From: Bacteroidales bacterium | GTDB lineage: Bacteria > Bacteroidota > Bacteroidia > Bacteroidales > UBA12077 | Length of the DNA: 64,000 bases | Direction: 5' to 3' | NCBI GenBank assembly: GCA_028282585.1 | Contig: JANQHR010000021.1 | Location: forward strand, 1-64,000 | Part shown: positions 1 to 64,000 of the stretch, piece by piece | How positions within the stretch are numbered: the first letter of the stretch is position 1 | Layout of the letters: every line of letters starts with the position of its first letter | Position numbers and translations under genes: made by a program | Notes under the pieces: model-generated | Databases searched by the model: none | What the model was told of the DNA's origin: nothing | The model's input: the letters and a program-made list of their open reading frames with translations, nothing else

Positions 1-420
1 CTATATATTATATATATTATTTATTTATAAATCTATTATATTAATAATGATATCCTGTTAATAATGTTACAAACTTCTGGTTATTTTTCTTGTTTATTAC
101 ATTTTCAAAACAATTTTAAAAGTGTATTAACAGTTATAACTTATCTTATGTTATTGAAAAATAAATAAATCCTAACTTTTTTAACAGGTTGTTAATAGCG
201 TTTTATATTAATAAGTTCTTTGTTAAAGTTTACACAATCTATGTTAAAAGTTTGTTCAATTTTAAGGAATCAAAACTAAAAAAATAATTTTGATATCAAT
301 TGAAAATTTTTATATAGTGTGGAGTAAGTTTCAAAACAAGCTAATATTATAATTTTTTATCGACTTTAATTAACATTGAATTAACAATAGAACATCAAAT
401 AATTAACACTGTATTAAATT
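1..420. other. Candidate replication origin (oriC): AT-rich tract plus degenerate DnaA-box-like array
   Basis: No ORF in the track; nearly pure A/T at 1-50; TGTTAATAA-like 9-mers on both strands at 56, 124, 178, 190, 221, 242, 367, 378, 400; TGTGGAGTA at 318; perfect parS ~5 kb away. Confidence 0.5.
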
Positions 421-554
421 ATCGTCATCTAATGCTCATTATTAGTTCTTAATATTTTATTAAAATCAACTAAAATTTAATTACAATTAAATTATTAAAT
501 ATTACATAAAACCAGCCAATTATGCATCCAAATAAAATATATGAATAAATTGGC

Positions 555-562
555 TAATTTTG
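555..562 (+). promoter_or_regulatory. Bacteroidota -7 promoter element for rpiB-rrf2
   Basis: TAATTTTG matches TAnnTTTG, 26 nt before the ATG; abuts an imperfect inverted repeat at 514-555. Confidence 0.5.
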
Positions 563-588
563 AGTTGTAAAATATTTAAAATTTAAAT

Positions 589-1029
589 ATGGAAAAAGTA
601 TCAATAGGAATTGCAGCAGATCATGCAGGATTTAATTTTAAAGAAAAATTGAAAGAAGAATTAATAAATCAAGGATATGAAATTAAAGATTATGGAACAT
701 ATTCTATAGAAAGTACAGATTATCCTGATTATGCGCATCCATTAGCAGAAGCTGTTGATAATAAAGAACACAAATTTGGAATTACGTTATGTGGTAGTGG
801 AAATGGAATTAACATGACAGCAAATAAATATCAAGGTATTAGAGCTGCATTATGCTGGAATACTGAAATATCAGAATTAGCCAGGTTACATAATGATGCT
901 AATATATGTTCATTACCAGCAAGATTCATTGATTTTAATTTAGCAAAAGAGATTGTAAATACATTTTTAAATACTAAATTTGAAGGAGGAAGACATTTAA
1001 GACGTATAGAAAAAATACCTATTCATTAA
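589..1029 (+). CDS. rpiB: Ribose-5-phosphate isomerase B
   Basis: ADHAG, DYPD, CGSGNG, ARLHNDAN, FEGGRH motifs. Confidence 0.97.
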   Translation: MEKVSIGIAADHAGFNFKEKLKEELINQGYEIKDYGTYSIESTDYPDYAHPLAEAVDNKEHKFGITLCGSGNGINMTANKYQGIRAALCWNTEISELARLHNDANICSLPARFIDFNLAKEIVNTFLNTKFEGGRHLRRIEKIPIH

Positions 1030-1040
1030 AATATATTGTT

Positions 1041-1484
1041 ATGTTATCAAGTACCTGTAAGTATGCTATTCGTGGCATTATTTATATTGCATTGGATAGT
1101 GAAAATAATAGAAAGATTGGTATTAAAGAAATATCAGAAGCTCTAGACATACCAACACCTTTTTTGGGAAAAATACTTCAAATTCTAGCAAAAAATAAAT
1201 TATTAAATTCTACAAAAGGACCAAATGGAGGATTTTCTTTGGCTAAACCGGCAAAAGAAATAAATTTACTGCAGATAATTCAAATTATTGATGGTTTAGA
1301 TTTATTTAATGAATGTTTAATTGGTTTAAGTTCTTGCTCTGCGAATAAGCATAACAATGTTCAATGTCCTATTCACAAAAAATATTTACCAATAAGTAAG
1401 CAACTATATACGATGTTTGAAAACGAAAATATTGAAGATCTGGGAAATCAAATTAAAGCTTCTGGCGGTAAAATATCATTATAA
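1041..1484 (+). CDS. Rrf2 family transcriptional regulator
   Basis: wHTH with FLGKILQIL and S.KGPNGGF.L; C-terminal C-x6-C-x9-CPIH. Confidence 0.92.
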   Translation: MLSSTCKYAIRGIIYIALDSENNRKIGIKEISEALDIPTPFLGKILQILAKNKLLNSTKGPNGGFSLAKPAKEINLLQIIQIIDGLDLFNECLIGLSSCSANKHNNVQCPIHKKYLPISKQLYTMFENENIEDLGNQIKASGGKISL

Positions 1485-1871
1485 ATACTTAATTAAGTTG
1501 AGTTTATTAAAAATAGGAAAAATAAATATTCCAAAAAAACTTCCAAAAATATTTGCTACTGCATCTGTTACTTCTGCAGATCTGTCATTAGTAAAATAAA
1601 ACTGAAATACTTCCATCATTAACCCATATGATATAACTAAAGTAAGTGTAATAATAATTCGTTCTATTCTTTTAAATTGACTATTCTTTCTTAATGCAAT
1701 AAAAAATAATAAGCTTAATGCGGCATACATTAAAAAATGCATTAACTTATCTATATTTTCAAATGTTAAAAGGTTGACTTTGTTTAAATTACTACTTGAG
1801 GTTAAACTACCATAACAAATAATTAAAGCAATTATAATTGGTTTCCAGTACTTTATAATTTTATTTAACAT
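1479..1871 (-). CDS. VanZ family membrane protein
   Basis: DKLMHFLMY, E..Q....R, DAVANIFG; four hydrophobic segments. Confidence 0.88.
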   Translation of the reverse strand: MLNKIIKYWKPIIIALIICYGSLTSSSNLNKVNLLTFENIDKLMHFLMYAALSLLFFIALRKNSQFKRIERIIITLTLVISYGLMMEVFQFYFTNDRSAEVTDAVANIFGSFFGIFIFPIFNKLNLIKYL

Positions 1872-1961
1872 ATTTTTATCTAGATCAATTTAAAGTTAAT
1901 TTAAAATTACTTCCTTGTTAATTATTTTTTTCATAACTTTTGAATCAGTAAAATTTTGGTT

Positions 1962-4900
1962 ATGAAAACTTCAGAGGCAAAGATTAAAAAAATACTTGAC
2001 CAATTAAAAAACGAAAATATAAAAACATGGTTCGATTTAGGATTATTTTTGGATCGTGTGAAAGAAAATAGAAAAGTACCACAAAAAAGATTTCTAGGAT
2101 CATATGATGATTTCAAAAGCTACATTTGTAAAAGTGATTTTGCCTTTTTAACCTATCAGTATTCAATTGATGGTGTAAGTATTGAGGTTGAAAAATATAC
2201 CAAGATATTTCAGAATAAATTTAAGGGATCAAATATTCATTATATAGCTGGAAAGTTTTATCCGGAAGCAAAAAAAATAGTGCCTAATTATGTAAAGAAA
2301 TTCGAATTGCCTCAAATCCAAGCGTTCGATGATTGGGAATTATATAAAGATTTTTATTTTACCAAATTAAAAAGAGGAAGTAAAGAATATAATGATTTAA
2401 TTGGTAAGTTTTGGAATCAAACGTTGGAAATAGTTGATAAACTGGGTAAGTATATTATAGAAAAGAGTATACGAATGCTTTATTTAATTAATGTATGTTC
2501 GAATCCAGGAAACGTTTCATTAAGTTTAGCTGTTGTATTGCTATCAGAATATTTAGGTATTCCTGTTATAAACAACAATCACGATTTTTATTGGGAAGGC
2601 GGTAGTAGAGAAATTGACAAAAGAAAAAAAGATTTAGCAGATGGACCAAGAGATTTCTTTTTTACAAACTCACATGTGGGAGAGTTCTTTTCTATAATTG
2701 AAATATTATTTCCTTGGGAATCAAGAATATGGATTAATGTAAATATCAATCAACAACAAAATGATCATCTAATAAAAGTTAATGGGCATAATCCTGCCAG
2801 GGTTATGGAAATTGGAACAGCTGTGGATACATCTGTTTTTAGAGACATTTCAAAAAGAAAAAAAATAAATACTTTCTATCAATTTGAAAAAATTTTAAGT
2901 AGATATTCTGATACACTGATCAGTTATTCAACCAAGGACGTAATTGAATCAGATTTAGTTTCTTCGGAAAATCCAAGACCAATATTAATTGGTGCCCGAA
3001 AAACAAAGCCATTAGAAAAATTCCTTAATGAAAATATTGTTTTTCTTCAACCAACAAGAATAATTTCAAGAAAAAGAATAGAAATTGGTTTTGAATTAAT
3101 AGAAAATTTATTTCAGGAAGATGAATTTTTTAAGCGATTTAAAGAAACGAAACATTTAAAACTTACCATTATAATTACCGGACCAATTGCAACAGGTCAT
3201 TATGAATATTTTAAAAGATTATTAAGAAAATACGATGAGTTATTGGATTCACTGGATGAAGAAATAAGAAATAAGATTTATTTAGCATTTCTGTTTAGTG
3301 AACTAGATAAACGAAAATTCAAAGAGCAATTCGAAAATCCAGTAGGAATACCTGAGCTATATAATATTGCATCATTAATATTGTTACCGAGTAAAACGGA
3401 AGGAAGAGGGCTTCCAATTATAGAAGCTACAGCTTGTGGAACTCCAATTTTTTGTAGTAGATACTATCCTGAAAACGTATATTCTGAGGTAATTGGTGAG
3501 CATTTACCTCATTCGGAAAGATTAAAGGTTATTGAATTTGATGGAAAAAATATAACCAAAAAACATGTACGAAAAATAGTTGAAAGAGTATTTTTTCCAC
3601 ATAGATTTTCAGGTGAGATATTTCAAAATCATCAGGTAGTTGATAAACGTTATAGTTTGGACGCTTTGCGTAACAATATCGATGCGATTTGTTATAGTAT
3701 GTTTCGGCAATTAAGATCAAATAAGAAATCACTAAATCTTGTAAAAAAGGCTATAAACGAATACAAAAACCTGTGTAACTATTCTAATAAAAACCTTAAA
3801 TCCATAATAAATACAGATAACCGGGAATATTTACCTGGATACGGGCGAATGAGATTTATGATAATGTTAAAATCTTTGATTGATCCTAGTTATTTCAGAG
3901 TAGAAGAACAGTTATTTCGTGGAATTGGATTTAACTATGCCAAAGAATTAGTTGAAAACAGAGTTGGTGACTTTAATGAGAAGCAAAAAATACATTTTTA
4001 TAATGCTGTAGAAGCAATATTTCTTTACAAAAATGGTGAAATAAATATTCGGCATGATCACTCATTACCTTATAGGCACAGAAATAAAAACAATTACCCT
4101 TATCAAGATTTTACTATTCAGGAACTAAGTGGATTAATAAACTTTATATACCATTTAATTTTTGAATCAAAGCAAAGAATTAAAATAAGAAAAAATGCAC
4201 ATTTCTTTACTGATATCGATTTAGCATTATCTCAATTAACTTCTAGTAAATATTTGGCAATTGATGATAGAAAAATTTTAATAAAAAAATTACAGTCAAA
4301 TGTTCCAATTGCATACTTTCCCGGAAAATATATCAAAAATGAATTGGAGTTTTTCGCTTTACAATCAGTACGCTCGCGATTAGAATTAGGAATTGAACAA
4401 GAATTGACTGAAAAGATAATTCAAGAAAATGGAAACTATATATCGCCAATTTTTATAATGGCCAGTAATGTAACTACTATAGAAAACTATAATAGTCAAA
4501 GTATTCGAGATTTTATTCTGGAAGGTAGAGACGAAGAATTATTACTATTGTATAAATATAAAATATTACAGGTTATCGATACAAAACAACTAAGTGTCGG
4601 AGTTCATTTTAATCAATTAGGTGATAAAGCTCTTTCAATTTTAAAAGAAATTAAAAAAGAAAATGGTTTTATAATATCTAATCGCCAGGATTCAGCTGTT
4701 ATGACTGATGTTGTTAATATAGATAGGTTTCATATTGGTAGAGTAGAGGATATGTGGACTGAGTCAATATTGGGGATTCCTATGGATAGTGGATTTATAC
4801 AGTTTGTTCCTGCTGGAATCAGAGCAACATTATCTTATCCTACACCTATACAAACTGCAAAAGAATTTAATGAATATTTAAAAGGTAAAGAATTCGAGTA

Positions 4901-6128
4901 TGCGGTTGAAAAATATGGAGAGAAAGAAATCTATGAACAATTAAGGAAAGATGCTGAAACGAAAATGTCTCCGATTAAAAAGGTTATTGAGGATTTATTA
5001 AATAAGGATAAGGAGCAAGATATTGTAAGCTACGAATTTGTTAGTGGAGTTTATAAAGATGGTATGCCTTGGAATGGTGTAATTGCAAAAGCACATTTAA
5101 GTAAAAATGGAAATTGGAAGTTTATTGCTAAATCAAGTGAAAAGACCAAAAAAGTAACAGAATTTGTAAACGAGTTGGAAAAAGAGGAGAGTAGGTTAGC
5201 GAAAATAGCATGGAATGGAGGTTATATTCTTAACGCAGAGTTGGTTGGAAAGTTGGGATTGCCGGAATCTTACATAGGATCACCGTTAGGATTGTTAATA
5301 TCCAATCGAAAATTATTAAGCGCACCTCTTTTTAACAAACCGGCTTTAATATTTCAAAATGGTAGTGTTAATATCTTAAGGGTAAATTGTTCAAAAGGTG
5401 TTATTGTTTCACGTGGAACAGATAGCATCGAACTTTCAGCAGATCAATACAATGTAAAACCAGAAAAAAACATACCTGTATTTTACGATTTGATGTTTGA
5501 TAAAGATGAAATTGAGATAGAAAATAGTGTTATTGTTAGATTAGCAGGAAATATAATTAAAGATGTTGTATATATTAATGATAAACAGAAGGTTAGTATT
5601 ATACCGGTCGGTTTAACTTTTGTTTTTCCAAAAGAACAATTCCCAAATACCTGGAAAGTTGATGACGAGTTAAATATTATAATTAATGGTTTAGAAAACA
5701 TTGATTATGCAGTAGAAGCAGGACCTATGTTGATTAAAAATGGTGAGCTTGTCTTAAATATGGAATTAGAAGGTTGGAAAACAAGAAACTCTATAAAAAC
5801 GCAAGCCGCGCGATTGGATTATACTGATATGCGAGGACCAAAAATCGCTGTAGGTATTAATAAGGAAGGCGATCTGATAGTACTTACAATAAATGGTCGA
5901 ATAAGAGAATCAGTAGGCGCTACTCATTATGATATGGCGGATATACTAAAAAGGTTCGATATCCAAACTGCAATGGGTTTTGACCCGGGAGGCAGCAGCA
6001 CTCTAGTAGTTAATGGACAAACATTAAATATTTCTCCTTACAATAGTCAATACGAAGAAAATGTTTATGCACTTCCACCTGAACCAAGAGCGGTTTCTAA
6101 CGTAATAATGGGGTACATTAATTCATAA
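1962..6128 (+). CDS. Multidomain protein: MggS-like GT4 glycosyltransferase + unknown middle region + NAGPA-type phosphodiester glycosidase
   Basis: DGVSIEVEK, HDFYWE, LQPTRIISRKRIE, EGRGLPIIEA (GT4); WNGGY, EAGPML, NGR..SVGAT, FDPGGSS, RAVSN (NAGPA). ATG at 1962 preferred over TTG at 1956. Confidence 0.85.
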   Translation: MKTSEAKIKKILDQLKNENIKTWFDLGLFLDRVKENRKVPQKRFLGSYDDFKSYICKSDFAFLTYQYSIDGVSIEVEKYTKIFQNKFKGSNIHYIAGKFYPEAKKIVPNYVKKFELPQIQAFDDWELYKDFYFTKLKRGSKEYNDLIGKFWNQTLEIVDKLGKYIIEKSIRMLYLINVCSNPGNVSLSLAVVLLSEYLGIPVINNNHDFYWEGGSREIDKRKKDLADGPRDFFFTNSHVGEFFSIIEILFPWESRIWINVNINQQQNDHLIKVNGHNPARVMEIGTAVDTSVFRDISKRKKINTFYQFEKILSRYSDTLISYSTKDVIESDLVSSENPRPILIGARKTKPLEKFLNENIVFLQPTRIISRKRIEIGFELIENLFQEDEFFKRFKETKHLKLTIIITGPIATGHYEYFKRLLRKYDELLDSLDEEIRNKIYLAFLFSELDKRKFKEQFENPVGIPELYNIASLILLPSKTEGRGLPIIEATACGTPIFCSRYYPENVYSEVIGEHLPHSERLKVIEFDGKNITKKHVRKIVERVFFPHRFSGEIFQNHQVVDKRYSLDALRNNIDAICYSMFRQLRSNKKSLNLVKKAINEYKNLCNYSNKNLKSIINTDNREYLPGYGRMRFMIMLKSLIDPSYFRVEEQLFRGIGFNYAKELVENRVGDFNEKQKIHFYNAVEAIFLYKNGEINIRHDHSLPYRHRNKNNYPYQDFTIQELSGLINFIYHLIFESKQRIKIRKNAHFFTDIDLALSQLTSSKYLAIDDRKILIKKLQSNVPIAYFPGKYIKNELEFFALQSVRSRLELGIEQELTEKIIQENGNYISPIFIMASNVTTIENYNSQSIRDFILEGRDEELLLLYKYKILQVIDTKQLSVGVHFNQLGDKALSILKEIKKENGFIISNRQDSAVMTDVVNIDRFHIGRVEDMWTESILGIPMDSGFIQFVPAGIRATLSYPTPIQTAKEFNEYLKGKEFEYAVEKYGEKEIYEQLRKDAETKMSPIKKVIEDLLNKDKEQDIVSYEFVSGVYKDGMPWNGVIAKAHLSKNGNWKFIAKSSEKTKKVTEFVNELEKEESRLAKIAWNGGYILNAELVGKLGLPESYIGSPLGLLISNRKLLSAPLFNKPALIFQNGSVNILRVNCSKGVIVSRGTDSIELSADQYNVKPEKNIPVFYDLMFDKDEIEIENSVIVRLAGNIIKDVVYINDKQKVSIIPVGLTFVFPKEQFPNTWKVDDELNIIINGLENIDYAVEAGPMLIKNGELVLNMELEGWKTRNSIKTQAARLDYTDMRGPKIAVGINKEGDLIVLTINGRIRESVGATHYDMADILKRFDIQTAMGFDPGGSSTLVVNGQTLNISPYNSQYEENVYALPPEPRAVSNVIMGYINS
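5405..5420. promoter_or_regulatory. parS site (ParB-binding centromere)
   Basis: TGTTTCACGTGGAACA, the exact reverse complement of canonical TGTTCCACGTGAAACA. Confidence 0.8.
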
Positions 6129-6132
6129 GAAA

Positions 6133-7260
6133 TTGGCAGGAATTTATTTACATATACCTTTTTGTAAAGGTAAATGCGCATATTGTGATTTTTATTCGGT
6201 AGGAAATATCAAACTTAAGAAAGATTTTGTCAAAACTATCTGCAAAGAAATTGAATTGCAAAAAGAATATTTAAGGAGTGAACCTATCCAAACGATTTAT
6301 TTTGGAGGAGGCACACCATCTTTACTTTCAGTGCAAGAACTCGAAGAAATTATTAATCGAATAATTAAATATTTTAATGTTGAAAAAAACAATGAAATTA
6401 CTGTAGAAGCAAATCCGGATGATTTAACAAAAGAATACTTAAACGGAATTAAAGAAGTTGGAGTTAATAGGCTAAGTATTGGTATACAGTCATTTAATAA
6501 TAATGATTTATTAAGAATGAAAAGAAAGCATTCTGTACGTCAAGCAATAAGATCAGTAAGATATGCACAGGAGCAAGGATTTAAAAATATAAGTATTGAT
6601 TTAATTTATGGTTTACCGGATTTAAGTTTACAAAAATGGGAAGAAAATATTGAGCAAGCATTAAATTTGAATGTACAACATATTTCAGCCTATCATTTAA
6701 CCATTGAACCAAAAACCCTATTTTATAAATATTATCGAAATAATAGTTTTGTTCCGCCTTCTGAAGATGAAAGCTTAGATCAGCTCAAAAAACTAATTGA
6801 AAAAACCGAACAAAAGGGTTTTTTGCATTATGAAATTTCCAATTTTGCTAAAGATGGATTTCTTTCATTGCACAATACTAATTACTGGATGGGCGTAAAA
6901 TATTTAGGATTAGGACCTTCTGCACATTCATATAATTTAACTTCACGACAGTGGAATATTCAAAATCTTCGTGGCTATATAGATGAGATATTCAAAGGAA
7001 AAATACCATTCGAAGAAGAAAACTTATCTCCGAATGAAAAATTTAACGATTATTTGATAACGTCATTAAGAACGATGTGGGGAATAAATACTAAAAAAAT
7101 TGAACACGAACATGGAATAAATTTTAAAACACACTTCGAAGAAAAATCGGATAACTTTTTAAAAGCAAATTTTTTGTCAAAATCCGGGAATAATTATAAA
7201 TTGACAAAAAAGGGGATGTTTATTTCTGATCATATCATTTTATCATTTCTTAACGATTAA
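6133..7260 (+). CDS. hemW: Radical SAM heme chaperone HemW
   Basis: YLHIPFC-x3-C-x2-CDF, GGGTPS, YEISNFA, HN..YW; TTG start. Confidence 0.93.
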   Translation: MAGIYLHIPFCKGKCAYCDFYSVGNIKLKKDFVKTICKEIELQKEYLRSEPIQTIYFGGGTPSLLSVQELEEIINRIIKYFNVEKNNEITVEANPDDLTKEYLNGIKEVGVNRLSIGIQSFNNNDLLRMKRKHSVRQAIRSVRYAQEQGFKNISIDLIYGLPDLSLQKWEENIEQALNLNVQHISAYHLTIEPKTLFYKYYRNNSFVPPSEDESLDQLKKLIEKTEQKGFLHYEISNFAKDGFLSLHNTNYWMGVKYLGLGPSAHSYNLTSRQWNIQNLRGYIDEIFKGKIPFEEENLSPNEKFNDYLITSLRTMWGINTKKIEHEHGINFKTHFEEKSDNFLKANFLSKSGNNYKLTKKGMFISDHIILSFLND

Positions 7261-7262
7261 TT

Positions 7263-10181
7263 ATGAAATCAAAACTGGAACTATCGGAGCGGGAAGAGCA
7301 GTTAAGTATGGCACTTGTGGGTGCCAATTTGGGTATGTGGGATTGGAACATGGAAAATAATTCAATAAAAATAAATGAGTTATGGGCAAAAATGCTTGGT
7401 TATAATATAACTGAACTAGGTGGATATACTATTACGTTTGAAGCCTGGAAAAAAATGGTGCATCCAGAGGATTTTAATAAAACTATAGAGCTTTTTAACA
7501 AACATATATCAGAAAAGACAGAGATCTATGAGGCAGAGTTTCGAATGAAACATAAAAATGGTCATTGGATTTGGATTTTAGCACGTGGAAAAGTTATGAA
7601 GTGGGAATTAGGGGAACCGAAAAGAGCTTTGGGTACACACTTAGATATAACCAAAACAAAGTTAGCTGAAATTCAACTTAGGGAAAGCGAAGAAAAAGCA
7701 AGGCTTTTATTTGAAAAATCTAATGATCCAATATTATTGATTGACGGATTTAATTTTATCGAATGCAATGATGCAGCAATTAATTTATTGAAGTTTAATT
7801 CAAGAGAAGAAATATTTAAAACTCATCCTTCGGAACTTTCTCCTAAGTATCAACCAGATGGCAAACCATCATTTGATAAAGCTCAGGAAATGATGGATAT
7901 TGCTTACAAAAAAGGATATCACCGTTTTGAGTGGGTACACTTAAATAGAGAAGGAAAAAAAATGCTAATGGATGTTGCACTTACAAAAGTACCATATCAA
8001 GGAAAGAATATGATTTTTACTGTATGGCGTGACATAACAAAACAAAAGGAATATGAAAGTTCACTAATTGAAAGTGAAAAACGTTATAGTACATTATTTG
8101 AGCAAGCAGCAGACGGTATTTTGGTGAGCATAAAAGATGGTGAAATTATTGGGGTAAATCAAAGCATTTGTCGACTTTCAGGATACGAAAGAAAAGAATT
8201 AATAGGAAAAAACATATCTATTTTATTCGATGTTAAGGAATTAAATAATAACCCATTAAGATATGATCTGGTAAAAAAAGGAGATACGGTTGTAAGAGAA
8301 AGAGAACTAATTCGAAAAGATGGAAAGAAAGTTTTTACTGAAATGAATACAAAAATTCTTGAAGATGGTAGAGTACAGACTCTATTCAGAGATATGTCGG
8401 AAAGAATACAAGCGGAAAATATACTTCGCGAAAATGAAGAAAAGTATCGATTACTTTTTGAGAATGCAAATGATGCTATTTTTTTGATGAACAATGAAAT
8501 ATTTATTGATTGTAATCAGAAAACATTGGAAATGTTTGGTTGTAAAAAGGAAGATATAATTGGACAACCTCCTTACAAATTTAGTCCAAAAATTCAACCA
8601 AATGGAGAAAAATCAAAGGAGAAAGCCTTACAGAAAATCAAACAAGCCTTAAATGGTGAAGGAAGAACTTTTGAATGGGTGCATAAAAAACTTGATGGAA
8701 CAGAATTCTATGCAGAAGTGAACTTAAATATTTTTACTTTTCATGAGAAAAGAAGAATTCAGGCTATAGTAAGAGATATAACTGAAAGAAAAGAAGCAGA
8801 AATCGCATTAAAAAATAGTGAAGAAAAGTATCGTATGTTAATTGAAGGACAAAGTGATATGGTTATTAAAATTGACCCAACGGGAAAATTTTTGTTTGTA
8901 AGCCCTTCATATTGTGAGATATTTGGAAAAAAGGAAAATGAACTGCTTGGAAAAAGGTTCTTGCCTTTAGTACATCAAGATGATAAAGAGCATACCAAAA
9001 ATGAGATGAAAAAGCTTTTTAAACCTCCTTATACTTGTTATATAGAACAACGAGCAAAAACAAAAAATGGATGGAAATGGTTGGCTTGGGCGGATAAATC
9101 AATACTGGATGAAAAAGGAAATATTATTGAAATTATTGGTGTTGGAAGAGATATTACGGAAAAGAAAATTGCTGAAAAACTTAGAATAGAAAGCGAGGAA
9201 AAACTTAACAATATTTATCAAAGCAGTTCTGATATAATATTGATAATTAATAAAAGCGGAAAAATGATAAGCACTAATAAAGCAATAGAAAAGCATTTAG
9301 GATATTCAACTAAAGAAATTATAGGAAAATCACCTAAAAAAATTGTTAAAAAATCAAGTTGGAAAACTGTGGATGATAGAATTAATAAAATATTGAATGG
9401 TGAAAAAGTTCTTGCGCATGAAGTTATTATGGTTTCAAAAAAAGGAGAAGAAATACCTTTTGAAGGAAATAGTAAATTAATTAATTACGAAGGTAGGAAG
9501 GCTATTTTATCAATAATCCGAAATATTAAGGAAAGAAAGGAGTTAGAACAACGCATTTTTGACGTAATGATAGAAACAGAAGAGAAAGAAAGGCAAAGAC
9601 TTGCAAGTGATATTCATGATGAGGTTGGTCCATTATTGTCCAGCTTAAAAATGTATATTGAAATGTTAAATCAGAATAATGAAAAGCAAGACTATATTAA
9701 AAGGAAATTAAAAGAGATAGTAAAAGAAACAATTAATAACGTGCGTGAAGTATCAAATGCTTTAAGTCCTAATGTTTTGAATCAGTATGGTTTAGTTTCT
9801 GCAATAAAATCATTTATTTTTAATCAAAAAGAAATTGTTGATATTAATTTTGACAGTAAAATAAACGAAGAAAGGTTTGGAGTGAAAATTGAAACAGTTT
9901 ATTATAGGATTATAAAAGAGCTGATAAACAACACATTAAAGCATGCAAAAGCAAAGAAAATTAACATAAATCTCGAAATCGAAAAAGAAAATTTAATATT
10001 AACATATGAAGATGACGGAATTGGTATTAATTTAAAAACTTTAAAAAAGAACAAAACAAACGGTTTGGGTTTAAGTAATATAGAAAATAGAATAAAAACA
10101 ATTAATGGTAAATTTTCAATAACTTCCGAAAAGAATAAAGGATTTAAATTTGAATTATTAACCGAAGTAAAACATTTATAA
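7263..10181 (+). CDS. Cytoplasmic multi-PAS sensor histidine kinase (HisKA_3 type)
   Basis: About six PAS/PAC repeats ending in DIT/DMS/NIK; ERQRLASDIHDEVG; NNTLKHA, DDGIG, GLGL; no TM helix. Confidence 0.93.
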   Translation: MKSKLELSEREEQLSMALVGANLGMWDWNMENNSIKINELWAKMLGYNITELGGYTITFEAWKKMVHPEDFNKTIELFNKHISEKTEIYEAEFRMKHKNGHWIWILARGKVMKWELGEPKRALGTHLDITKTKLAEIQLRESEEKARLLFEKSNDPILLIDGFNFIECNDAAINLLKFNSREEIFKTHPSELSPKYQPDGKPSFDKAQEMMDIAYKKGYHRFEWVHLNREGKKMLMDVALTKVPYQGKNMIFTVWRDITKQKEYESSLIESEKRYSTLFEQAADGILVSIKDGEIIGVNQSICRLSGYERKELIGKNISILFDVKELNNNPLRYDLVKKGDTVVRERELIRKDGKKVFTEMNTKILEDGRVQTLFRDMSERIQAENILRENEEKYRLLFENANDAIFLMNNEIFIDCNQKTLEMFGCKKEDIIGQPPYKFSPKIQPNGEKSKEKALQKIKQALNGEGRTFEWVHKKLDGTEFYAEVNLNIFTFHEKRRIQAIVRDITERKEAEIALKNSEEKYRMLIEGQSDMVIKIDPTGKFLFVSPSYCEIFGKKENELLGKRFLPLVHQDDKEHTKNEMKKLFKPPYTCYIEQRAKTKNGWKWLAWADKSILDEKGNIIEIIGVGRDITEKKIAEKLRIESEEKLNNIYQSSSDIILIINKSGKMISTNKAIEKHLGYSTKEIIGKSPKKIVKKSSWKTVDDRINKILNGEKVLAHEVIMVSKKGEEIPFEGNSKLINYEGRKAILSIIRNIKERKELEQRIFDVMIETEEKERQRLASDIHDEVGPLLSSLKMYIEMLNQNNEKQDYIKRKLKEIVKETINNVREVSNALSPNVLNQYGLVSAIKSFIFNQKEIVDINFDSKINEERFGVKIETVYYRIIKELINNTLKHAKAKKININLEIEKENLILTYEDDGIGINLKTLKKNKTNGLGLSNIENRIKTINGKFSITSEKNKGFKFELLTEVKHL

Positions 10182-10186
10182 ATAAA

Positions 10187-10549
10187 ATGAACATATTAAT
10201 AGTTGATGATAATAAGGAATTCCGTAGTGCTTTTAAATTTATGTTAATGGAGAATTTTAGTGATAGGTATGATGAAATTTATGAAGCGGAAAATGGAGCA
10301 GAAAGTTTGAAGATTGTTCAAAATTATTCAGTAGACATCGTTTTTATGGACAAACGAATGCCTGTAATGGATGGAGTAAATGCAACTCAAAAAATAGTTG
10401 ATCAATATAGAAATATTAAAATAATTGCACTTTCGTTCCATTCTGAACTGGAAGACATTAAAACCATGTTAGAAGCAGGTGCAAGAAACTACATAATTAA
10501 AGAAGAAATAACACCTGATATTATATCTAAATGTCTTGATTTTATTTAG
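10187..10549 (+). CDS. Single-domain response regulator (receiver only)
   Basis: ILIVDD, VFMDKRMPVMDG, GARNYIIK; no output domain. Confidence 0.92.
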   Translation: MNILIVDDNKEFRSAFKFMLMENFSDRYDEIYEAENGAESLKIVQNYSVDIVFMDKRMPVMDGVNATQKIVDQYRNIKIIALSFHSELEDIKTMLEAGARNYIIKEEITPDIISKCLDFI

Positions 10550-11825
10550 TAGCAATATTGATTAATTCGATAAGTTTTTCTTCTAAAGTATCATAAGAAA
10601 AATACTTTTTACCTAATGCGTAATTATATTCGGCGATTTCTTTGTTTAACGTATCATTGTAAATAACCCCTTGTATTTCTTTTAAAGCTTCGTCAGTAAT
10701 CACATTATCATCGAGCATAACAGTTTTGAAACCTTTACTTCCTATGTCCGGCCAATAAACAGGTTTATAGTTATTTACAAAAATCGGTCTTTTTGCTAAA
10801 ACTGCTTCTACAAAAGCATTTCCAAAACCCTCGTATGTACTAAAATATGTACATGCCCGGGCGTGTGCATAGGCATCGGATAATGAATAAGATCTGCCGG
10901 TAGTATTTATTGAATGACTTTTCGAAGAAAAACTATGGTAAACAAACAACACTTGCCTGCTTAATTTCAAATCATGAATTAAATCTACTAAATCCATATA
11001 GTACTCACTTCCAGCGTCATCTGCATAGTTGCCGGTAATTATTAACTTAATTTTATCATTTTGAAGTTTATCAATTAACTTTATTGCAGTTTCAATACCT
11101 TTACGGCGAACAATTCGTGTAATTTGAAATAGCAGAATATCGTCCTTCTCAACACCCAGGTCTTCTCTGATATTTTTGTTATGATCAGTAATTAATCCAA
11201 AAGGTTTAGTAAAATCCATAACATTAGGAACTACTACAGAATCTCGGTTAAACTTTTCTTTTAATGTGTCTTGTGCATATAAGTTTATTACAGCGTGATA
11301 ACTGTTTGGTAATCGAAGAGGGAACTCATTCTCCACTAATTCGTTAATTTTAGGATGCGGAGAAACATATCTATCTCCGCGTTCCCATGCAAAATCATGA
11401 TCATGAGTAATAATTGGCTTGTTAGTTTTTATAACTGCATTTTTTATAGCAATTCCCATAGAAATATGTGAAGGTAAGCAAGAAGCGTTTTCGGATATTA
11501 GCAATTCAATATCGTATTGGTGTATCCATTTAACAATCTTATCTTCAATAACTTTTACATAAAGTTGAAGATGTTCAATTAATTCATCCTGGTTAAAGTC
11601 TGGCTGAAAAAATGCTTTTTTTTGTTCCCAATAACTTTCCGGTGAAAAAAAAGACATTTCAGGTACTCTTGTTTCATGGGTTACATCAATTTTACGGCCT
11701 TCAAATTGACCGGATATGATATATATTTCATGCCCCATCTTCTGAAAAACTTCAATCCATTTTTCTGTTTCCAGTGCTACGCCATCAACGCCACCAATTC
11801 TCCCTATTATAATGCCAATTTTCAT
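10542..11825 (-). CDS. GT4 glycosyltransferase, mannosylglucosylglycerate synthase (MggS)-like
   Basis: DGVALETEKW, HDFAWER, VVVPNVMDF, QITRIVRRKGIE, EGFGNAFVEA resemble Thermotogales MggS as recalled. Confidence 0.8.
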   Translation of the reverse strand: MKIGIIIGRIGGVDGVALETEKWIEVFQKMGHEIYIISGQFEGRKIDVTHETRVPEMSFFSPESYWEQKKAFFQPDFNQDELIEHLQLYVKVIEDKIVKWIHQYDIELLISENASCLPSHISMGIAIKNAVIKTNKPIITHDHDFAWERGDRYVSPHPKINELVENEFPLRLPNSYHAVINLYAQDTLKEKFNRDSVVVPNVMDFTKPFGLITDHNKNIREDLGVEKDDILLFQITRIVRRKGIETAIKLIDKLQNDKIKLIITGNYADDAGSEYYMDLVDLIHDLKLSRQVLFVYHSFSSKSHSINTTGRSYSLSDAYAHARACTYFSTYEGFGNAFVEAVLAKRPIFVNNYKPVYWPDIGSKGFKTVMLDDNVITDEALKEIQGVIYNDTLNKEIAEYNYALGKKYFSYDTLEEKLIELINIATK

Positions 11826-11920
11826 AATTACTGTATTTATTAAATTGTAAAGTTAAGAATACTACCTTTATTATTGAATTAATCAATTAAATTTGTATTT
11901 AATCTATAATTAGAAAGAGC

Positions 11921-12313
11921 ATGAAATGGATTTTAAATATTTCGTTCTTAATTATGCTAAATATAGCAGGTTTTAGTCAAGAAGTCAATTCATGTTATAT
12001 AGAAGTTGATTGCCAGGATTTTAATCTGATTATGAAAAATAAAAATCCTTTTATTGTTGACGTAAGATTTCAAAGGGCTTACAAAAAAGAAAGAATAACA
12101 GGAGCTCAAAATGCAACTGATAAAATAGCTCTTAAAGTGTTATTAAATAATGTTGATAAAGATAAGATCGTATTAGTTTATTGCAAAGAAGGAAAACGAA
12201 GTAGAACAGCTAGCGAAATTATCTGTAATGACCTTAATTTTAAAAATGTCTATACCTTAAATAATGGTTTTAAGGATTGGAAAAAGAAGGGATATCCAAC
12301 AAAACTAAATTAA
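11921..12313 (+). CDS. Exported rhodanese-like domain protein
   Basis: Signal peptide; IVDVR, VYCKEGKRS, L.NGFKDW. Confidence 0.88.
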   Translation: MKWILNISFLIMLNIAGFSQEVNSCYIEVDCQDFNLIMKNKNPFIVDVRFQRAYKKERITGAQNATDKIALKVLLNNVDKDKIVLVYCKEGKRSRTASEIICNDLNFKNVYTLNNGFKDWKKKGYPTKLN

Positions 12314-12325
12314 AATTAATTGCGG

Positions 12326-12667
12326 TTAACTCGTAGCCTTTTCTTCTGTTGTATTACTTTGTTCTTTTTCGCCCCCTTTATTTTTTGTAATTCCATACTC
12401 TTTTTTGTATTCGTCAAGAATATTTTTGAGCTTGGTTATTTCTGATGTATTATCAGAAATTGTTGTTTTTAGCTTTTTAATGGTTGGATATGAAAGTAAT
12501 AAACCAACAAAAATACCGATTATCACTGTAATAAGTAAAATTAGGGATAGTGATCCCTTAACTGGATTCCCAATAATAAAATCCAACTCAACAGGTATAC
12601 TATTCCTTAAAGCGAATATTACTAAAACGAGCGCTGATAATAAGCCAATTATGAGTGATCTTTGCAT
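12326..12667 (-). CDS. LapA / DUF1049 family membrane protein
   Basis: Two TM helices with FALRN..V.L.F, then a coiled coil. Confidence 0.8.
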   Translation of the reverse strand: MQRSLIIGLLSALVLVIFALRNSIPVELDFIIGNPVKGSLSLILLITVIIGIFVGLLLSYPTIKKLKTTISDNTSEITKLKNILDEYKKEYGITKNKGGEKEQSNTTEEKATS

Positions 12668-12677
12668 AAATTTAGTT

Positions 12678-15600
12678 TTAAATGTAAATGTACTGATTTA
12701 TTTTTTCAAATAAAACGTCTTTATCCAGTGGTTTTGACATGTAATCATCACATCCGTTTTGTAGACAAACCTCCCGATCGTTATACATTGCATATGCAGT
12801 TTGAGCGATTACGCGTAAATTCGGATTAATTTCTTTAATTTGCTGCGTTGTTTCAAAACCATTAATATCAGGCAATCGAATATCCATTAAAACTACTTTT
12901 ATATGTTTATTTGATTGTACTGCTTCAATAGCTTCAGATCCACTACGTGCAATAATAACTTGTGCACCGAACTTTACTAAAAATCGTCTCAATAATTCAA
13001 GATTATCGTTGTCATCTTCAACAACTAAAACGTGCACATTTTCTAAATTTTTCATTTTGACAGCTGCTTTAAATTCATTGCGTTTAGGCTCCTTAGAGCC
13101 AGTAGTATGACTAATCGGTATAGTGAAATAGAATGTACAACCTCCCTGAATCTTACTCGATGAATCTTCTGGATATGAATCAAACCAAATTTCACCATTT
13201 AATAACTCTATTAGTCCTTTAGAGATAGCTAAGCCAAGTCCTGTTCCTTGTTGATTATTGTGCTTTTTAGTTTCTAATTGTCCAAACCGTTCAAAAATTA
13301 TGTTCTGCATGTTTTTATTAATACCAATTCCTGTATCCGAAACAAAAAATTGATAATCATATCTTTCATCTTTTTTAACTATCGAATATCCAAAACTAAT
13401 TGATCCCGATTCTGTAAATTTAAACGCATTACTGAGCAAATTGTTGAAAATTTGCTTTAAGCGCGAATCATCTGTAAAAATAGTATTAGTCTTACCTGAA
13501 GGAATCTTGAGAATAAATTTAATATCCTGTTTTTTATGTCTATTCTGATGTTCGAAAAACATTTGATAAATTTCTTCCAAGAGCGGATTTATTTCAAATA
13601 TCTTCTTATTAACGGATAGTTGTCCTGCTTCAATTTTTGCAATATCAATGATATCGTTTATTAAATTAAGTAACTGCTTTCCATTAGAGTCGATAATTTT
13701 TAAATATTCTAATCTTTCCTGATTAGAAATGTCTTCATCCTTTAGAAGTTCCGCAAAACCTAATATACCGTTCATTGGTGTACGTATTTCATGCGACATA
13801 TTAGCTAAAAAGGCCGATTTTAGTTTATCACTTTCTTCTGCTTTTTCTTTGGCTTCCAATAAATCGGTCATTAATTTTTTTTGCCTGGTAATGTCACTTG
13901 CAATACCAGCACGGCGATATAATTTACCATTCGAATCGAAAACAGGAAAGGTTCTAATCCATAACCATCGAATTTCACCATTTGGTTTTATCATACGGTG
14001 TTCATAAAAATGATTTTTATATAGATACTGCAAATTATGTTTTCTTTGATCAACTATTTTTTCTCGGTCTTCAGGATGAATCCAGTTTTTATAAGAATTA
14101 AAATCTTCAAAAATTTCTTTAAATCTTTCTCCAACAATTTTATAGCAAGCACGGTTTGCATAAATGACTTTTTGATCTAAAGATCTTAACCAAAATGCAT
14201 CATTAATATTTTCAGATAATTGGCGAAAATTTTCCTTAGTTATTTCTAACTGTTGTTGAGTCTTTTTAAGATCTGTAATATTTACAATTAGTCCTCTTAT
14301 TCCGGTAACGTTATTATCGGTTTTGATAACATTTGAATATACAAGTATAGGAAACCTTTTTCCGTTTTTTGTAATTGCTGTATATTCTTCTCCTGGTAAA
14401 TTTTCTTTTTTGTGTAAAAGACTAATGTTTTTTTGTGCTCTTGCAATTTCTTCAGGAGCTAGCAATTGAACAAAATGTAAACCATTATCCAGATCTTTTG
14501 GAAGGTACTCAAAAATTTCAAAAGCTTTTAAATTAACAAACGTAATATTTCCGTGAATATCTGTTTCAAAAATTACCTCAGGAAGCAATGTTGCAAGAGA
14601 TTTAAATTTTTCTTCACTTTCTTTAAGTTTCTGTTCTGAAACTTTAATGCTCGTAATATCTGTTTGTATCCCAATTGCGCGAATTGGAGATCCGTCAGAA
14701 TCACGCCGAACAATTTTACCATGAGTGAGAATCCATTTCCATTTTCCGGATTTAGTTTTCATTCGCACTTCAGCGTTGAAAAACTCTGTTTTTCCATTAA
14801 TATGATCTTCAAGTTTACCTACAGCAGCAGGAACATCTTCCGGATGGGCAATTTTAACGGTAAAATCATAATTAATTACAATTTCATCAGGATTATATTC
14901 AAACATTCTATACCATTCAGGACTATAATAAATCAAATCTTCTTTTACATTCCAATCAATTAAGGCCTGACTTGCACTTTCCATAGCAAGTTTTAACCGA
15001 CTTTCACTTTCCTCCAGTTTTAACCAAACCTCTTTTTCTTCTTGAATGATTCTAACTAGGCCAACTAGTTTAAGAGGCTCTGAACTTTTGTCCCAATTGA
15101 TAATTCTTCCTGTAGCTTTTAACCAGGTCCAGCTACCTTTTTTATGTTTAACTCTAAATTCAAGATTTAAAGCTGCTTTTATTCTCCGAGCATGTTTAGT
15201 GATTAACTCTTGTGCTTTTTTATAATCTTCCGGATGAATTAAATTACCTGTTTTTTGTGATAATTCATCAAATTCTGATTTATCATATCCTAATGCTAAA
15301 TACAACTCGCTGAGAACAGATATTTTGTAAGTTTTAAGATCAATTTCAAAAGAAAAATAACTAGCAGCTTCCATAGCAATTTGAAGCTTTTCACGATGTT
15401 CTTTTAATTCAAATTCTTTATTTTTTGAAATGGTTTCATCAACATAGATACTTACTATTTCATTATCTGTAAGCTTATAAATATAATTTTGTTTCCATTC
15501 AATAAATTTACCTGATGAAAATGCAATTGCAGGAAACTCTTCAGCCTTGTTTTGTTTAAATACGCGCTGTAATGCATCCAAGAATCCAGAGGCTTTAACA

Positions 15601-15881
15601 GATGGGAAAACATTGATTAGATTTTTACCAGTTATTTTATCACGATTCACTTTTTCAAGCTCTTCAGCTTTTTTATTGAAATATTTAATAATAAAGCTTT
15701 TTCCATTATCTTTTGATTCAAAAAGTGCAATAGCATTTTTCGAATATTCACAAATCTCAAAAAATAATGTTGGATTTATATCATTAGTTGCTTTTGAATA
15801 TCTAGATTTTAAATAGCTTATATCGTTCTCTAGAGTAGTAATCCTATCCTGCAATTCTTCATATGAAGGCAGATTTTCCAT
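12678..15881 (-). CDS. Hybrid multi-PAS sensor histidine kinase/response regulator
   Basis: Several PAS/PAC domains; FLANMSHEIRTPMNG, NAFKFT, DTGIG, GTGLGL; C-terminal receiver VLMDIRLP. Confidence 0.95.
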   Translation of the reverse strand: MENLPSYEELQDRITTLENDISYLKSRYSKATNDINPTLFFEICEYSKNAIALFESKDNGKSFIIKYFNKKAEELEKVNRDKITGKNLINVFPSVKASGFLDALQRVFKQNKAEEFPAIAFSSGKFIEWKQNYIYKLTDNEIVSIYVDETISKNKEFELKEHREKLQIAMEAASYFSFEIDLKTYKISVLSELYLALGYDKSEFDELSQKTGNLIHPEDYKKAQELITKHARRIKAALNLEFRVKHKKGSWTWLKATGRIINWDKSSEPLKLVGLVRIIQEEKEVWLKLEESESRLKLAMESASQALIDWNVKEDLIYYSPEWYRMFEYNPDEIVINYDFTVKIAHPEDVPAAVGKLEDHINGKTEFFNAEVRMKTKSGKWKWILTHGKIVRRDSDGSPIRAIGIQTDITSIKVSEQKLKESEEKFKSLATLLPEVIFETDIHGNITFVNLKAFEIFEYLPKDLDNGLHFVQLLAPEEIARAQKNISLLHKKENLPGEEYTAITKNGKRFPILVYSNVIKTDNNVTGIRGLIVNITDLKKTQQQLEITKENFRQLSENINDAFWLRSLDQKVIYANRACYKIVGERFKEIFEDFNSYKNWIHPEDREKIVDQRKHNLQYLYKNHFYEHRMIKPNGEIRWLWIRTFPVFDSNGKLYRRAGIASDITRQKKLMTDLLEAKEKAEESDKLKSAFLANMSHEIRTPMNGILGFAELLKDEDISNQERLEYLKIIDSNGKQLLNLINDIIDIAKIEAGQLSVNKKIFEINPLLEEIYQMFFEHQNRHKKQDIKFILKIPSGKTNTIFTDDSRLKQIFNNLLSNAFKFTESGSISFGYSIVKKDERYDYQFFVSDTGIGINKNMQNIIFERFGQLETKKHNNQQGTGLGLAISKGLIELLNGEIWFDSYPEDSSSKIQGGCTFYFTIPISHTTGSKEPKRNEFKAAVKMKNLENVHVLVVEDDNDNLELLRRFLVKFGAQVIIARSGSEAIEAVQSNKHIKVVLMDIRLPDINGFETTQQIKEINPNLRVIAQTAYAMYNDREVCLQNGCDDYMSKPLDKDVLFEKINQYIYI

Positions 15882-16007
15882 AGTTAATTAATTGTGATTA
15901 AGCCCTACAAGATAAAAATAATGAATGAAAGCATAAATGTCAATAAACAAAAAAACTAAGTATAAATTACTTAAAGCTTAAAAAAAGATTAATACATGAA
16001 GAAATAA

Positions 16008-16033
16008 AAAATCCGGGAAGAATCCCGGATTTT
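16008..16033. terminator. Intrinsic terminator after the RND operon
   Basis: AAAATCCGGGA-AGAA-TCCCGGATTTT; U-tract on the minus strand. Confidence 0.85.
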
Positions 16034-16055
16034 AAACGTATGTTTGTTAATATAT

Positions 16056-19000
16056 CTATTTGTTATTTTTAGCAATACTTGCTTTTATCCCTTCGGTATA
16101 ACCAGAAATTCTCTTTTGAGCAATTACAGTCATGCGGTACATAACAGGAACAATTACAAGTGTTAAGAATGTTGAGAATGTTAAACCAAAAATAACAGTC
16201 CACGACATTGGGCCCCAATAAGCAGCATTATCACCTCCAAAATATATGTTTGGGTCATAATTTCTAAACAATCCTTCGAAATCAAAATTTAATCCGATTG
16301 CCATTGGTAACAGCCCAAGTATTGTAGTAATTGCTGTTAAAAGTACAGGACGTAACCTGGTTTTTCCACCTTCAATGATACATTCTGTTGCGGCATTAAC
16401 CGGAAGAAATTCATCCTCCGCTAAACCAAGTTCTTTACGCTTTCTTTTTTTCAATAATTCAATATAATCAATTAATACAATTGCATTATTTACTACAATT
16501 CCTGCCAAAGATATAATACCAATTCCAGTCATTATTATCACAAAATCCATTCTAAATGTCCATAATCCTCCGAAAACACCAATTGTACTGAAAAGAACAC
16601 TGGTTAAAATAATTAGTGTACGAATTAAGGAATTAAATTGCGTAACAAGTATAAGTAATATTAATGCTAGTGCTATTAACATTGCATTTGCCAAAAATTC
16701 TGATGATTCATCTTGTTCCTGTTGTTCTCCGGTAAATTCATAGCGGTAACCGGCAGGCATCTCAAATTCTTCCATTATGGCAGCTAATTGCATGTTAATT
16801 GTATTTGCATTATAGCCTTCAATTACATTTGAATATAAAGTAATTACACGATCTAAGTCCTTACGGCGAATTGAACTAAATGTAGTTGAATACTCATGAC
16901 TAGCTACTGCTGAAAGAGGAATATAAGCGGGTGGACCATCTCCAAAAACAGGAATTTTCATATTCATCATAGCTGGTAAATTATAACGATATTCATCCTT
17001 TAATCGGATCATTATAGGATATTCATCTTCACCTACTTTAAAATCTGAAACTTCATCACCAAATAGAGATTGACGTATTGTATTAGCAATCATTATAGTT
17101 GATAATCCATATCTTTGAGCTTTGTCTCTATCTATGTGAATTAATAATTCCGGATTTTGCGTGCTAATATTCATTCTTAAACCTTCAATACCTGCAATAT
17201 TTGCTAGTTCTATTATATTTTTAATGGTGTCTCCAAGATGAATTAACTGATCAAAATCTTGTCCTATAATTTCAAGGTTAATTGGTTTTCCAGTAGGAGG
17301 GCCCTCCTGTGGTTTAGCAACCTCAAGCTCAACTCCAGGAAATTTACCAAGCATGTGCTTACTCAAATCACTAAGCATTTTAGATGTGCTTACTTTATCC
17401 CTATCTTCAAAATCTATAAAGCTAATTATAATAATAGCTTCATTAGGTTTTCCTCCTTCTCCAATTGCCATCGGATCACCTTTACCAACTGTTGCCAAAA
17501 TAGATTCTACAATTGGTATACCCGATTCATTAACGTAAGGTTTGTAAAATTCTGTTACTTCTTCTTCAATGATATTAACAATTTCATTGGTTTCCATTAT
17601 ATCTGTTCCTTCCGGTAATTTTACAATAACATTCACCGATTTTGGATCAGTATCGGGAAAAAATACAATATCAGGAACGTTAGAGAAAAAGAGTATTATA
17701 GTAATAATAAGTAATGCCAATGTTCCACCAAAGAATAATAATAACCGCTTACCTTTTAAGGCGTAGTTTAGAACCTTGCTGTATATTCTTTCCAGTTTTA
17801 CTAAGAAAATATCCTGGAACCATGATTCCATCCTTTGTAAGAATAACTTATGTAATATTCCGATAAATCCAAATATGATTAGCAAATTACCTAAAATCAT
17901 CACTTTACCAAGAATAAATAAAAATCCTACAACAAGCATTATAATAGCAGTGATTAAAGCTTTTCGTTTTTGCTTTTTGCTTTTATTGTTTTTTTCTTCT
18001 TCAGTTGTTTTTATAAATGTAGCAACAACAACAGGAATTATAACTAAAGCTACAAACAGTGATGAAGTTAACACTATGATGAGTGTAATAGGAAGATATT
18101 TCATAAATTCACCTATAATGCTATCCCATAATACCAGAGGAAAGAATGCCGCTAAAGTTGTTGCTGTTGATGCAATAATAGGAACGGCAATTTCTCCAAC
18201 TGCTTCTTTAGCAGCTTGCCAGGGGTTATACCCTTTATCAACATAGCGGTAAATGTTTTCCACCACAACAATTGCATTGTCGACTAGCATCCCAAGAGCC
18301 AATATCAAAGAGAATAGAACAATAAAATTGATTCTGAAATCAATTGCTCCTATAACAACGAATGAAATGAACATTGACATTGGGATTGCTAAACCAACAA
18401 ATAATGCATTTCGAGTTCCAAGAAAGAAAAACAATACGATAATCACAAATATTACACCCATGATCATACTGTTCTCTAAAGCACTTAGCTGTAGTTTTAT
18501 ATCAACGCTTTGGTCATCGGTGATAGAAATTTCCAGGTTTTCGGGTATAAGATTGCTGTTTTTTGCTGCTTCTAGTTTATCATAGATTTGATCGGTTGTA
18601 GAAAGTAGGTTTTCACCTCCTTTTTTTACAACCTGGATCGAAACCACAGAATTTTTATTTAAACGGGCGAAGCTTTTAGGCTCTTCATATCCGTCAATAA
18701 CATCTGCAACATCTTTTAAGTATACATTTTTACCTTCTTCACTTTTAATAATAATATTTTCAAGAGCCTTAATATCTTCAAATTCACCAATAGTCCTAAT
18801 ACTTCGGCGCGTTTTACCTAGTAAGATTTCACCGCCCGACATGGATACGTTTTCGTTTCTAATTGCTTCGCTAATTTCGAAAAAGCTAATTTCTAAAGCT
18901 TCTAACTTATGTAAATCAACATTTACCTTAATTTCACGGTCGTTAACGCCTTCAATTAATGCTTTGGAAACTTCAGGTATGCTTTCAAATTCATCTTGTA

Positions 19001-19526
19001 ACTGTTCTGCATAAAATTTAAGCTCTTCGATACTATATTCACCGGAAAGGTTAATGTTAATTATTGGAAACTCTGTAAAATCCAAGTCGAATACCAAAGG
19101 CCCGCCATACTGTGATTCTATTTCGGGAGGTAATTCATTTTTACCAATATCAACTCCATCTTTAACTCTTCGTAAAGCATCTTCAATATCAACATCTGTG
19201 TTAAATTCAACGAATATCATGGACGCATCCTGAGCAGAAATAGAGGTAATCTCTTTTAATCCCCGTACATTTTCCAATTCTTTTTCAAGGGGGCGAGTAA
19301 CCAAATTTTCAATATCTTCCGGTGAGTTTCCCGGGTATGCAGTTTGAACCATAATTTGTGGCCAAACTATTTCAGGGAAAAGCTCTTTTGGTAGGCTTCT
19401 GTAAGAATATATACCAAAGAATAAAAGTATTATTGCCAGAAGGTATACCGTATTTTTATTTTTAAGCGCAAGGGAGGTTAACTTAAATTCCCTTATCACT
19501 TTTTTGTCTGATTTGTTCTCTGTCAT
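16056..19526 (-). CDS. RND efflux permease (AcrB/AcrD/AcrF family)
   Basis: GMLVDNAIVV.ENI, GIVVNNAIVL, RLRPVLLTA; two large periplasmic loops. Confidence 0.96.
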   Translation of the reverse strand: MTENKSDKKVIREFKLTSLALKNKNTVYLLAIILLFFGIYSYRSLPKELFPEIVWPQIMVQTAYPGNSPEDIENLVTRPLEKELENVRGLKEITSISAQDASMIFVEFNTDVDIEDALRRVKDGVDIGKNELPPEIESQYGGPLVFDLDFTEFPIININLSGEYSIEELKFYAEQLQDEFESIPEVSKALIEGVNDREIKVNVDLHKLEALEISFFEISEAIRNENVSMSGGEILLGKTRRSIRTIGEFEDIKALENIIIKSEEGKNVYLKDVADVIDGYEEPKSFARLNKNSVVSIQVVKKGGENLLSTTDQIYDKLEAAKNSNLIPENLEISITDDQSVDIKLQLSALENSMIMGVIFVIIVLFFFLGTRNALFVGLAIPMSMFISFVVIGAIDFRINFIVLFSLILALGMLVDNAIVVVENIYRYVDKGYNPWQAAKEAVGEIAVPIIASTATTLAAFFPLVLWDSIIGEFMKYLPITLIIVLTSSLFVALVIIPVVVATFIKTTEEEKNNKSKKQKRKALITAIIMLVVGFLFILGKVMILGNLLIIFGFIGILHKLFLQRMESWFQDIFLVKLERIYSKVLNYALKGKRLLLFFGGTLALLIITIILFFSNVPDIVFFPDTDPKSVNVIVKLPEGTDIMETNEIVNIIEEEVTEFYKPYVNESGIPIVESILATVGKGDPMAIGEGGKPNEAIIIISFIDFEDRDKVSTSKMLSDLSKHMLGKFPGVELEVAKPQEGPPTGKPINLEIIGQDFDQLIHLGDTIKNIIELANIAGIEGLRMNISTQNPELLIHIDRDKAQRYGLSTIMIANTIRQSLFGDEVSDFKVGEDEYPIMIRLKDEYRYNLPAMMNMKIPVFGDGPPAYIPLSAVASHEYSTTFSSIRRKDLDRVITLYSNVIEGYNANTINMQLAAIMEEFEMPAGYRYEFTGEQQEQDESSEFLANAMLIALALILLILVTQFNSLIRTLIILTSVLFSTIGVFGGLWTFRMDFVIIMTGIGIISLAGIVVNNAIVLIDYIELLKKRKRKELGLAEDEFLPVNAATECIIEGGKTRLRPVLLTAITTILGLLPMAIGLNFDFEGLFRNYDPNIYFGGDNAAYWGPMSWTVIFGLTFSTFLTLVIVPVMYRMTVIAQKRISGYTEGIKASIAKNNK

Positions 19527-19543
19527 GTCAATTCAATTTCAAT

Positions 19544-20788
19544 TTATTTAACAACATTTACAGGTATTCCCGCACTTACTAAGTGAAAGCCTTTCACTAT
19601 AACCTGGTCTCCTTTATCAAGCCCATCAGCTATCATCGTGTTTTCTGCATATGATAATTCTGTTGTTACATATTTTTTACCAACAATAAGTTCTTGTCCC
19701 TTTTTATTTACTGTATAAACATAATCACCAGTAATATCTTTACGTATTGCCAACGAAGGAATAATAAAAGCGTTATTTGAGGTATAATCATTTATTTTAA
19801 TAGTTGAAACCATATTAGGTTTAATGATTTCACCTTTATTATCAATTTCCATTTCTATTTCAAAGGTTCTGCTTACAGAGGTAATAACCTTAGAAACCCT
19901 AACAATAGGGGTATTGATTTTTATATCAGGTAAAGAAGAAAAGGTTAATTCAACAACTTGGCCTTTTTTGATTTTCCCCACAAATGCCTCAGAGACATCC
20001 GTTGTAATTGTAAGTTTGCTTAAGTTTACAAATTCGATAACGGGAAATCCCGGGCTTGCAATTTCGCCTTCTTTAGGGAATATTTTGTCAACAATACCTG
20101 AAAAAGGTGCAATAATTTGAGACATTTCCTTTTGGGCAATAAGGCCTTCTAATTGTGCTTCTAATCCTTCTTTTGTATTTTTTGATGTTAAATACTCGAT
20201 TTCAGAACCAATACCTTGTTCCCATAAATTATTTTGTTTTTCAAATGTTGTCGTGGCAAGCTCCAAACTACTTTTTGTACCTTTTATTTGCTTGTCAACA
20301 GCATCCGTATTAAGTGTTACCAATAAGTCTCCTTTCTTAACACGTTGGCCTTCTTTAACAAATATTTTTTCAATACGGCCATTCATTTCAGGGCTTATGT
20401 TTGCATAATTTTTAGCCTCTACTTCACCGTATGTGATTATGTAATGATTGAAAACTTCGGGTTGAATATCTTTAACAGCAACGGAAATTAAATTTTTTTC
20501 TTCCCGTGCAGTCATTTGATTTTCAATCTTTTTAATCGCAGATTCTATTCCTACAATTCTATTTTTCTGTGCCGCAATTTGTTTAATAAGTTTTAAATCG
20601 TTTGGATTAACGCTTGAATCTGCTTCTGCAATTTCAGCATCAATATTATTAAGTTGTTTTTCAATATCGAATTGTACTTTTTGTAAAGAGTCTCGTTTAG
20701 CATGTAATTTAGCTAAATCTTTATTTCCTGTCTGTGGGCTGCAAGCCGCTAGCGCAGCAATAACTGCGAATACAATTAACTTTCTCAT
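19544..20788 (-). CDS. RND periplasmic adaptor (MFP), lipoprotein
   Basis: Lipobox LAAC; GRIEKIFVKEGQRVKKGDLL and IIAPFSGIV lipoyl halves. Confidence 0.94.
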   Translation of the reverse strand: MRKLIVFAVIAALAACSPQTGNKDLAKLHAKRDSLQKVQFDIEKQLNNIDAEIAEADSSVNPNDLKLIKQIAAQKNRIVGIESAIKKIENQMTAREEKNLISVAVKDIQPEVFNHYIITYGEVEAKNYANISPEMNGRIEKIFVKEGQRVKKGDLLVTLNTDAVDKQIKGTKSSLELATTTFEKQNNLWEQGIGSEIEYLTSKNTKEGLEAQLEGLIAQKEMSQIIAPFSGIVDKIFPKEGEIASPGFPVIEFVNLSKLTITTDVSEAFVGKIKKGQVVELTFSSLPDIKINTPIVRVSKVITSVSRTFEIEMEIDNKGEIIKPNMVSTIKINDYTSNNAFIIPSLAIRKDITGDYVYTVNKKGQELIVGKKYVTTELSYAENTMIADGLDKGDQVIVKGFHLVSAGIPVNVVK

Positions 20789-20789
20789 T

Positions 20790-22139
20790 TTATATTTCGT
20801 TTAATATTTTTTCTAATTCAATTTTAGCGTTTAATAAATTTACAACTGCTTGCGTATAATCATTTATAGTTGTTAAATAATCGGTGTTGGCTTGAGTTAG
20901 TTCAAAGCTTGAAGCCATTCCCTCTTTATGTTTTATACTTATTTCATCTAATACCTTCTTAGAAACTTCCATGTTTTCTCTTGAGTTAACCAATATTTCC
21001 TGGTTAGTAATAAAATCGCTTCTTGTCTGGATTAATGATGTATATAGGGAAGAACCAACAAACTCTTTTGTATTTGTCGATTTTTCAAGCTCTAACCTGG
21101 CTTGTTGGACTTTTGACCTTTTTTCTCCACTATTAAAAATCGGAATGGCGAGTTGGAATCCTAACATGGAGGATTCAAACCATGCCTCACTTCCATCAAA
21201 TGGATTAAATTCATCTCTATATGCATCTTCATTAAAATTATAGAATGCGGATAAAGTAGGTAAATACTCAGATTTATATCTTTTAAGATCTAATGCCATT
21301 AACTCTTCCTGAACTACTATTAATTGATAATCAGCGTGTTCTTCTAAAACAAATTCTTTTTTAAATAAGGCATCTACATCAATATCTAAAAGGATATCAC
21401 TCAGGTTATCAGTTAGTTCAACTTTGGTTTCTTTATCTGCACCAATTTGCAAATTTAATAAAGCATACAAAAACTCGATTTGGCGTTCCATTTGCTTAAC
21501 AGAATTCTCCAATGAACCAAGCGTAACCTTTAATTTATCAGCTTCAATATTTTCTGTAAAACCAGCTTCAGCCATTGCTTTGGTTTGATTATATAAATCT
21601 TGTAAATATTCAAAATTACTTTGTAATGTAATTAATGTTTCCTCTGCCATTAAAATGGTATAGTAAGTTGAAGCAACATCAGCTTTTGTGTCAATTTCAG
21701 TTTTATTTAAAGTTTTTTCCGATAAACTTCTATAGACTCTTGCCGCTTGTAAGCCAACAATATAAGAACCACTAAAAATAAGTTGAGATACGCTTAAAGT
21801 AGCATTAAAAGTATGTTTAGTTCCAAATTGTACTTCAGCGAATTCACCAGGTTCGCCACCAAAAAATTCAGCGGGGATTAATTGGGTGGCTAAGCTTAAA
21901 TTGTTAAAGTATGAACCGGATGCACTTATTTGAGGTAACCCAATTGTTGTTGTTTCCCAAACTTGCTTATCGGCAATAATAACATCAAGCTGAGCATTTT
22001 TTACATCTGTATTATTCTGAAGTGCATATTCCATTGCTTCATTTACCGATAAATTTAATGATTCGTTATTTTCTTGCCCTCTAATTATATACGGTAAAAT
22101 GATTAATGTCAGAACTGTAATTGTTAGTTTATGTTTCAT
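20790..22139 (-). CDS. TolC family outer membrane efflux protein
   Basis: Signal peptide; A...ALQNN, YLPTLS, IPIFNSG; position in the efflux operon. Confidence 0.93.
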   Translation of the reverse strand: MKHKLTITVLTLIILPYIIRGQENNESLNLSVNEAMEYALQNNTDVKNAQLDVIIADKQVWETTTIGLPQISASGSYFNNLSLATQLIPAEFFGGEPGEFAEVQFGTKHTFNATLSVSQLIFSGSYIVGLQAARVYRSLSEKTLNKTEIDTKADVASTYYTILMAEETLITLQSNFEYLQDLYNQTKAMAEAGFTENIEADKLKVTLGSLENSVKQMERQIEFLYALLNLQIGADKETKVELTDNLSDILLDIDVDALFKKEFVLEEHADYQLIVVQEELMALDLKRYKSEYLPTLSAFYNFNEDAYRDEFNPFDGSEAWFESSMLGFQLAIPIFNSGEKRSKVQQARLELEKSTNTKEFVGSSLYTSLIQTRSDFITNQEILVNSRENMEVSKKVLDEISIKHKEGMASSFELTQANTDYLTTINDYTQAVVNLLNAKIELEKILNEI

Positions 22140-22160
22140 TTTCTAATTTGAGTTTATATG

Positions 22161-22790
22161 TTATTGTAAATAATCTTTAATATCTATTCTTTCCAATGTT
22201 TTGTCTAAAACTTCAATTCCTTTTTCATTTGCGATGCCTCTAATGTGGTAAATAAAAAGCTCCAGAATAAATTGTGGATTAAGCATTTCATCGGTACCGT
22301 AAAAGTCATCAGTGTTCATGCTTAAAAATCTATTAGTCTGAAACTTAGCAATTATATCTTCGTCCAAATCTTCACGGAATAATCCTTCAATTTTGCCTTT
22401 TTTAATATTTGCTAAGGTTGATTTATACATTCTTTCTTTTCTTATATTTTGAAGGTTGTCATAAACTTTTGGATAATATTTTTTTAAATCATATTCCGTT
22501 GCTGGGTTAAAATCTCTAAGAGCCTTAATAATATAAATTCCAACTTCCAATAATTCTTCAATTGCATTTTGCTTTTTTGATAATATTTCCCTGAATTTTG
22601 TGTTTTTATGATCCAGAAAGTAATCAATAACTTTTGAAACTAAATCGTTTTTATTTTCTACATGCAGGTAAAGAGTTTTTTTAGACATACCTAACTCACG
22701 GGCAACATCATCCATGGTAACACTCTTTATTCCATATTTATTATAAAGTTGACCTACTTTAATAAGGATATTTTCTAATTCTTTATTCAT
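22161..22790 (-). CDS. TetR/AcrR family regulator
   Basis: GIKSVTMDDVARELGMSKKTLY HTH. Confidence 0.95.
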   Translation of the reverse strand: MNKELENILIKVGQLYNKYGIKSVTMDDVARELGMSKKTLYLHVENKNDLVSKVIDYFLDHKNTKFREILSKKQNAIEELLEVGIYIIKALRDFNPATEYDLKKYYPKVYDNLQNIRKERMYKSTLANIKKGKIEGLFREDLDEDIIAKFQTNRFLSMNTDDFYGTDEMLNPQFILELFIYHIRGIANEKGIEVLDKTLERIDIKDYLQ

Positions 22791-22794
22791 GCCG

Positions 22795-22802
22795 CAAAAT
22801 TA
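22795..22802 (-). promoter_or_regulatory. -7 promoter element, probably a leaderless tetR transcript
   Basis: TAATTTTG only 4 nt upstream of the ATG. Confidence 0.6.
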
Positions 22803-22817
22803 AAACAAAAAAACCAA

Positions 22818-22971
22818 GGAAACAAAAAACATAAAAAAAGTTTCCGATGTTTATCTGAAACAAATTTCTAATTAATAATGTTCACTTTGGTTAAGAATAG
22901 ATTAATTCTTAGTGTAAAAATTATAAACAAAGGAACTTCGGAAACAAAAATCATGCAAAAGTTTTCTGATG
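22818..22971. promoter_or_regulatory. Two candidate TetR operators
   Basis: GGAAAC-N16-GTTTCC at 22818-22845 and GGAAAC-N15-GTTTTC at 22940-22966, with similar spacers. Confidence 0.6.
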
Positions 22972-23086
22972 AATAAGCTTATTTTAGGAATGAATATGAC
23001 AAATTAGAGAATAAATAAATTCTTTGATTTATCTGAACAATCATAATCATTCTTTGTCTAAATCTTAAGAAAAATAAATAGACAAA

Positions 23087-23680
23087 ATGAATCAGTTAAT
23101 TATTATAGCACATCCTAAGAAAGATAGTTTTAGCCATAAAGTAAAGACAGAATTAGAGAAGGAATTTATGAACAATCAGAATGCTGTTAAGGTTAGGGAT
23201 TTGTATGATATAGATTTTAAACCTATTCTTACCGAAAGCGAACTTAAGTATAACAAAGAAGGTAATATTCGCACAGATGTAGTAGTTGAACAAAGTTATA
23301 TTGAATGGGCAGATAAATTAACTTTTATATATCCACTCTGGTGGAATGGTTTTCCAGCAATTTTAAAGGGTTATATTGATAGGGTATTTATTAATGGTTT
23401 TGCTTTTAAAATCAATGGAAATAGGCCCGAGGGATTGTTAAAAAATAAAAAGGTACGATTAATTACAACTGCTGGAATGAAAGAGGAATCATTAATGAAG
23501 TCTCGTGTTTTTGAGGGATTAAAAATTACACAAGAACATGGATTATTTCAATTTTGTGGAATGAAAGTAATTGATCATTTGTTTGTAACAAATAGTGCTT
23601 CGTTAACAAAAGAACAGAAGGAAGATGAAATGAAAAATTTAATAAAAAAAGTTTTAGTTAAAGAAAAAACAAGAATTTAG
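23087..23680 (+). CDS. NAD(P)H-dependent oxidoreductase (flavodoxin-like, quinone reductase family)
   Basis: AHP...SF, RDLY, YPLWWNGFPAILKGYIDRV, TTAG. Confidence 0.93.
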   Translation: MNQLIIIAHPKKDSFSHKVKTELEKEFMNNQNAVKVRDLYDIDFKPILTESELKYNKEGNIRTDVVVEQSYIEWADKLTFIYPLWWNGFPAILKGYIDRVFINGFAFKINGNRPEGLLKNKKVRLITTAGMKEESLMKSRVFEGLKITQEHGLFQFCGMKVIDHLFVTNSASLTKEQKEDEMKNLIKKVLVKEKTRI

Positions 23681-25299
23681 AAACCAAAATTTGCACCAAA
23701 AGAAATCGTGTTTTGTTTTCCATGAAACACTGAAGCAGTATACTTATCCAAATCTCCGGAAATATTACTATTTAGGTAATTAAAAAAAACATAGCCATCG
23801 TTTACAATTTGATAACTAGCACGGAAAGCAATTGTCTTGTTTTCCCATTCGACTGAATCCATAAAAGGGTTTCCAAGGCGAGAACCACCTAAATCATCAT
23901 AATCTTTTCCTTTTTGTGCATGTAAATAAGAGAGTTTTAACGATAGAGTTTTAAAAGGTTTAATTAAAACAGAAAAATATATTTCTTGAGAATTATCCAT
24001 TAAATAGTGACCTAAATTATATCCATTACTTTCAAAGGTTGTTGTAGGAATGTTATGTTTGTAAGTTAATGGCATGGACTTAGTATATTCGGTAGTAATA
24101 AAAGTGTTTGGGATTAGCCCGGAAATTTTCATACTTGCCTTTATACTCCAGAAATTCCAGACAGTATCTTCAAAAAACCTACTTGTAGATAGCTCATCTA
24201 TAAATAAGGTTGCTGATAAATGAACTTTTTTAATATTTCTTGAACTAATATCAAAAAACATTTGTGAATTCTGACCAACATTTCTTCCTGCATTGTCTGT
24301 TGCATTGTAAGTGTGGTCAACTGATTTATAAAACATCACTGGAATTAAGTATTGCAATTGTGGTCCATCACTGCTATAAATAATTGAATTACCAGCTGAA
24401 ATGTAAAGGTTTTTGAATGGCTTAAACGTAAATAAATTAGCAGCCAAATATTTATCAAACATTTGATCACGCTGATCGGTGCCATAAGCATTCGTAAATA
24501 CCATTGTTGATGCACTATCTATAACTTCAGAAACCAACCAACCATGAACCCAATTGAATTCAAACCAACTAACCGGCTTTAGGTTCAACGTAATATGTGC
24601 AAACGATGGAGCCCGCCCCGAAAATATATTAGCTCCATTATAATTATTTCCCCATTCGAAATGATCTTTTATTATTCCAAAACTACCCCAATTCCAAGCG
24701 TACGTAAGGCCGCCACGCATTTCGCTATAGTCTCCGCCACCCTCATTGTCTTTATAATTAGCGCCTATTCTTTGCGTAATATAGTCCTCACGGGATAAAA
24801 TATCGCTTTCGTGATTATCCCTTAAGCTAGCATAAAAACCCCAATGATTACCTACATAGGAAAATGCTTCCAAGCCATTCCAACGATGATAGAAGTTCAT
24901 GCTGTCATTTATAAAATACTCTGTACCTAAAATGGGATTTACAGAAAACGTAAATAAGGTGTCCTTATAAAATAAAATGTCAAAACGTTTATCAAACGTT
25001 TTATCCTTTCTTTTATAGGATGTATAAAGTTCTTTATTAAAATCTTTTAAATAAAAGTTCAGTTCATCTGATTGGCGTTTATTAAGAGAATGTTCTGTTG
25101 CTTTAACTTCCTTAAGTTTGTTAGCTATAAAATTTCTAGAATAAGGTTTAACAGCTGTGTTAAGTTCAATGATTCCAAGGTTTGCAAATTCATCTAATAA
25201 CTCATATACCGTTTGATTTGATGTATGATAATATACCTCTTGAGCAATAATTAAACTATGAATAATTAATAAAGCGAGTACTAAACAATACTTTTTCAT
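23677..25299 (-). CDS. Capsule assembly Wzi-family outer membrane protein
   Basis: Signal peptide, KPYSR N-terminal motif, beta-rich body, C-terminal Phe, at the end of the capsule locus. Confidence 0.65.
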   Translation of the reverse strand: MKKYCLVLALLIIHSLIIAQEVYYHTSNQTVYELLDEFANLGIIELNTAVKPYSRNFIANKLKEVKATEHSLNKRQSDELNFYLKDFNKELYTSYKRKDKTFDKRFDILFYKDTLFTFSVNPILGTEYFINDSMNFYHRWNGLEAFSYVGNHWGFYASLRDNHESDILSREDYITQRIGANYKDNEGGGDYSEMRGGLTYAWNWGSFGIIKDHFEWGNNYNGANIFSGRAPSFAHITLNLKPVSWFEFNWVHGWLVSEVIDSASTMVFTNAYGTDQRDQMFDKYLAANLFTFKPFKNLYISAGNSIIYSSDGPQLQYLIPVMFYKSVDHTYNATDNAGRNVGQNSQMFFDISSRNIKKVHLSATLFIDELSTSRFFEDTVWNFWSIKASMKISGLIPNTFITTEYTKSMPLTYKHNIPTTTFESNGYNLGHYLMDNSQEIYFSVLIKPFKTLSLKLSYLHAQKGKDYDDLGGSRLGNPFMDSVEWENKTIAFRASYQIVNDGYVFFNYLNSNISGDLDKYTASVFHGKQNTISFGANFGF

Positions 25300-25309
25300 T
25301 GTATATCGG

Positions 25310-26848
25310 TTAACTGCTTCTGGCTTTTTTAAAAATGATATTCCAACCTGCTTTCCAAAAATATTTCCAGTCGGTAATAAAAGGGCGTTTTAAGTAGGCA
25401 TCCAGGTACTTGTGCTCCGATGCTTGTATTTCTTCCAGTGTTTTCGGCAAATCAACATAAAATGGTGGAATAAGCCCAGGTTTTGTTTTAATTCTTTTTT
25501 CTTGTAAGTCTTTAGTATACAAACTAAAATAGTGTTCACTTAACGGGCGGACTCCCACAATTTTTAAATCTCCCTTCAATAAGTTTATTAACATTGGTAA
25601 TTCATCAATCCAAAATTTTCTAAATACTTTACCTGCAGTTGTAATTCTAAAATCATCCTTAAATTTACCACCTTCTTCTAAATTGGACTTATCATAGATG
25701 TATTCTTGCAAATACTCTGCATAAGGATGCATTGTTCGTAATTTGTAGACATTAATAATTTTCCCATTTTTACCAACACGGTGTAATTTTACAAATGGTC
25801 CATAGGTTGGTTCCATATCATAAAAAGGATCTTGACTCTTTCTTGCTACAAAATATAACCAACCATGTATCTCGCTTTCATTTATTATTTTAAAACCACA
25901 AGAGTATAACCTACCAAAAGTTTCCGCTTTTGAGACAACACGATTCTCTCCTCTAGTTAAAAAGAAATAAATCCGTTTCGTTAAATTAAATTTTGGGAAA
26001 ACTCTTTTTAGAATAAAATCAAAGAAATAATAAAATCTGTTTAAAATTGGAGGAAATTTTCTTAGTATTCGTTTTTTACGTTGATCTTTAGTTTCTACAC
26101 ACCCTATAAAAAAACCTCCATCAACTAATTTTCTATTTACGGATTCAAAGAACTTATTGATGAAACGAATATCATTAATACGCTTAAGATTAACTATTTT
26201 AAGGTATATCTTTTCGGGTAACTTGTCTACATTAAATCTTGTTGTTGTTGATAATAAGGAATAATTTGGGATATTTAAATCGATATTTTCTGAAAGAAAC
26301 TCAAAAGTTTTTTCGCTAGATTCCTCAATAATAGTGTCCTTTATGTTTTCCGGAACAGGGTCTAATGTATATTCTACCGGATATACCTCAGCTTCAGGAA
26401 TAATATTTAAATGCCCTACAATTTTTTGATACCTCTCAAATACAACGGAAGTGTCTGTACCCTTTTTTGCTTGTTTAATGAAATACTCACTGATTGCAAA
26501 GACTATTTCAAAAATGGTAGTAAATCCAATTGTACCAAAAACTACTAAGCGTGAATATTCCAGGGTACGCAGTAAATACATCAGAATTGCAAGAATACCT
26601 GCAATTAACAGGTTAACTAATATTTGGTATAAAACAGAGTTGGAGAGGCTTGTTCTTTTAGGTGTAGTGTACTTTTGTGATATAATTGAAATAAATAACC
26701 AAATAAAGGTAAATACAATTAATCCGATGGCATATTTAGTAAAATAAGGTTCAGCTTCGCCGGGCTTTATCCATAGAATCAATATAAACGCTAGCAAGAT
26801 GGCAAGGATATCAAATAAAATATGAATGAAGAGAGAGCGTTTGGTCAT
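25310..26848 (-). CDS. Priming phosphoglycosyl transferase (Bac_transf sugar transferase)
   Basis: Four N-terminal TMs; RVGKNG, KLRTM, DFRIT, IDELP, VGVRPL, KPGL. Confidence 0.9.
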   Translation of the reverse strand: MTKRSLFIHILFDILAILLAFILILWIKPGEAEPYFTKYAIGLIVFTFIWLFISIISQKYTTPKRTSLSNSVLYQILVNLLIAGILAILMYLLRTLEYSRLVVFGTIGFTTIFEIVFAISEYFIKQAKKGTDTSVVFERYQKIVGHLNIIPEAEVYPVEYTLDPVPENIKDTIIEESSEKTFEFLSENIDLNIPNYSLLSTTTRFNVDKLPEKIYLKIVNLKRINDIRFINKFFESVNRKLVDGGFFIGCVETKDQRKKRILRKFPPILNRFYYFFDFILKRVFPKFNLTKRIYFFLTRGENRVVSKAETFGRLYSCGFKIINESEIHGWLYFVARKSQDPFYDMEPTYGPFVKLHRVGKNGKIINVYKLRTMHPYAEYLQEYIYDKSNLEEGGKFKDDFRITTAGKVFRKFWIDELPMLINLLKGDLKIVGVRPLSEHYFSLYTKDLQEKRIKTKPGLIPPFYVDLPKTLEEIQASEHKYLDAYLKRPFITDWKYFWKAGWNIIFKKARSS

Positions 26849-27029
26849 TGGATTGTTTAACTAATTAACTGTTTTGATTGTAAACTTAAAAATATATGAA
26901 ATAACATATTTACAATATTGTCGGTTATGTAAAGTTAGATTTTTCATAATAAAAGGAAAAAAGAATAGGCATTTAATATTTACAAATAGGGCAATACGTG
27001 TTAAAATTTTTGCTATTTGAAGTTAAATA

Positions 27030-27845
27030 TCAGGATCTTATAATATTCAAAAAGTACTTTGCTAAATTTTTCGTGTTTTGCCAGATTAGTTCCAGTATCC
27101 AGGGAAATAGCCTATCTGTCCAACGTTGCGGGTGAAAAGTAAACATGATTTGATTAGGTAGGTTTTTACTTTCTGCTGTAGAAATGATATCGTGGGTTTT
27201 CTTAAAACTTTGTATGTATCTGGTGTTTGCTTCTTTCGTTATAGGGGCACTCAGGTTAAATACTTTGTCTCTTATACTTACTTTTTCGCCGTTCCACCTA
27301 CGCCCTGTATCGGTCAAGTACAAAACTTTGGAAAAATCAATATCGAAGTAAGGTTCTCCTATAATGCCATAATCTTTATAATTGTAATATTTCCATAGAA
27401 GTTTATTATCATATCTTGAAAGAGGGCTACCGTGCATACAAATCGTTTTAACAGGGAAAAATTTTCTTAATTCATTGAGGTTTTTATCAAATAGCTTTAT
27501 CGCTTCTTTCGCAACCTCTTTTTCTGTTAATTTTGGATTTTTTTCTACCAGGCTAACATCTTCATAATGATAACCAATTTCATGGCCTAATTCTACTATT
27601 TTTTCAATTACCACAGGGTTAAAGCTCTCTGAAACGATTCTGAAATAATAACTTCCTTTTATTCCCAATTCATTTTGTATTTCGGCAAATTGCAAAGAAT
27701 TAAATGGTAGTTTATCTACGTCATGGCGAAGAATGATTGTTCTGTCTTTGGGACTGTTAATGTACTCCTGAAAAGTTTGAAAAGAATAGTTTAGGTTTTG
27801 AAGTTTATATAGTAGGGCTTTATACGTTTTTAGGGTGAAATCCAT
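27030..27845 (-). CDS. Polysaccharide deacetylase-like (NodB-fold) protein
   Basis: ILRHDVD, GHEIGYHYE, MHG, TFHPQRW. Confidence 0.7.
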   Translation of the reverse strand: MDFTLKTYKALLYKLQNLNYSFQTFQEYINSPKDRTIILRHDVDKLPFNSLQFAEIQNELGIKGSYYFRIVSESFNPVVIEKIVELGHEIGYHYEDVSLVEKNPKLTEKEVAKEAIKLFDKNLNELRKFFPVKTICMHGSPLSRYDNKLLWKYYNYKDYGIIGEPYFDIDFSKVLYLTDTGRRWNGEKVSIRDKVFNLSAPITKEANTRYIQSFKKTHDIISTAESKNLPNQIMFTFHPQRWTDRLFPWILELIWQNTKNLAKYFLNIIRS

Positions 27846-27904
27846 AAAGTTTGAATTAATTTTATCTAATTATTCTAAGTTAAAAATTTAAATTTAAAAT
27901 TTTC

Positions 27905-28963
27905 TCACTTTCTTTTTATGCATTTAAGATATTGGAGAATAAACTTTGTCCAATATTCTGTAACATTATTGGTATCTTCTAACATTTTATCTCTTTTTTT
28001 GTTCCAAATTTCTGATAAATTTTCACATGCTAACAATTCTTTTAACTTTAATAAAAAATTGTCAAAATCTTCTGGCAAATAGGAATAGCACAATTCATAT
28101 TTTTCTTCAATCTCATTTGGAACAGATAATTTTCCTGCAAAAGAATTACATTTAACTGCAGGAATGCCCAAAATAGCAGATTCAGATATCATAGTTTGAC
28201 TATCTCCAACAAAAATTGTAGCATAACACATAAGCGAATGTATTTTTTCGGGTTGGATTTTTATCTGATATTTGGCTAATACCGGTTCGATTCTTCTTTC
28301 TGTCGTTATAAAAATTTTTCCATATGGTTTTAAAAGTTCAACAATTTTAAGTTTCTGACCTAAACTTATTCCTTTTATTCCCAAGTCGTGATGAGCTTTG
28401 AAAACATTAAACCTCATTATGAAAAACTTTTCTCCAAGTTTTAATCCAACATCTTCTAAAACGCTTGGATCTGGATCAAAAACAGAAGGGTGCAAATACG
28501 CAAGTTCATGGTATCCATTGTAAAATACTGTATCTTTTCTTTTGCGTTTTCCTTTAATTGCTTCAGGTGAAATTAATACATCTGCAAAGGGATGTACAAA
28601 TTTTGTAACGAATGGTTGAATATGATCATCATCATCGTCAAACATAATTGATTTAACTTTTGTAAATCTGGATATATGAACAATTGATACAGATGTGCCA
28701 AGAGCTAAATCAATTTTCTCTCTTTTACATATTCTCCATATTGATATATTATATATAATTTGGTTGAATATTTTGAAAATTAATGAATCTGATTTTGCTG
28801 AAAGCACATAATAATTATAACCAAAAAAATCTAATAAATGCCTCGCAACTGGCATATCTTTCACGCTCCAAATTACCTTATGCCCCTTTTCTTCAAGGTT
28901 CTTAGCAAGGTTTCTAAAATTATGTACATGGGCCGGATGGCCAATATCTATTAAAATATTCAT
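27905..28963 (-). CDS. DUF354 family protein (putative glycosyltransferase)
   Basis: DIGHPAHVHNF, YNGYHELAYLHP, GDSQTM..E.A.LG.P. Confidence 0.88.
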   Translation of the reverse strand: MNILIDIGHPAHVHNFRNLAKNLEEKGHKVIWSVKDMPVARHLLDFFGYNYYVLSAKSDSLIFKIFNQIIYNISIWRICKREKIDLALGTSVSIVHISRFTKVKSIMFDDDDDHIQPFVTKFVHPFADVLISPEAIKGKRKRKDTVFYNGYHELAYLHPSVFDPDPSVLEDVGLKLGEKFFIMRFNVFKAHHDLGIKGISLGQKLKIVELLKPYGKIFITTERRIEPVLAKYQIKIQPEKIHSLMCYATIFVGDSQTMISESAILGIPAVKCNSFAGKLSVPNEIEEKYELCYSYLPEDFDNFLLKLKELLACENLSEIWNKKRDKMLEDTNNVTEYWTKFILQYLKCIKRK

Positions 28964-29958
28964 TTAAATCTTGCCAAAATTTTCAATCCTACTTTTCCAA
29001 ACTTAAAAAGTAGAGGTTTTAATACTTTTATATACCTTCCATATTCAACTAATTCACCACCAAAAGCTTTTTTATAAGAACGCACACCGTATTCTTCTTC
29101 CTTAAGCCCAGCTCCCATGAAATCAAATATTGGTATTTTTTTTTTAATAGCATATTCTATTGCTGCAAGTACTGCCAGGTGTGTTGGGAAAATACTTTTA
29201 TGATAATTTCTTAAACCACAATAATAAAACGTGTATATTCCTTTGTTTTTTAAAACCGGGCAAAATGACCCACCAATTACTTTTTGATTATGTTCAACTA
29301 AAAATACTTTAATTATCCCATTTACGATTTGCTTTTCGAAAAACCTAAATGGCGGAATAGGTAATTTCACTCGATTTTTGTATAAATCTTCAAGAATTGT
29401 GTAAATACTTTTAGCTTTATTCAAATTATTAGTTTTAGCGTAAAATGCATTTTGAGATATAGATTGTTTTATTTCTCGACGTCGGTTATATTTGAACTTT
29501 TTAAGTAAACTTTCTGCGGTTTCTCCTTGAAGGTATAAATGAAAATTCACATAGGGTAAATAATTCCATTTTTGTCCAATAAAAGTTTCTTTATGATTAG
29601 AGTAATCAAAGAAATTCCTCGATTCAACGTAAATTATTTTATTGGATAACATTTTATTTACTGATTTCAAAAAATATTCAATTTCATCGCTTGTTTCATT
29701 ATTAGTAACTGGACCTCCATAGATTATACCTCTTCTCGAAAAAAAAGATTGCAATCCAGGCTCTTTGTAAATAGTTACAACAGCTAGAACTTTTATTTCA
29801 TTTTGATCAACTAATGCAAAAGAATAAGCATAATATCCTTCAATTTCGTTGATAGTATTATAATATTCTGGAGTTTGGAATGGAGAACTTTGTTTAGATT
29901 TAATCAACAATTCATACCATTCATGAATATTTATTTCTTCATTAACAAGAACTTTCAT
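28960..29958 (-). CDS. FemAB-like / GNAT family transferase
   Basis: SPFQTPE, YGGP, RRREIK, FDFMGAG, YGVRSYKKAFGG. Confidence 0.85.
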   Translation of the reverse strand: MKVLVNEEINIHEWYELLIKSKQSSPFQTPEYYNTINEIEGYYAYSFALVDQNEIKVLAVVTIYKEPGLQSFFSRRGIIYGGPVTNNETSDEIEYFLKSVNKMLSNKIIYVESRNFFDYSNHKETFIGQKWNYLPYVNFHLYLQGETAESLLKKFKYNRRREIKQSISQNAFYAKTNNLNKAKSIYTILEDLYKNRVKLPIPPFRFFEKQIVNGIIKVFLVEHNQKVIGGSFCPVLKNKGIYTFYYCGLRNYHKSIFPTHLAVLAAIEYAIKKKIPIFDFMGAGLKEEEYGVRSYKKAFGGELVEYGRYIKVLKPLLFKFGKVGLKILARFK

Positions 29959-30890
29959 TTAAGAATTAATTTATAAACTTTATAGATTTCCCTTGCAATT
30001 GTTTCAGAATCAATTCCAAGTTGAATTATTCTTTTTTGGCCTTTTGTTTTTCCATATTCTTTTGAGAATTCAACAGCTTTTTTTAAGTTTGTCATAAAAT
30101 CCGCCGTTTCAAAAGATGCTAGGAAATGCCCAGGTGCATTTCCAAATAGCCACTCGACATCACCTACTTTTGTGGAAAGAATTGGACGATTGCAGGCCAT
30201 AGCTTCTTTTATAACATTTGGGCTTCCTTCCCATAAACTTGAAAGTATAATAACATCTGCCGCGTTATAATACATGGGTACGTTGGTATTTCCAATATTT
30301 TGCAAGCTGTGTAATTCAGAATTTTCCAGTTTTATTGCTTCAAAAACATTTAATGCCAATTTATAATTCTTTTCGAACCTTTCTGGATTAGCAGCAAATA
30401 AGAAATGAAATTTATCTATATTCCATCCTACTGCTTTTTGTGCAGTTTCTTTAGAAACAGGCCTAAAAAGATTAATATTAACTCCATTTGGAATAACATG
30501 TAAAGATCTTAATCCTAGAGTTTTTTGCATATCTTTTGACTTCACTATGCATGCATCCCAGAAAAAAAAGTAGAAGAAATATAATATAATCTTGTACCAT
30601 TTTTTTGCCTTCACATCACTTCCCATTAAAGAAACGACAATAGGTGATGATTTTGCGAAAGCAGCTACAATACCTGAAAGAGAATAATGCGCATGGACAA
30701 TATCATAATTTTCTTTAGCCATATGTGTTTTTAATTTTTTAATTGCTTTAAAATAACCATAGAATCCTTTTTCTGTAATTGTGAAATGATTAATTTCTAT
30801 ATTAATATTTTTCAAAGACTTTCCTTGATTTTCAATCACTGGAGAAATGCCAGAAAAATTGTTACCTGAACTGATAAAAAGAACTTTCAT
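29955..30890 (-). CDS. GT4 glycosyltransferase
   Basis: HAHY, GSDV, IPNGV, EGSPNVIKEAMAC. Confidence 0.93.
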   Translation of the reverse strand: MKVLFISSGNNFSGISPVIENQGKSLKNINIEINHFTITEKGFYGYFKAIKKLKTHMAKENYDIVHAHYSLSGIVAAFAKSSPIVVSLMGSDVKAKKWYKIILYFFYFFFWDACIVKSKDMQKTLGLRSLHVIPNGVNINLFRPVSKETAQKAVGWNIDKFHFLFAANPERFEKNYKLALNVFEAIKLENSELHSLQNIGNTNVPMYYNAADVIILSSLWEGSPNVIKEAMACNRPILSTKVGDVEWLFGNAPGHFLASFETADFMTNLKKAVEFSKEYGKTKGQKRIIQLGIDSETIAREIYKVYKLILK

Positions 30891-31945
30891 TTGAAGTTAT
30901 CAAGTATTGTTTCTAACCGTATATTGTAGGATTGATTTTTATTAAAATCACCTTCTTCAAAAATCCAATTACCATTTAAATAAACATATCTGCCAGGTTT
31001 CCCATTTACGAGCATTTGGTAGGGATCGGATTGTCCAAATATACATTGGATTTCGTTGACTAAATATTCGCCACTTTGTATTTCAAATAGATCAATAGCA
31101 ACCGACTGAAAATCAAATTGATTAGATAATTCTTTTACGAAATCAAGTAATTGAAGGGGTGGATTATTATAATTTTTTAATAAAGACCCACTGGACTTTT
31201 CATTTTCCTTCATTTTTTTGTGGGCAAAATATGAATTTCCAATTTTAACTGCCCGCCACTCAAAATCATGTGGGATAAATTCCTGTAAAATTACAAGGCC
31301 AACCTGCTTGTCTGAGGCAATTTCCCTATATGTTCTTAGCCTATTTACCAATTCTTTTGGATGGAACAATTTTTGAATAATTCTTTGAATGATTTTGCCT
31401 TTTTTCAATTTAGGGCCTGTTTTTGAAGCAATACCTTTACTAAATGCTTGATGAATATAATTGCTTAAGGATTCTTTTGATTTAATAATTTCAACTCCTT
31501 TTCCCGATGCACCAATATTTATTTTACCAACAATAGGTAAACTTGCTTTTTTAGCTTTATGTAAAGCTTCTTTTTTGTTATAATAAACCCATGTTCTGGG
31601 ATGAGGAATTTCATTTGCTCTTGCCCAATAAGCAAAAAATCTTTTATTTTCATATATACGAACTTCATTATATGAAGGAAATGTTTTGTAATGTAAGTCG
31701 TTTACCAAAATATCCAATCTTTCCTGATAAAGCGAACGGAATGCACTCGTTTTTCCAGATGGTTTTAATAATAAAATATCTGGTTTAAAACTAATAATCT
31801 CATAAAGCCAGTTTTCTTTTGTTAAGTCTATTACTATATAATTAAAAAATTTTTTAAAATCAGTGCAGGCTATTACCCAAGGTTCATGATCGAAAGGATC
31901 TTCATTTTTTAGAATTGCAGCACTAATTTTTTTTATATCGTTCAT
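30887..31945 (-). CDS. ATP-grasp (RimK-like) ligase
   Basis: ENK, IPHPRTW, PIVGK..GASGKGV, LQEFI, AIDL, YLVNEIQ. Confidence 0.85.
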   Translation of the reverse strand: MNDIKKISAAILKNEDPFDHEPWVIACTDFKKFFNYIVIDLTKENWLYEIISFKPDILLLKPSGKTSAFRSLYQERLDILVNDLHYKTFPSYNEVRIYENKRFFAYWARANEIPHPRTWVYYNKKEALHKAKKASLPIVGKINIGASGKGVEIIKSKESLSNYIHQAFSKGIASKTGPKLKKGKIIQRIIQKLFHPKELVNRLRTYREIASDKQVGLVILQEFIPHDFEWRAVKIGNSYFAHKKMKENEKSSGSLLKNYNNPPLQLLDFVKELSNQFDFQSVAIDLFEIQSGEYLVNEIQCIFGQSDPYQMLVNGKPGRYVYLNGNWIFEEGDFNKNQSYNIRLETILDNFK

Positions 31946-33626
31946 ATATTAAATTCAAATTAATTGGATTAGTTAATGGGTGCCAGCTTTTTTCAGTTTT
32001 TTTGTTTTTGGCTTGAATTAATAAATTTGCTAAATGGTTATAATTATGAAGAGCCTTCATTTTAGGTAAAAATCTTTCCAATTCATCTACACAAAAGTGA
32101 TAAAGCCATTCTCCCATAGGAAAATTAGGAGGATAAGTGTCTCTATCGTTAGTAATTAAATAGGATAATCGTTTTATTAAATATTTCATCTTATTATTTA
32201 CGATATCATTTGCGGTATAACTACCCTTTTTAGCGTATGGAATATCTGACAATTCAGATGCTAAATAATGCGTAATTGATATAAAAAACTCTGAATGAAA
32301 AAAACGATTAAAAAAATTCGACTTTTTATTACCATACCAATTACTGTGATTTATCATTATTTCAATGAAATCAATATCCATAAATGGATTAACTACATAT
32401 TTAATATTTTTAGCAAAAACGTTAGAGTCTTGGGAGTGATGGGAGCATCCATAAAACAAAAAAGTGTATACAAATTTCATTTCTTTTGGTTTTAAACTTT
32501 TACCATTATCAAGAAAAACTTTAATTATTTCATAAACTTTTTCCAGATTAATAGTGTCTATATTTACTCCCTTCTGGATCAACTCCTTTGATAAAATATG
32601 GATACACTCAACTTTTGGATTTTTTAGAATTACTTCAAATATTTTCGGAATGGATACATCATCAAAATAAGTTTCTTTGAAGTATTCACCACCAACTAGC
32701 CCGGTAATAATCATTTCAATGTTAGGCTCTTGCTCTAATTCGCTTTTTATAGCATCATTACGATGAGAACGGTGGATATTTATCAAACCATGCCCATACT
32801 CAATTATATCTTGTGCATGATTTTCAAACCAATACCTAGTTGGATTTTCAACGTGATGAAAATGATGTTTTAATTTTATTCTATCTTTAATAATTGATGA
32901 AATGACACCATCGTATGATTTTGGGTTTCCAAAAGTAAAGGAATGAAACTTACGCTTTAACGATAATAAAGCGCTAAGGACCAGTCTACTATCATTGCCG
33001 CCGGTTAATGTAAGAGAAATATTCTTAGGTTCTAAAAAATCGATATATGAGTTAATGATTTGTTTCCATTTGTTAGCGTAGAATTGCGTGGTTTGTTTTA
33101 AGATTCTCCTATTTTTTATTTCGCGAGGAGACCAATAATATTTTATTTCAAACTGACCATTGCTTAATTTTACATATTGAGCAGATTTATTTGTTTCAAG
33201 ATTTTTAAATAAAGTATTGCCATTAAAAAAATGGGATGTTAAAGAAAAAACAGCGACCTGTTCATTATCAATTTCAAGGTTATATTTTTTAGAGATAATG
33301 GATAAGGAATTACTGATGAAAAAATGTTTTCTGTCTCTGTAAATAAAATATTTTCTAATTCCATGACGATCAGAAAATAACTTAAATCCTGTGTCATAAA
33401 AAAGAATAACTACAAAGCTTCCCTTTATATAATTAACAAAATTTTCCTGATATTGATTATATAATTTATGAATTAAATTTTCTTGGCTATAATGCTTAAA
33501 CTGATTATAATACTCTAATCTTGGAACTATGTATCCATCAATAAAAACAGTTGATTTTATATTCGAAGAATACTTCTTAGCGTATGAACCAATTTTATTT
33601 TCGCAACTAGTAATGTACCAATCCAT
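31923..33626 (-). CDS. Divergent asparagine synthetase-like amidoligase
   Basis: SDRHG, LTGGNDSRLVL PP-loop, TFG, TGLVGGE, NPFMD; no N-terminal Cys. ATG at 33626 preferred over TTG at 33641. Confidence 0.75.
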   Translation of the reverse strand: MDWYITSCENKIGSYAKKYSSNIKSTVFIDGYIVPRLEYYNQFKHYSQENLIHKLYNQYQENFVNYIKGSFVVILFYDTGFKLFSDRHGIRKYFIYRDRKHFFISNSLSIISKKYNLEIDNEQVAVFSLTSHFFNGNTLFKNLETNKSAQYVKLSNGQFEIKYYWSPREIKNRRILKQTTQFYANKWKQIINSYIDFLEPKNISLTLTGGNDSRLVLSALLSLKRKFHSFTFGNPKSYDGVISSIIKDRIKLKHHFHHVENPTRYWFENHAQDIIEYGHGLINIHRSHRNDAIKSELEQEPNIEMIITGLVGGEYFKETYFDDVSIPKIFEVILKNPKVECIHILSKELIQKGVNIDTINLEKVYEIIKVFLDNGKSLKPKEMKFVYTFLFYGCSHHSQDSNVFAKNIKYVVNPFMDIDFIEIMINHSNWYGNKKSNFFNRFFHSEFFISITHYLASELSDIPYAKKGSYTANDIVNNKMKYLIKRLSYLITNDRDTYPPNFPMGEWLYHFCVDELERFLPKMKALHNYNHLANLLIQAKNKKTEKSWHPLTNPINLNLIYERYKKN

Positions 33627-33646
33627 AAAATTAAAAAGCAATGGAA

Positions 33647-34882
33647 TTAATTTTGGAATTTTTCAAAGACTATTTGACGTTTTATTCTAATTATAGCTCC
33701 GAATAAAAGAAATAGAAATGACCTGAAACCTATAGAATATATTGATCCAGAGATAGATATTATTAATGATGCAATTAAAACTGACCAAAATGTCGAATTA
33801 AGAAGCCTCATTGCTTTATTCCTGAAATAAAAATCATATTTTATTACTTTTAAGGTTATTGTTAGAAAAAGAATAAAATACAATATACTTCCAACTAAAC
33901 CTGATCCATTCAAAATTATACTATAATCCATATGTAGCATTCGCTTGGTATTAAAAAATGCCCTATCATTAAACATTTCACTTCCAAACAGTATATGTCT
34001 GGTTGATCCATTTAAAAATGCATTTTTAACGGATAAAAACTCCCAGTATCTTCCTTCCTTTTCAAGATCTTCTTCCTCATCAATACGAATAAATTCTTCT
34101 CTTGCACGAAATCTATCAGTTAAAACATTTCTATAAATAGGAAGCAACAAGATAAGAAATAATGTTCCATAGATTAGAAACTTTGAGTATTTTAATTTAT
34201 ATGGAGTAAGAATGTAGTAGATAAACAATCCAATAAATAAAGCACCAATGGCGGTTCTTTTCAAACCTATAAGGATGACTAAAACTCCAATAAAAAATAA
34301 ATAATAGTAAAATCTGTGAATCCTTGTTTTCGAAAAATGCAATAAAATTGGAAATACAAGTATAATCTGTACAATGTATTTTGTTATATTTACTTTTGCC
34401 GACCCAAAATAGAAAGAATCTTCTAAATATGTAGATCCCCCCAGCTTAAATATATTTGCAATAAGAATATTAACAAAAATTAATACTAATGTAAAGTAAT
34501 AAACTTTAGTAAGATGGACTAATTTTTCAATTTGATTAATAAAAATATAACCAATCGGGAACATTAGTAATGATATCAAATATTTTAAATACAGATTTAA
34601 AGAACTAATAAAATCGGTAGAAAATAATAAGATAATAAGCAATATATAGATTGAATAGAACAGTATATAAACTGAAATACGCTCTCTGGTATAATAATGA
34701 GTTATAACGTATAATTGAAAACCAAGTAAAAACAATGCTCTTAACCCTCCAGGACTTAATATTCCTGGAGAAAAATAATTTGTGGTCAGATCAACTATTA
34801 TGTTGATAATAGGAATTGCAAAAACAATATTATTTAGTCTTTTAGTCACTTGATTGATATATTTTATTGTATAGCGTATCAA
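33647..34882 (-). CDS. wzy: Wzy polymerase / O-antigen ligase family
   Basis: About 10-11 TMs; KRTA, R....A....ILFG, LHMDY..IL..SGLVG; true start may be GTG at 34849. Confidence 0.75.
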   Translation of the reverse strand: MIRYTIKYINQVTKRLNNIVFAIPIINIIVDLTTNYFSPGILSPGGLRALFLLGFQLYVITHYYTRERISVYILFYSIYILLIILLFSTDFISSLNLYLKYLISLLMFPIGYIFINQIEKLVHLTKVYYFTLVLIFVNILIANIFKLGGSTYLEDSFYFGSAKVNITKYIVQIILVFPILLHFSKTRIHRFYYYLFFIGVLVILIGLKRTAIGALFIGLFIYYILTPYKLKYSKFLIYGTLFLILLLPIYRNVLTDRFRAREEFIRIDEEEDLEKEGRYWEFLSVKNAFLNGSTRHILFGSEMFNDRAFFNTKRMLHMDYSIILNGSGLVGSILYFILFLTITLKVIKYDFYFRNKAMRLLNSTFWSVLIASLIISISGSIYSIGFRSFLFLLFGAIIRIKRQIVFEKFQN

Positions 34883-36056
34883 TTTTTATATCAGAATATT
34901 GTTCCTCAATCGTAATTCTGCTCTGCGATGAAATCAAATCCTTTTTTTTATTATCATGTTCTATTTCATCAATAATTTTGACATATTCTTGAACATTATT
35001 ATTCTTTATCAGAAAACCATTTACTTTATGGTTAATTATTTTATTTGTAACATCATCAATTAAATTCACTAAGCAAATTAAAGAACATGACATTGCTTCT
35101 AATAATGCATTTGGCATTCCTTCTCTTCGAGAAGGGAATATAAAATAGTCAGCGATTTGCATATATTCGTATATAGCATCAGAATAATCAATTATTTTTA
35201 TAGACCTTTTATTAAAATTTCTTTCAAACTTTTTATGAAAGTGCTTTCCCTCTTCGGTATTAGTATTTCCGATTATTATGAATTGGGCTTTATCAAAGTC
35301 TTTAGCCAATAAAGAGTATACATCAAAAAGAACATCTGCTCCTTTTCTTTTTCTTAAAGCTCCAACAAATAAAAAGATTGGTTTCTTATTAAAAGAAATC
35401 CCCAATTTTTCCTTCAAATTTTTTTTGTCAAATTCATTTAGCATTTTGAATTTTTGTGTGTTGATTGAAGATGGTATTATTAAAACCTTTTCATTATTTA
35501 ATCCAGCTAAATCAAAACTATTATACAATTGTTGGGAGTTTACTAAAATTTGATCGGCATTTTTTATTTGCCAAAGCCAGATTTTCCTCTTAAAAGTATT
35601 GTATACTTTTTTTTTTCTTATCGTGTATGGATCATCATGCCCATTTAAAGTTAAACTAAGAATTATTTTCTTATTGAGGATTTTACTATATAACATAGTA
35701 TAAAAAGTAGTCCAATTTATTGAAAACAAATGAATAATATCAAATTTGTTTTTCTTAAAAAGCAATATAAAAAAAATAGTTATTATTAAGTGGATATTCT
35801 CTAAAATAAATGATATTACACTAATCAAAGATTTTGTATGCTTATCTTTTTTTATAGCTTCTTCTTTAATTGGGGCTATCGGGATGATTTTACTCCCTAA
35901 TACTGATTTTTTTGTATCCAACTTGGTTCTTGTCAAAAGAAAGGCAAGCCTATCATTTTTATTAAGCCTTAACGCAAGATTGTAAGCTCTTCTTCCGGCT
36001 CCACTGGGATAAGGTGGGATAGCAATACTCAAAATGCAAACTCTTCCATGTGCCAT
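34842..36056 (-). CDS. GT4 glycosyltransferase
   Basis: SGAGRR, FVG...RKG, PSRREGMPNALLEAMS. Confidence 0.92.
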   Translation of the reverse strand: MAHGRVCILSIAIPPYPSGAGRRAYNLALRLNKNDRLAFLLTRTKLDTKKSVLGSKIIPIAPIKEEAIKKDKHTKSLISVISFILENIHLIITIFFILLFKKNKFDIIHLFSINWTTFYTMLYSKILNKKIILSLTLNGHDDPYTIRKKKVYNTFKRKIWLWQIKNADQILVNSQQLYNSFDLAGLNNEKVLIIPSSINTQKFKMLNEFDKKNLKEKLGISFNKKPIFLFVGALRKRKGADVLFDVYSLLAKDFDKAQFIIIGNTNTEEGKHFHKKFERNFNKRSIKIIDYSDAIYEYMQIADYFIFPSRREGMPNALLEAMSCSLICLVNLIDDVTNKIINHKVNGFLIKNNNVQEYVKIIDEIEHDNKKKDLISSQSRITIEEQYSDIKIDTLYNKIYQSSD

Positions 36057-36058
36057 AG

Positions 36059-37522
36059 TTATTCTTTAAGCTTAACTTTATTTAATTTACTAATCCCTTT
36101 TTTTATTTGTAATAATGTAGGAATCGAAAATAGTATATATACTAAAAGACTAATTATTGAATAACCAATAATTTGTGATTTCGAAGGATTATTCACAATG
36201 TACTTTGAAAAAAACAAAAAGTAATAAAATTGAAGTAACAATAAATGATAAATTGGGAACAGATTTAGCCTTAAAGTAATTTTTGATTTTTCCTTTATGT
36301 TAAAAATCTTAAGATTATAAACCGTATTTGTCAAATACAACAAGAAGAAAGAAATAAGAGTGCTATATGCGATTCCATTAATTCCATAATACTCAGAAAG
36401 AAAAAAATTCAATAAAATATTAAAAACTAAAAAGAAAACCATTATTTTCAAAAGCAGATGATGCTTATTTATAGTATTTAATGTATTAATTACTCCAAAA
36501 ATTTGACTTGCAATAATTATAAAGGAAATTTGAATTGAATCCATATACTCCGGAAGGAAAATAACAATTACAACCGAAAAAGGTATTAAAATTAATCCAG
36601 AAAAGAAACTTGTTGCATCACTTGCAAATCTTGAAGCGTCATAGGTTATCTCAAATAATTTCGAATAATCTGATCTGTCTCTTCCAAAAATAAAATGTTG
36701 CCTTTGAAATAATACTCCTTCAATAGTTTTTCTTATACCTACAAAAACGGTAACAAGAGTAAAAGCAAAAGCATAATAACCAACGTCTTCTAAATGCAAC
36801 TTTATACTGGCAATAATTCTATCGGTATTAAAAAAGCTAGTGTATATAAAACCTTGAATTGCTAAAGGAATACCAAGTTTAATAATGCTAATTAATAGAG
36901 GTTTATTGAAAGAAAACTTAAATTTGAATTTTGATAAAATAACAGTTATTAAACTAATTAATATGGCTACCGCTAATGCTGCAAAAATTCTACCATTTAA
37001 TTTAAAAAGATAAACCAATGGTATGATAATAATAAATGAAATGATAGATTTAATTATTGTTATTCTCGCATTTAATTTATGTTTTTCATATGCATTATTA
37101 ATTCTAATCAAATAGATCTGATATGCTTGAAAAAATCCTATAAGCCCGGCAATCGGAACAAGGAATGAATATGGTTTGTTTAAAAATAGGCTTGTAATTA
37201 AGATTAGAATTAGTATTGCCAGTGGTAAAAAAAATTGTATTAAATGAACGTTTTCTATTATCTTTTTGGACCTGTAATAATCTTTTGCTCCTAATGAATT
37301 TCCTAATTCTTTTGTTAAAGCTAGTGATGAACCTAAACTTGTATATGGAAAATAGCTAAGAACAATTTTAATTATTACCCAAATTCCCAGTAGTTCTGGC
37401 CCAAGAAGTTTTGATACAATAACGGCCGTAGCAAAACCTAGCAATTCCATTACGATATGGCTCAAATATTTATGGAATGTAGCCTGTAAAAATGAGTTGG
37501 AATTTATTGTGATGTTTTTCAA
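36059..37522 (-). CDS. wzx: Wzx flippase
   Basis: About 12-14 TMs; KLLGPE..G, DRII, VGYYAFA, YGINGIAYST. Confidence 0.88.
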   Translation of the reverse strand: MKNITINSNSFLQATFHKYLSHIVMELLGFATAVIVSKLLGPELLGIWVIIKIVLSYFPYTSLGSSLALTKELGNSLGAKDYYRSKKIIENVHLIQFFLPLAILILILITSLFLNKPYSFLVPIAGLIGFFQAYQIYLIRINNAYEKHKLNARITIIKSIISFIIIIPLVYLFKLNGRIFAALAVAILISLITVILSKFKFKFSFNKPLLISIIKLGIPLAIQGFIYTSFFNTDRIIASIKLHLEDVGYYAFAFTLVTVFVGIRKTIEGVLFQRQHFIFGRDRSDYSKLFEITYDASRFASDATSFFSGLILIPFSVVIVIFLPEYMDSIQISFIIIASQIFGVINTLNTINKHHLLLKIMVFFLVFNILLNFFLSEYYGINGIAYSTLISFFLLYLTNTVYNLKIFNIKEKSKITLRLNLFPIYHLLLLQFYYFLFFSKYIVNNPSKSQIIGYSIISLLVYILFSIPTLLQIKKGISKLNKVKLKE

Positions 37523-37532
37523 TTACTTATTT

Positions 37533-39380
37533 TTAAAAGATAAAGTTTTTAAACCATAGTACCAGTTGAAACAAGTTCCAAATTTGCGAAGAATAATTCT
37601 TGTTGCTTAGAAAATGCTGGTTTTTAAGAAAATCTATTGCACCAATATTAAAAATCTCAGTTTTTGATAACATTTCATAATTTAGAACTGAATCAATTTG
37701 TTTTTTAAAATCATTCTGAAACCACGCATTTATTGGAACATTAAAACCATGTTGTTTTTTATTCAAAGTTTCGGCTGGTAGGATATCTTTAAATGCCTCT
37801 CGCAATAATATTTTAGAAGAATTTTTGTTAACTTTATATTGATAGGGTATAGATGCGGTTAATTCTATTAACTCATGATCTAAATATGGAACTCTTGCTT
37901 CTAGGCTACTTCCCATTGTTGTTTTATCAACTTTTAAAAGAAGGTCTTCTAACATCCAAGTATTCATATCATAATAGAACCTACTATCCATTCGGTCAAA
38001 GCTTTTCGCATTATCCAGAATCAATTTCTTTTTTGATTCAATTTTTGAAAAACTCAATTTATTGTTAATATTTTCGACAAGCAGTTTCTCTTTTGTGATA
38101 GTTGAATCAAAAAAACTATAATTGAAAAGATTAATCAGGTCAAGATCGTTTTTACAACTTAATAAACGTTTAGTTTTTTTTAATTTCCTGTTTAAAGGGG
38201 GAAGTAGATTCGAAATAAAACCGTATTTACCAACATACTTAGAATATTTAAGAAATTTGATATAAGATTTATAACCCCCATTTGTTTCATCAGAACCTTC
38301 ACCAGTAAGCACAACTGTAGTAAATTGCTTTGCTTTCTCTGATAATAAAAATGTTGGAATTACCGCTGGATCATGTATAGGTTCTTCTAAATGCCATAAA
38401 ATATCTTCTAACTTCTCAATATTAATTGGATCTACTTGAAAGCTATGATGATTACTATTAAAGTGTTTTGAAACAACCTCTGCATCATGATTTTCATCGA
38501 TAGGCTTACCTATCCCAAAATGAACATTAAAGGTTTCAACTGGATTTGTAACAAGTTTACTTATAACACCAAGTAATATAGATGAATCCAATCCACCACT
38601 TAAATATAATCCCAACGGAACATCACTATTAAGGTGTAAATTTATTGTTTCGGTTATTTTTTTTCTAAGAATTTTAGCACTTTCTTCAAAACTGATATTA
38701 CTTTTCTTTGAAAAATCATAATCCCAGTATTTACAAATTTTAAATTTATTGTCTTTAATGAGAATAAAACTTCCAGCATTCAATTTGTAAATATTTTCAA
38801 ATACAGTTTCTGGCCCAAGTACATATCTGTTTGCGATATATTCAAATATTTCCTGAAAATTTGGCATTGCTGAAATTTCAGGATGTTTTAAAAGAGATTT
38901 TATTTCAGAAGCAAATACTAGCGAATTATTGTTTTTATAATAATAAAGAGGCTTAATGCCAACTCGGTCTCGGGCAACGATTAATTGTCTTAAGTTATTA
39001 TCCCATAATGCAAAAGCAAACATTCCCCTCAATTTCGCTATACAATCTAATCCATACTTCTCATATAAAAATAAGACAACCTCAACGTCAGACTTGGTTT
39101 TAAAAATATACCCATCTTTAATAAGTTCATCTTTTAAAAGTTTGTAGTTATAAATTTCTCCATTAAGTATGATACATTTATCTTTTTTTTCATTGTATAT
39201 AGGTTGATCACCTGTATTCAAGTCAATTATGCTTAATCTTCTAAAACCAAGGCTTACATTCTCATTTTGATAGAAACCAGATGAATCAGGGCCACGATGC
39301 ACTATTTCATCTGTCATTCTTTTAACAACAGCAGGTTCTATATATCCTGAAAATTTGTATTCTCCTACAATACCGCACAT
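37533..39380 (-). CDS. asnB: Asparagine synthase (glutamine-hydrolysing) family amidotransferase, capsule-associated
   Basis: MCGIVG, HRGPD, NGEIYN, SGGLDSS, TGEGSDE, EARVPYLD. Confidence 0.95.
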   Translation of the reverse strand: MCGIVGEYKFSGYIEPAVVKRMTDEIVHRGPDSSGFYQNENVSLGFRRLSIIDLNTGDQPIYNEKKDKCIILNGEIYNYKLLKDELIKDGYIFKTKSDVEVVLFLYEKYGLDCIAKLRGMFAFALWDNNLRQLIVARDRVGIKPLYYYKNNNSLVFASEIKSLLKHPEISAMPNFQEIFEYIANRYVLGPETVFENIYKLNAGSFILIKDNKFKICKYWDYDFSKKSNISFEESAKILRKKITETINLHLNSDVPLGLYLSGGLDSSILLGVISKLVTNPVETFNVHFGIGKPIDENHDAEVVSKHFNSNHHSFQVDPINIEKLEDILWHLEEPIHDPAVIPTFLLSEKAKQFTTVVLTGEGSDETNGGYKSYIKFLKYSKYVGKYGFISNLLPPLNRKLKKTKRLLSCKNDLDLINLFNYSFFDSTITKEKLLVENINNKLSFSKIESKKKLILDNAKSFDRMDSRFYYDMNTWMLEDLLLKVDKTTMGSSLEARVPYLDHELIELTASIPYQYKVNKNSSKILLREAFKDILPAETLNKKQHGFNVPINAWFQNDFKKQIDSVLNYEMLSKTEIFNIGAIDFLKNQHFLSNKNYSSQIWNLFQLVLWFKNFIF

Positions 39381-41180
39381 TTAAGTATTATTTAAAAGTT
39401 TTTTCCAATGATTAATTGATTCTTCGCCCTTATAATTAAAAGCATCATTTAAAAATTTTTGTTTAGTTTCATTTGGTATTTTTTTACCACCTCGAATATC
39501 TTTAATACACATTAATATTTCCTCAATACTTTCAGTATAGTGTGCTACATTATGTTTTGCATAGTCAGTAAATATCCATTCAAATATATCATTCGTGAAC
39601 AAATTATACTGAATTATTTCAAGATCCAAAGATAAAGCATCAAGGCCTATCGAAGATGTTGAAAAAATTAATATATCAGATTCGATTAAATTCTTAATAC
39701 TATCTCTTTGGGAAATACTAATATTTTTATTTTTAAAACAATTTTTCCAGAAGCCAATTTCATGAGCAGGGTGGACTTGTAAATGAATTTTATAGCCTAA
39801 TTTATACAATTCATTAATTAGATCATTAATAAAATAATACTCTTCATAGCCCATAAAATTATTTTGTAGATGGCTCCAGAAATATTCATCAGTTGGATTT
39901 TTTAATGCAGGAGGGTAGTAAGGTGTTGCAATTACAATTTGTTCAGAATTTTCATCCGAAGGGCTTTTATTGGTTGATGGAATTAATGCATTTCCTAAAA
40001 CATGAATTTTTGATTTATTCAAATCATCTATATACAACCTTTTAGTTAATGTTCCCCAAGCTGCATATATATCGGAGTAAATAATGTCATTTTTATATCT
40101 TATTTTATTAAATACACCATGCTCAACTACAATTGATTTACAGTTATTTATACGCGCAAGTGCAATTAATAATTGCTGGCTAAAAGATAAATAATTATTT
40201 AGAATGATTATATCAGGAGAAATTTTTTTAAAAATATATCTATAATAAACTATATCAATTAACTGTATTTTGATTCGATTCAATGTTTTATTAATAAAAA
40301 CCGAGGATAGGCCCGAAATTAATTCTTTCGGTAAATTCAGGTCATTAGCAATAAAATTGATTAGATCTTGCTTAATATTCCTGATGATTTCCTTGTAATC
40401 ATTATTAGCTTTTCTTTTATATAAATTCAAGAACAAGAATTTGATAAGATTTGGTTCAATACTCAAAATGTTTTTATACGTCCTTGAAGCACTTGATCCA
40501 ATTAAAATTCCTTTGTGATTTGAATCTACTAGCTTATTTACTATTGGTGTTGTGTTTCTATGATCTTGAAAAAGGATTCTTTTTCTTTTTGTTATTTTAA
40601 GTATTAAAAATAGAAAGTTAAATGTGTTTCGAAGGATTTTAAGTACAGCATTAATTTTTCTGAGGAAATTGTCCTTAAAAGTATTTTCAAAACTATTTTT
40701 TAACTCAACATTTTGAAATAAAAATTCAATTTTATTCTTTAATAAAAACTCTTGTAAACTTGCAGAAAAGTTATCTTTATTTGAGACATAATGTATAGAA
40801 GCATCACTGTTTGTTTTATCAATTATATATTGAAATAATAGAGCTCGTGATATTATATGCGAGATGGCTGGTGCAAAATAAACTTCATTTAATTCCAATA
40901 AATTAAAGTTTTTATAAATGGCTTTTTGATATTGTGAATAAAAAATCCGCAATCTATTCCAAGCATAATCAGGGTCAACATTTCTATTAGAATCTTTAAG
41001 AATTTCTTCGAAGCTAATTTTACGATTATATTTTATTCCAATTTTATCAAATGTACTTGCGTCGGTTGGACTAAAATATATTATAGCCTCATAAGTTTTT
41101 CTTAATAGATTCTTTGAAAGTAGATTTAAATAGTGCTTAAATGAAATATTAGGGTCAATTATAAGGTATTGCATTATCAA
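39381..41180 (-). CDS. Putative GT-B nonulosonate/capsule glycosyltransferase
   Basis: EHG, WG, VHP and STSS...DAL motifs of sialyl-/Kdo-/CDP-glycerol-transferase-like proteins; next to NulO genes. Confidence 0.55.
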   Translation of the reverse strand: MIMQYLIIDPNISFKHYLNLLSKNLLRKTYEAIIYFSPTDASTFDKIGIKYNRKISFEEILKDSNRNVDPDYAWNRLRIFYSQYQKAIYKNFNLLELNEVYFAPAISHIISRALLFQYIIDKTNSDASIHYVSNKDNFSASLQEFLLKNKIEFLFQNVELKNSFENTFKDNFLRKINAVLKILRNTFNFLFLILKITKRKRILFQDHRNTTPIVNKLVDSNHKGILIGSSASRTYKNILSIEPNLIKFLFLNLYKRKANNDYKEIIRNIKQDLINFIANDLNLPKELISGLSSVFINKTLNRIKIQLIDIVYYRYIFKKISPDIIILNNYLSFSQQLLIALARINNCKSIVVEHGVFNKIRYKNDIIYSDIYAAWGTLTKRLYIDDLNKSKIHVLGNALIPSTNKSPSDENSEQIVIATPYYPPALKNPTDEYFWSHLQNNFMGYEEYYFINDLINELYKLGYKIHLQVHPAHEIGFWKNCFKNKNISISQRDSIKNLIESDILIFSTSSIGLDALSLDLEIIQYNLFTNDIFEWIFTDYAKHNVAHYTESIEEILMCIKDIRGGKKIPNETKQKFLNDAFNYKGEESINHWKKLLNNT

Positions 41181-41184
41181 TATC

Positions 41185-42087
41185 TTATGTTCTTAGCAAA
41201 GTCAATAATCTTGATAAAAAAACCTTGAAGAAGTTCTTGATAGAACCCAAATTGTATGCAAGAAAATATTTTATTATTGAAACGAAATTTCCAACCTTCT
41301 GTTGTTCATAATTTAGGTGGGCAATTTCTTTTCTACAAATTAGGCTAGCAAGTTTCACTTCAGGTATATTAAGGTTCTTTTTCCATCTATAAATTGGTGC
41401 TGGGTCAAAAATTTTTTTGACATCACCAAATGATGAATTATCAATATATTTAGAGTCTTTTCTTGCCTTTAATTCTTGTAAATTCGTGTTAAGGTTTAAT
41501 CCCAGAAAACTATTTAACGAATTAATGGTTTCTTGATTTTGGCTAATCAAATCTTCATATCTTAGCATTAATACGTTTTTATGATTTTGCAAATTCATTA
41601 TTTTTTTATACCCAGTTTTCCAATATCTTATAAAAGACTGGATGTTGTAGTTGCTAAATCTATTTTTAGATGATAAAAGTACATCTCTGGGATCTCTAAC
41701 TAAATATATAAACTTAATGCCATGTTCCAATAACTGAATGGAATAAAAATATTCACTTGTAATTTTTAATCCTATCATTTTATCATCACTTTTTCCTATA
41801 CTCATCAATGAATAGGAAAAAATGTCATACCAACTGTTTAAAAATTGCCTATCGGCTTTAATGTCTAATCCTAAGCTTAAAGCTTCCGCCTCAATACCAG
41901 AAACAAGGATATTTTTTTGGAAAGAAAAAAGAGTCTCATTTATATCTTTTATTCTGAGTTTTTTAGCATCAGTAAATAATGACCTGAAAGTATCGTAATA
42001 AATACTACAGTTACTTTGACTATTTAATAAATTTGACAAAAAGGTTGTTCCTGAACGCCTCTGGCCAGAAATAATAATTTTCTTCAT
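41185..42087 (-). CDS. PAPS-dependent sulfotransferase
   Basis: GQRRSGTTFL (5'-PSB), VRDPRDVLLS (3'-PB), RYEDL. Confidence 0.9.
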   Translation of the reverse strand: MKKIIISGQRRSGTTFLSNLLNSQSNCSIYYDTFRSLFTDAKKLRIKDINETLFSFQKNILVSGIEAEALSLGLDIKADRQFLNSWYDIFSYSLMSIGKSDDKMIGLKITSEYFYSIQLLEHGIKFIYLVRDPRDVLLSSKNRFSNYNIQSFIRYWKTGYKKIMNLQNHKNVLMLRYEDLISQNQETINSLNSFLGLNLNTNLQELKARKDSKYIDNSSFGDVKKIFDPAPIYRWKKNLNIPEVKLASLICRKEIAHLNYEQQKVGNFVSIIKYFLAYNLGSIKNFFKVFLSRLLTLLRT

Positions 42088-42090
42088 TAC

Positions 42091-43137
42091 TTATTTTAGT
42101 TTATGCAAATTCTTTTTATACTCACTCCACTGGCCTATATCAATCCATGATTTTTCAGAAACCGGATATACACCAATTTTTTTACCAAGTTTTTGAACAT
42201 CTGAAATTAAGTGTGTGATATGATAAAATGTATCATTAGGAATTAAAGAGATTAGATCAGGGTTTAGTATATACATCCCCGTATTTACTAAGAAATCGTA
42301 TTCCGGTTTTTCATCAATTTTTTTTAAGCTTCCATCTTTATTCAAATCACAAATTCCGTAAGGGATTTGAAAATGCTGCATTGAAGCTATAAGAGTAATG
42401 TCAAATTTCCCTTTTTCGTGAAAAGTTAAAATATTATTATAATCTTCATCTATAATAATATCACAATTTGATATAAAAAGAGGCTCTGTGAATTTACCTT
42501 GAAGATATTTTATAGAACCAGCTGTACCTAAAGGTTTATCCTCATCAATATAATGAATATTATAATCGACATTTGTTTCCTCAAAATAAGCCTTGATGAT
42601 TTTTGCTTTATGGTTTACCGTAATATAGAATTCATTGAGGTTGTACTTTACATATTCATCGATTATTGTCTCGATCATAGTTTTTTCTCCAACAGGAATC
42701 AACGGTTTAGGAAGGATATTTGTAAATGGTTCCAACCTTGTTCCTCTTCCACCAGCCATAATTATCACAGGATTATTTAACTTTTTATACTCCTTTTTAT
42801 TTTCTTGAAAGAAAGAATTCCAATAGATAATGTTTTTTAATGATGAATTTTCATCAACTATAGGAATAGCTTCAAATCGTTTTTCTAGGAAAATTCTTTT
42901 AACTTCTTCCGGTTTATAATTCTCTGTGAGCATAGTAGGAGATGTATTAGTTATTGAAGATATCGGATCAGTAAGATTTATCTCCTGTAATATAGCTCTT
43001 CTAATATCACCATCTGAAACAGAACCAATAAGCTTTTCATTTTTAACAACAAACAACGTTTTATGAGCTGTTTTATCCATTACCTTTAATGCTTGTTTTA
43101 TCTGAGTATCAGGCGAGATTAATGTTCTTTTATCCAT
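42091..43137 (-). CDS. CBS-domain sugar-phosphate nucleotidyltransferase (LegX/PtmE-like)
   Basis: SDGDIRRAIL CBS pair; MAGGRGTRL.P.T...PKPL, PLGTAG, WIDIG. Confidence 0.9.
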   Translation of the reverse strand: MDKRTLISPDTQIKQALKVMDKTAHKTLFVVKNEKLIGSVSDGDIRRAILQEINLTDPISSITNTSPTMLTENYKPEEVKRIFLEKRFEAIPIVDENSSLKNIIYWNSFFQENKKEYKKLNNPVIIMAGGRGTRLEPFTNILPKPLIPVGEKTMIETIIDEYVKYNLNEFYITVNHKAKIIKAYFEETNVDYNIHYIDEDKPLGTAGSIKYLQGKFTEPLFISNCDIIIDEDYNNILTFHEKGKFDITLIASMQHFQIPYGICDLNKDGSLKKIDEKPEYDFLVNTGMYILNPDLISLIPNDTFYHITHLISDVQKLGKKIGVYPVSEKSWIDIGQWSEYKKNLHKLK

Positions 43138-43139
43138 AA

Positions 43140-43973
43140 TTAGATATCTAACTCTATAATTGTTAAATTGGCATGTAGTGGAATTTTATTTCGCACTGCA
43201 AACTCTTTTCCTTTTATTAAATTTTGGTTGAAAGTAGATTGAATTTTTAAGAGAACTTCACTTGGAATACTTCGCTGGATTATATTCTTATTAAGATCCC
43301 ATATTGATGTGTCATTTTTAAAAATTGAAAATACGTCTGTAAGATCTGCTAAATTAGATTTTAACTTTGAAAAAAGAGTTTTAAATAATTCATAATCCTC
43401 TTTTACATCACAGGTTAGTCTTTTATCTTCTTTAAAAGGACTATTTTTAACATGAATCTCAGCAATATTGAAAAAATCGGGTCTATTTACAAATGGACCC
43501 CATATTTCGGTATCAGTTTCCTTCTTCATATAATTTGCCACACTTAGAGCATCAGTCTTTATAAAATAAGGAGCAATTCCAATTGGTAATCCTTTAGTAA
43601 AAATAAAATCATAGTTACCATTTTCATAAGCTTCAATTAGCATTTGAGCAATATGTATAGAATGTATGGGATTGTCTGCTGTTATACTTACAAATGCATC
43701 ATAACCATAATATTTTGCAGCATCTTCCAAGCGTGATAATACATCATCTTCCGATCCAGAATAGAACTTAATTTTATGATTCAGGGCATAATTGTATAAC
43801 TCGGAATCTTGAGGATTTGTTGATGTGCATAAAACCACTCCATCAATACCTTCAACAGCTTTACATCTTTGTATAACATGACCTAAAACAGTTTGGTTTT
43901 CTAATGGTAATAAAATTTTTTCTTTTAATCTTGTGCTTTTTAACCTTGCAGTAATAAAATAACCTATTCTCAT
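43140..43973 (-). CDS. SpsF-type cytidylyltransferase
   Basis: ARLKSTRLKEK, GSEDDVL.R, ITADNP, RLTCD..EDY. Confidence 0.85.
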   Translation of the reverse strand: MRIGYFITARLKSTRLKEKILLPLENQTVLGHVIQRCKAVEGIDGVVLCTSTNPQDSELYNYALNHKIKFYSGSEDDVLSRLEDAAKYYGYDAFVSITADNPIHSIHIAQMLIEAYENGNYDFIFTKGLPIGIAPYFIKTDALSVANYMKKETDTEIWGPFVNRPDFFNIAEIHVKNSPFKEDKRLTCDVKEDYELFKTLFSKLKSNLADLTDVFSIFKNDTSIWDLNKNIIQRSIPSEVLLKIQSTFNQNLIKGKEFAVRNKIPLHANLTIIELDI

Positions 43974-44974
43974 TGTTTCTTGAAGTGTTCGTTTAAAACT
44001 AAATCTCCTTTCTTTTGATCAGAATCGATTTCTGAACCCATTTTATTTAATACATCAATTTGAGAAAGGTTAGAAATAAGTTTCGAACGTTTGAATTCTA
44101 TCATATCTTTCTTTAGTAGTTCACCGACTTTAATATTTTTTTTATAAAATGCGGCTTTTTTCATTGGTCCGTATTTAGAATATTCTTTTTCAGCAGAATT
44201 TAATTCTAATTTACCATTACCCATACATTTATTAAGAATAGCTAGTTTATTTTCTAAATTATTAAACATCTCAATCGATATTGCAGAGTTCCAATCGGGA
44301 AAATTTTTATTTCCATATTCAGTGGTAACGTGTTTTTCAATATATTCCATTCCAAGAGAAGCTGCAAATAGAGTTATTAAAATATTATTCTTTTCGTTCC
44401 AAGCTGAATGGTCTGCGTAACCATGTTTAAAATTTGGATATAGATCAATAATTTTCTTAATCTTTTTCAGATTAATATCTTCATATAATGTTGGATAATT
44501 TTGAAAGCCATGCATTAAAACAATATTATTGGATTGAATTGTGTTTATTGCGCTTTCAACTTCGTATAATGTGCTACCTCCAATACCTAAAACAACTTGA
44601 GTATTTGAATCTATATTCGATTTTAAAGCCTCTAATAAGTGAATATCGTTTAAACAAACAGAATGAATTTCCACAATTTCGGGATCATAATACATTCCAA
44701 ATTCAATTGAGTCAATATCATTTAAAAGAAGCATTACTTTTTTTTCTGATTTAGCAATTTTCTTTAAAAAATAATCCCACTGTTCTTTATCAAAAGTTAA
44801 GTCTTTAACGTTTGTTTCCTTCAAAATATCATCATGGAAATACTCTTTCTCATTTAATAAAAAATGAAGTTTAATATAGTCCGTATTTGTGGCATCTATC
44901 AAAGCAGATATTAATTTATCCATAAAATTAAAACTTCCTTTATGATGCCAAGCTGTTTCAGCGATAAGTTTCAT
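43970..44974 (-). CDS. Divergent NeuB-family nonulosonate synthase
   Basis: IAETAWHHKG, MHG..NYPT, GYADH, IEKHVT, C-terminal SAF-like domain. Confidence 0.82.
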   Translation of the reverse strand: MKLIAETAWHHKGSFNFMDKLISALIDATNTDYIKLHFLLNEKEYFHDDILKETNVKDLTFDKEQWDYFLKKIAKSEKKVMLLLNDIDSIEFGMYYDPEIVEIHSVCLNDIHLLEALKSNIDSNTQVVLGIGGSTLYEVESAINTIQSNNIVLMHGFQNYPTLYEDINLKKIKKIIDLYPNFKHGYADHSAWNEKNNILITLFAASLGMEYIEKHVTTEYGNKNFPDWNSAISIEMFNNLENKLAILNKCMGNGKLELNSAEKEYSKYGPMKKAAFYKKNIKVGELLKKDMIEFKRSKLISNLSQIDVLNKMGSEIDSDQKKGDLVLNEHFKKQ

Positions 44975-45013
44975 TATTATTGTGATAATTTAAAATAATT
45001 TTTCTTTCTTGAT

Positions 45014-46132
45014 TTAGTAGTTTTTTTGACTGATTTTCATTATGATATTAAAGATTTTTACTGACGCATCCCCTTTACCGTATATTTTTATTTTATTAGG
45101 TAAATCTAATTCTTCAATTTTCTGAATCTGTTTTAGAATTTTTTCTTCATTAAAATCAACAGAAAATATATTTGGGGTAAGTATCCTTCCTTTTTGTCTT
45201 TCTCCTAAATTAATAACCCATTTAGGAAAAAATGAAGCATCAACAAAACCGCTGGAGGAGTTTCCAATTACAAAAGAACAATGCTTCATGAAAGATAAGT
45301 AACCTTTTGAACCTAAAGATTCAAATAAATAAATATTTTTTATTTTATGAGCAAAATTTTCTATTTCCTTACGGATTAATAATCCATTTGTATCAGCATT
45401 TGGCATGGTAAAAACAATTTGGTATTTATTAATTATTTTACTTAAAGCAGATAAAAATTCTTTAATAAAAAAACTATTTTTTTGATAGGAAACAGTTTCT
45501 GGATGTACAGTTGAAAGTACTGTTGGTTTTGTTAGATCAATATTATATGTTTTTTTAATTTCTTTTATTGAAAAGAATTCTATCTCTTTCAAATGATCAA
45601 TACTAAGTGCTCCAACATTAAATATGTTAATGTCATTCCCTTTTAATTGAATACTTCTATCTAGGTATTTTTTAGTTGATACAAAGAGATAGTTAGATAT
45701 AATTGAAATTGAATGTCTGAAAATATTATCTATAGCTCCAAGAGTAGTTTCACCAGCATGTAAATGAGCAAAATTTATGTTTAGGGGAATTCCAGCTGTT
45801 ACAGCAGCAAACATTTCATATCTGTCACCAATTGCTAAAACAAGATCGAAAGGATTCTTTTCCCAGAAATTAGAGAAACTTTGAATAGTTTTACCTATGG
45901 AGTTGGATATGTCACTAGCATTATCAGAATTAGGAGTAGTATTAATTTTGTGTTTTTTAAAGTTAAATCCGTAATTATCAATTTCAGTAATGGTATTTCC
46001 GAATATAATTGATAAGTGAGTACCGAAAATTATCAGTTCTGTAGTTAAAGAGGGTTCTTTGTTTAACAACTTAAGTAATGGAACATAAACTCCGAAATCT
46101 GCTCTACTGCTTGTAAGTATTCCTAATTTCAT
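45014..46132 (-). CDS. neuC: Hydrolysing NDP-GlcNAc 2-epimerase (NeuC/LegG)
   Basis: SSRADFG, GTHLS, GDRYE, HAGE, HPET, GNSSSG, RQKGR. Confidence 0.93.
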   Translation of the reverse strand: MKLGILTSSRADFGVYVPLLKLLNKEPSLTTELIIFGTHLSIIFGNTITEIDNYGFNFKKHKINTTPNSDNASDISNSIGKTIQSFSNFWEKNPFDLVLAIGDRYEMFAAVTAGIPLNINFAHLHAGETTLGAIDNIFRHSISIISNYLFVSTKKYLDRSIQLKGNDINIFNVGALSIDHLKEIEFFSIKEIKKTYNIDLTKPTVLSTVHPETVSYQKNSFFIKEFLSALSKIINKYQIVFTMPNADTNGLLIRKEIENFAHKIKNIYLFESLGSKGYLSFMKHCSFVIGNSSSGFVDASFFPKWVINLGERQKGRILTPNIFSVDFNEEKILKQIQKIEELDLPNKIKIYGKGDASVKIFNIIMKISQKNY

Positions 46133-46134
46133 AA

Positions 46135-47151
46135 TTACATTTCAATTAAATCTTCAATGTCATATTCCCTATTAGCTGTTTTCCCAACAATCTGGTACCA
46201 ATTCATAGGAGATATACCGTTACCAGGTCTTTTAACCGTTAAATTATTTTCGGTAAAAAGTTCTCCTTTTTTTATTTTTTCTTTTGCGATTATACTTTTC
46301 CTGGCTATAGAAATATTTTTAATTTCAGATGGTGATGCTTTTTTTATTCCATCTCCAAGTGCTTTTTCAATATTTCTAATAGATTTAACCATTTCAATAA
46401 GTTCAGTCGGTTCAATTGATGCTTTATGATCAGGCCCTTCCATTTCTCTGTTAAGCGTTATATGTTTTTCTATTATTGATGCTCCGAGTGCTACTGCTGC
46501 TATTGGAATTTCAATACCTAAGGTATGATCTGAATACCCAACATTAATATCGAATTTCTTTGCGATTGTCTTCATTGCGGTTAAGTTTACATCATAAAAT
46601 GGTGTAGGATATTCTGTATTTGCATGGAGAATTGTTATCATTTTTTTATTTAATCCACAGCGAATAAGCACGCTTAAAGCTTCTTCTATTTCAACAATAT
46701 CAGACATACCAGTAGACAGAATAACAGGTTTACGTTTACTTGCAATTTTTTCAAGGTAAGGTAGATTGGTGATTTCACCTGACGGTATTTTAAAGAGATC
46801 AACATTTAATTCATCCAATAAATCAATACTTTCAAGGTCAAACGGAGATGAAAGAAATTTAACGTCTTTTTGCTGACAATATTGTTTCAACTCATAATGA
46901 TCTTGAACGCTAAGCTCAAGATTTTTAACAAGTTCTAATTGATTGGCATATTTATGTTCACCTACATTACGTTTCTGATATTCTGCTAATAAAGCATGTT
47001 TTGAAATAACCTGATCTAACTTAGCAGTTTGAAATTTAACGTAATCAACGCCCGCAAATGAAGCAATATCTATTAATTTTTTAGCAATTAAAATATCACC
47101 GTTGTGATTTACACCTATTTCAGCTATAATTATTGTTTTATTTAAATTCAT
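46135..47151 (-). CDS. neuB: N-acetylneuraminate / legionaminate synthase (NeuB/LegI)
   Basis: IAEIGVNHNG, KFQT, KIPSGEITN, GYSDHT, IEKH, GPDHKAS, KRPGNG. Confidence 0.95.
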   Translation of the reverse strand: MNLNKTIIIAEIGVNHNGDILIAKKLIDIASFAGVDYVKFQTAKLDQVISKHALLAEYQKRNVGEHKYANQLELVKNLELSVQDHYELKQYCQQKDVKFLSSPFDLESIDLLDELNVDLFKIPSGEITNLPYLEKIASKRKPVILSTGMSDIVEIEEALSVLIRCGLNKKMITILHANTEYPTPFYDVNLTAMKTIAKKFDINVGYSDHTLGIEIPIAAVALGASIIEKHITLNREMEGPDHKASIEPTELIEMVKSIRNIEKALGDGIKKASPSEIKNISIARKSIIAKEKIKKGELFTENNLTVKRPGNGISPMNWYQIVGKTANREYDIEDLIEM

Positions 47152-47181
47152 ATTTACAACATTGATTGATAAATTGATGTG

Positions 47182-47847
47182 TTATTCATCTCTTGAGATG
47201 CTTTTGTTTGGCCTACCTTCTTTAAGAACTTTTGCAGGGACTCCAACTACAACAACATTTGATTTGACATCTTTAGTAACACAAGAGCTTGCGCCTACTG
47301 TGGAATTATCACCAACCGATACATTTTTAATGAAGGAATTTGCACCTATTTGACACGCCTCCCCAATAATACCCTCGCCATTAATTGTTACATTCGGGCT
47401 AACTATACTGTACTTCCCAATCTTAACTTTATGGCCTAATACAACATGGATGTTTAACATTACAAAATCGTCAATTTCGCAACCAACTGTAAGGTCTGTG
47501 TATCTTCCAATAATTACTCCTTTACCTATTTTATTTGATTTATGAATATATACTGTCGGTGAATAAAGGTTTGCCCATTTTAACTCAAACTGATTAAGGG
47601 ATTCAACAACTTTTTTTCTAAATGATGATGAACCATACGCAATTGTAAAATGTGAGTCTAAATAATTAACCACTTGGTCCAGTTTTCCTAAAATAGGATA
47701 TCCAAGAATGGTTTCAATTTTTTCATAAGCATAATCATCTAAAAATCCTAATAAATTCCATTCTGGTTTATTGTTGTTAATTTCTTCAATTAACCATGCA
47801 ACTTCTGCACCTAGGGCCCCAGAGCCAATAATAATTATATTTTTCAT
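47182..47847 (-). CDS. NeuD/PglD-type hexapeptide acetyltransferase
   Basis: IIGSGALG..V, GFLDD, left-handed beta-helix repeats, VGVPAK. Confidence 0.9.
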   Translation of the reverse strand: MKNIIIIGSGALGAEVAWLIEEINNNKPEWNLLGFLDDYAYEKIETILGYPILGKLDQVVNYLDSHFTIAYGSSSFRKKVVESLNQFELKWANLYSPTVYIHKSNKIGKGVIIGRYTDLTVGCEIDDFVMLNIHVVLGHKVKIGKYSIVSPNVTINGEGIIGEACQIGANSFIKNVSVGDNSTVGASSCVTKDVKSNVVVVGVPAKVLKEGRPNKSISRDE

Positions 47848-47858
47848 GAGAATTTTGT

Positions 47859-49013
47859 TTATAACGACTTAAAGTTCACACTACTTGGAATGTTTACAAT
47901 TCTGTTTTCCAACCATTCTGAATTTGTAAGATCGCCAGTTTGGCATTTTTTAAACATTTCAAGCTTACTAATTAAATGCCAAACGGGTCTGGTCATAACG
48001 TTGTTTTTATTTGTAAATTCAAGAAAACGGTCGCGTTCTTTTCTGTCTTTTAAAATAATTGCATTTAACCAATAATTAGCAATTGAACCTAATGGTTCAT
48101 TAATAAATCTAATATCTGAATTACTGAAAAAATTACTATAACTTTTAGCAATTAGTCGTTTATTCTTAATAATTTCGGATAATGATTCCATTTGTGCACA
48201 ACCTAATGCAGCATTTATATTTGGTAGCCTGTAGTTATATCCAATATTATCGTGGACATAATTCCACGGATGGGGAACTTTGGCCTGTGTTGTAAGGTGT
48301 TTTGCTTTTTTTGCTAATGATGCATCATTAGTAATTATCATTCCACCACCTCCGGTAGTAATAACTTTATTTCCATTATAACTAATGATGCCTACACGTC
48401 CAAAAGTTGCTGTATGCTTATCTTTAAAAAAACTACCTAAAGATTCCGCAGAATCTTCAATTAGTTCAATATTATATTTTAAACAAATTTCTGCAATTTG
48501 ATCTATTTTACATGGAAATCCAAATGTATGCATGGGCACACATGCTTTTATTCTTCTGCCAGTTTGTTTGTTTATACAAAAGCCGTTATTATCTAATTTA
48601 GTGTTTTGAGATAGAAATGATTCTAACTTTTCGGGAGATAATCCAAGTGTAGAGTTCTCAATATCAATAAAAATAGGCTTTGCATTGCAATATATTATTG
48701 CATTTACAGTTGAAATGAAAGTTATAGGTTGAGTTATAACTTCATCTTCTGGGTTGACACCACATATTAATAATGCAATATGTAAGGCTGCTGTCCCATT
48801 TACGGTAGCAATTGCATATTTAGAACCTGTATAGTCTAATGTTAGATCTTCAAATTGATGGACAAACTTTCCAATGCTCGAAACGAAGGTTGAATCAATA
48901 CATTCTTCTAAATACTTTTTTTCATTATTAATAAATACAGGGGCATGTAGTGGAATAAATTCATTACTATCGTATAAATTTCTTACAAATAATACAAAAT
49001 CATTAAAGTCCAT
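47859..49013 (-). CDS. legC: LegC family aminotransferase
   Basis: IPLHAP, CIDSTFVSS, NGTAALH, EDSAESLGS, SYNGNKVITTGGGG, GYNYRLPNINAALG. Confidence 0.92.
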   Translation of the reverse strand: MDFNDFVLFVRNLYDSNEFIPLHAPVFINNEKKYLEECIDSTFVSSIGKFVHQFEDLTLDYTGSKYAIATVNGTAALHIALLICGVNPEDEVITQPITFISTVNAIIYCNAKPIFIDIENSTLGLSPEKLESFLSQNTKLDNNGFCINKQTGRRIKACVPMHTFGFPCKIDQIAEICLKYNIELIEDSAESLGSFFKDKHTATFGRVGIISYNGNKVITTGGGGMIITNDASLAKKAKHLTTQAKVPHPWNYVHDNIGYNYRLPNINAALGCAQMESLSEIIKNKRLIAKSYSNFFSNSDIRFINEPLGSIANYWLNAIILKDRKERDRFLEFTNKNNVMTRPVWHLISKLEMFKKCQTGDLTNSEWLENRIVNIPSSVNFKSL

Positions 49014-49014
49014 T

Positions 49015-49674
49015 TTATTTCTTAATAATATAACTAGGTATATGGGAAAAAGGAAATTTATTTATAATGTAATCTTTATCCTTAAAAAACTCATCGACAG
49101 CCTTAACCTCACCTTCTACAGTTGGATAATCATCTAAAACAATAACACCATTTTTAACAATCCTATCATAGCATAATTCCAATATCAATTTAGCAGGAGA
49201 ATATACATCTGTATCAATATGCAGAAAAGAAATTTTTAACTGAGGATTTTGTTCAATATATAATGGTAAAGTTTCCAATATATTTCCCTGAATTAATTCG
49301 TAGTTTTTAAATGATTTGAAATTAAGCACTTTTTCGAACTCAGGTTTTTCAATACCTGTACCGGCTGCTGTTTCAAAATAATCAATATATTTATTATCAT
49401 TTTTAACATTACTTTTAGGAAATTTTCCAAAAGCATCAAAACCTATAATTTTTCGAGAAGAATGAAACTCTAGCATTTCTCTAAAGGTCAATAAACGAAT
49501 AAACGAAGTACCTTTAAATATTCCGAACTCAATAACTTCTCCAGGAAGGTTTATAATTTTTTTATAAAGTTCATATTGGGCGATAATTTTACTTATTCTG
49601 TTGGGATTGCTTGTAAGAAAATATCCATTTTCATAATCCCAGCATTTATCGGTATCGAAATTAAATAGTTTCAT
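49015..49674 (-). CDS. TylF/MycF family O-methyltransferase
   Basis: PGEVIEFGIFKG, GFDAFG, LHIDTDVY, GVIVLDDY. Confidence 0.9.
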   Translation of the reverse strand: MKLFNFDTDKCWDYENGYFLTSNPNRISKIIAQYELYKKIINLPGEVIEFGIFKGTSFIRLLTFREMLEFHSSRKIIGFDAFGKFPKSNVKNDNKYIDYFETAAGTGIEKPEFEKVLNFKSFKNYELIQGNILETLPLYIEQNPQLKISFLHIDTDVYSPAKLILELCYDRIVKNGVIVLDDYPTVEGEVKAVDEFFKDKDYIINKFPFSHIPSYIIKK

Positions 49675-49687
49675 GTTTTAACTTGAT

Positions 49688-50674
49688 TTAAGTATTTCTA
49701 TATTTTTTGTCATCAGGATTGTAAAGAAATTCTTCATTAATTATTTTGATTATTTGCTCTATTCCGTCCGAAATGGTTTTAGTTATTTTAAAACCGAGCC
49801 TATCTGAAATCTTTGAAAAATCTACTCTGTAATCTCTAGGATCTTCATCTTTTTTTACAAATTTAATTTTAGAATCTGGGAGTTGTTTTAAAATTTCGTT
49901 TACAATCATTTTTTTCTGATAGTTTTCATTTGTATCTCCAACATTAAAAACATCAAATTCAACCTTTTCTATAGTTGCTTCTAATACATTAATAACACTA
50001 TTAGCTAAATCTTCAACATGACAATAAGGCCTCCAGAATTGCTCACCAAAAATAATTAGTTCACGTTTTAAAGCTAAGTCCTTTGTGAACTCATTTACTG
50101 TAAGATCAAATCTTACCCGGGAACTTAAACCATATACAGTTGAAAATCTTAAACAAGTAGGTTTACAATTATTTTTTTTATTTTGCTCAAGTAGAAATTC
50201 CTCTGCAGCTACTTTTGTTTTTGCATATAAAGAAACTGGAGCAAGAGGAGAATCTTCATTGACAAATTTTTCAGGATCAGACATTTTGCCATAATTTGAA
50301 CATGTTGAAGCAAATATAAAACGTTCTATACCAAGCAAATTGGCTTCATTATACATCATTTTAGTCGCATCCAAGTTTGTTTGTATAGCTAATTCTGGTT
50401 CTTTGGAACAAGCAGGGTCACCAACAATAGCTGCTAAATTTATAACTGCATCAATACCCTGAAAGGCTTTTTTGACTATTTCGTTATCTCTTATATCTCC
50501 TTTTATAAAATAAAATGAAGGATTATTTAGTAGCTCAATAATTGATTCTCCACCATAACGTAAATTATCAAGAACAGTAACTTTATATTTTTTAGATAAA
50601 AGCGTTTTTACCAGGATACTTCCTATATAACCAGCCCCGCCAGTAACTAGAATGTTTTTTATTGATTTCTTCAT
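49688..50674 (-). CDS. NAD-dependent epimerase/dehydratase (extended SDR)
   Basis: TGGAGYIGS, LAAIVGDPAC, STCSNYG, YAKTK, RFDLTVNEF. Confidence 0.92.
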   Translation of the reverse strand: MKKSIKNILVTGGAGYIGSILVKTLLSKKYKVTVLDNLRYGGESIIELLNNPSFYFIKGDIRDNEIVKKAFQGIDAVINLAAIVGDPACSKEPELAIQTNLDATKMMYNEANLLGIERFIFASTCSNYGKMSDPEKFVNEDSPLAPVSLYAKTKVAAEEFLLEQNKKNNCKPTCLRFSTVYGLSSRVRFDLTVNEFTKDLALKRELIIFGEQFWRPYCHVEDLANSVINVLEATIEKVEFDVFNVGDTNENYQKKMIVNEILKQLPDSKIKFVKKDEDPRDYRVDFSKISDRLGFKITKTISDGIEQIIKIINEEFLYNPDDKKYRNT

Positions 50675-53031
50675 TATTTTAATTCTTTATTATAATTATA
50701 TCCATATCCGTACCCATATCCATAATTGTATCCATAATTGTATCCATAATATTTAGAAATTTTCAAATCATTTACTAGAATGTTCATATTTTTTATTTTT
50801 TGTTCCTGTTCCAGTTTGTTGATTAGTTCAAATACCTGTTTATGGCTATACTTTTGACGTATCATAAAAATATTTGCATCACTATACTTACTTACCAGCA
50901 TTGCATCTGTAACCATTGCTAATGGGGGGGTGTCAATTATAATGTAGTCAAAATCCTTTTTACATTGCTCAAAGAATTGATTCATTTCTTGTGTTTCTAT
51001 TAGTTCGGCCGGATTGGGAGGCACGGGCCCAGATGGGGCCAAGGACAAATTTTCTATATAAGTTTCTTTAATGCTATCTTTATAGTTACTTTGTTGGCTA
51101 AGATAGTTACTAATTCCTATTTCATTAGGTATGTCAAAAATCTTATGCAAACTGGGTTTACGAAGATCTAATCCCACTAAAAGTACCTTTTTACTAGCCA
51201 TTGCAATAATAACGGCTAGGTTTACGGCAGCAAATGTTTTTCCTTCACCACTTAAAGTAGATGTAATCATAATCACTTTTTGGTCTTTTTCTCGTAATAT
51301 GTATTGTAAATTTGTTCTTAAACTACGGAAAGATTCAGATAGGGCTGATTTAGGATCTATATAAACCGGGATTTCATGGTTCGAATCATTATGGCCTATT
51401 GCACCTAATAATGGTACATTAGTATTATGTTCAACATCTTTTTTATCTTCTATTTTTGTATTCATAAAATTCGATAAAAGTATTATTGAACAAGGGATTC
51501 CCAACCCTAATACTAAAGCGATCATATAATTTTTGGAACGTTTTGGTGTAAGCATACTAGCATTTTCAGGTATCGCATGGTCTAATATTTTATTATTAGA
51601 TACGTTTGAAGCTTTGGTAATTCCTGCTTCAGCTCTTTTTTCAAGTAAAAAGGTATAAAGTCCGTTATTAAGTTTATATTCTCGCTCTATATTTACCAAA
51701 TTACGTTCACTTATTGGTAATTTGCTTATTTCTTGCTCAATTAATATTATTTTCTCTTGCAATTTTCGTTGGTTAATCTGATTAAGGTTTTTACCAACAG
51801 CCACTTGTTCTAATATATTTATTTTGAGTGCATCTAATTCTTTTTTTAGAATTGTTTTGTTTGGTGTGGGTTCGTTTGTAACAGAATTAATACGATTAAG
51901 TTTAGAAATAGATTTATTAAAATCCTCAACAAGTTTTTCCAGGTTTAAGTTATTTATACTTAATGAGGAAGGATTAACAAGAAATTCAAAAGCTTCTTTT
52001 TGAGATAGATAATCCAACATATAATTGTAATAATGATTATGAATTTCGTACTCCATTTTTCTATTTTCTAAATCATTTAAGTCATTTATTAAAATGGAAC
52101 CTTTTTGACTTAAGTCAAATATCTGATTGTCAGAACGAAATTTTTGTAAGCGATGTTCTACTTTGTTTAAAGAATCAAGGATTACTTGTAGTTGATCATC
52201 AATAAAATCAATTGTATTTTGCGCTTGTTTGTTTTTTTGCATTAAATCTGTTTGAATATATACTTCGGAAAGTTTATTCAGATATGCTGCCATTTTAGCA
52301 GGAACAAAACCATTAATTTTTAAGGTTAAAACAGATCCTCTTTGCTCATTAGGTTCAATTATTAACTTTCCTCTATATTTTTTCGCAAGAGTATTAACCT
52401 CGTTAAAAAAGAAATAATACTTGTTAGATAAATTATTATTAAAGTTTGTAGTATCTCTTAATTGTAATTTGAAATTAAAATTTTTATGTATAAATGACTC
52501 ACCAAACTTTAATTTTTGTTTTACGCTGTATTTATCATTAATTTCTAGTATATACTCATGATTATTTAAAATTTTTATATGGATCGGATAATTATTTTTT
52601 TGTTTAAAATTACTATCAACAATCACGATAAATGGATTTGTTTGATACATTTTACTTTCTGCAATTTCTCTTCTCCCAACACTTACATAAGTGATCTCAA
52701 AATCTAACTGTTCGATAGCTTGACGTGCCATGGAATAAGATTTTAAGATTGCGATTTCATTTACAACCTCAGTACGCATCCTCCTGCGATTCATTCCTAA
52801 ATCAGAAATGAGAGCATTAATACTTCCCATCTCCATTTCATTGCTTCCAATTATTACTGAAGAACTTATGGTATAAGTGGGTTCGGAATAACGATTTACC
52901 ATGTAGGCAATTGTTAATGTTATGGAAAGGCAAATGACATACCAATACCAGTTGGCTAAGAATTTAAATAGGTACTTTTTAAAATCAATGGATTCTTCTT
53001 TATATAATTTATTTTCAGTCTCGGTAAGCAT
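50674..53031 (-). CDS. wzc: Wzc polysaccharide co-polymerase / tyrosine autokinase
   Basis: Two TMs, coiled coils, ESFRSLRTNL, GEGKT, DLRKP, IDTPP, Tyr-rich tail. Confidence 0.95.
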   Translation of the reverse strand: MLTETENKLYKEESIDFKKYLFKFLANWYWYVICLSITLTIAYMVNRYSEPTYTISSSVIIGSNEMEMGSINALISDLGMNRRRMRTEVVNEIAILKSYSMARQAIEQLDFEITYVSVGRREIAESKMYQTNPFIVIVDSNFKQKNNYPIHIKILNNHEYILEINDKYSVKQKLKFGESFIHKNFNFKLQLRDTTNFNNNLSNKYYFFFNEVNTLAKKYRGKLIIEPNEQRGSVLTLKINGFVPAKMAAYLNKLSEVYIQTDLMQKNKQAQNTIDFIDDQLQVILDSLNKVEHRLQKFRSDNQIFDLSQKGSILINDLNDLENRKMEYEIHNHYYNYMLDYLSQKEAFEFLVNPSSLSINNLNLEKLVEDFNKSISKLNRINSVTNEPTPNKTILKKELDALKINILEQVAVGKNLNQINQRKLQEKIILIEQEISKLPISERNLVNIEREYKLNNGLYTFLLEKRAEAGITKASNVSNNKILDHAIPENASMLTPKRSKNYMIALVLGLGIPCSIILLSNFMNTKIEDKKDVEHNTNVPLLGAIGHNDSNHEIPVYIDPKSALSESFRSLRTNLQYILREKDQKVIMITSTLSGEGKTFAAVNLAVIIAMASKKVLLVGLDLRKPSLHKIFDIPNEIGISNYLSQQSNYKDSIKETYIENLSLAPSGPVPPNPAELIETQEMNQFFEQCKKDFDYIIIDTPPLAMVTDAMLVSKYSDANIFMIRQKYSHKQVFELINKLEQEQKIKNMNILVNDLKISKYYGYNYGYNYGYGYGYGYNYNKELK

Positions 53032-53085
53032 TTTTAGTTGATTTTATGCATATATTTAGGGTTGTCACGTTTTAACTTCTTTTAA

Positions 53086-53868
53086 TTATTGAATAATGGT
53101 TAATATCAGGGCTAATGCTGTTAGTGTAGATGAAATCGCGCTAATCACAAAAACATAATCGGAAGCTTGTTCTCTAAAAAGTGCGGAATTTAATGGTTCT
53201 ACATAAATAATATCGTTGGGCATGATATAATATAGATTGGAAGCTACAATATTACCTTTGGCAAGGTTTATTCTGTATGATTGCGTTCCTTTTTCAGTTT
53301 GCCTTAATAAGAGTATCTTTTTTCGATTTCCATTATAAGTAATATCGCCTGCATAAGCTAAGGCTTCCATTATATTTACCTGGTTGGCTGTAACTTGCTT
53401 TACACCGGGAGATGAAACCTCTCCAAGCACAGTAAATTTAAAATTAGCCAGTTTAACTATTACCTGAGGATTTTTTAGAAACTTAAAAGCCCTTTGCTTA
53501 ATTGAATCTTGCAATAGATCTATATTTAGGCCGGATACATGGACTTTTTCTAATAACGGCATTTCAATATATCCTGAATCACTAACCAAATATCCTGTAT
53601 AGAACAAACTCTCTGGTCGAAGGTTTTGTGATGAGCTAGCTGACATCAACGGATTAAACAATTGATTAATTTCCTGGTTTTCAGTTATGATGTGTACATA
53701 AAGTAGATCGCCTGCTTGTATTTTATATCCGGGTTTGTTCTTTTCAAAGATGTTTTGATCTTCGGTTATTTCAATATCTTGTAAATAAGTTAGTTTTTCG
53801 TAGGAGTTGCAGGATGCTAAAAGCAAAGAAATCGCTATTATTATTGGGTGCTTTAGAATTGGTTTCAT
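53086..53868 (-). CDS. wza: Polysaccharide export lipoprotein Wza
   Basis: Lipobox LASC, YKIQAGD, VLGEV..PG, EALAYAGD, PNDIIYVEP. Confidence 0.93.
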   Translation of the reverse strand: MKPILKHPIIIAISLLLASCNSYEKLTYLQDIEITEDQNIFEKNKPGYKIQAGDLLYVHIITENQEINQLFNPLMSASSSQNLRPESLFYTGYLVSDSGYIEMPLLEKVHVSGLNIDLLQDSIKQRAFKFLKNPQVIVKLANFKFTVLGEVSSPGVKQVTANQVNIMEALAYAGDITYNGNRKKILLLRQTEKGTQSYRINLAKGNIVASNLYYIMPNDIIYVEPLNSALFREQASDYVFVISAISSTLTALALILTIIQ

Positions 53869-53930
53869 TCTTATAATTTTTAAACTTCAAGCTACATGTC
53901 GAAAGTTATAATATTTTATCCATATCCTAA

Positions 53931-54035
53931 ATTCCCTTTTCCAAGGGGAAAACAGTTTTTATTGATCGTTGATTATTGTAGATTGGATCTGGATTTAGAG
54001 ACAGCTCCGCTTCCTCAGTCACAATTAGTTGTGGC
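53931..54035 (-). promoter_or_regulatory. Candidate ops-like UpxY loading element with flanking hairpins in the capsule leader
   Basis: Minus strand: GCCACAA-CTAA-TTGTGAC hairpin, then GAGGAAGCGGAGCTG, then TTCCCCTT-GGAA-AAGGGAA hairpin. Confidence 0.5.
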
Positions 54036-54080
54036 CAAATAAGCATAAAAAATGTATTGAAACGTTGTAATCAAATATAC

Positions 54081-54575
54081 TTAATCCTTCTTTAAAAAAG
54101 AAGGATTTAAGCGCACTAAAATATTCTGATTAATTGATTCTATTCTTATTAGTACCTTATATTTATTTAAATGGTATATTAACTCACCAAATAAACCTTT
54201 TAAACTACCTCTTATAACTTCCACTTTTTCGCCAGGCTCGAAATGGCCTGCGCTTAACTCGTATTCTTCTTCACTTGATAATATGGACTCTATCATTTTT
54301 ATATGTTCTTCTCTAACAGAAGCAGGTTTCCCTCCAAAACGAATAACAGTTACTACGCCTGGTGTATTTAATGCTTTTTGTAATTCAGATTCTTCAACAT
54401 GTATGAATATATATGACCGAATAAAAGGTTCTTCAACCCATTTTTTTCGGTCGCTCCATAGTTTGAGTTTTTTTTCCAAGGGCAAATAGCAACAAATGCT
54501 TTTATCTATAAGTGCTTGATGTACTTTTTTTTCAGCCCTTGATTTAGTATAAAGTGCAAACCATTTTTTGGACAT
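54081..54575 (-). CDS. upxY: UpxY family antitermination factor (NusG paralog)
   Basis: WFALYTKSRAEKKV, WSDRKK.VEEP, KOW G..V.V..G.LKG; start moved to ATG 54575 because a -7 box (54604-54611) lies inside the longer ORF. Confidence 0.93.
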   Translation of the reverse strand: MSKKWFALYTKSRAEKKVHQALIDKSICCYLPLEKKLKLWSDRKKWVEEPFIRSYIFIHVEESELQKALNTPGVVTVIRFGGKPASVREEHIKMIESILSSEEEYELSAGHFEPGEKVEVIRGSLKGLFGELIYHLNKYKVLIRIESINQNILVRLNPSFLKKD

Positions 54576-54603
54576 GATAAATCTATGTTCCCAATCTATG
54601 GGG

Positions 54604-54611
54604 CAAAAATA
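54604..54611 (-). promoter_or_regulatory. -7 promoter element of upxY
   Basis: TATTTTTG 28 nt upstream of the ATG. Confidence 0.55.
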
Positions 54612-54690
54612 GCAATTAACATTTAACAATTAACAATAAATGGGAATTTATCTATTTAAATATTACTAATAAATTTTTATTAAATGAAAC

Positions 54691-54724
54691 AATACAGCCT
54701 TGCTCAAAAGAGCAAGGCTGTATT
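54691..54724. terminator. Intrinsic terminator after metK
   Basis: Perfect 15-bp stem AATACAGCCTTGCTC-AAAA-GAGCAAGGCTGTATT. Confidence 0.88.
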
Positions 54725-54751
54725 TATTATATTTATTGCTTTTAGGCTTAG

Positions 54752-56017
54752 TTATATATTAAAACTAGTTCTAATTTTTTCAACATAGTCTAACTTTTCC
54801 CATGCAAAAAAATCTACTTCTTTTTCAAAGGTTTTTTCTTCATAGCCATTACCGTTTTCAATAATTTGAACTTTGCCGGTTTTAAAATCACGGCCCATAT
54901 GACCATAAGCTGCTGTTTCTTCAAAGATTGGGTTCTTTAATCCAAAGCGTTTCACAATTGCTGCAGGCCGCATGTCAAATATTTCATTGATTTTTTCTGC
55001 AATTGCCCCATCTGTAATATCAATATTTGCAGTTCCATATGTGTTAACATATAATCCTACCGGTTCTGCTACTCCAATTGCATAAGCTACTTGGACTAAT
55101 ACTTCATCAGCAATTCCGGCAGCCACAATGTTTTTTGCTATATGACGGGCCGCATATGCTGCGGAGCGGTCAACTTTCGAAGAATCTTTACCAGAAAAAG
55201 CACCTCCACCATGAGCTCCTTTACCTCCGTATGTATCAACAATAATTTTACGTCCGGTTAGCCCCGTATCTCCATGAGGCCCTCCAATTACAAATTTACC
55301 TGTTGGATTAACATGAAGAATGTAATCATCCGTAAATAATTTTTGGACTCTTTCCGGGAAACGTGATTTTGCTCTTGGTATAAGTATATTTCTAACGTCA
55401 TTTTTGATTTTTTCAAGCATTGCTTTTTCTTCATCGAAATCATCGTGTTGCGTAGAAACAACTATTGTATGAACTTTTACAGGCTCATTGTTGTCGTTAT
55501 ACTCAATAGTAACCTGAGACTTTGAATCCGGACGAAGATATGTCATTTCCTTTTTTTCTCTTCTAATTTTAGCAAGTTCTTGTAATAAAACATGCGATAA
55601 AACTAGAGCCAAAGGCATGTAGTCATCAGTTTCTTTGTTTGCATAGCCAAACATCATTCCCTGATCACCTGCACCTTGATCTTCTTCTTTTTCTCGTACA
55701 ACTCCCTGATTAATGTCCGGAGATTGTTCGTGAATGGTAGAAATAACACCGCAGGATTCTGAATCAAATCGATACTCTTGCTTGGTATAACCAATTCGTT
55801 TAATAACTCTTCGGGCAATTTCCTGAACATCAACATATGCTTTTGTGCGAACTTCGCCACTTAATACAACTAAACCAGTAGTTACAAGAGTTTCACAAGC
55901 AACCTTTGATTCAGGATCACGACGTAAAAATTCATCTAATAAAGCATCCGAAATTTGATCAGAAACTTTGTCAGGATGTCCTTCAGAGACAGATTCAGAT
56001 GTGAATAAATATCCCAT
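54752..56017 (-). CDS. metK: S-adenosylmethionine synthetase
   Basis: [42 protein letters not shown]. Confidence 0.98.
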
Positions 56018-56137
56018 AATTAAAATTATTTATAAAGGTTAAAAAATAAGAAAAATCAAAAATAGTCATTTATATTAAAATATTAAGAATGAAAATTCTT
56101 AATAAAATAATATTAATCTTTTTTTTAATATAAAAAG

Positions 56138-57049
56138 TTATTTAGTTAATTCCTGAAAAACTTCCTCAAGACTTTTTTCCTTTTTCTGCATGGATAATAC
56201 AGCTAATCCAGTATCTACAGCAAACTTAAAAATGTCTTGGCGAATATCCTTTCGTGATGAGCTTTCAATTAGCCAATTTTTATCATCAATCTTGGCAACT
56301 TTTTCTACGAGTTCTATTTTTTCCAATTCTTGTTGTTGAGGTTCTGTATCAAATTCTACAATTACTGTTATATGGTCTTCTTTTTTTAGAGAAGTAATTG
56401 AATCAATAGAGTCGTCAGCAACGATCTTACCTTTATTAATAATAATGATTCTGTCACAGATAGCTTCAACCTCTTGCATAATATGCGTTGAAAGCATAAC
56501 TGTTTTTTCTTTTCCTACTTCGGAAATTAAGTTTCGAATTTCAATGATCTGGTTGGGATCTAACCCGGAAGTCGGCTCATCAAGAATCAGAATAGAAGGG
56601 TCATGAATTAGTGCCTGGGCTAAACCAACCCTTTGCCGGTAACCTTTAGAAAGAGCTCCGATTTTCTTTTTTCTTTCATCTGTCAAACCGGTTTGTTCGA
56701 TGATTTCTTCAATCCTAAACCGAGCCTTAGATCCCAATTTGTAAATTCCAGCTATAAATTCAAGGTATTCCTTAACATACATTTCCAGGTATAAGGGATT
56801 ATGCTCAGGTAAATAACCAATATGTTTTCTAATCTCAAGAGAATGGTCAAATAAATTCAATTTGTTGATATTTGCTTCTCCTGAAGTTGGTGGTATAAAG
56901 CCAGTAAGGATTTTCATAGTAGTTGATTTACCAGCCCCATTAGGACCAACAAATCCAACAATTTCGCCGGTTTTTATTTCAAAACTTATGGAGTCAAGGG
57001 CTTTTTGTTCACCATATACCTTGGTTAAGTTTGCTACATGTATAGACAT
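56138..57049 (-). CDS. gldA: Gliding motility-associated ABC transporter ATP-binding subunit
   Basis: YGEQKAL, GPNGAGKST, GYLPEHNPLY, LSKGYRQRVG, STHIMQEVEAICDR. Confidence 0.88.
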   Translation of the reverse strand: MSIHVANLTKVYGEQKALDSISFEIKTGEIVGFVGPNGAGKSTTMKILTGFIPPTSGEANINKLNLFDHSLEIRKHIGYLPEHNPLYLEMYVKEYLEFIAGIYKLGSKARFRIEEIIEQTGLTDERKKKIGALSKGYRQRVGLAQALIHDPSILILDEPTSGLDPNQIIEIRNLISEVGKEKTVMLSTHIMQEVEAICDRIIIINKGKIVADDSIDSITSLKKEDHITVIVEFDTEPQQQELEKIELVEKVAKIDDKNWLIESSSRKDIRQDIFKFAVDTGLAVLSMQKKEKSLEEVFQELTK

Positions 57050-57100
57050 ATTATAAATGGGTGGTTTATTAATTTTACGAAAATAGATATTTTTTTTTAA

Positions 57101-57174
57101 AGCTGCGAGCTATAAACCAATAGCTTTGAGCAATGTGTATTTAGCTTGTGGCTCGAAGCAGAAAGCTCATGGCT
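57101..57174. repeat. 7-nt-periodic imperfect inverted repeat
   Basis: Left arm AGCTGCG AGCTATA AACCAAT AGCTTTG AGC; right arm reverse complement AGCCATG AGCTTTC TGCTTCG AGCCACA AGC. Confidence 0.7.
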
Positions 57175-57208
57175 TTTTATTACTTTTGTTCCATTATCAG
57201 TCTAAAAA

Positions 57209-59068
57209 ATGAAATACGAAGATATTATCAATTTATTTAAATATAAACGACTAAAAACTAGAGAAGTTAAGGTTGGAGATCTTAAAATAGGAGGAGAAAA
57301 TCCTATTCGTGTTCAATCTATGACAAGTACGAATACATTAAATACCGAAGAAACATTTGAACAGTCGCTTAAAATTATCAAAGCAGGAGGTGAATTAGTC
57401 AGAATTACAGCACAAGCTGTAATAGAGGCAGAAAACCTAAAAAAAATAAAAGAAAAAATAAGAAGTGAAGGATTTAAAACACCCTTAGCTGCTGATATTC
57501 ATTTTAATCCTAAAGCTGCTTTTGCAGCAGCAACATTAGTAGAAAAAGTAAGAATAAATCCGGGAAATTTTGTTGATAAAAGAGCGAAATTTATTAAAGC
57601 AGAATTTACAGAAGAAGAATATATTGACGAATTAAAAAAAATTGAAGAAAAGCTAATCCCTCTCCTAGATATATGCAATGAGAAAAATACGGCACTTCGT
57701 ATTGGAGTGAATCACGGTTCATTGTCTGGTAGAATAATGAGTCGATATGGTGATACTCCCAAAGGAATGGTTGAATCTGCAATGGAATTTCTTCGAATAT
57801 GTATTCAGGAAAACTTTTATAATGTTTTAGTTTCTCTCAAATCAAGCAATACAAGAATAATGGTACAGGCTAATCGCTTGATGCTATCAAAAATGATAGA
57901 AGAAAACATGAACTTCCCCTTTCATTTAGGTGTAACAGAAGCGGGTGAAGGAGAAGACGGTAGAATAAAATCAGCAGTTGGAATTGGAGCCTTACTGGCT
58001 GATGGTATTGGCGACACAATTCGTATTTCATTAACAGAACCACCCGAAGACGAAATTCCAGTTGCCAGAAAATTGGTAAACTATTTTTCTAAAAGAGACA
58101 ATCATAAGGAAGTTAAATTAGATGAAAATATTCCGTTAGATTTTTTTGATTATAAAAAATGGAAAACAAATAAGGTATTTAATATTGGTGGTGATTCTAT
58201 GCCTGTAGTAATATCAGGTATGGAAAGGAAAAATGATTTAATGCCGGAATTTATTTATTTAAAAGATAAATTTATCATTGACTCATCAAATAAAAACTCT
58301 AATTATATTTTAGATGCAGAGGCTTGGGACCAACATATTTTTTATGGAGACAACGTTTTTCCTTTGTTTAATTCAATAAATGATTTCTATTTGTCTGAAA
58401 ATCAATCAAAAAATCTTAATTTTTTGCAGATAAGATGTCCTGAGATCAATGAAGAAAACCTTCTGAAAATCAAAAATCAAAAAAAATTAGTCCTGATCCT
58501 AAAAACAACCAATAAAAATGGATTTGCCGACCAGCGAGCAGCTTTTATAAGATTAATAAATGCCGATTGTCGATTGCCGGTTATTATAAAAAGAGAGTAC
58601 AAAGAAAACGGATTAGAAAACTTACAGTTAAAGTCAGCATGTGATATAGGAGGACTATTTTTAGATGGTTTAGGAGATGGGATATGGATACATAATACAG
58701 GAAGCATCGACGAAAAAGAAATTATTAACACTTCATTTGGAATATTACAAGCAAGCAGGGTACGCGTAACAAAAACAGAGTATATTTCTTGTCCTGGTTG
58801 TGGTAGAACTCTTTTTAATTTACACGAAACCACTCAAAAAATAAGAGCGAAAACATCTCATCTTAAACATTTAAAGATTGGAATCATGGGGTGTATTGTA
58901 AATGGGCCGGGGGAAATGGCTGATGCAGATTATGGTTATGTAGGAGCAGGGCCAGGAAAAATTACACTATATAAAAATAAAGAAATTGTAAAGAAAAATG
59001 TCTCGGAAGAAAATGCTGTTGAAGAACTGATACAATTAATTAAAGATTCAGGAGATTGGACAGAATAA
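57209..59068 (+). CDS. ispG: (E)-4-hydroxy-3-methylbut-2-enyl-diphosphate synthase, long form
   Basis: QSMT, ADIHF, RINPGN, RIGVNHGSL, HLGVTEAG, CPGCGR, MGCIVNGPGE. Confidence 0.97.
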   Translation: MKYEDIINLFKYKRLKTREVKVGDLKIGGENPIRVQSMTSTNTLNTEETFEQSLKIIKAGGELVRITAQAVIEAENLKKIKEKIRSEGFKTPLAADIHFNPKAAFAAATLVEKVRINPGNFVDKRAKFIKAEFTEEEYIDELKKIEEKLIPLLDICNEKNTALRIGVNHGSLSGRIMSRYGDTPKGMVESAMEFLRICIQENFYNVLVSLKSSNTRIMVQANRLMLSKMIEENMNFPFHLGVTEAGEGEDGRIKSAVGIGALLADGIGDTIRISLTEPPEDEIPVARKLVNYFSKRDNHKEVKLDENIPLDFFDYKKWKTNKVFNIGGDSMPVVISGMERKNDLMPEFIYLKDKFIIDSSNKNSNYILDAEAWDQHIFYGDNVFPLFNSINDFYLSENQSKNLNFLQIRCPEINEENLLKIKNQKKLVLILKTTNKNGFADQRAAFIRLINADCRLPVIIKREYKENGLENLQLKSACDIGGLFLDGLGDGIWIHNTGSIDEKEIINTSFGILQASRVRVTKTEYISCPGCGRTLFNLHETTQKIRAKTSHLKHLKIGIMGCIVNGPGEMADADYGYVGAGPGKITLYKNKEIVKKNVSEENAVEELIQLIKDSGDWTE

Positions 59069-59300
59069 ATCTTTTTAATCTAAAGTCTAAAACTTTTCAT
59101 TCAACTTATATTCAGAAACTTATTTAACCAAAAGAATTTTCACTTTTTTGTGGGGTTTTTTATATTGCTCATTTACAGTAATAAAAATTAGTATTATTTA
59201 AAGTAATAATAAACGAAATGCGGATGCGATTTTGTGGATTTAAGAAAATAACATATTATTGCCTGCGTTTGCATTTAAATAACTTTTTAAACTAAACCAG

Positions 59301-60848
59301 ATGAGACAATTTATTGAAAAAATCCGAAGAAAAATAAATAAGATTTTTGCGCGTTCGCTTGATTATGTTGAAATTATTGGAAACAAGTTGCCTCATCCTG
59401 CAACTCTTTTTGCTATACTTGCATTGATAGTTGTTTTGATTTCTTGGCTAGGTTATGCTTTTAATGCTCACGCTATACATCCTGTTGACGGCTCTTTAAT
59501 TGAAGCCCGAAATTTAATTAGCGCAGATGGTATCCGATGGATGTATACCAATCTTATAGAGAACTTTTTAAAATTTCCGCCGCTGGGTTATGTTCTTGTG
59601 GTTATGATTGGTATTGGAGTTGCTGAAGGTTCGGGTTTATTTACTACTATGATACGGGCACTGGTTTTAAGTGCTCCTCCAAAATTAGTAACCGGAGCTA
59701 TCGTATTGGCAGGTATCCTTTCTCATTTAGCATCCGAAGCAGGCTATGTTGTTCTTATTCCTTTAGGTGCAATGATTTTTCACGCACTCGGGAGGCATCC
59801 TATGGCCGGACTGGCAGCAGCATTTTGTGGGGTAAGTGGAGGATTTGGAGCCAACTTTTTTATAGGTTCTATTGATCCGATATTAGCAGGTATTTCCGAA
59901 TCGGCAGCACAGATGATTTTGCCTGAAATGAGAGTGAATCCTGCTGTAAACTATTATTTTATGTTTGTTTCCAGTTTTTTAGTGGTAATTGTTGGAACAT
60001 GGGTTACCGAGAAAATAGTCGAACCCAGGTTAGGAAAATATGAGGGTAATGCAGAAAAGCTTCCGATTGATCAGTTAACAGTTAAAGAAAAGAAGGGTTT
60101 AAGATATGCCGGATGGGGTTTATTGGCAACACTTATTGCTCTTGCTTTTACTATTATTCCAGAAAATGGAATTTTTAGAGATCCCGAAACAGGATCTGTA
60201 CTTCACTCTCCTTTTTTTAATGGAATTATCATAGCAATTTTGGTCATGTTTTTTATTCCGGGTATAATTTATGGAATTACTGTAGGAACAATTAAGAACG
60301 ATAAAGATGTTGCCAAATACCTGGGTCAATCGATGAGTGGGATGGGAGGTTATATTGTACTGGTATTTTTTGCTGCGCAGTTTGTTTATTTTTTCAATCA
60401 CAGTAACTTGGGAATTATTTTTGCAATTAAGGGAGCTCAAACACTTCAAAGTATAGGATTAACTGGCATATCGCTGATTGTAGCTTTTGTTCTTTTATCG
60501 GCCTTCATTAATATGTTTATGGGGAGTGCTTCGGCGAAATGGGCTATTATGGCTCCGGTATTTATACCGATGCTTATGCTAATAGACCCTGCATATCATC
60601 CGGGCTTAACACAAGCAGCATTTCGTATTGGCGACTCTGTTACAAACTTGATTACTCCTATGATGAGTTATTTCGCGTTAATTGTAACATTTGCTCAGAA
60701 ATACGATGAGAAATATGGCGTAGGTACAATTATATCATCTATGTTACCATATACGGTTATGTTAACGATTGGCTGGATCATATTACTTGTTATATGGATG
60801 TTATTGGGAATTCCATTAGGGCCAGATGGACCATTGTACATTAATTGA
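59301..60848 (+). CDS. abgT: AbgT family transporter
   Basis: GNKLPHP, GRHPMAG, SASAKWA, RIGDS.TN.ITPM. Confidence 0.93.
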   Translation: MRQFIEKIRRKINKIFARSLDYVEIIGNKLPHPATLFAILALIVVLISWLGYAFNAHAIHPVDGSLIEARNLISADGIRWMYTNLIENFLKFPPLGYVLVVMIGIGVAEGSGLFTTMIRALVLSAPPKLVTGAIVLAGILSHLASEAGYVVLIPLGAMIFHALGRHPMAGLAAAFCGVSGGFGANFFIGSIDPILAGISESAAQMILPEMRVNPAVNYYFMFVSSFLVVIVGTWVTEKIVEPRLGKYEGNAEKLPIDQLTVKEKKGLRYAGWGLLATLIALAFTIIPENGIFRDPETGSVLHSPFFNGIIIAILVMFFIPGIIYGITVGTIKNDKDVAKYLGQSMSGMGGYIVLVFFAAQFVYFFNHSNLGIIFAIKGAQTLQSIGLTGISLIVAFVLLSAFINMFMGSASAKWAIMAPVFIPMLMLIDPAYHPGLTQAAFRIGDSVTNLITPMMSYFALIVTFAQKYDEKYGVGTIISSMLPYTVMLTIGWIILLVIWMLLGIPLGPDGPLYIN

Positions 60849-60863
60849 TCATAAAAATTATAT

Positions 60864-60902
60864 AAGAGGCTTCTATCACATAAAATGGAAGCCTCTTTTT
60901 TT
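60864..60902. terminator. Terminator between convergent abgT and the TonB-dependent receptor gene
   Basis: AAGAGGCTTCTAT...ATGGAAGCCTCTT followed by a T-tract. Confidence 0.85.
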
Positions 60903-60905
60903 ACT

Positions 60906-63275
60906 CTAGAACTGTATTGTATAAATTACTGTTGGAAAAATTGGTAACTGATAACCTTTTTCTACTTCCTGGCTAAAGTCGTCATAATATTCCATTACAA
61001 AGGCCTTGTTATTGGTTGCATTTTGAAAATCCAACTTAAATTCATGCGTTGTTTTTTCTCTGTTTCTGCGATAAGTTACAGCTAGGTTCATGATGAAAAT
61101 ATCATCTGCTTTTTTACCATAATAATCTGTCTCATCATACGCGGTGTATCCTTTAGCAGTTGATTCATCCAGATCGACCGGATTATATCGGTGGCCACCG
61201 ATATAAGAAACTTTTGTATTAAATCCGAGTGTCCTATTTTTAGAGGCTTTACCTACTTTCCACTCTTTACCAAATAAAACATTGGTTGCGTAATTTCCGT
61301 TAAATCTTGAGTTTCTTAATTCACCATCAAGAGCCTTAATTTTAGAATCATACAATGATCCCGTTACTAGGAAATAGTAATTATTGGAAAAAAATCGTTC
61401 CAGGGTAAGTTCTAAACCGTAATTATATCCTGTTCCTTCATTAACTAAATAGCGATTGGTATAACCACCTCTAATATTATTTAATGCAAACATACTATTA
61501 GGGTCGTTTTCGACTGCCAAATTATATAGGTATTGGTAGTAAACTTCGGCTTTTAAGTTTACGTTTTTGCTTATTCTGTTTGAATAACCGACTACATAGT
61601 GCATAGATTTTGATAATCCCAGATTTTCATTAGGAATGGTAATTTCTCCTGTTGTTTCATCCTCAACTGAAGCAAAATAAGTAGATATACTTTCCACTTT
61701 ACTATGGATTCCAAAACCAAAACTCAAGGATTGTTTCGGTGTAAATCTCCAGTCTAAACCTATTCTGGGCTCAATAGAACTGCTATTATTTAATAAAAAT
61801 TGCATATAATGTAAACCGGAAACTAAAGTTAAATCTTCTGAGATACGATATTTCCAATTAGCATAAGCTTGAATTAACCCTGCTCTTCCGTCGGTATCTA
61901 ATTCCGTAAAAAATGATCCGGAACCAAGAGCATCTTCTCGTGCAAACATATCGTAACCTAGGTCAGAATAAATTACACCAGCTTTAATTCTGTGTTTAGC
62001 ATTTATTTTAGTATTGATATTTGTTGAAGCACGTAAGTTTGTGTTCAAAAATTCATCATAATAAGCTAGATACCAATCACCATTATCATAACGTTTTTTA
62101 TATTCATTATCATTTCTGGTTCCTGAAGCGGAAACATAAGTTGTGATAAATGTTTTATCATTAACTGGGTATATATGTTTGATAGCTCCAAAACCAACAT
62201 CTGCACCAAAATCAGAAGTTCGCGTTAAAGAATCTTCATTTTCTTCTGCAAAATCTTCCTGGAATATACTGCTTATTCCACCAAAACCTAAGATTTGAAA
62301 AGTCCCTGCTTTTTTAGTTGGTAAATGAAATTTGAAAGCAATATCCTGGTATTTAGGTACACCGTAATAATCTACAATACCAGCTTGGTCTAAGAGGTCT
62401 AAAGAAGAGTATCTATAATTTATTAAGTATGATCCTTTATAATTCTTGCTAAAAGGTCCTTCAAGTGTTGCTTCCATACCGATTACTCCTAATGAAGCAG
62501 AGTATTCTCTTTTTTCGTTATTACCATTGCGTAATTTCATATCAAAAACACCAGAATAGGCATTACCATATTCCGGAGCAAATGCACCCGAAAAGAAATC
62601 AGAATTATTTAGCATTGCACTGTTTAGAGCATTAATGGGTCCTCCTGTTGATCCCTCATCAGCAAAGTGATTTGGATTTGGAATATCCATACCGTCTAAT
62701 TTCCATAATATTCCCTTTGGAGAATTTCCTCTTACTACAATATCATTGTTTCCCATAGCATCACCTGTAACACCGGCATATCCGGAAACCATTCTAGCCG
62801 GATCATTGAAAGAGCCGGCATATCTTTTTGTTTCTTCAACTGAAAAGGCTTTAGCACTAACCATGGCCATTTCATTTAATGGCTCAGATTTATGACCATT
62901 GGCTATAATTACAACATCTTCCAATTGTATTAATGATTCAGCTAACTCAATTTCAAGTACAATTTCTTTTCCTGAACCAACAAGGATATTGGGAATTACT
63001 TTTTCTTCATAACCAAGACACGTTACTTTAAGATCAACTCGACCAACATGAACATGATCTATTCTGAAGTAACCATCAACATCTGAACTTGTTCCCTGAA
63101 TCGGGTCACTATTTACAAGAATGATATTTGCTCCAACCAAAGGTGCTTTAGAGTCCTGGTCAATTATCTGACCACGAATAGTTTGTGTTTGCATGTTGGT
63201 ACTAGTTGCAAAACTTCCAACAGTAATTATTAATAGCAGTAAAGTTGCTGTTATTTTGTTTTTTAATTTTTTCAT
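60906..63275 (-). CDS. TonB-dependent receptor with N-terminal carboxypeptidase-regulatory-like domain
   Basis: Signal peptide, IRGQIID, DPARM, IVVRGNSP, NPNHF, EYGNA.SGVFD, YGLELTLE, terminal Phe. Confidence 0.92.
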   Translation of the reverse strand: MKKLKNKITATLLLLIITVGSFATSTNMQTQTIRGQIIDQDSKAPLVGANIILVNSDPIQGTSSDVDGYFRIDHVHVGRVDLKVTCLGYEEKVIPNILVGSGKEIVLEIELAESLIQLEDVVIIANGHKSEPLNEMAMVSAKAFSVEETKRYAGSFNDPARMVSGYAGVTGDAMGNNDIVVRGNSPKGILWKLDGMDIPNPNHFADEGSTGGPINALNSAMLNNSDFFSGAFAPEYGNAYSGVFDMKLRNGNNEKREYSASLGVIGMEATLEGPFSKNYKGSYLINYRYSSLDLLDQAGIVDYYGVPKYQDIAFKFHLPTKKAGTFQILGFGGISSIFQEDFAEENEDSLTRTSDFGADVGFGAIKHIYPVNDKTFITTYVSASGTRNDNEYKKRYDNGDWYLAYYDEFLNTNLRASTNINTKINAKHRIKAGVIYSDLGYDMFAREDALGSGSFFTELDTDGRAGLIQAYANWKYRISEDLTLVSGLHYMQFLLNNSSSIEPRIGLDWRFTPKQSLSFGFGIHSKVESISTYFASVEDETTGEITIPNENLGLSKSMHYVVGYSNRISKNVNLKAEVYYQYLYNLAVENDPNSMFALNNIRGGYTNRYLVNEGTGYNYGLELTLERFFSNNYYFLVTGSLYDSKIKALDGELRNSRFNGNYATNVLFGKEWKVGKASKNRTLGFNTKVSYIGGHRYNPVDLDESTAKGYTAYDETDYYGKKADDIFIMNLAVTYRRNREKTTHEFKLDFQNATNNKAFVMEYYDDFSQEVEKGYQLPIFPTVIYTIQF

Positions 63276-63473
63276 TTTCTTAATTATTAAATTTTTGATT
63301 TCTTGATTTACTCACTCACATGTGCCTTCGCGCGTGCCTGTTCGTGAACTTCCATGCCTTATTTCTAAACTAGTAGCTTATTAATTATTTGTTTTGTTTC
63401 ATTTGCTATTGATCTCTGTTTGCATGGAAGTTTCATGATTCCTAAAAATTTTATAGTTCGATATTTTATTTGA

Positions 63474-64000
63474 TTAAAATCTTATACCTGCTGTGAAACC
63501 TGGATACATTTTTACATTGGTTTCGGCATCATAAGTTTTGTTAAATGTATAATATGGTGAAATTGAAGATTTAAATGTATGTCCATCATTATCTTCCAAT
63601 TCAGAAACATTTACATTCCAGCTTGCACCTCCAAATACTTCTATATTTTCAGAAACTTTTTTTGATGCAGTTATCTGAAGTTTATTGTTTAGGTTTAGCA
63701 CTTCGGTAAACCACTCATCTTCATTAATGTGATAGGATAGAAGTTCGATCGCAACATTCCATTCTTCTTTCACCGGTATTATGGTTCCAATACCATAACC
63801 CCAACCCCAATAAATTTTATTATTGTGAATGCTTGAACCTACGGAAATAATGTTGTAGAACCTTTTAACTCCGGTTTTAAAGCTGAATACGCCATATAAA
63901 GTTTCGTTTGCACTAATTTCAAATGCTCTATAACCATTTCTTACAATACTAAAAACTCCTATTGGTATACCATTTTCTAAAGTGTCAACATAGTTAAAAG
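63474..64000 (-). CDS. C-terminal part of a probable outer membrane protein; start lies beyond the window
   Basis: Frame is open from the window edge: FNYVDTLENGIPIGVFSIVRNGY...FKTGVKRFYNI...GYGIG...YPGFTAGIRF; longer than the 99-aa track ORF. Confidence 0.8.
   Translation of the reverse strand, partial: FNYVDTLENGIPIGVFSIVRNGYRAFEISANETLYGVFSFKTGVKRFYNIISVGSSIHNNKIYWGWGYGIGTIIPVKEEWNVAIELLSYHINEDEWFTEVLNLNNKLQITASKKVSENIEVFGGASWNVNVSELEDNDGHTFKSSISPYYTFNKTYDAETNVKMYPGFTAGIRF

Follow-up and report, generated by a model that had tools for sequence, protein, structure and literature searches.

The gene at positions 1962..6128 of the forward strand, named BIG here, is, as judged from its sequence, a real and widely conserved bacterial three-domain fusion in which a GT4 glycosyltransferase is followed by a remodelled DUF89-like middle and an NAGPA-type C-terminus, and its only conserved partner is a small stand-alone GT4, designated GT4s. 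Residue numbers are those of BIG (1388 residues) unless stated otherwise. The window is the whole 64,000-nucleotide stretch of DNA analysed (contig JANQHR010000021.1, from a Bacteroidales bacterium), in which the following features were delineated:

1962..6128, + strand: BIG, whole gene; 1388 aa plus stop, ATG at 1962; 856 relatives
1962..2138, + strand: N-terminal extension, aa 1-59; conserved TWFDLGLFLD motif
2139..3731, + strand: predicted MggS-like GT4 (GT-B) glycosyltransferase domain, aa ~60-590; from Pfam, NCBIfam and motif conservation
3759..4256, + strand: conserved segment, aa ~600-765; motif conservation, no family match
4257..5018, + strand: putative DUF89/ARMT1-like core; remote homology detectable over aa ~766-945, canonical catalytic residues missing
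5019..6125, + strand: predicted NAGPA/DUF2233-type (PF09992) domain, aa ~1020-1388; from Pfam, profile comparison with the PDB and alignment to 6pku
10542..11825, - strand: GT4s, 427-aa stand-alone MggS-like GT4 paralogue; intact E-x7-E, co-inherited with BIG

The frame runs without a single internal stop from 1956 or 1962 to 6128 (+), a TTG at 1956 being an alternative start codon, in DNA of about 28% G+C. A protein homology search returned 856 relatives at E ≤ 1e-3, the full-length ones numbering in the hundreds, and since the 120 matches listed of these are 54-94% identical to BIG and nearly always 1378-1419 aa long, the frame lies far beyond chance. The N-terminus is charged, and the most hydrophobic 19-residue stretch (Kyte-Doolittle 1.97, aa 185-203) falls within the N-domain of the glycosyltransferase; thus neither a signal peptide nor a membrane helix is evident in a simple hydropathy scan, which is not a dedicated predictor, and on hydropathy BIG is predicted to be cytoplasmic. 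This agrees with the first-pass annotation, which had described an uninterrupted frame devoid of both elements, and its view of the gene as a cytoplasmic fusion of a GT4 with an NAGPA-type domain is upheld by the Pfam matches and the retained catalytic residues given below as well as by hydropathy. It had also known of no characterised protein with such an architecture, and our literature search likewise found no paper on it.

GT4 enzymes are defined by an E-x7-E motif together with an Arg/Lys pair of the C-terminal Rossmann domain. Pfam Glycos_transf_1 (PF00534) matched aa 458-503 of BIG with 36 bits against a gathering cut-off of 26.4, and the E-x7-E motif (480-488) is held in TEGRGLPIIE at 479-488, further motifs of the domain being DGVSIEVEKY (70-79), HDFYWEGG (207-214) and QPTRIISRKRIE (363-374). 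In the alignment of 146 distinct full-length BIG members on which the conservation counts are based, E480 and E488 were each present in 144/146, R366 in 143/146, K371 in 139/146 (with Arg in five more) and H207 in 140/146. The N-terminal part of BIG is accordingly classed, by motif and profile, as an intact MggS-like GT4 glycosyltransferase. The earlier likening to MggS stands in that MggS is the best-scoring named family, and does not extend to the level of the equivalog: NF041101 reached 56.9 bits over aa 356-574 of BIG and 234.2 bits in GT4s (which scored 50 bits with Pfam Glycos_transf_1) against a cut-off of 640. Both proteins thus appear to be relatives of MggS and not equivalogs, and with scores so far below the cut-off no donor or acceptor is transferable from MggS. 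BIG is ~65 aa longer than GT4s between the two GT halves (aa 224-356), and the small paralogue lacks the N-terminal extension (aa 1-59), in whose TWFDLGLFLD motif W23 and D31 are invariant and D25 nearly so.

The middle of BIG had been taken for about 450 aa of unassignable sequence, which holds for aa ~600-765 and no longer for aa ~766-945. The former segment has no assignable family and carries invariant charged motifs; its motifs are NREYLPG (620-626), LKSLIDPSYFRVEE (636-649), HDHSLPYRHRN (698-708) and TIQEL (718-722), with D699, H700, R705, R707 and T718 invariant. Part of the middle can be given a family, since aa ~766-945 shows remote similarity to DUF89/ARMT1: in a profile-profile comparison the BIG family profile matched nine canonical DUF89 proteins with 76.7% probability (E 2.1e-5, 148 columns), and the distant BIG relative P0188 matched PF01937 (E 1.6e-9, 37.8 bits against a cut-off of 25). 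PF01937 gave no match in BIG itself and none in its own genome at E ≤ 0.01, and in the comparison of the middle region with the PDB the top row, 2g8l, was non-significant. The catalytic set of Duf8901 from S. pombe consists, according to the available text of that study, of the nucleophile D248, N249, the metal-binding D286 and the general base D363 (PMC9062747). In BIG the nucleophile Asp is replaced by G788, the Asn by K789 and the metal Asp by N842; position 788 is occupied by Gly in 136/146 members and by Asp in 4/146, and the residues at 789, 842 and 909 vary. The general-base Asp is replaced by Q909, an equivalence to D363 that we assume from motif spacing and the KGDxNY motif. The stretch aa ~766-945 is best read as a remote DUF89/ARMT1 homologue without the canonical catalytic Asp residues. 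Mean pairwise identity in the middle is 0.41, and 11% of its columns are at least 90% conserved.

The C-terminal NAGPA-type domain is the best conserved part of BIG, aa 1231-1388 having a mean pairwise identity of 0.60 with 37% of columns at least 90% conserved. Pfam PF09992 matched aa 1231-1382 with 71.9 bits (cut-off 25, E 9.8e-20), and a profile of 26 C-terminal domains retrieved from the PDB the DUF2233 protein Slr0280 (5h3k, E 6.4e-14, positions 91-345), followed by 6u11 (5.7e-9), 6pku (5.4e-7) and 3ohg (6.5e-5). In the available text on human NAGPA, the enzyme cleaves the C-O bond and also turns over GlcNAc-1-P, a retaining, substrate-assisted, SNi-like front-face mechanism is proposed, and D286A, G288A, G289A, S290A and R316 substitutions abolish activity (PMC13474241). 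In the alignment to 6pku, from which the equivalences to human residues were taken, the catalytic Asp and the phosphate-binding Arg are both kept (D286 = D1341, 142/146; R316 = R1376, 140/146), as are S290 (S1345, 143/146), G289 (G1344, 141/146) and T227 (T1280, 137/146). The altered motifs to which the first-pass annotation had drawn attention are indeed there, RGPKIA at 1291-1296, INGRIRE at 1310-1316 and FDPGGS at 1340-1345, along with AWNGGYILN (1083-1091), INGRIRESVGATH (1310-1322) and PEPR (1373-1376). The DGGGS loop, called strictly invariant in the same source (PMC13474241), reads DPGGS in BIG (1341-1345), with four of five residues kept and Pro in 140/146; the distant variants P0192 and P0201 carry DGGGS and DGGSS, respectively. 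GlcNAc is read in NAGPA by E226, T227 and the G287 amide, as far as that text goes (PMC13474241). Only T227 is kept in BIG: E226 falls in the variable column 1279 (R52 K40 A18...), and G287, whose amide contacts GlcNAc, is Pro in 140/146, a residue without an amide H. Extra basic residues flank the phosphate subsite (R1313, 146/146; R1315, 143; R1291, 145; K1294, 140). In at least four deep lineages (P0136, P0150, P0186 and P0188) the GT motif is kept and the C-terminal catalytic Asp is lost, so that the GT can evidently be retained without an 'uncovering' step; of 95 conserved C-terminal columns, 32 differ in at least three of these four.

The neighbourhood survey yielded GT4s as the single conserved partner. 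It sits 4.4 kb downstream of BIG in the window and had escaped the first-pass annotation, and the same GT4 motifs as in BIG are invariant in 23 GT4s sequences. Full-length BIG was found in 23 of the 401 genomes of the order searched, each of which also has a GT4s orthologue (at least 56% identity), often on a different contig; the orthologue was likewise present in 5/5 Marinifilaceae genomes searched, three of them with species or strain-collection names. Outside the Bacteroidales synteny 64 loci were compared: GT4s directly adjoins BIG on the same strand in 23 of them, upstream in 21 and downstream in two, and is one gene away in two more and further off in one, the median gap being ~41 nt; among the 38 loci without GT4s, only three have at least 3 kb on both sides of BIG. 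No other recurring neighbour was found around BIG outside that synteny. HemW, RpiB, Rrf2 and VanZ were rejected as partners, being backbone genes whose order is intact where the module is missing: in two same-genus genomes without BIG and GT4s, RpiB-Rrf2-VanZ-HemW-kinase-regulator is still collinear. In one genome (G127, 99% complete) GT4s is kept and BIG cleanly absent. In two closely related Anaerolineales genomes only, the pair GT4s->BIG stands beside a LacI regulator, a sugar ABC transporter, a GH13_18-like phosphorylase and a third MggS-like GT4; BIG's own genome, at 98.35% completeness, lacks any sucrose-phosphorylase-like gene. The window contains a capsule/EPS locus at a distance of 13 kb from BIG, and this locus is not conserved beside BIG elsewhere.

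We tentatively propose, at somewhat short of an even chance, that BIG and GT4s may form a self-contained two-gene cytoplasmic glycoside pathway, the last domain of which would cleave a non-GlcNAc sugar-1-phosphate-type bond. The two MggS-like retaining GT4 units, one in BIG and the other GT4s, would each add a sugar, with a nucleotide sugar as donor, and the NAGPA-type domain would then act on an intermediate or product of these transfers, cutting the C1-O bond between a non-GlcNAc sugar and a phosphate-type leaving group by retaining, substrate-assisted chemistry as in the uncovering enzyme. The DUF89-like middle would be a phosphatase relic that has lost the canonical Asp-phosphate mechanism, and may instead bind a ligand or act as a scaffold, perhaps with a new site made of the invariant Asp/His/Arg. 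The product would be a small, probably anionic or phosphorylated glycoside, for example a compatible-solute-type compound. The sequences themselves show what the domains are, which catalytic residues they keep and that GT4s is the partner; the succession of reactions, the kind of substrate and any osmolyte role are what we infer. Counting against such a pathway are the DPGGS loop, the lineages without the C-terminal Asp, genome G127, the weak MggS scores and the lack of a sucrose-phosphorylase-like gene in the own genome. There is also a low chance that the DUF89-like middle (D699/H700/R705/R707/T718) and the DPGGS domain together constitute a new cytoplasmic catalytic unit for glycosyl-phosphate chemistry, possibly a retaining, non-Leloir transfer from sugar-1-phosphate; if so, this unit and the two GT4 units would make an undescribed (phospho-)glycoside in marine-sediment Bacteroidales and several other phyla.

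Alternatively, the GT units may make a glycoside with an anionic aglycone which the NAGPA-type domain hydrolyses again, helped by the aglycone carboxylate or phosphate, one protein thereby controlling how much of a solute or signal molecule is present. Substrate-assisted retaining C-O cleavage needs, in the text available, only an anionic group near the glycosidic oxygen (PMC13474241), extra conserved Arg/Lys surround the C-terminal site, and the lineages losing this site keep the GT, as expected if degradation is optional. However, synthesis and hydrolysis in one chain make a futile cycle unless regulated, Pfam and NCBIfam profile searches found no regulatory domain in BIG, and a C-terminal domain that is the most conserved of all better fits an obligatory step; we regard this arrangement as unlikely, with an appreciable chance nonetheless. 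The decay of the C-terminal site in some lineages, the altered DGGGS and the loss of the DUF89 catalytic residues (788 Gly in 136/146; 789, 842 and 909 variable) would also suit a protein in which the GT alone is catalytic and the other two domains are non-enzymatic binding, regulatory or oligomerisation modules, but 140-143 of the 146 members retain the C-terminal Asp, Arg, Ser and Gly, within the most conserved domain, something that a scaffold function alone would hardly account for, and we give this reading a rather small chance.

Less probable again is that the NAGPA-type domain is a transferase which moves a sugar from a sugar-1-phosphate-type donor to an acceptor hydroxyl rather than to water, like a phosphorylase or GlgE, so that the two-gene module would perform three glycosyl transfers. 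The GH13_18-type phosphorylase family yields glucose-1-phosphate, and such a gene adjoins the module in the two Anaerolineales genomes; the DPGGS change and the altered sugar readers mark a remodelled site. An SNi-like front-face mechanism has also been proposed for retaining glycosyltransferases. Its proposal for NAGPA (PMC13474241) favours a transferase, yet our literature search found no PF09992 member that transfers to an acceptor, a weak negative, and the Anaerolineales context is not conserved elsewhere, the own genome having no such phosphorylase. An envelope role, with BIG at the inner membrane face building or releasing a lipid-linked glycan from polyprenyl-phosphate-linked sugars, is improbable. 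Lipid-linked acceptors are common among GT4 enzymes, polyprenyl-P-sugars occur naturally as sugar-1-phosphodiesters facing the cytoplasm, and the capsule/EPS locus is in the same window; but the hydropathy scan gave no sign of a membrane segment or an amphipathic anchor, the closest GT family, MggS, is of a soluble type, the EPS locus is not conserved beside BIG, and the two genes of the module travel with no envelope genes. A part in an anti-phage or conflict system is disfavoured and barely credible: PF20706 ('GT4 in conflict systems') matched weakly (E 0.0017, 17.8 bits, below the cut-off of 26), but generic GT4 models score better on this short piece of GT4 sequence, neither BIG nor GT4s is matched by a PADLOC model, and the neighbours are housekeeping genes.

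For NAGPA-type enzymes one reaction is known, in animals, and in the literature found bacterial relatives have no assigned reaction. BIG appears to be a cytoplasmic version with the catalytic pair intact, the GlcNAc readers changed and a tie to two GT units, and the BIG-GT4s module occurs in ~400 species genomes, including cultured Marinifilum and Ancylomarina. The product of the module, once worked out, would provide the first metabolic role for a bacterial PF09992 domain, BIG would reveal the role of a DUF89 domain after loss of its phosphatase site, and it may reveal a new sugar compound of sediment bacteria. Natural material for comparison comes from within-genus presence/absence pairs and from lineages whose C-terminal site has decayed.

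Among known systems, MggS (NF041101, GT4), a soluble, retaining, small-molecule GT4, is the best-scoring named family for the GT domain of BIG and for GT4s (56.9 and 234 bits against 640), and BIG differs from it by the N-terminal extension and two further domains. MggS-type GT4s make glycoside solutes, and an operon of R. baltica combines an MggS homologue with the phosphatase MggB and a sucrose phosphorylase, the homologue showing no activity in the available text of that study (PMC3736172). As described there, the operon shares with BIG an MggS-like GT4 associated with a phosphate-removing enzyme, and with the Anaerolineales BIG loci a GH13_18-type phosphorylase alongside; its genes are separate, its phosphatase is of the HAD type and an NAGPA-type domain is missing, whereas BIG is a fusion that includes one (PMC3736172). 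NAGPA/DUF2233 proteins (PF09992; 6pku, 6pki, 6u11, 5h3k Slr0280, 3ohg) are homologous to the BIG C-terminus and have in common with it the catalytic Asp, the phosphate-binding Arg and the loop Ser with two Gly. They are secreted or membrane-tethered, whereas BIG is predicted to be cytoplasmic and fused; NAGPA has DGGGS where BIG has DPGGS, its GlcNAc-reading Glu is not conserved in BIG, BIG carries extra Arg/Lys around the phosphate subsite, and unlike that of NAGPA the substrate of BIG is certainly not a lysosomal-enzyme glycan. To the DUF89/ARMT1 phosphatases (PF01937; 2g8l; S. pombe Duf8901) aa ~766-945 are remotely homologous, but the Asp nucleophile, Asn, metal Asp and general-base Asp are replaced. 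Sucrose-phosphate synthase can end in an SPP-like domain that is inactive, and solute pathways include further fusions of a synthase with a phosphatase. Like that enzyme, BIG would place a phosphatase-fold domain without catalysis after a GT4, and unlike it, BIG has a DUF89 instead of a HAD fold, adds an NAGPA-type domain as its third and has a second GT4 as obligatory partner.

BIG, the gene for a giant three-part protein (GT4 domain, middle region and C-terminal NAGPA/DUF2233-type domain), lies in DNA of about 28% G+C and, read from the ATG at 1962, encodes 1388 residues without a stop. Pfam recognized Glycos_transf_1 at aa 458-503 (36 bits, cut-off 26.4) and NAGPA (PF09992) at aa 1231-1382 (71.9 bits, cut-off 25), and the top NCBIfam family was MggS, NF041101, which scored just 56.9 bits (cut-off 640). 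The motifs reported in the first-pass annotation were found at the places claimed, namely E-x7-E (TEGRGLPIIE, 479-488), RGPKIA (1291-1296), INGRIRE (1310-1316) and FDPGGS (1340-1345). Its statement that the protein has no signal peptide also held: because the N-terminus is charged and the 19-residue window of peak hydrophobicity (1.97 in a simple hydropathy scan) falls within the N-domain of the glycosyltransferase (GT), no export signal is evident. A protein search returned 856 matches at E<=1e-3, and the 120 matches listed share 54-94% identity and are nearly all about 1385-1395 aa long; given this number of matches and the near-constant length of those listed, BIG is not a chance frame. The listed relatives are named just 'phosphodiester glycosidase family protein' or 'glycosyltransferase'. 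An Rfam scan of positions 1-13000 of the window yielded no match at E<=0.1, and signals in a promoter/terminator scan were not enriched over shuffles. BIG and the other loci of the window are as follows.

1956/1962..6128 (+): BIG, one unbroken frame
6133-7260 (+): HemW-type radical-SAM gene, beginning 4 nt past the BIG stop
7263-10549 (+): multi-PAS histidine kinase and single-domain response regulator, between hemW and GT4s
10542-11825 (-): GT4s, a stand-alone 427-aa MggS-like GT4 paralogue of BIG
12678-15881 (-): second PAS hybrid kinase, 1067 aa
16056-22139 (-): three large ORFs (1156, 414 and 449 aa) resembling, by translation, an RND efflux pump with membrane-fusion and outer-membrane partners
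25310-54626 (-): long capsule/exopolysaccharide locus with a NusG-like regulator, Wza/Wzc-type export genes, a flippase, GT4-family genes, an initiating sugar transferase, a nonulosonic-acid pathway (two NeuB-type synthases, UDP-GlcNAc 2-epimerase, cytidylyltransferase, PglD- and DegT-type genes), a sulfotransferase and an asparagine-synthase-like gene

In Bacteroidales loci the gene order is RpiB-Rrf2-(VanZ)-BIG-HemW-...-GT4s. ORFs were called and clustered in 160 BIG loci, 80 from genomes and 80 from metagenomes. Among the 96 loci with the Bacteroidales synteny, GT4s lay one gene away in 36 and further off in 24, and was missing from the locus in 35, 17 of which have at least 3 kb of flank on either side of BIG; an apparent BIG-GT4s adjacency in L030 proved to be an artefact of a split BIG. 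The 64 loci without this synteny had GT4s directly upstream on the same strand (21 loci), directly downstream (2), one gene away (2), further off (1) or absent (38, of which only 3 extend at least 3 kb to either side of BIG). The gap between adjacent GT4s and BIG had a median of about 41 nt (range -17 to 255), and no neighbour besides GT4s recurred in the loci outside the Bacteroidales synteny. In the window's order, each of the 23 genomes that hold full-length BIG also encodes a GT4s orthologue (at least 56% identity), often on another contig, and 23 of the 26 order genomes with a GT4s orthologue carry BIG. G291 holds GT4s plus part of BIG at the end of a contig, the contig of G036 ends at hemW, and G127 (99% complete) has GT4s but cleanly lacks BIG from its VanZ-HemW interval. 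The five Marinifilaceae genomes searched, none of which has GT4s close to BIG, all encode it at another place (63-64% identity). In two same-genus genomes lacking both BIG and GT4s, the series RpiB-Rrf2-VanZ-HemW-PAS kinase-response regulator is still collinear, with a VanZ-HemW gap of 329 bp in one of them. The co-occurrence is given as counts and not as statistics, since kin are not independent. From the locus and genome counts it follows that BIG and GT4s are inherited together, being jointly acquired and lost at two distinct places, and that the flanking genes are backbone.

HemW, RpiB, Rrf2 and VanZ were rejected as partners of BIG, since they are collinear in genomes without BIG and GT4s and are absent from non-Bacteroidales BIG loci. 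The kinase-regulator pair is kept in same-genus genomes without the two sugar genes, and the capsule/exopolysaccharide locus is not conserved beside BIG in other loci. The HemW-type gene gave a weak PADLOC match (PDC-M51A, E 1.8e-8) resembling generic radical-SAM similarity.

Among contigs taken at one genome per species, 394 of 405 pattern matches encode a BIG relative. Judged by their labels, most holders belong to uncultured Bacteroidales, Marinilabiliales and Marinifilaceae, and among the cultured ones are Marinifilum fragile JCM 15579, M. caeruleilacunae JC070, Ancylomarina longa and other Marinifilum strains; further holders are labelled Chlorobiota, Anaerolineales and Cyclobacteriaceae, together with one Thiohalospira MAG. 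When aa 580-1388 were searched against 1.84 billion representatives, 1157 matches were obtained at E<=1e-3 and 90 at 1e-30, with full-length relatives reaching down to about 25% identity and some named Oligoflexia, Candidatus Shapirobacteria or Myxococcota. Within the window's order the C-terminal domain is present in 27 of 401 genomes and 23 of 236 genera, including two of the four genomes of the window's own genus. It is carried in a BIG-type frame in 23 of the 27, of which 21 frames measure 1348-1441 aa and two (G176 and G208) are shortened, on small contigs; in the remaining four genomes the domain stands alone, in frames of 370-397 aa. BIG was absent from all 200 other genomes sampled in the class of the Anaerolineales holder, which, with the counts in the order, makes BIG an accessory, patchily inherited trait. 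In a tree of 40 BIG sequences, with midpoint rooting only, the Bacteroidota sequences form one clade and the operon-type ones, including Anaerolineales, fall outside it.

In two closely related Anaerolineales MAGs (L062, 7866-23121; L078), GT4s is followed by BIG with stop and start abutting, and then by a LacI regulator, a sugar ABC transporter, a GH13_18-like phosphorylase (nearest 7qqj, 5.9e-48; glucosylglycerol phosphorylase 7xdq, 5.4e-44) and a third MggS-like GT4. This gene set, which was not seen in other BIG loci, recalls the MggS-homologue/phosphatase/sucrose-phosphorylase operon of R. baltica as described in the available part of PMC3736172. No such phosphorylase was found in the window's genome. 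As BIG is missing from the other sampled genomes of that class, the Anaerolineales cluster may have arrived by transfer or mis-binning.

BIG aa 72-223 and 357-573 align to the two halves of GT4s, with 28% identity each, and these two proteins are the only NF041101 matches in the window genome (98.35% complete). GT4s reached 234 bits against the cut-off of 640, and neither protein is thus an MggS equivalog, which means that the donor and acceptor of MggS cannot be carried over to them. The GT4 signature is well kept across the 146 distinct full-length members of the family (E480 and E488 each 144/146, R366 143/146, K371 139/146, H207 140/146), and the same motifs are invariant across 23 GT4s sequences; by these residues, the GT domain of BIG and GT4s should both be active glycosyltransferases.

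A profile of 26 C-terminal domains matched the cyanobacterial DUF2233 protein Slr0280 (5h3k; E 6.4e-14, profile positions 91-345) as well as vertebrate NAGPA structures and 3ohg, which argues that the whole of aa ~1100-1388 is DUF2233-like. Human NAGPA numbering was carried to BIG by counting along the aligned 6pku sequence, and this count placed T at 260, E-T at 226-227 and R at 316, in agreement with the residue names in the available text of PMC13474241 (2026, JBC). According to that text, NAGPA is a retaining enzyme that breaks C-O by a substrate-assisted mechanism, GlcNAc-1-P alone is a slow substrate, the DGGGS motif is strictly invariant, and activity is lost on D286A, G288A, G289A, S290A and R316 substitutions. 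In BIG, D286 corresponds to D1341 (142/146), R316 to R1376 (140/146), G287 to P1342 (Pro in 140/146), G288 to G1343, G289 to G1344 and S290 to S1345 (143/146); T227 corresponds to T1280 (137/146), E226 falls on the variable column 1279, and T260 maps between R1313 (146/146) and R1315 (143/146). Compared with NAGPA, BIG therefore retains the catalytic Asp/Arg pair and most of the loop but differs at the first Gly of the loop, whose amide contacts GlcNAc and which is replaced by Pro, does not keep the sugar-reading Glu, and has extra basic residues flanking the phosphate subsite. Constraint within BIG is strongest in aa 1231-1388, where the mean pairwise identity is 0.60 and 37% of columns are at least 90% conserved; the corresponding values are 0.41 and 11% in the middle region and roughly 0.48 and 17-23% in the GT. 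We infer that the C-terminal domain is probably an active C1-O-cleaving site, acting on a sugar other than GlcNAc and with a strongly anionic leaving group.

Stand-alone relatives of this domain (371-388 aa, no signal peptide by eye) lie directly upstream of GH97 genes in two genera of one family of the order (L095, 8481-11898; L097, 823-3975). They have LNPDGQ in place of FDPGGS and, their catalytic motif being degenerate, were rejected as a guide to BIG.

The middle region had been regarded as unassignable in the first-pass annotation. This still applies to aa 600-765, where hhalign gave no DUF89 signal and a profile found no relative in the PDB (best E 0.41), but not to aa ~766-945, which are remotely DUF89-like. 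PF01937 had no match in the window protein or its genome; the distant relative P0188 scored 37.8 bits with it (threshold 25, E 1.6e-9), and two other proteins matched it weakly. A profile of 42 family middle regions aligned to nine canonical DUF89 proteins taken from Bacteroidota genomes with 76.7% probability (E 2.1e-5, 148 columns, spanning aa ~766-945), and the top PDB row for the middle-region profile was the DUF89 protein 2g8l, at an E of just 0.12. A profile from the close clade alone gave no DUF89 signal, and a search of the ESM Atlas with aa 600-1020 gave no usable match. The register was the same in all three alignments, which pair the canonical 'CDNAGE' with 'FPGKYIK', 'INDA' with 'IENY' and 'KGxxNF/KGDANY' with 'NRQDSA' of the window protein. 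Catalytic roles were taken from the available account of S. pombe Duf8901 (PMC9062747). With those roles, the Asp nucleophile is replaced by G788, the Asn by K789, the metal Asp by N842 and the general-base Asp by Q909. For Q909 we presume that the general base lies in a KGDxNY motif. Of the 146 members, 136 have Gly and four have Asp at position 788, and 789, 842 and 909 are variable; the canonical phosphatase site is thus more than just mutated in BIG, as selection does not maintain it across the family. Within the middle region, the strongest motifs lie in aa 600-765 (D699 and T718 146/146, R705 144/146, R621 143/146, R707 142/146, H700 140/146), and past aa 765 D768 (142/146) and D916 (144/146) are conserved. 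With such charged motifs present, 'dead phosphatase' fits the old DUF89 site alone, and a new binding or catalytic site in the middle region is possible.

Natural variants bear on the relation between the modules. Four deep lineages (P0136, P0150, P0186 and P0188) keep E-x7-E and have lost D1341 and R1376; in at least three of the four, 32 of 95 conserved C-terminal columns are altered, whereas the GT part shows 5 such changes among 105 conserved columns and the middle region 2 among 46. P0188 is also the single member with near-canonical DUF89 motifs. P0192 and P0201 (about 1560 aa) combine a DUF89-like region, with Asp at the nucleophile position in P0192, and a C-terminal domain with the loop DGGGS (P0192) or DGGSS (P0201), preceded by ~850 N-terminal residues without a recognizable GT motif; P0228 and P0231 (900-955 aa) comprise the N-terminal and middle regions and end ahead of the NAGPA-type domain. 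Pfam at E<=1 added nothing on these last four proteins and four other variants. The variants show that the three modules evolve semi-independently, and that GT function does not depend on the C-terminal chemistry. A cross-table of the middle 'DH..R.R' motif against DPGGS gave 137/2/1/6 (Fisher p 1.6e-8, overstated since kin are not independent); as no more than two of the 46 conserved columns of the middle are altered in at least three of the four decayed lineages, this coupling is suggestive only.

The best-supported reading, which we put forward tentatively, is that BIG and GT4s form a two-gene cytoplasmic pathway. The two MggS-like GT4 units would use nucleotide sugars and a common metabolite to assemble a glycoside, the NAGPA-type domain would remove a phosphate-type group from the anomeric carbon or otherwise cleave C1-O beside an anionic group, and the remodelled DUF89 region would hold a phosphorylated ligand or add a new site. 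Hydrolysis of an end-product by BIG for the purpose of homeostasis seems unlikely. Still less probable is a protein in which the GT alone is catalytic; a C-terminal domain that transfers rather than hydrolyses ranks below that, followed by a lipid-linked envelope role, which we consider improbable. A part for BIG in a conflict system is hardly credible, as PADLOC had no model matching BIG or GT4s.

A full-text literature search on phosphodiester glycosidase-glycosyltransferase fusions in Bacteroidetes found no paper, in keeping with the initial remark that no characterized protein with this architecture is known, and the fusion was absent, by title or abstract, from the matches listed for DUF2233, PF09992 or phosphodiester glycosidase. 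Searches on Slr0280 and on Marinifilum with 'compatible solute' found, respectively, nothing related and nothing on the solute chemistry of the genus. The three domain families of BIG are all known; what sets it apart from described systems is their combination in one protein, the DPGGS variant of the loop, the remodelling of the DUF89 region and the obligatory pairing with a second GT4.
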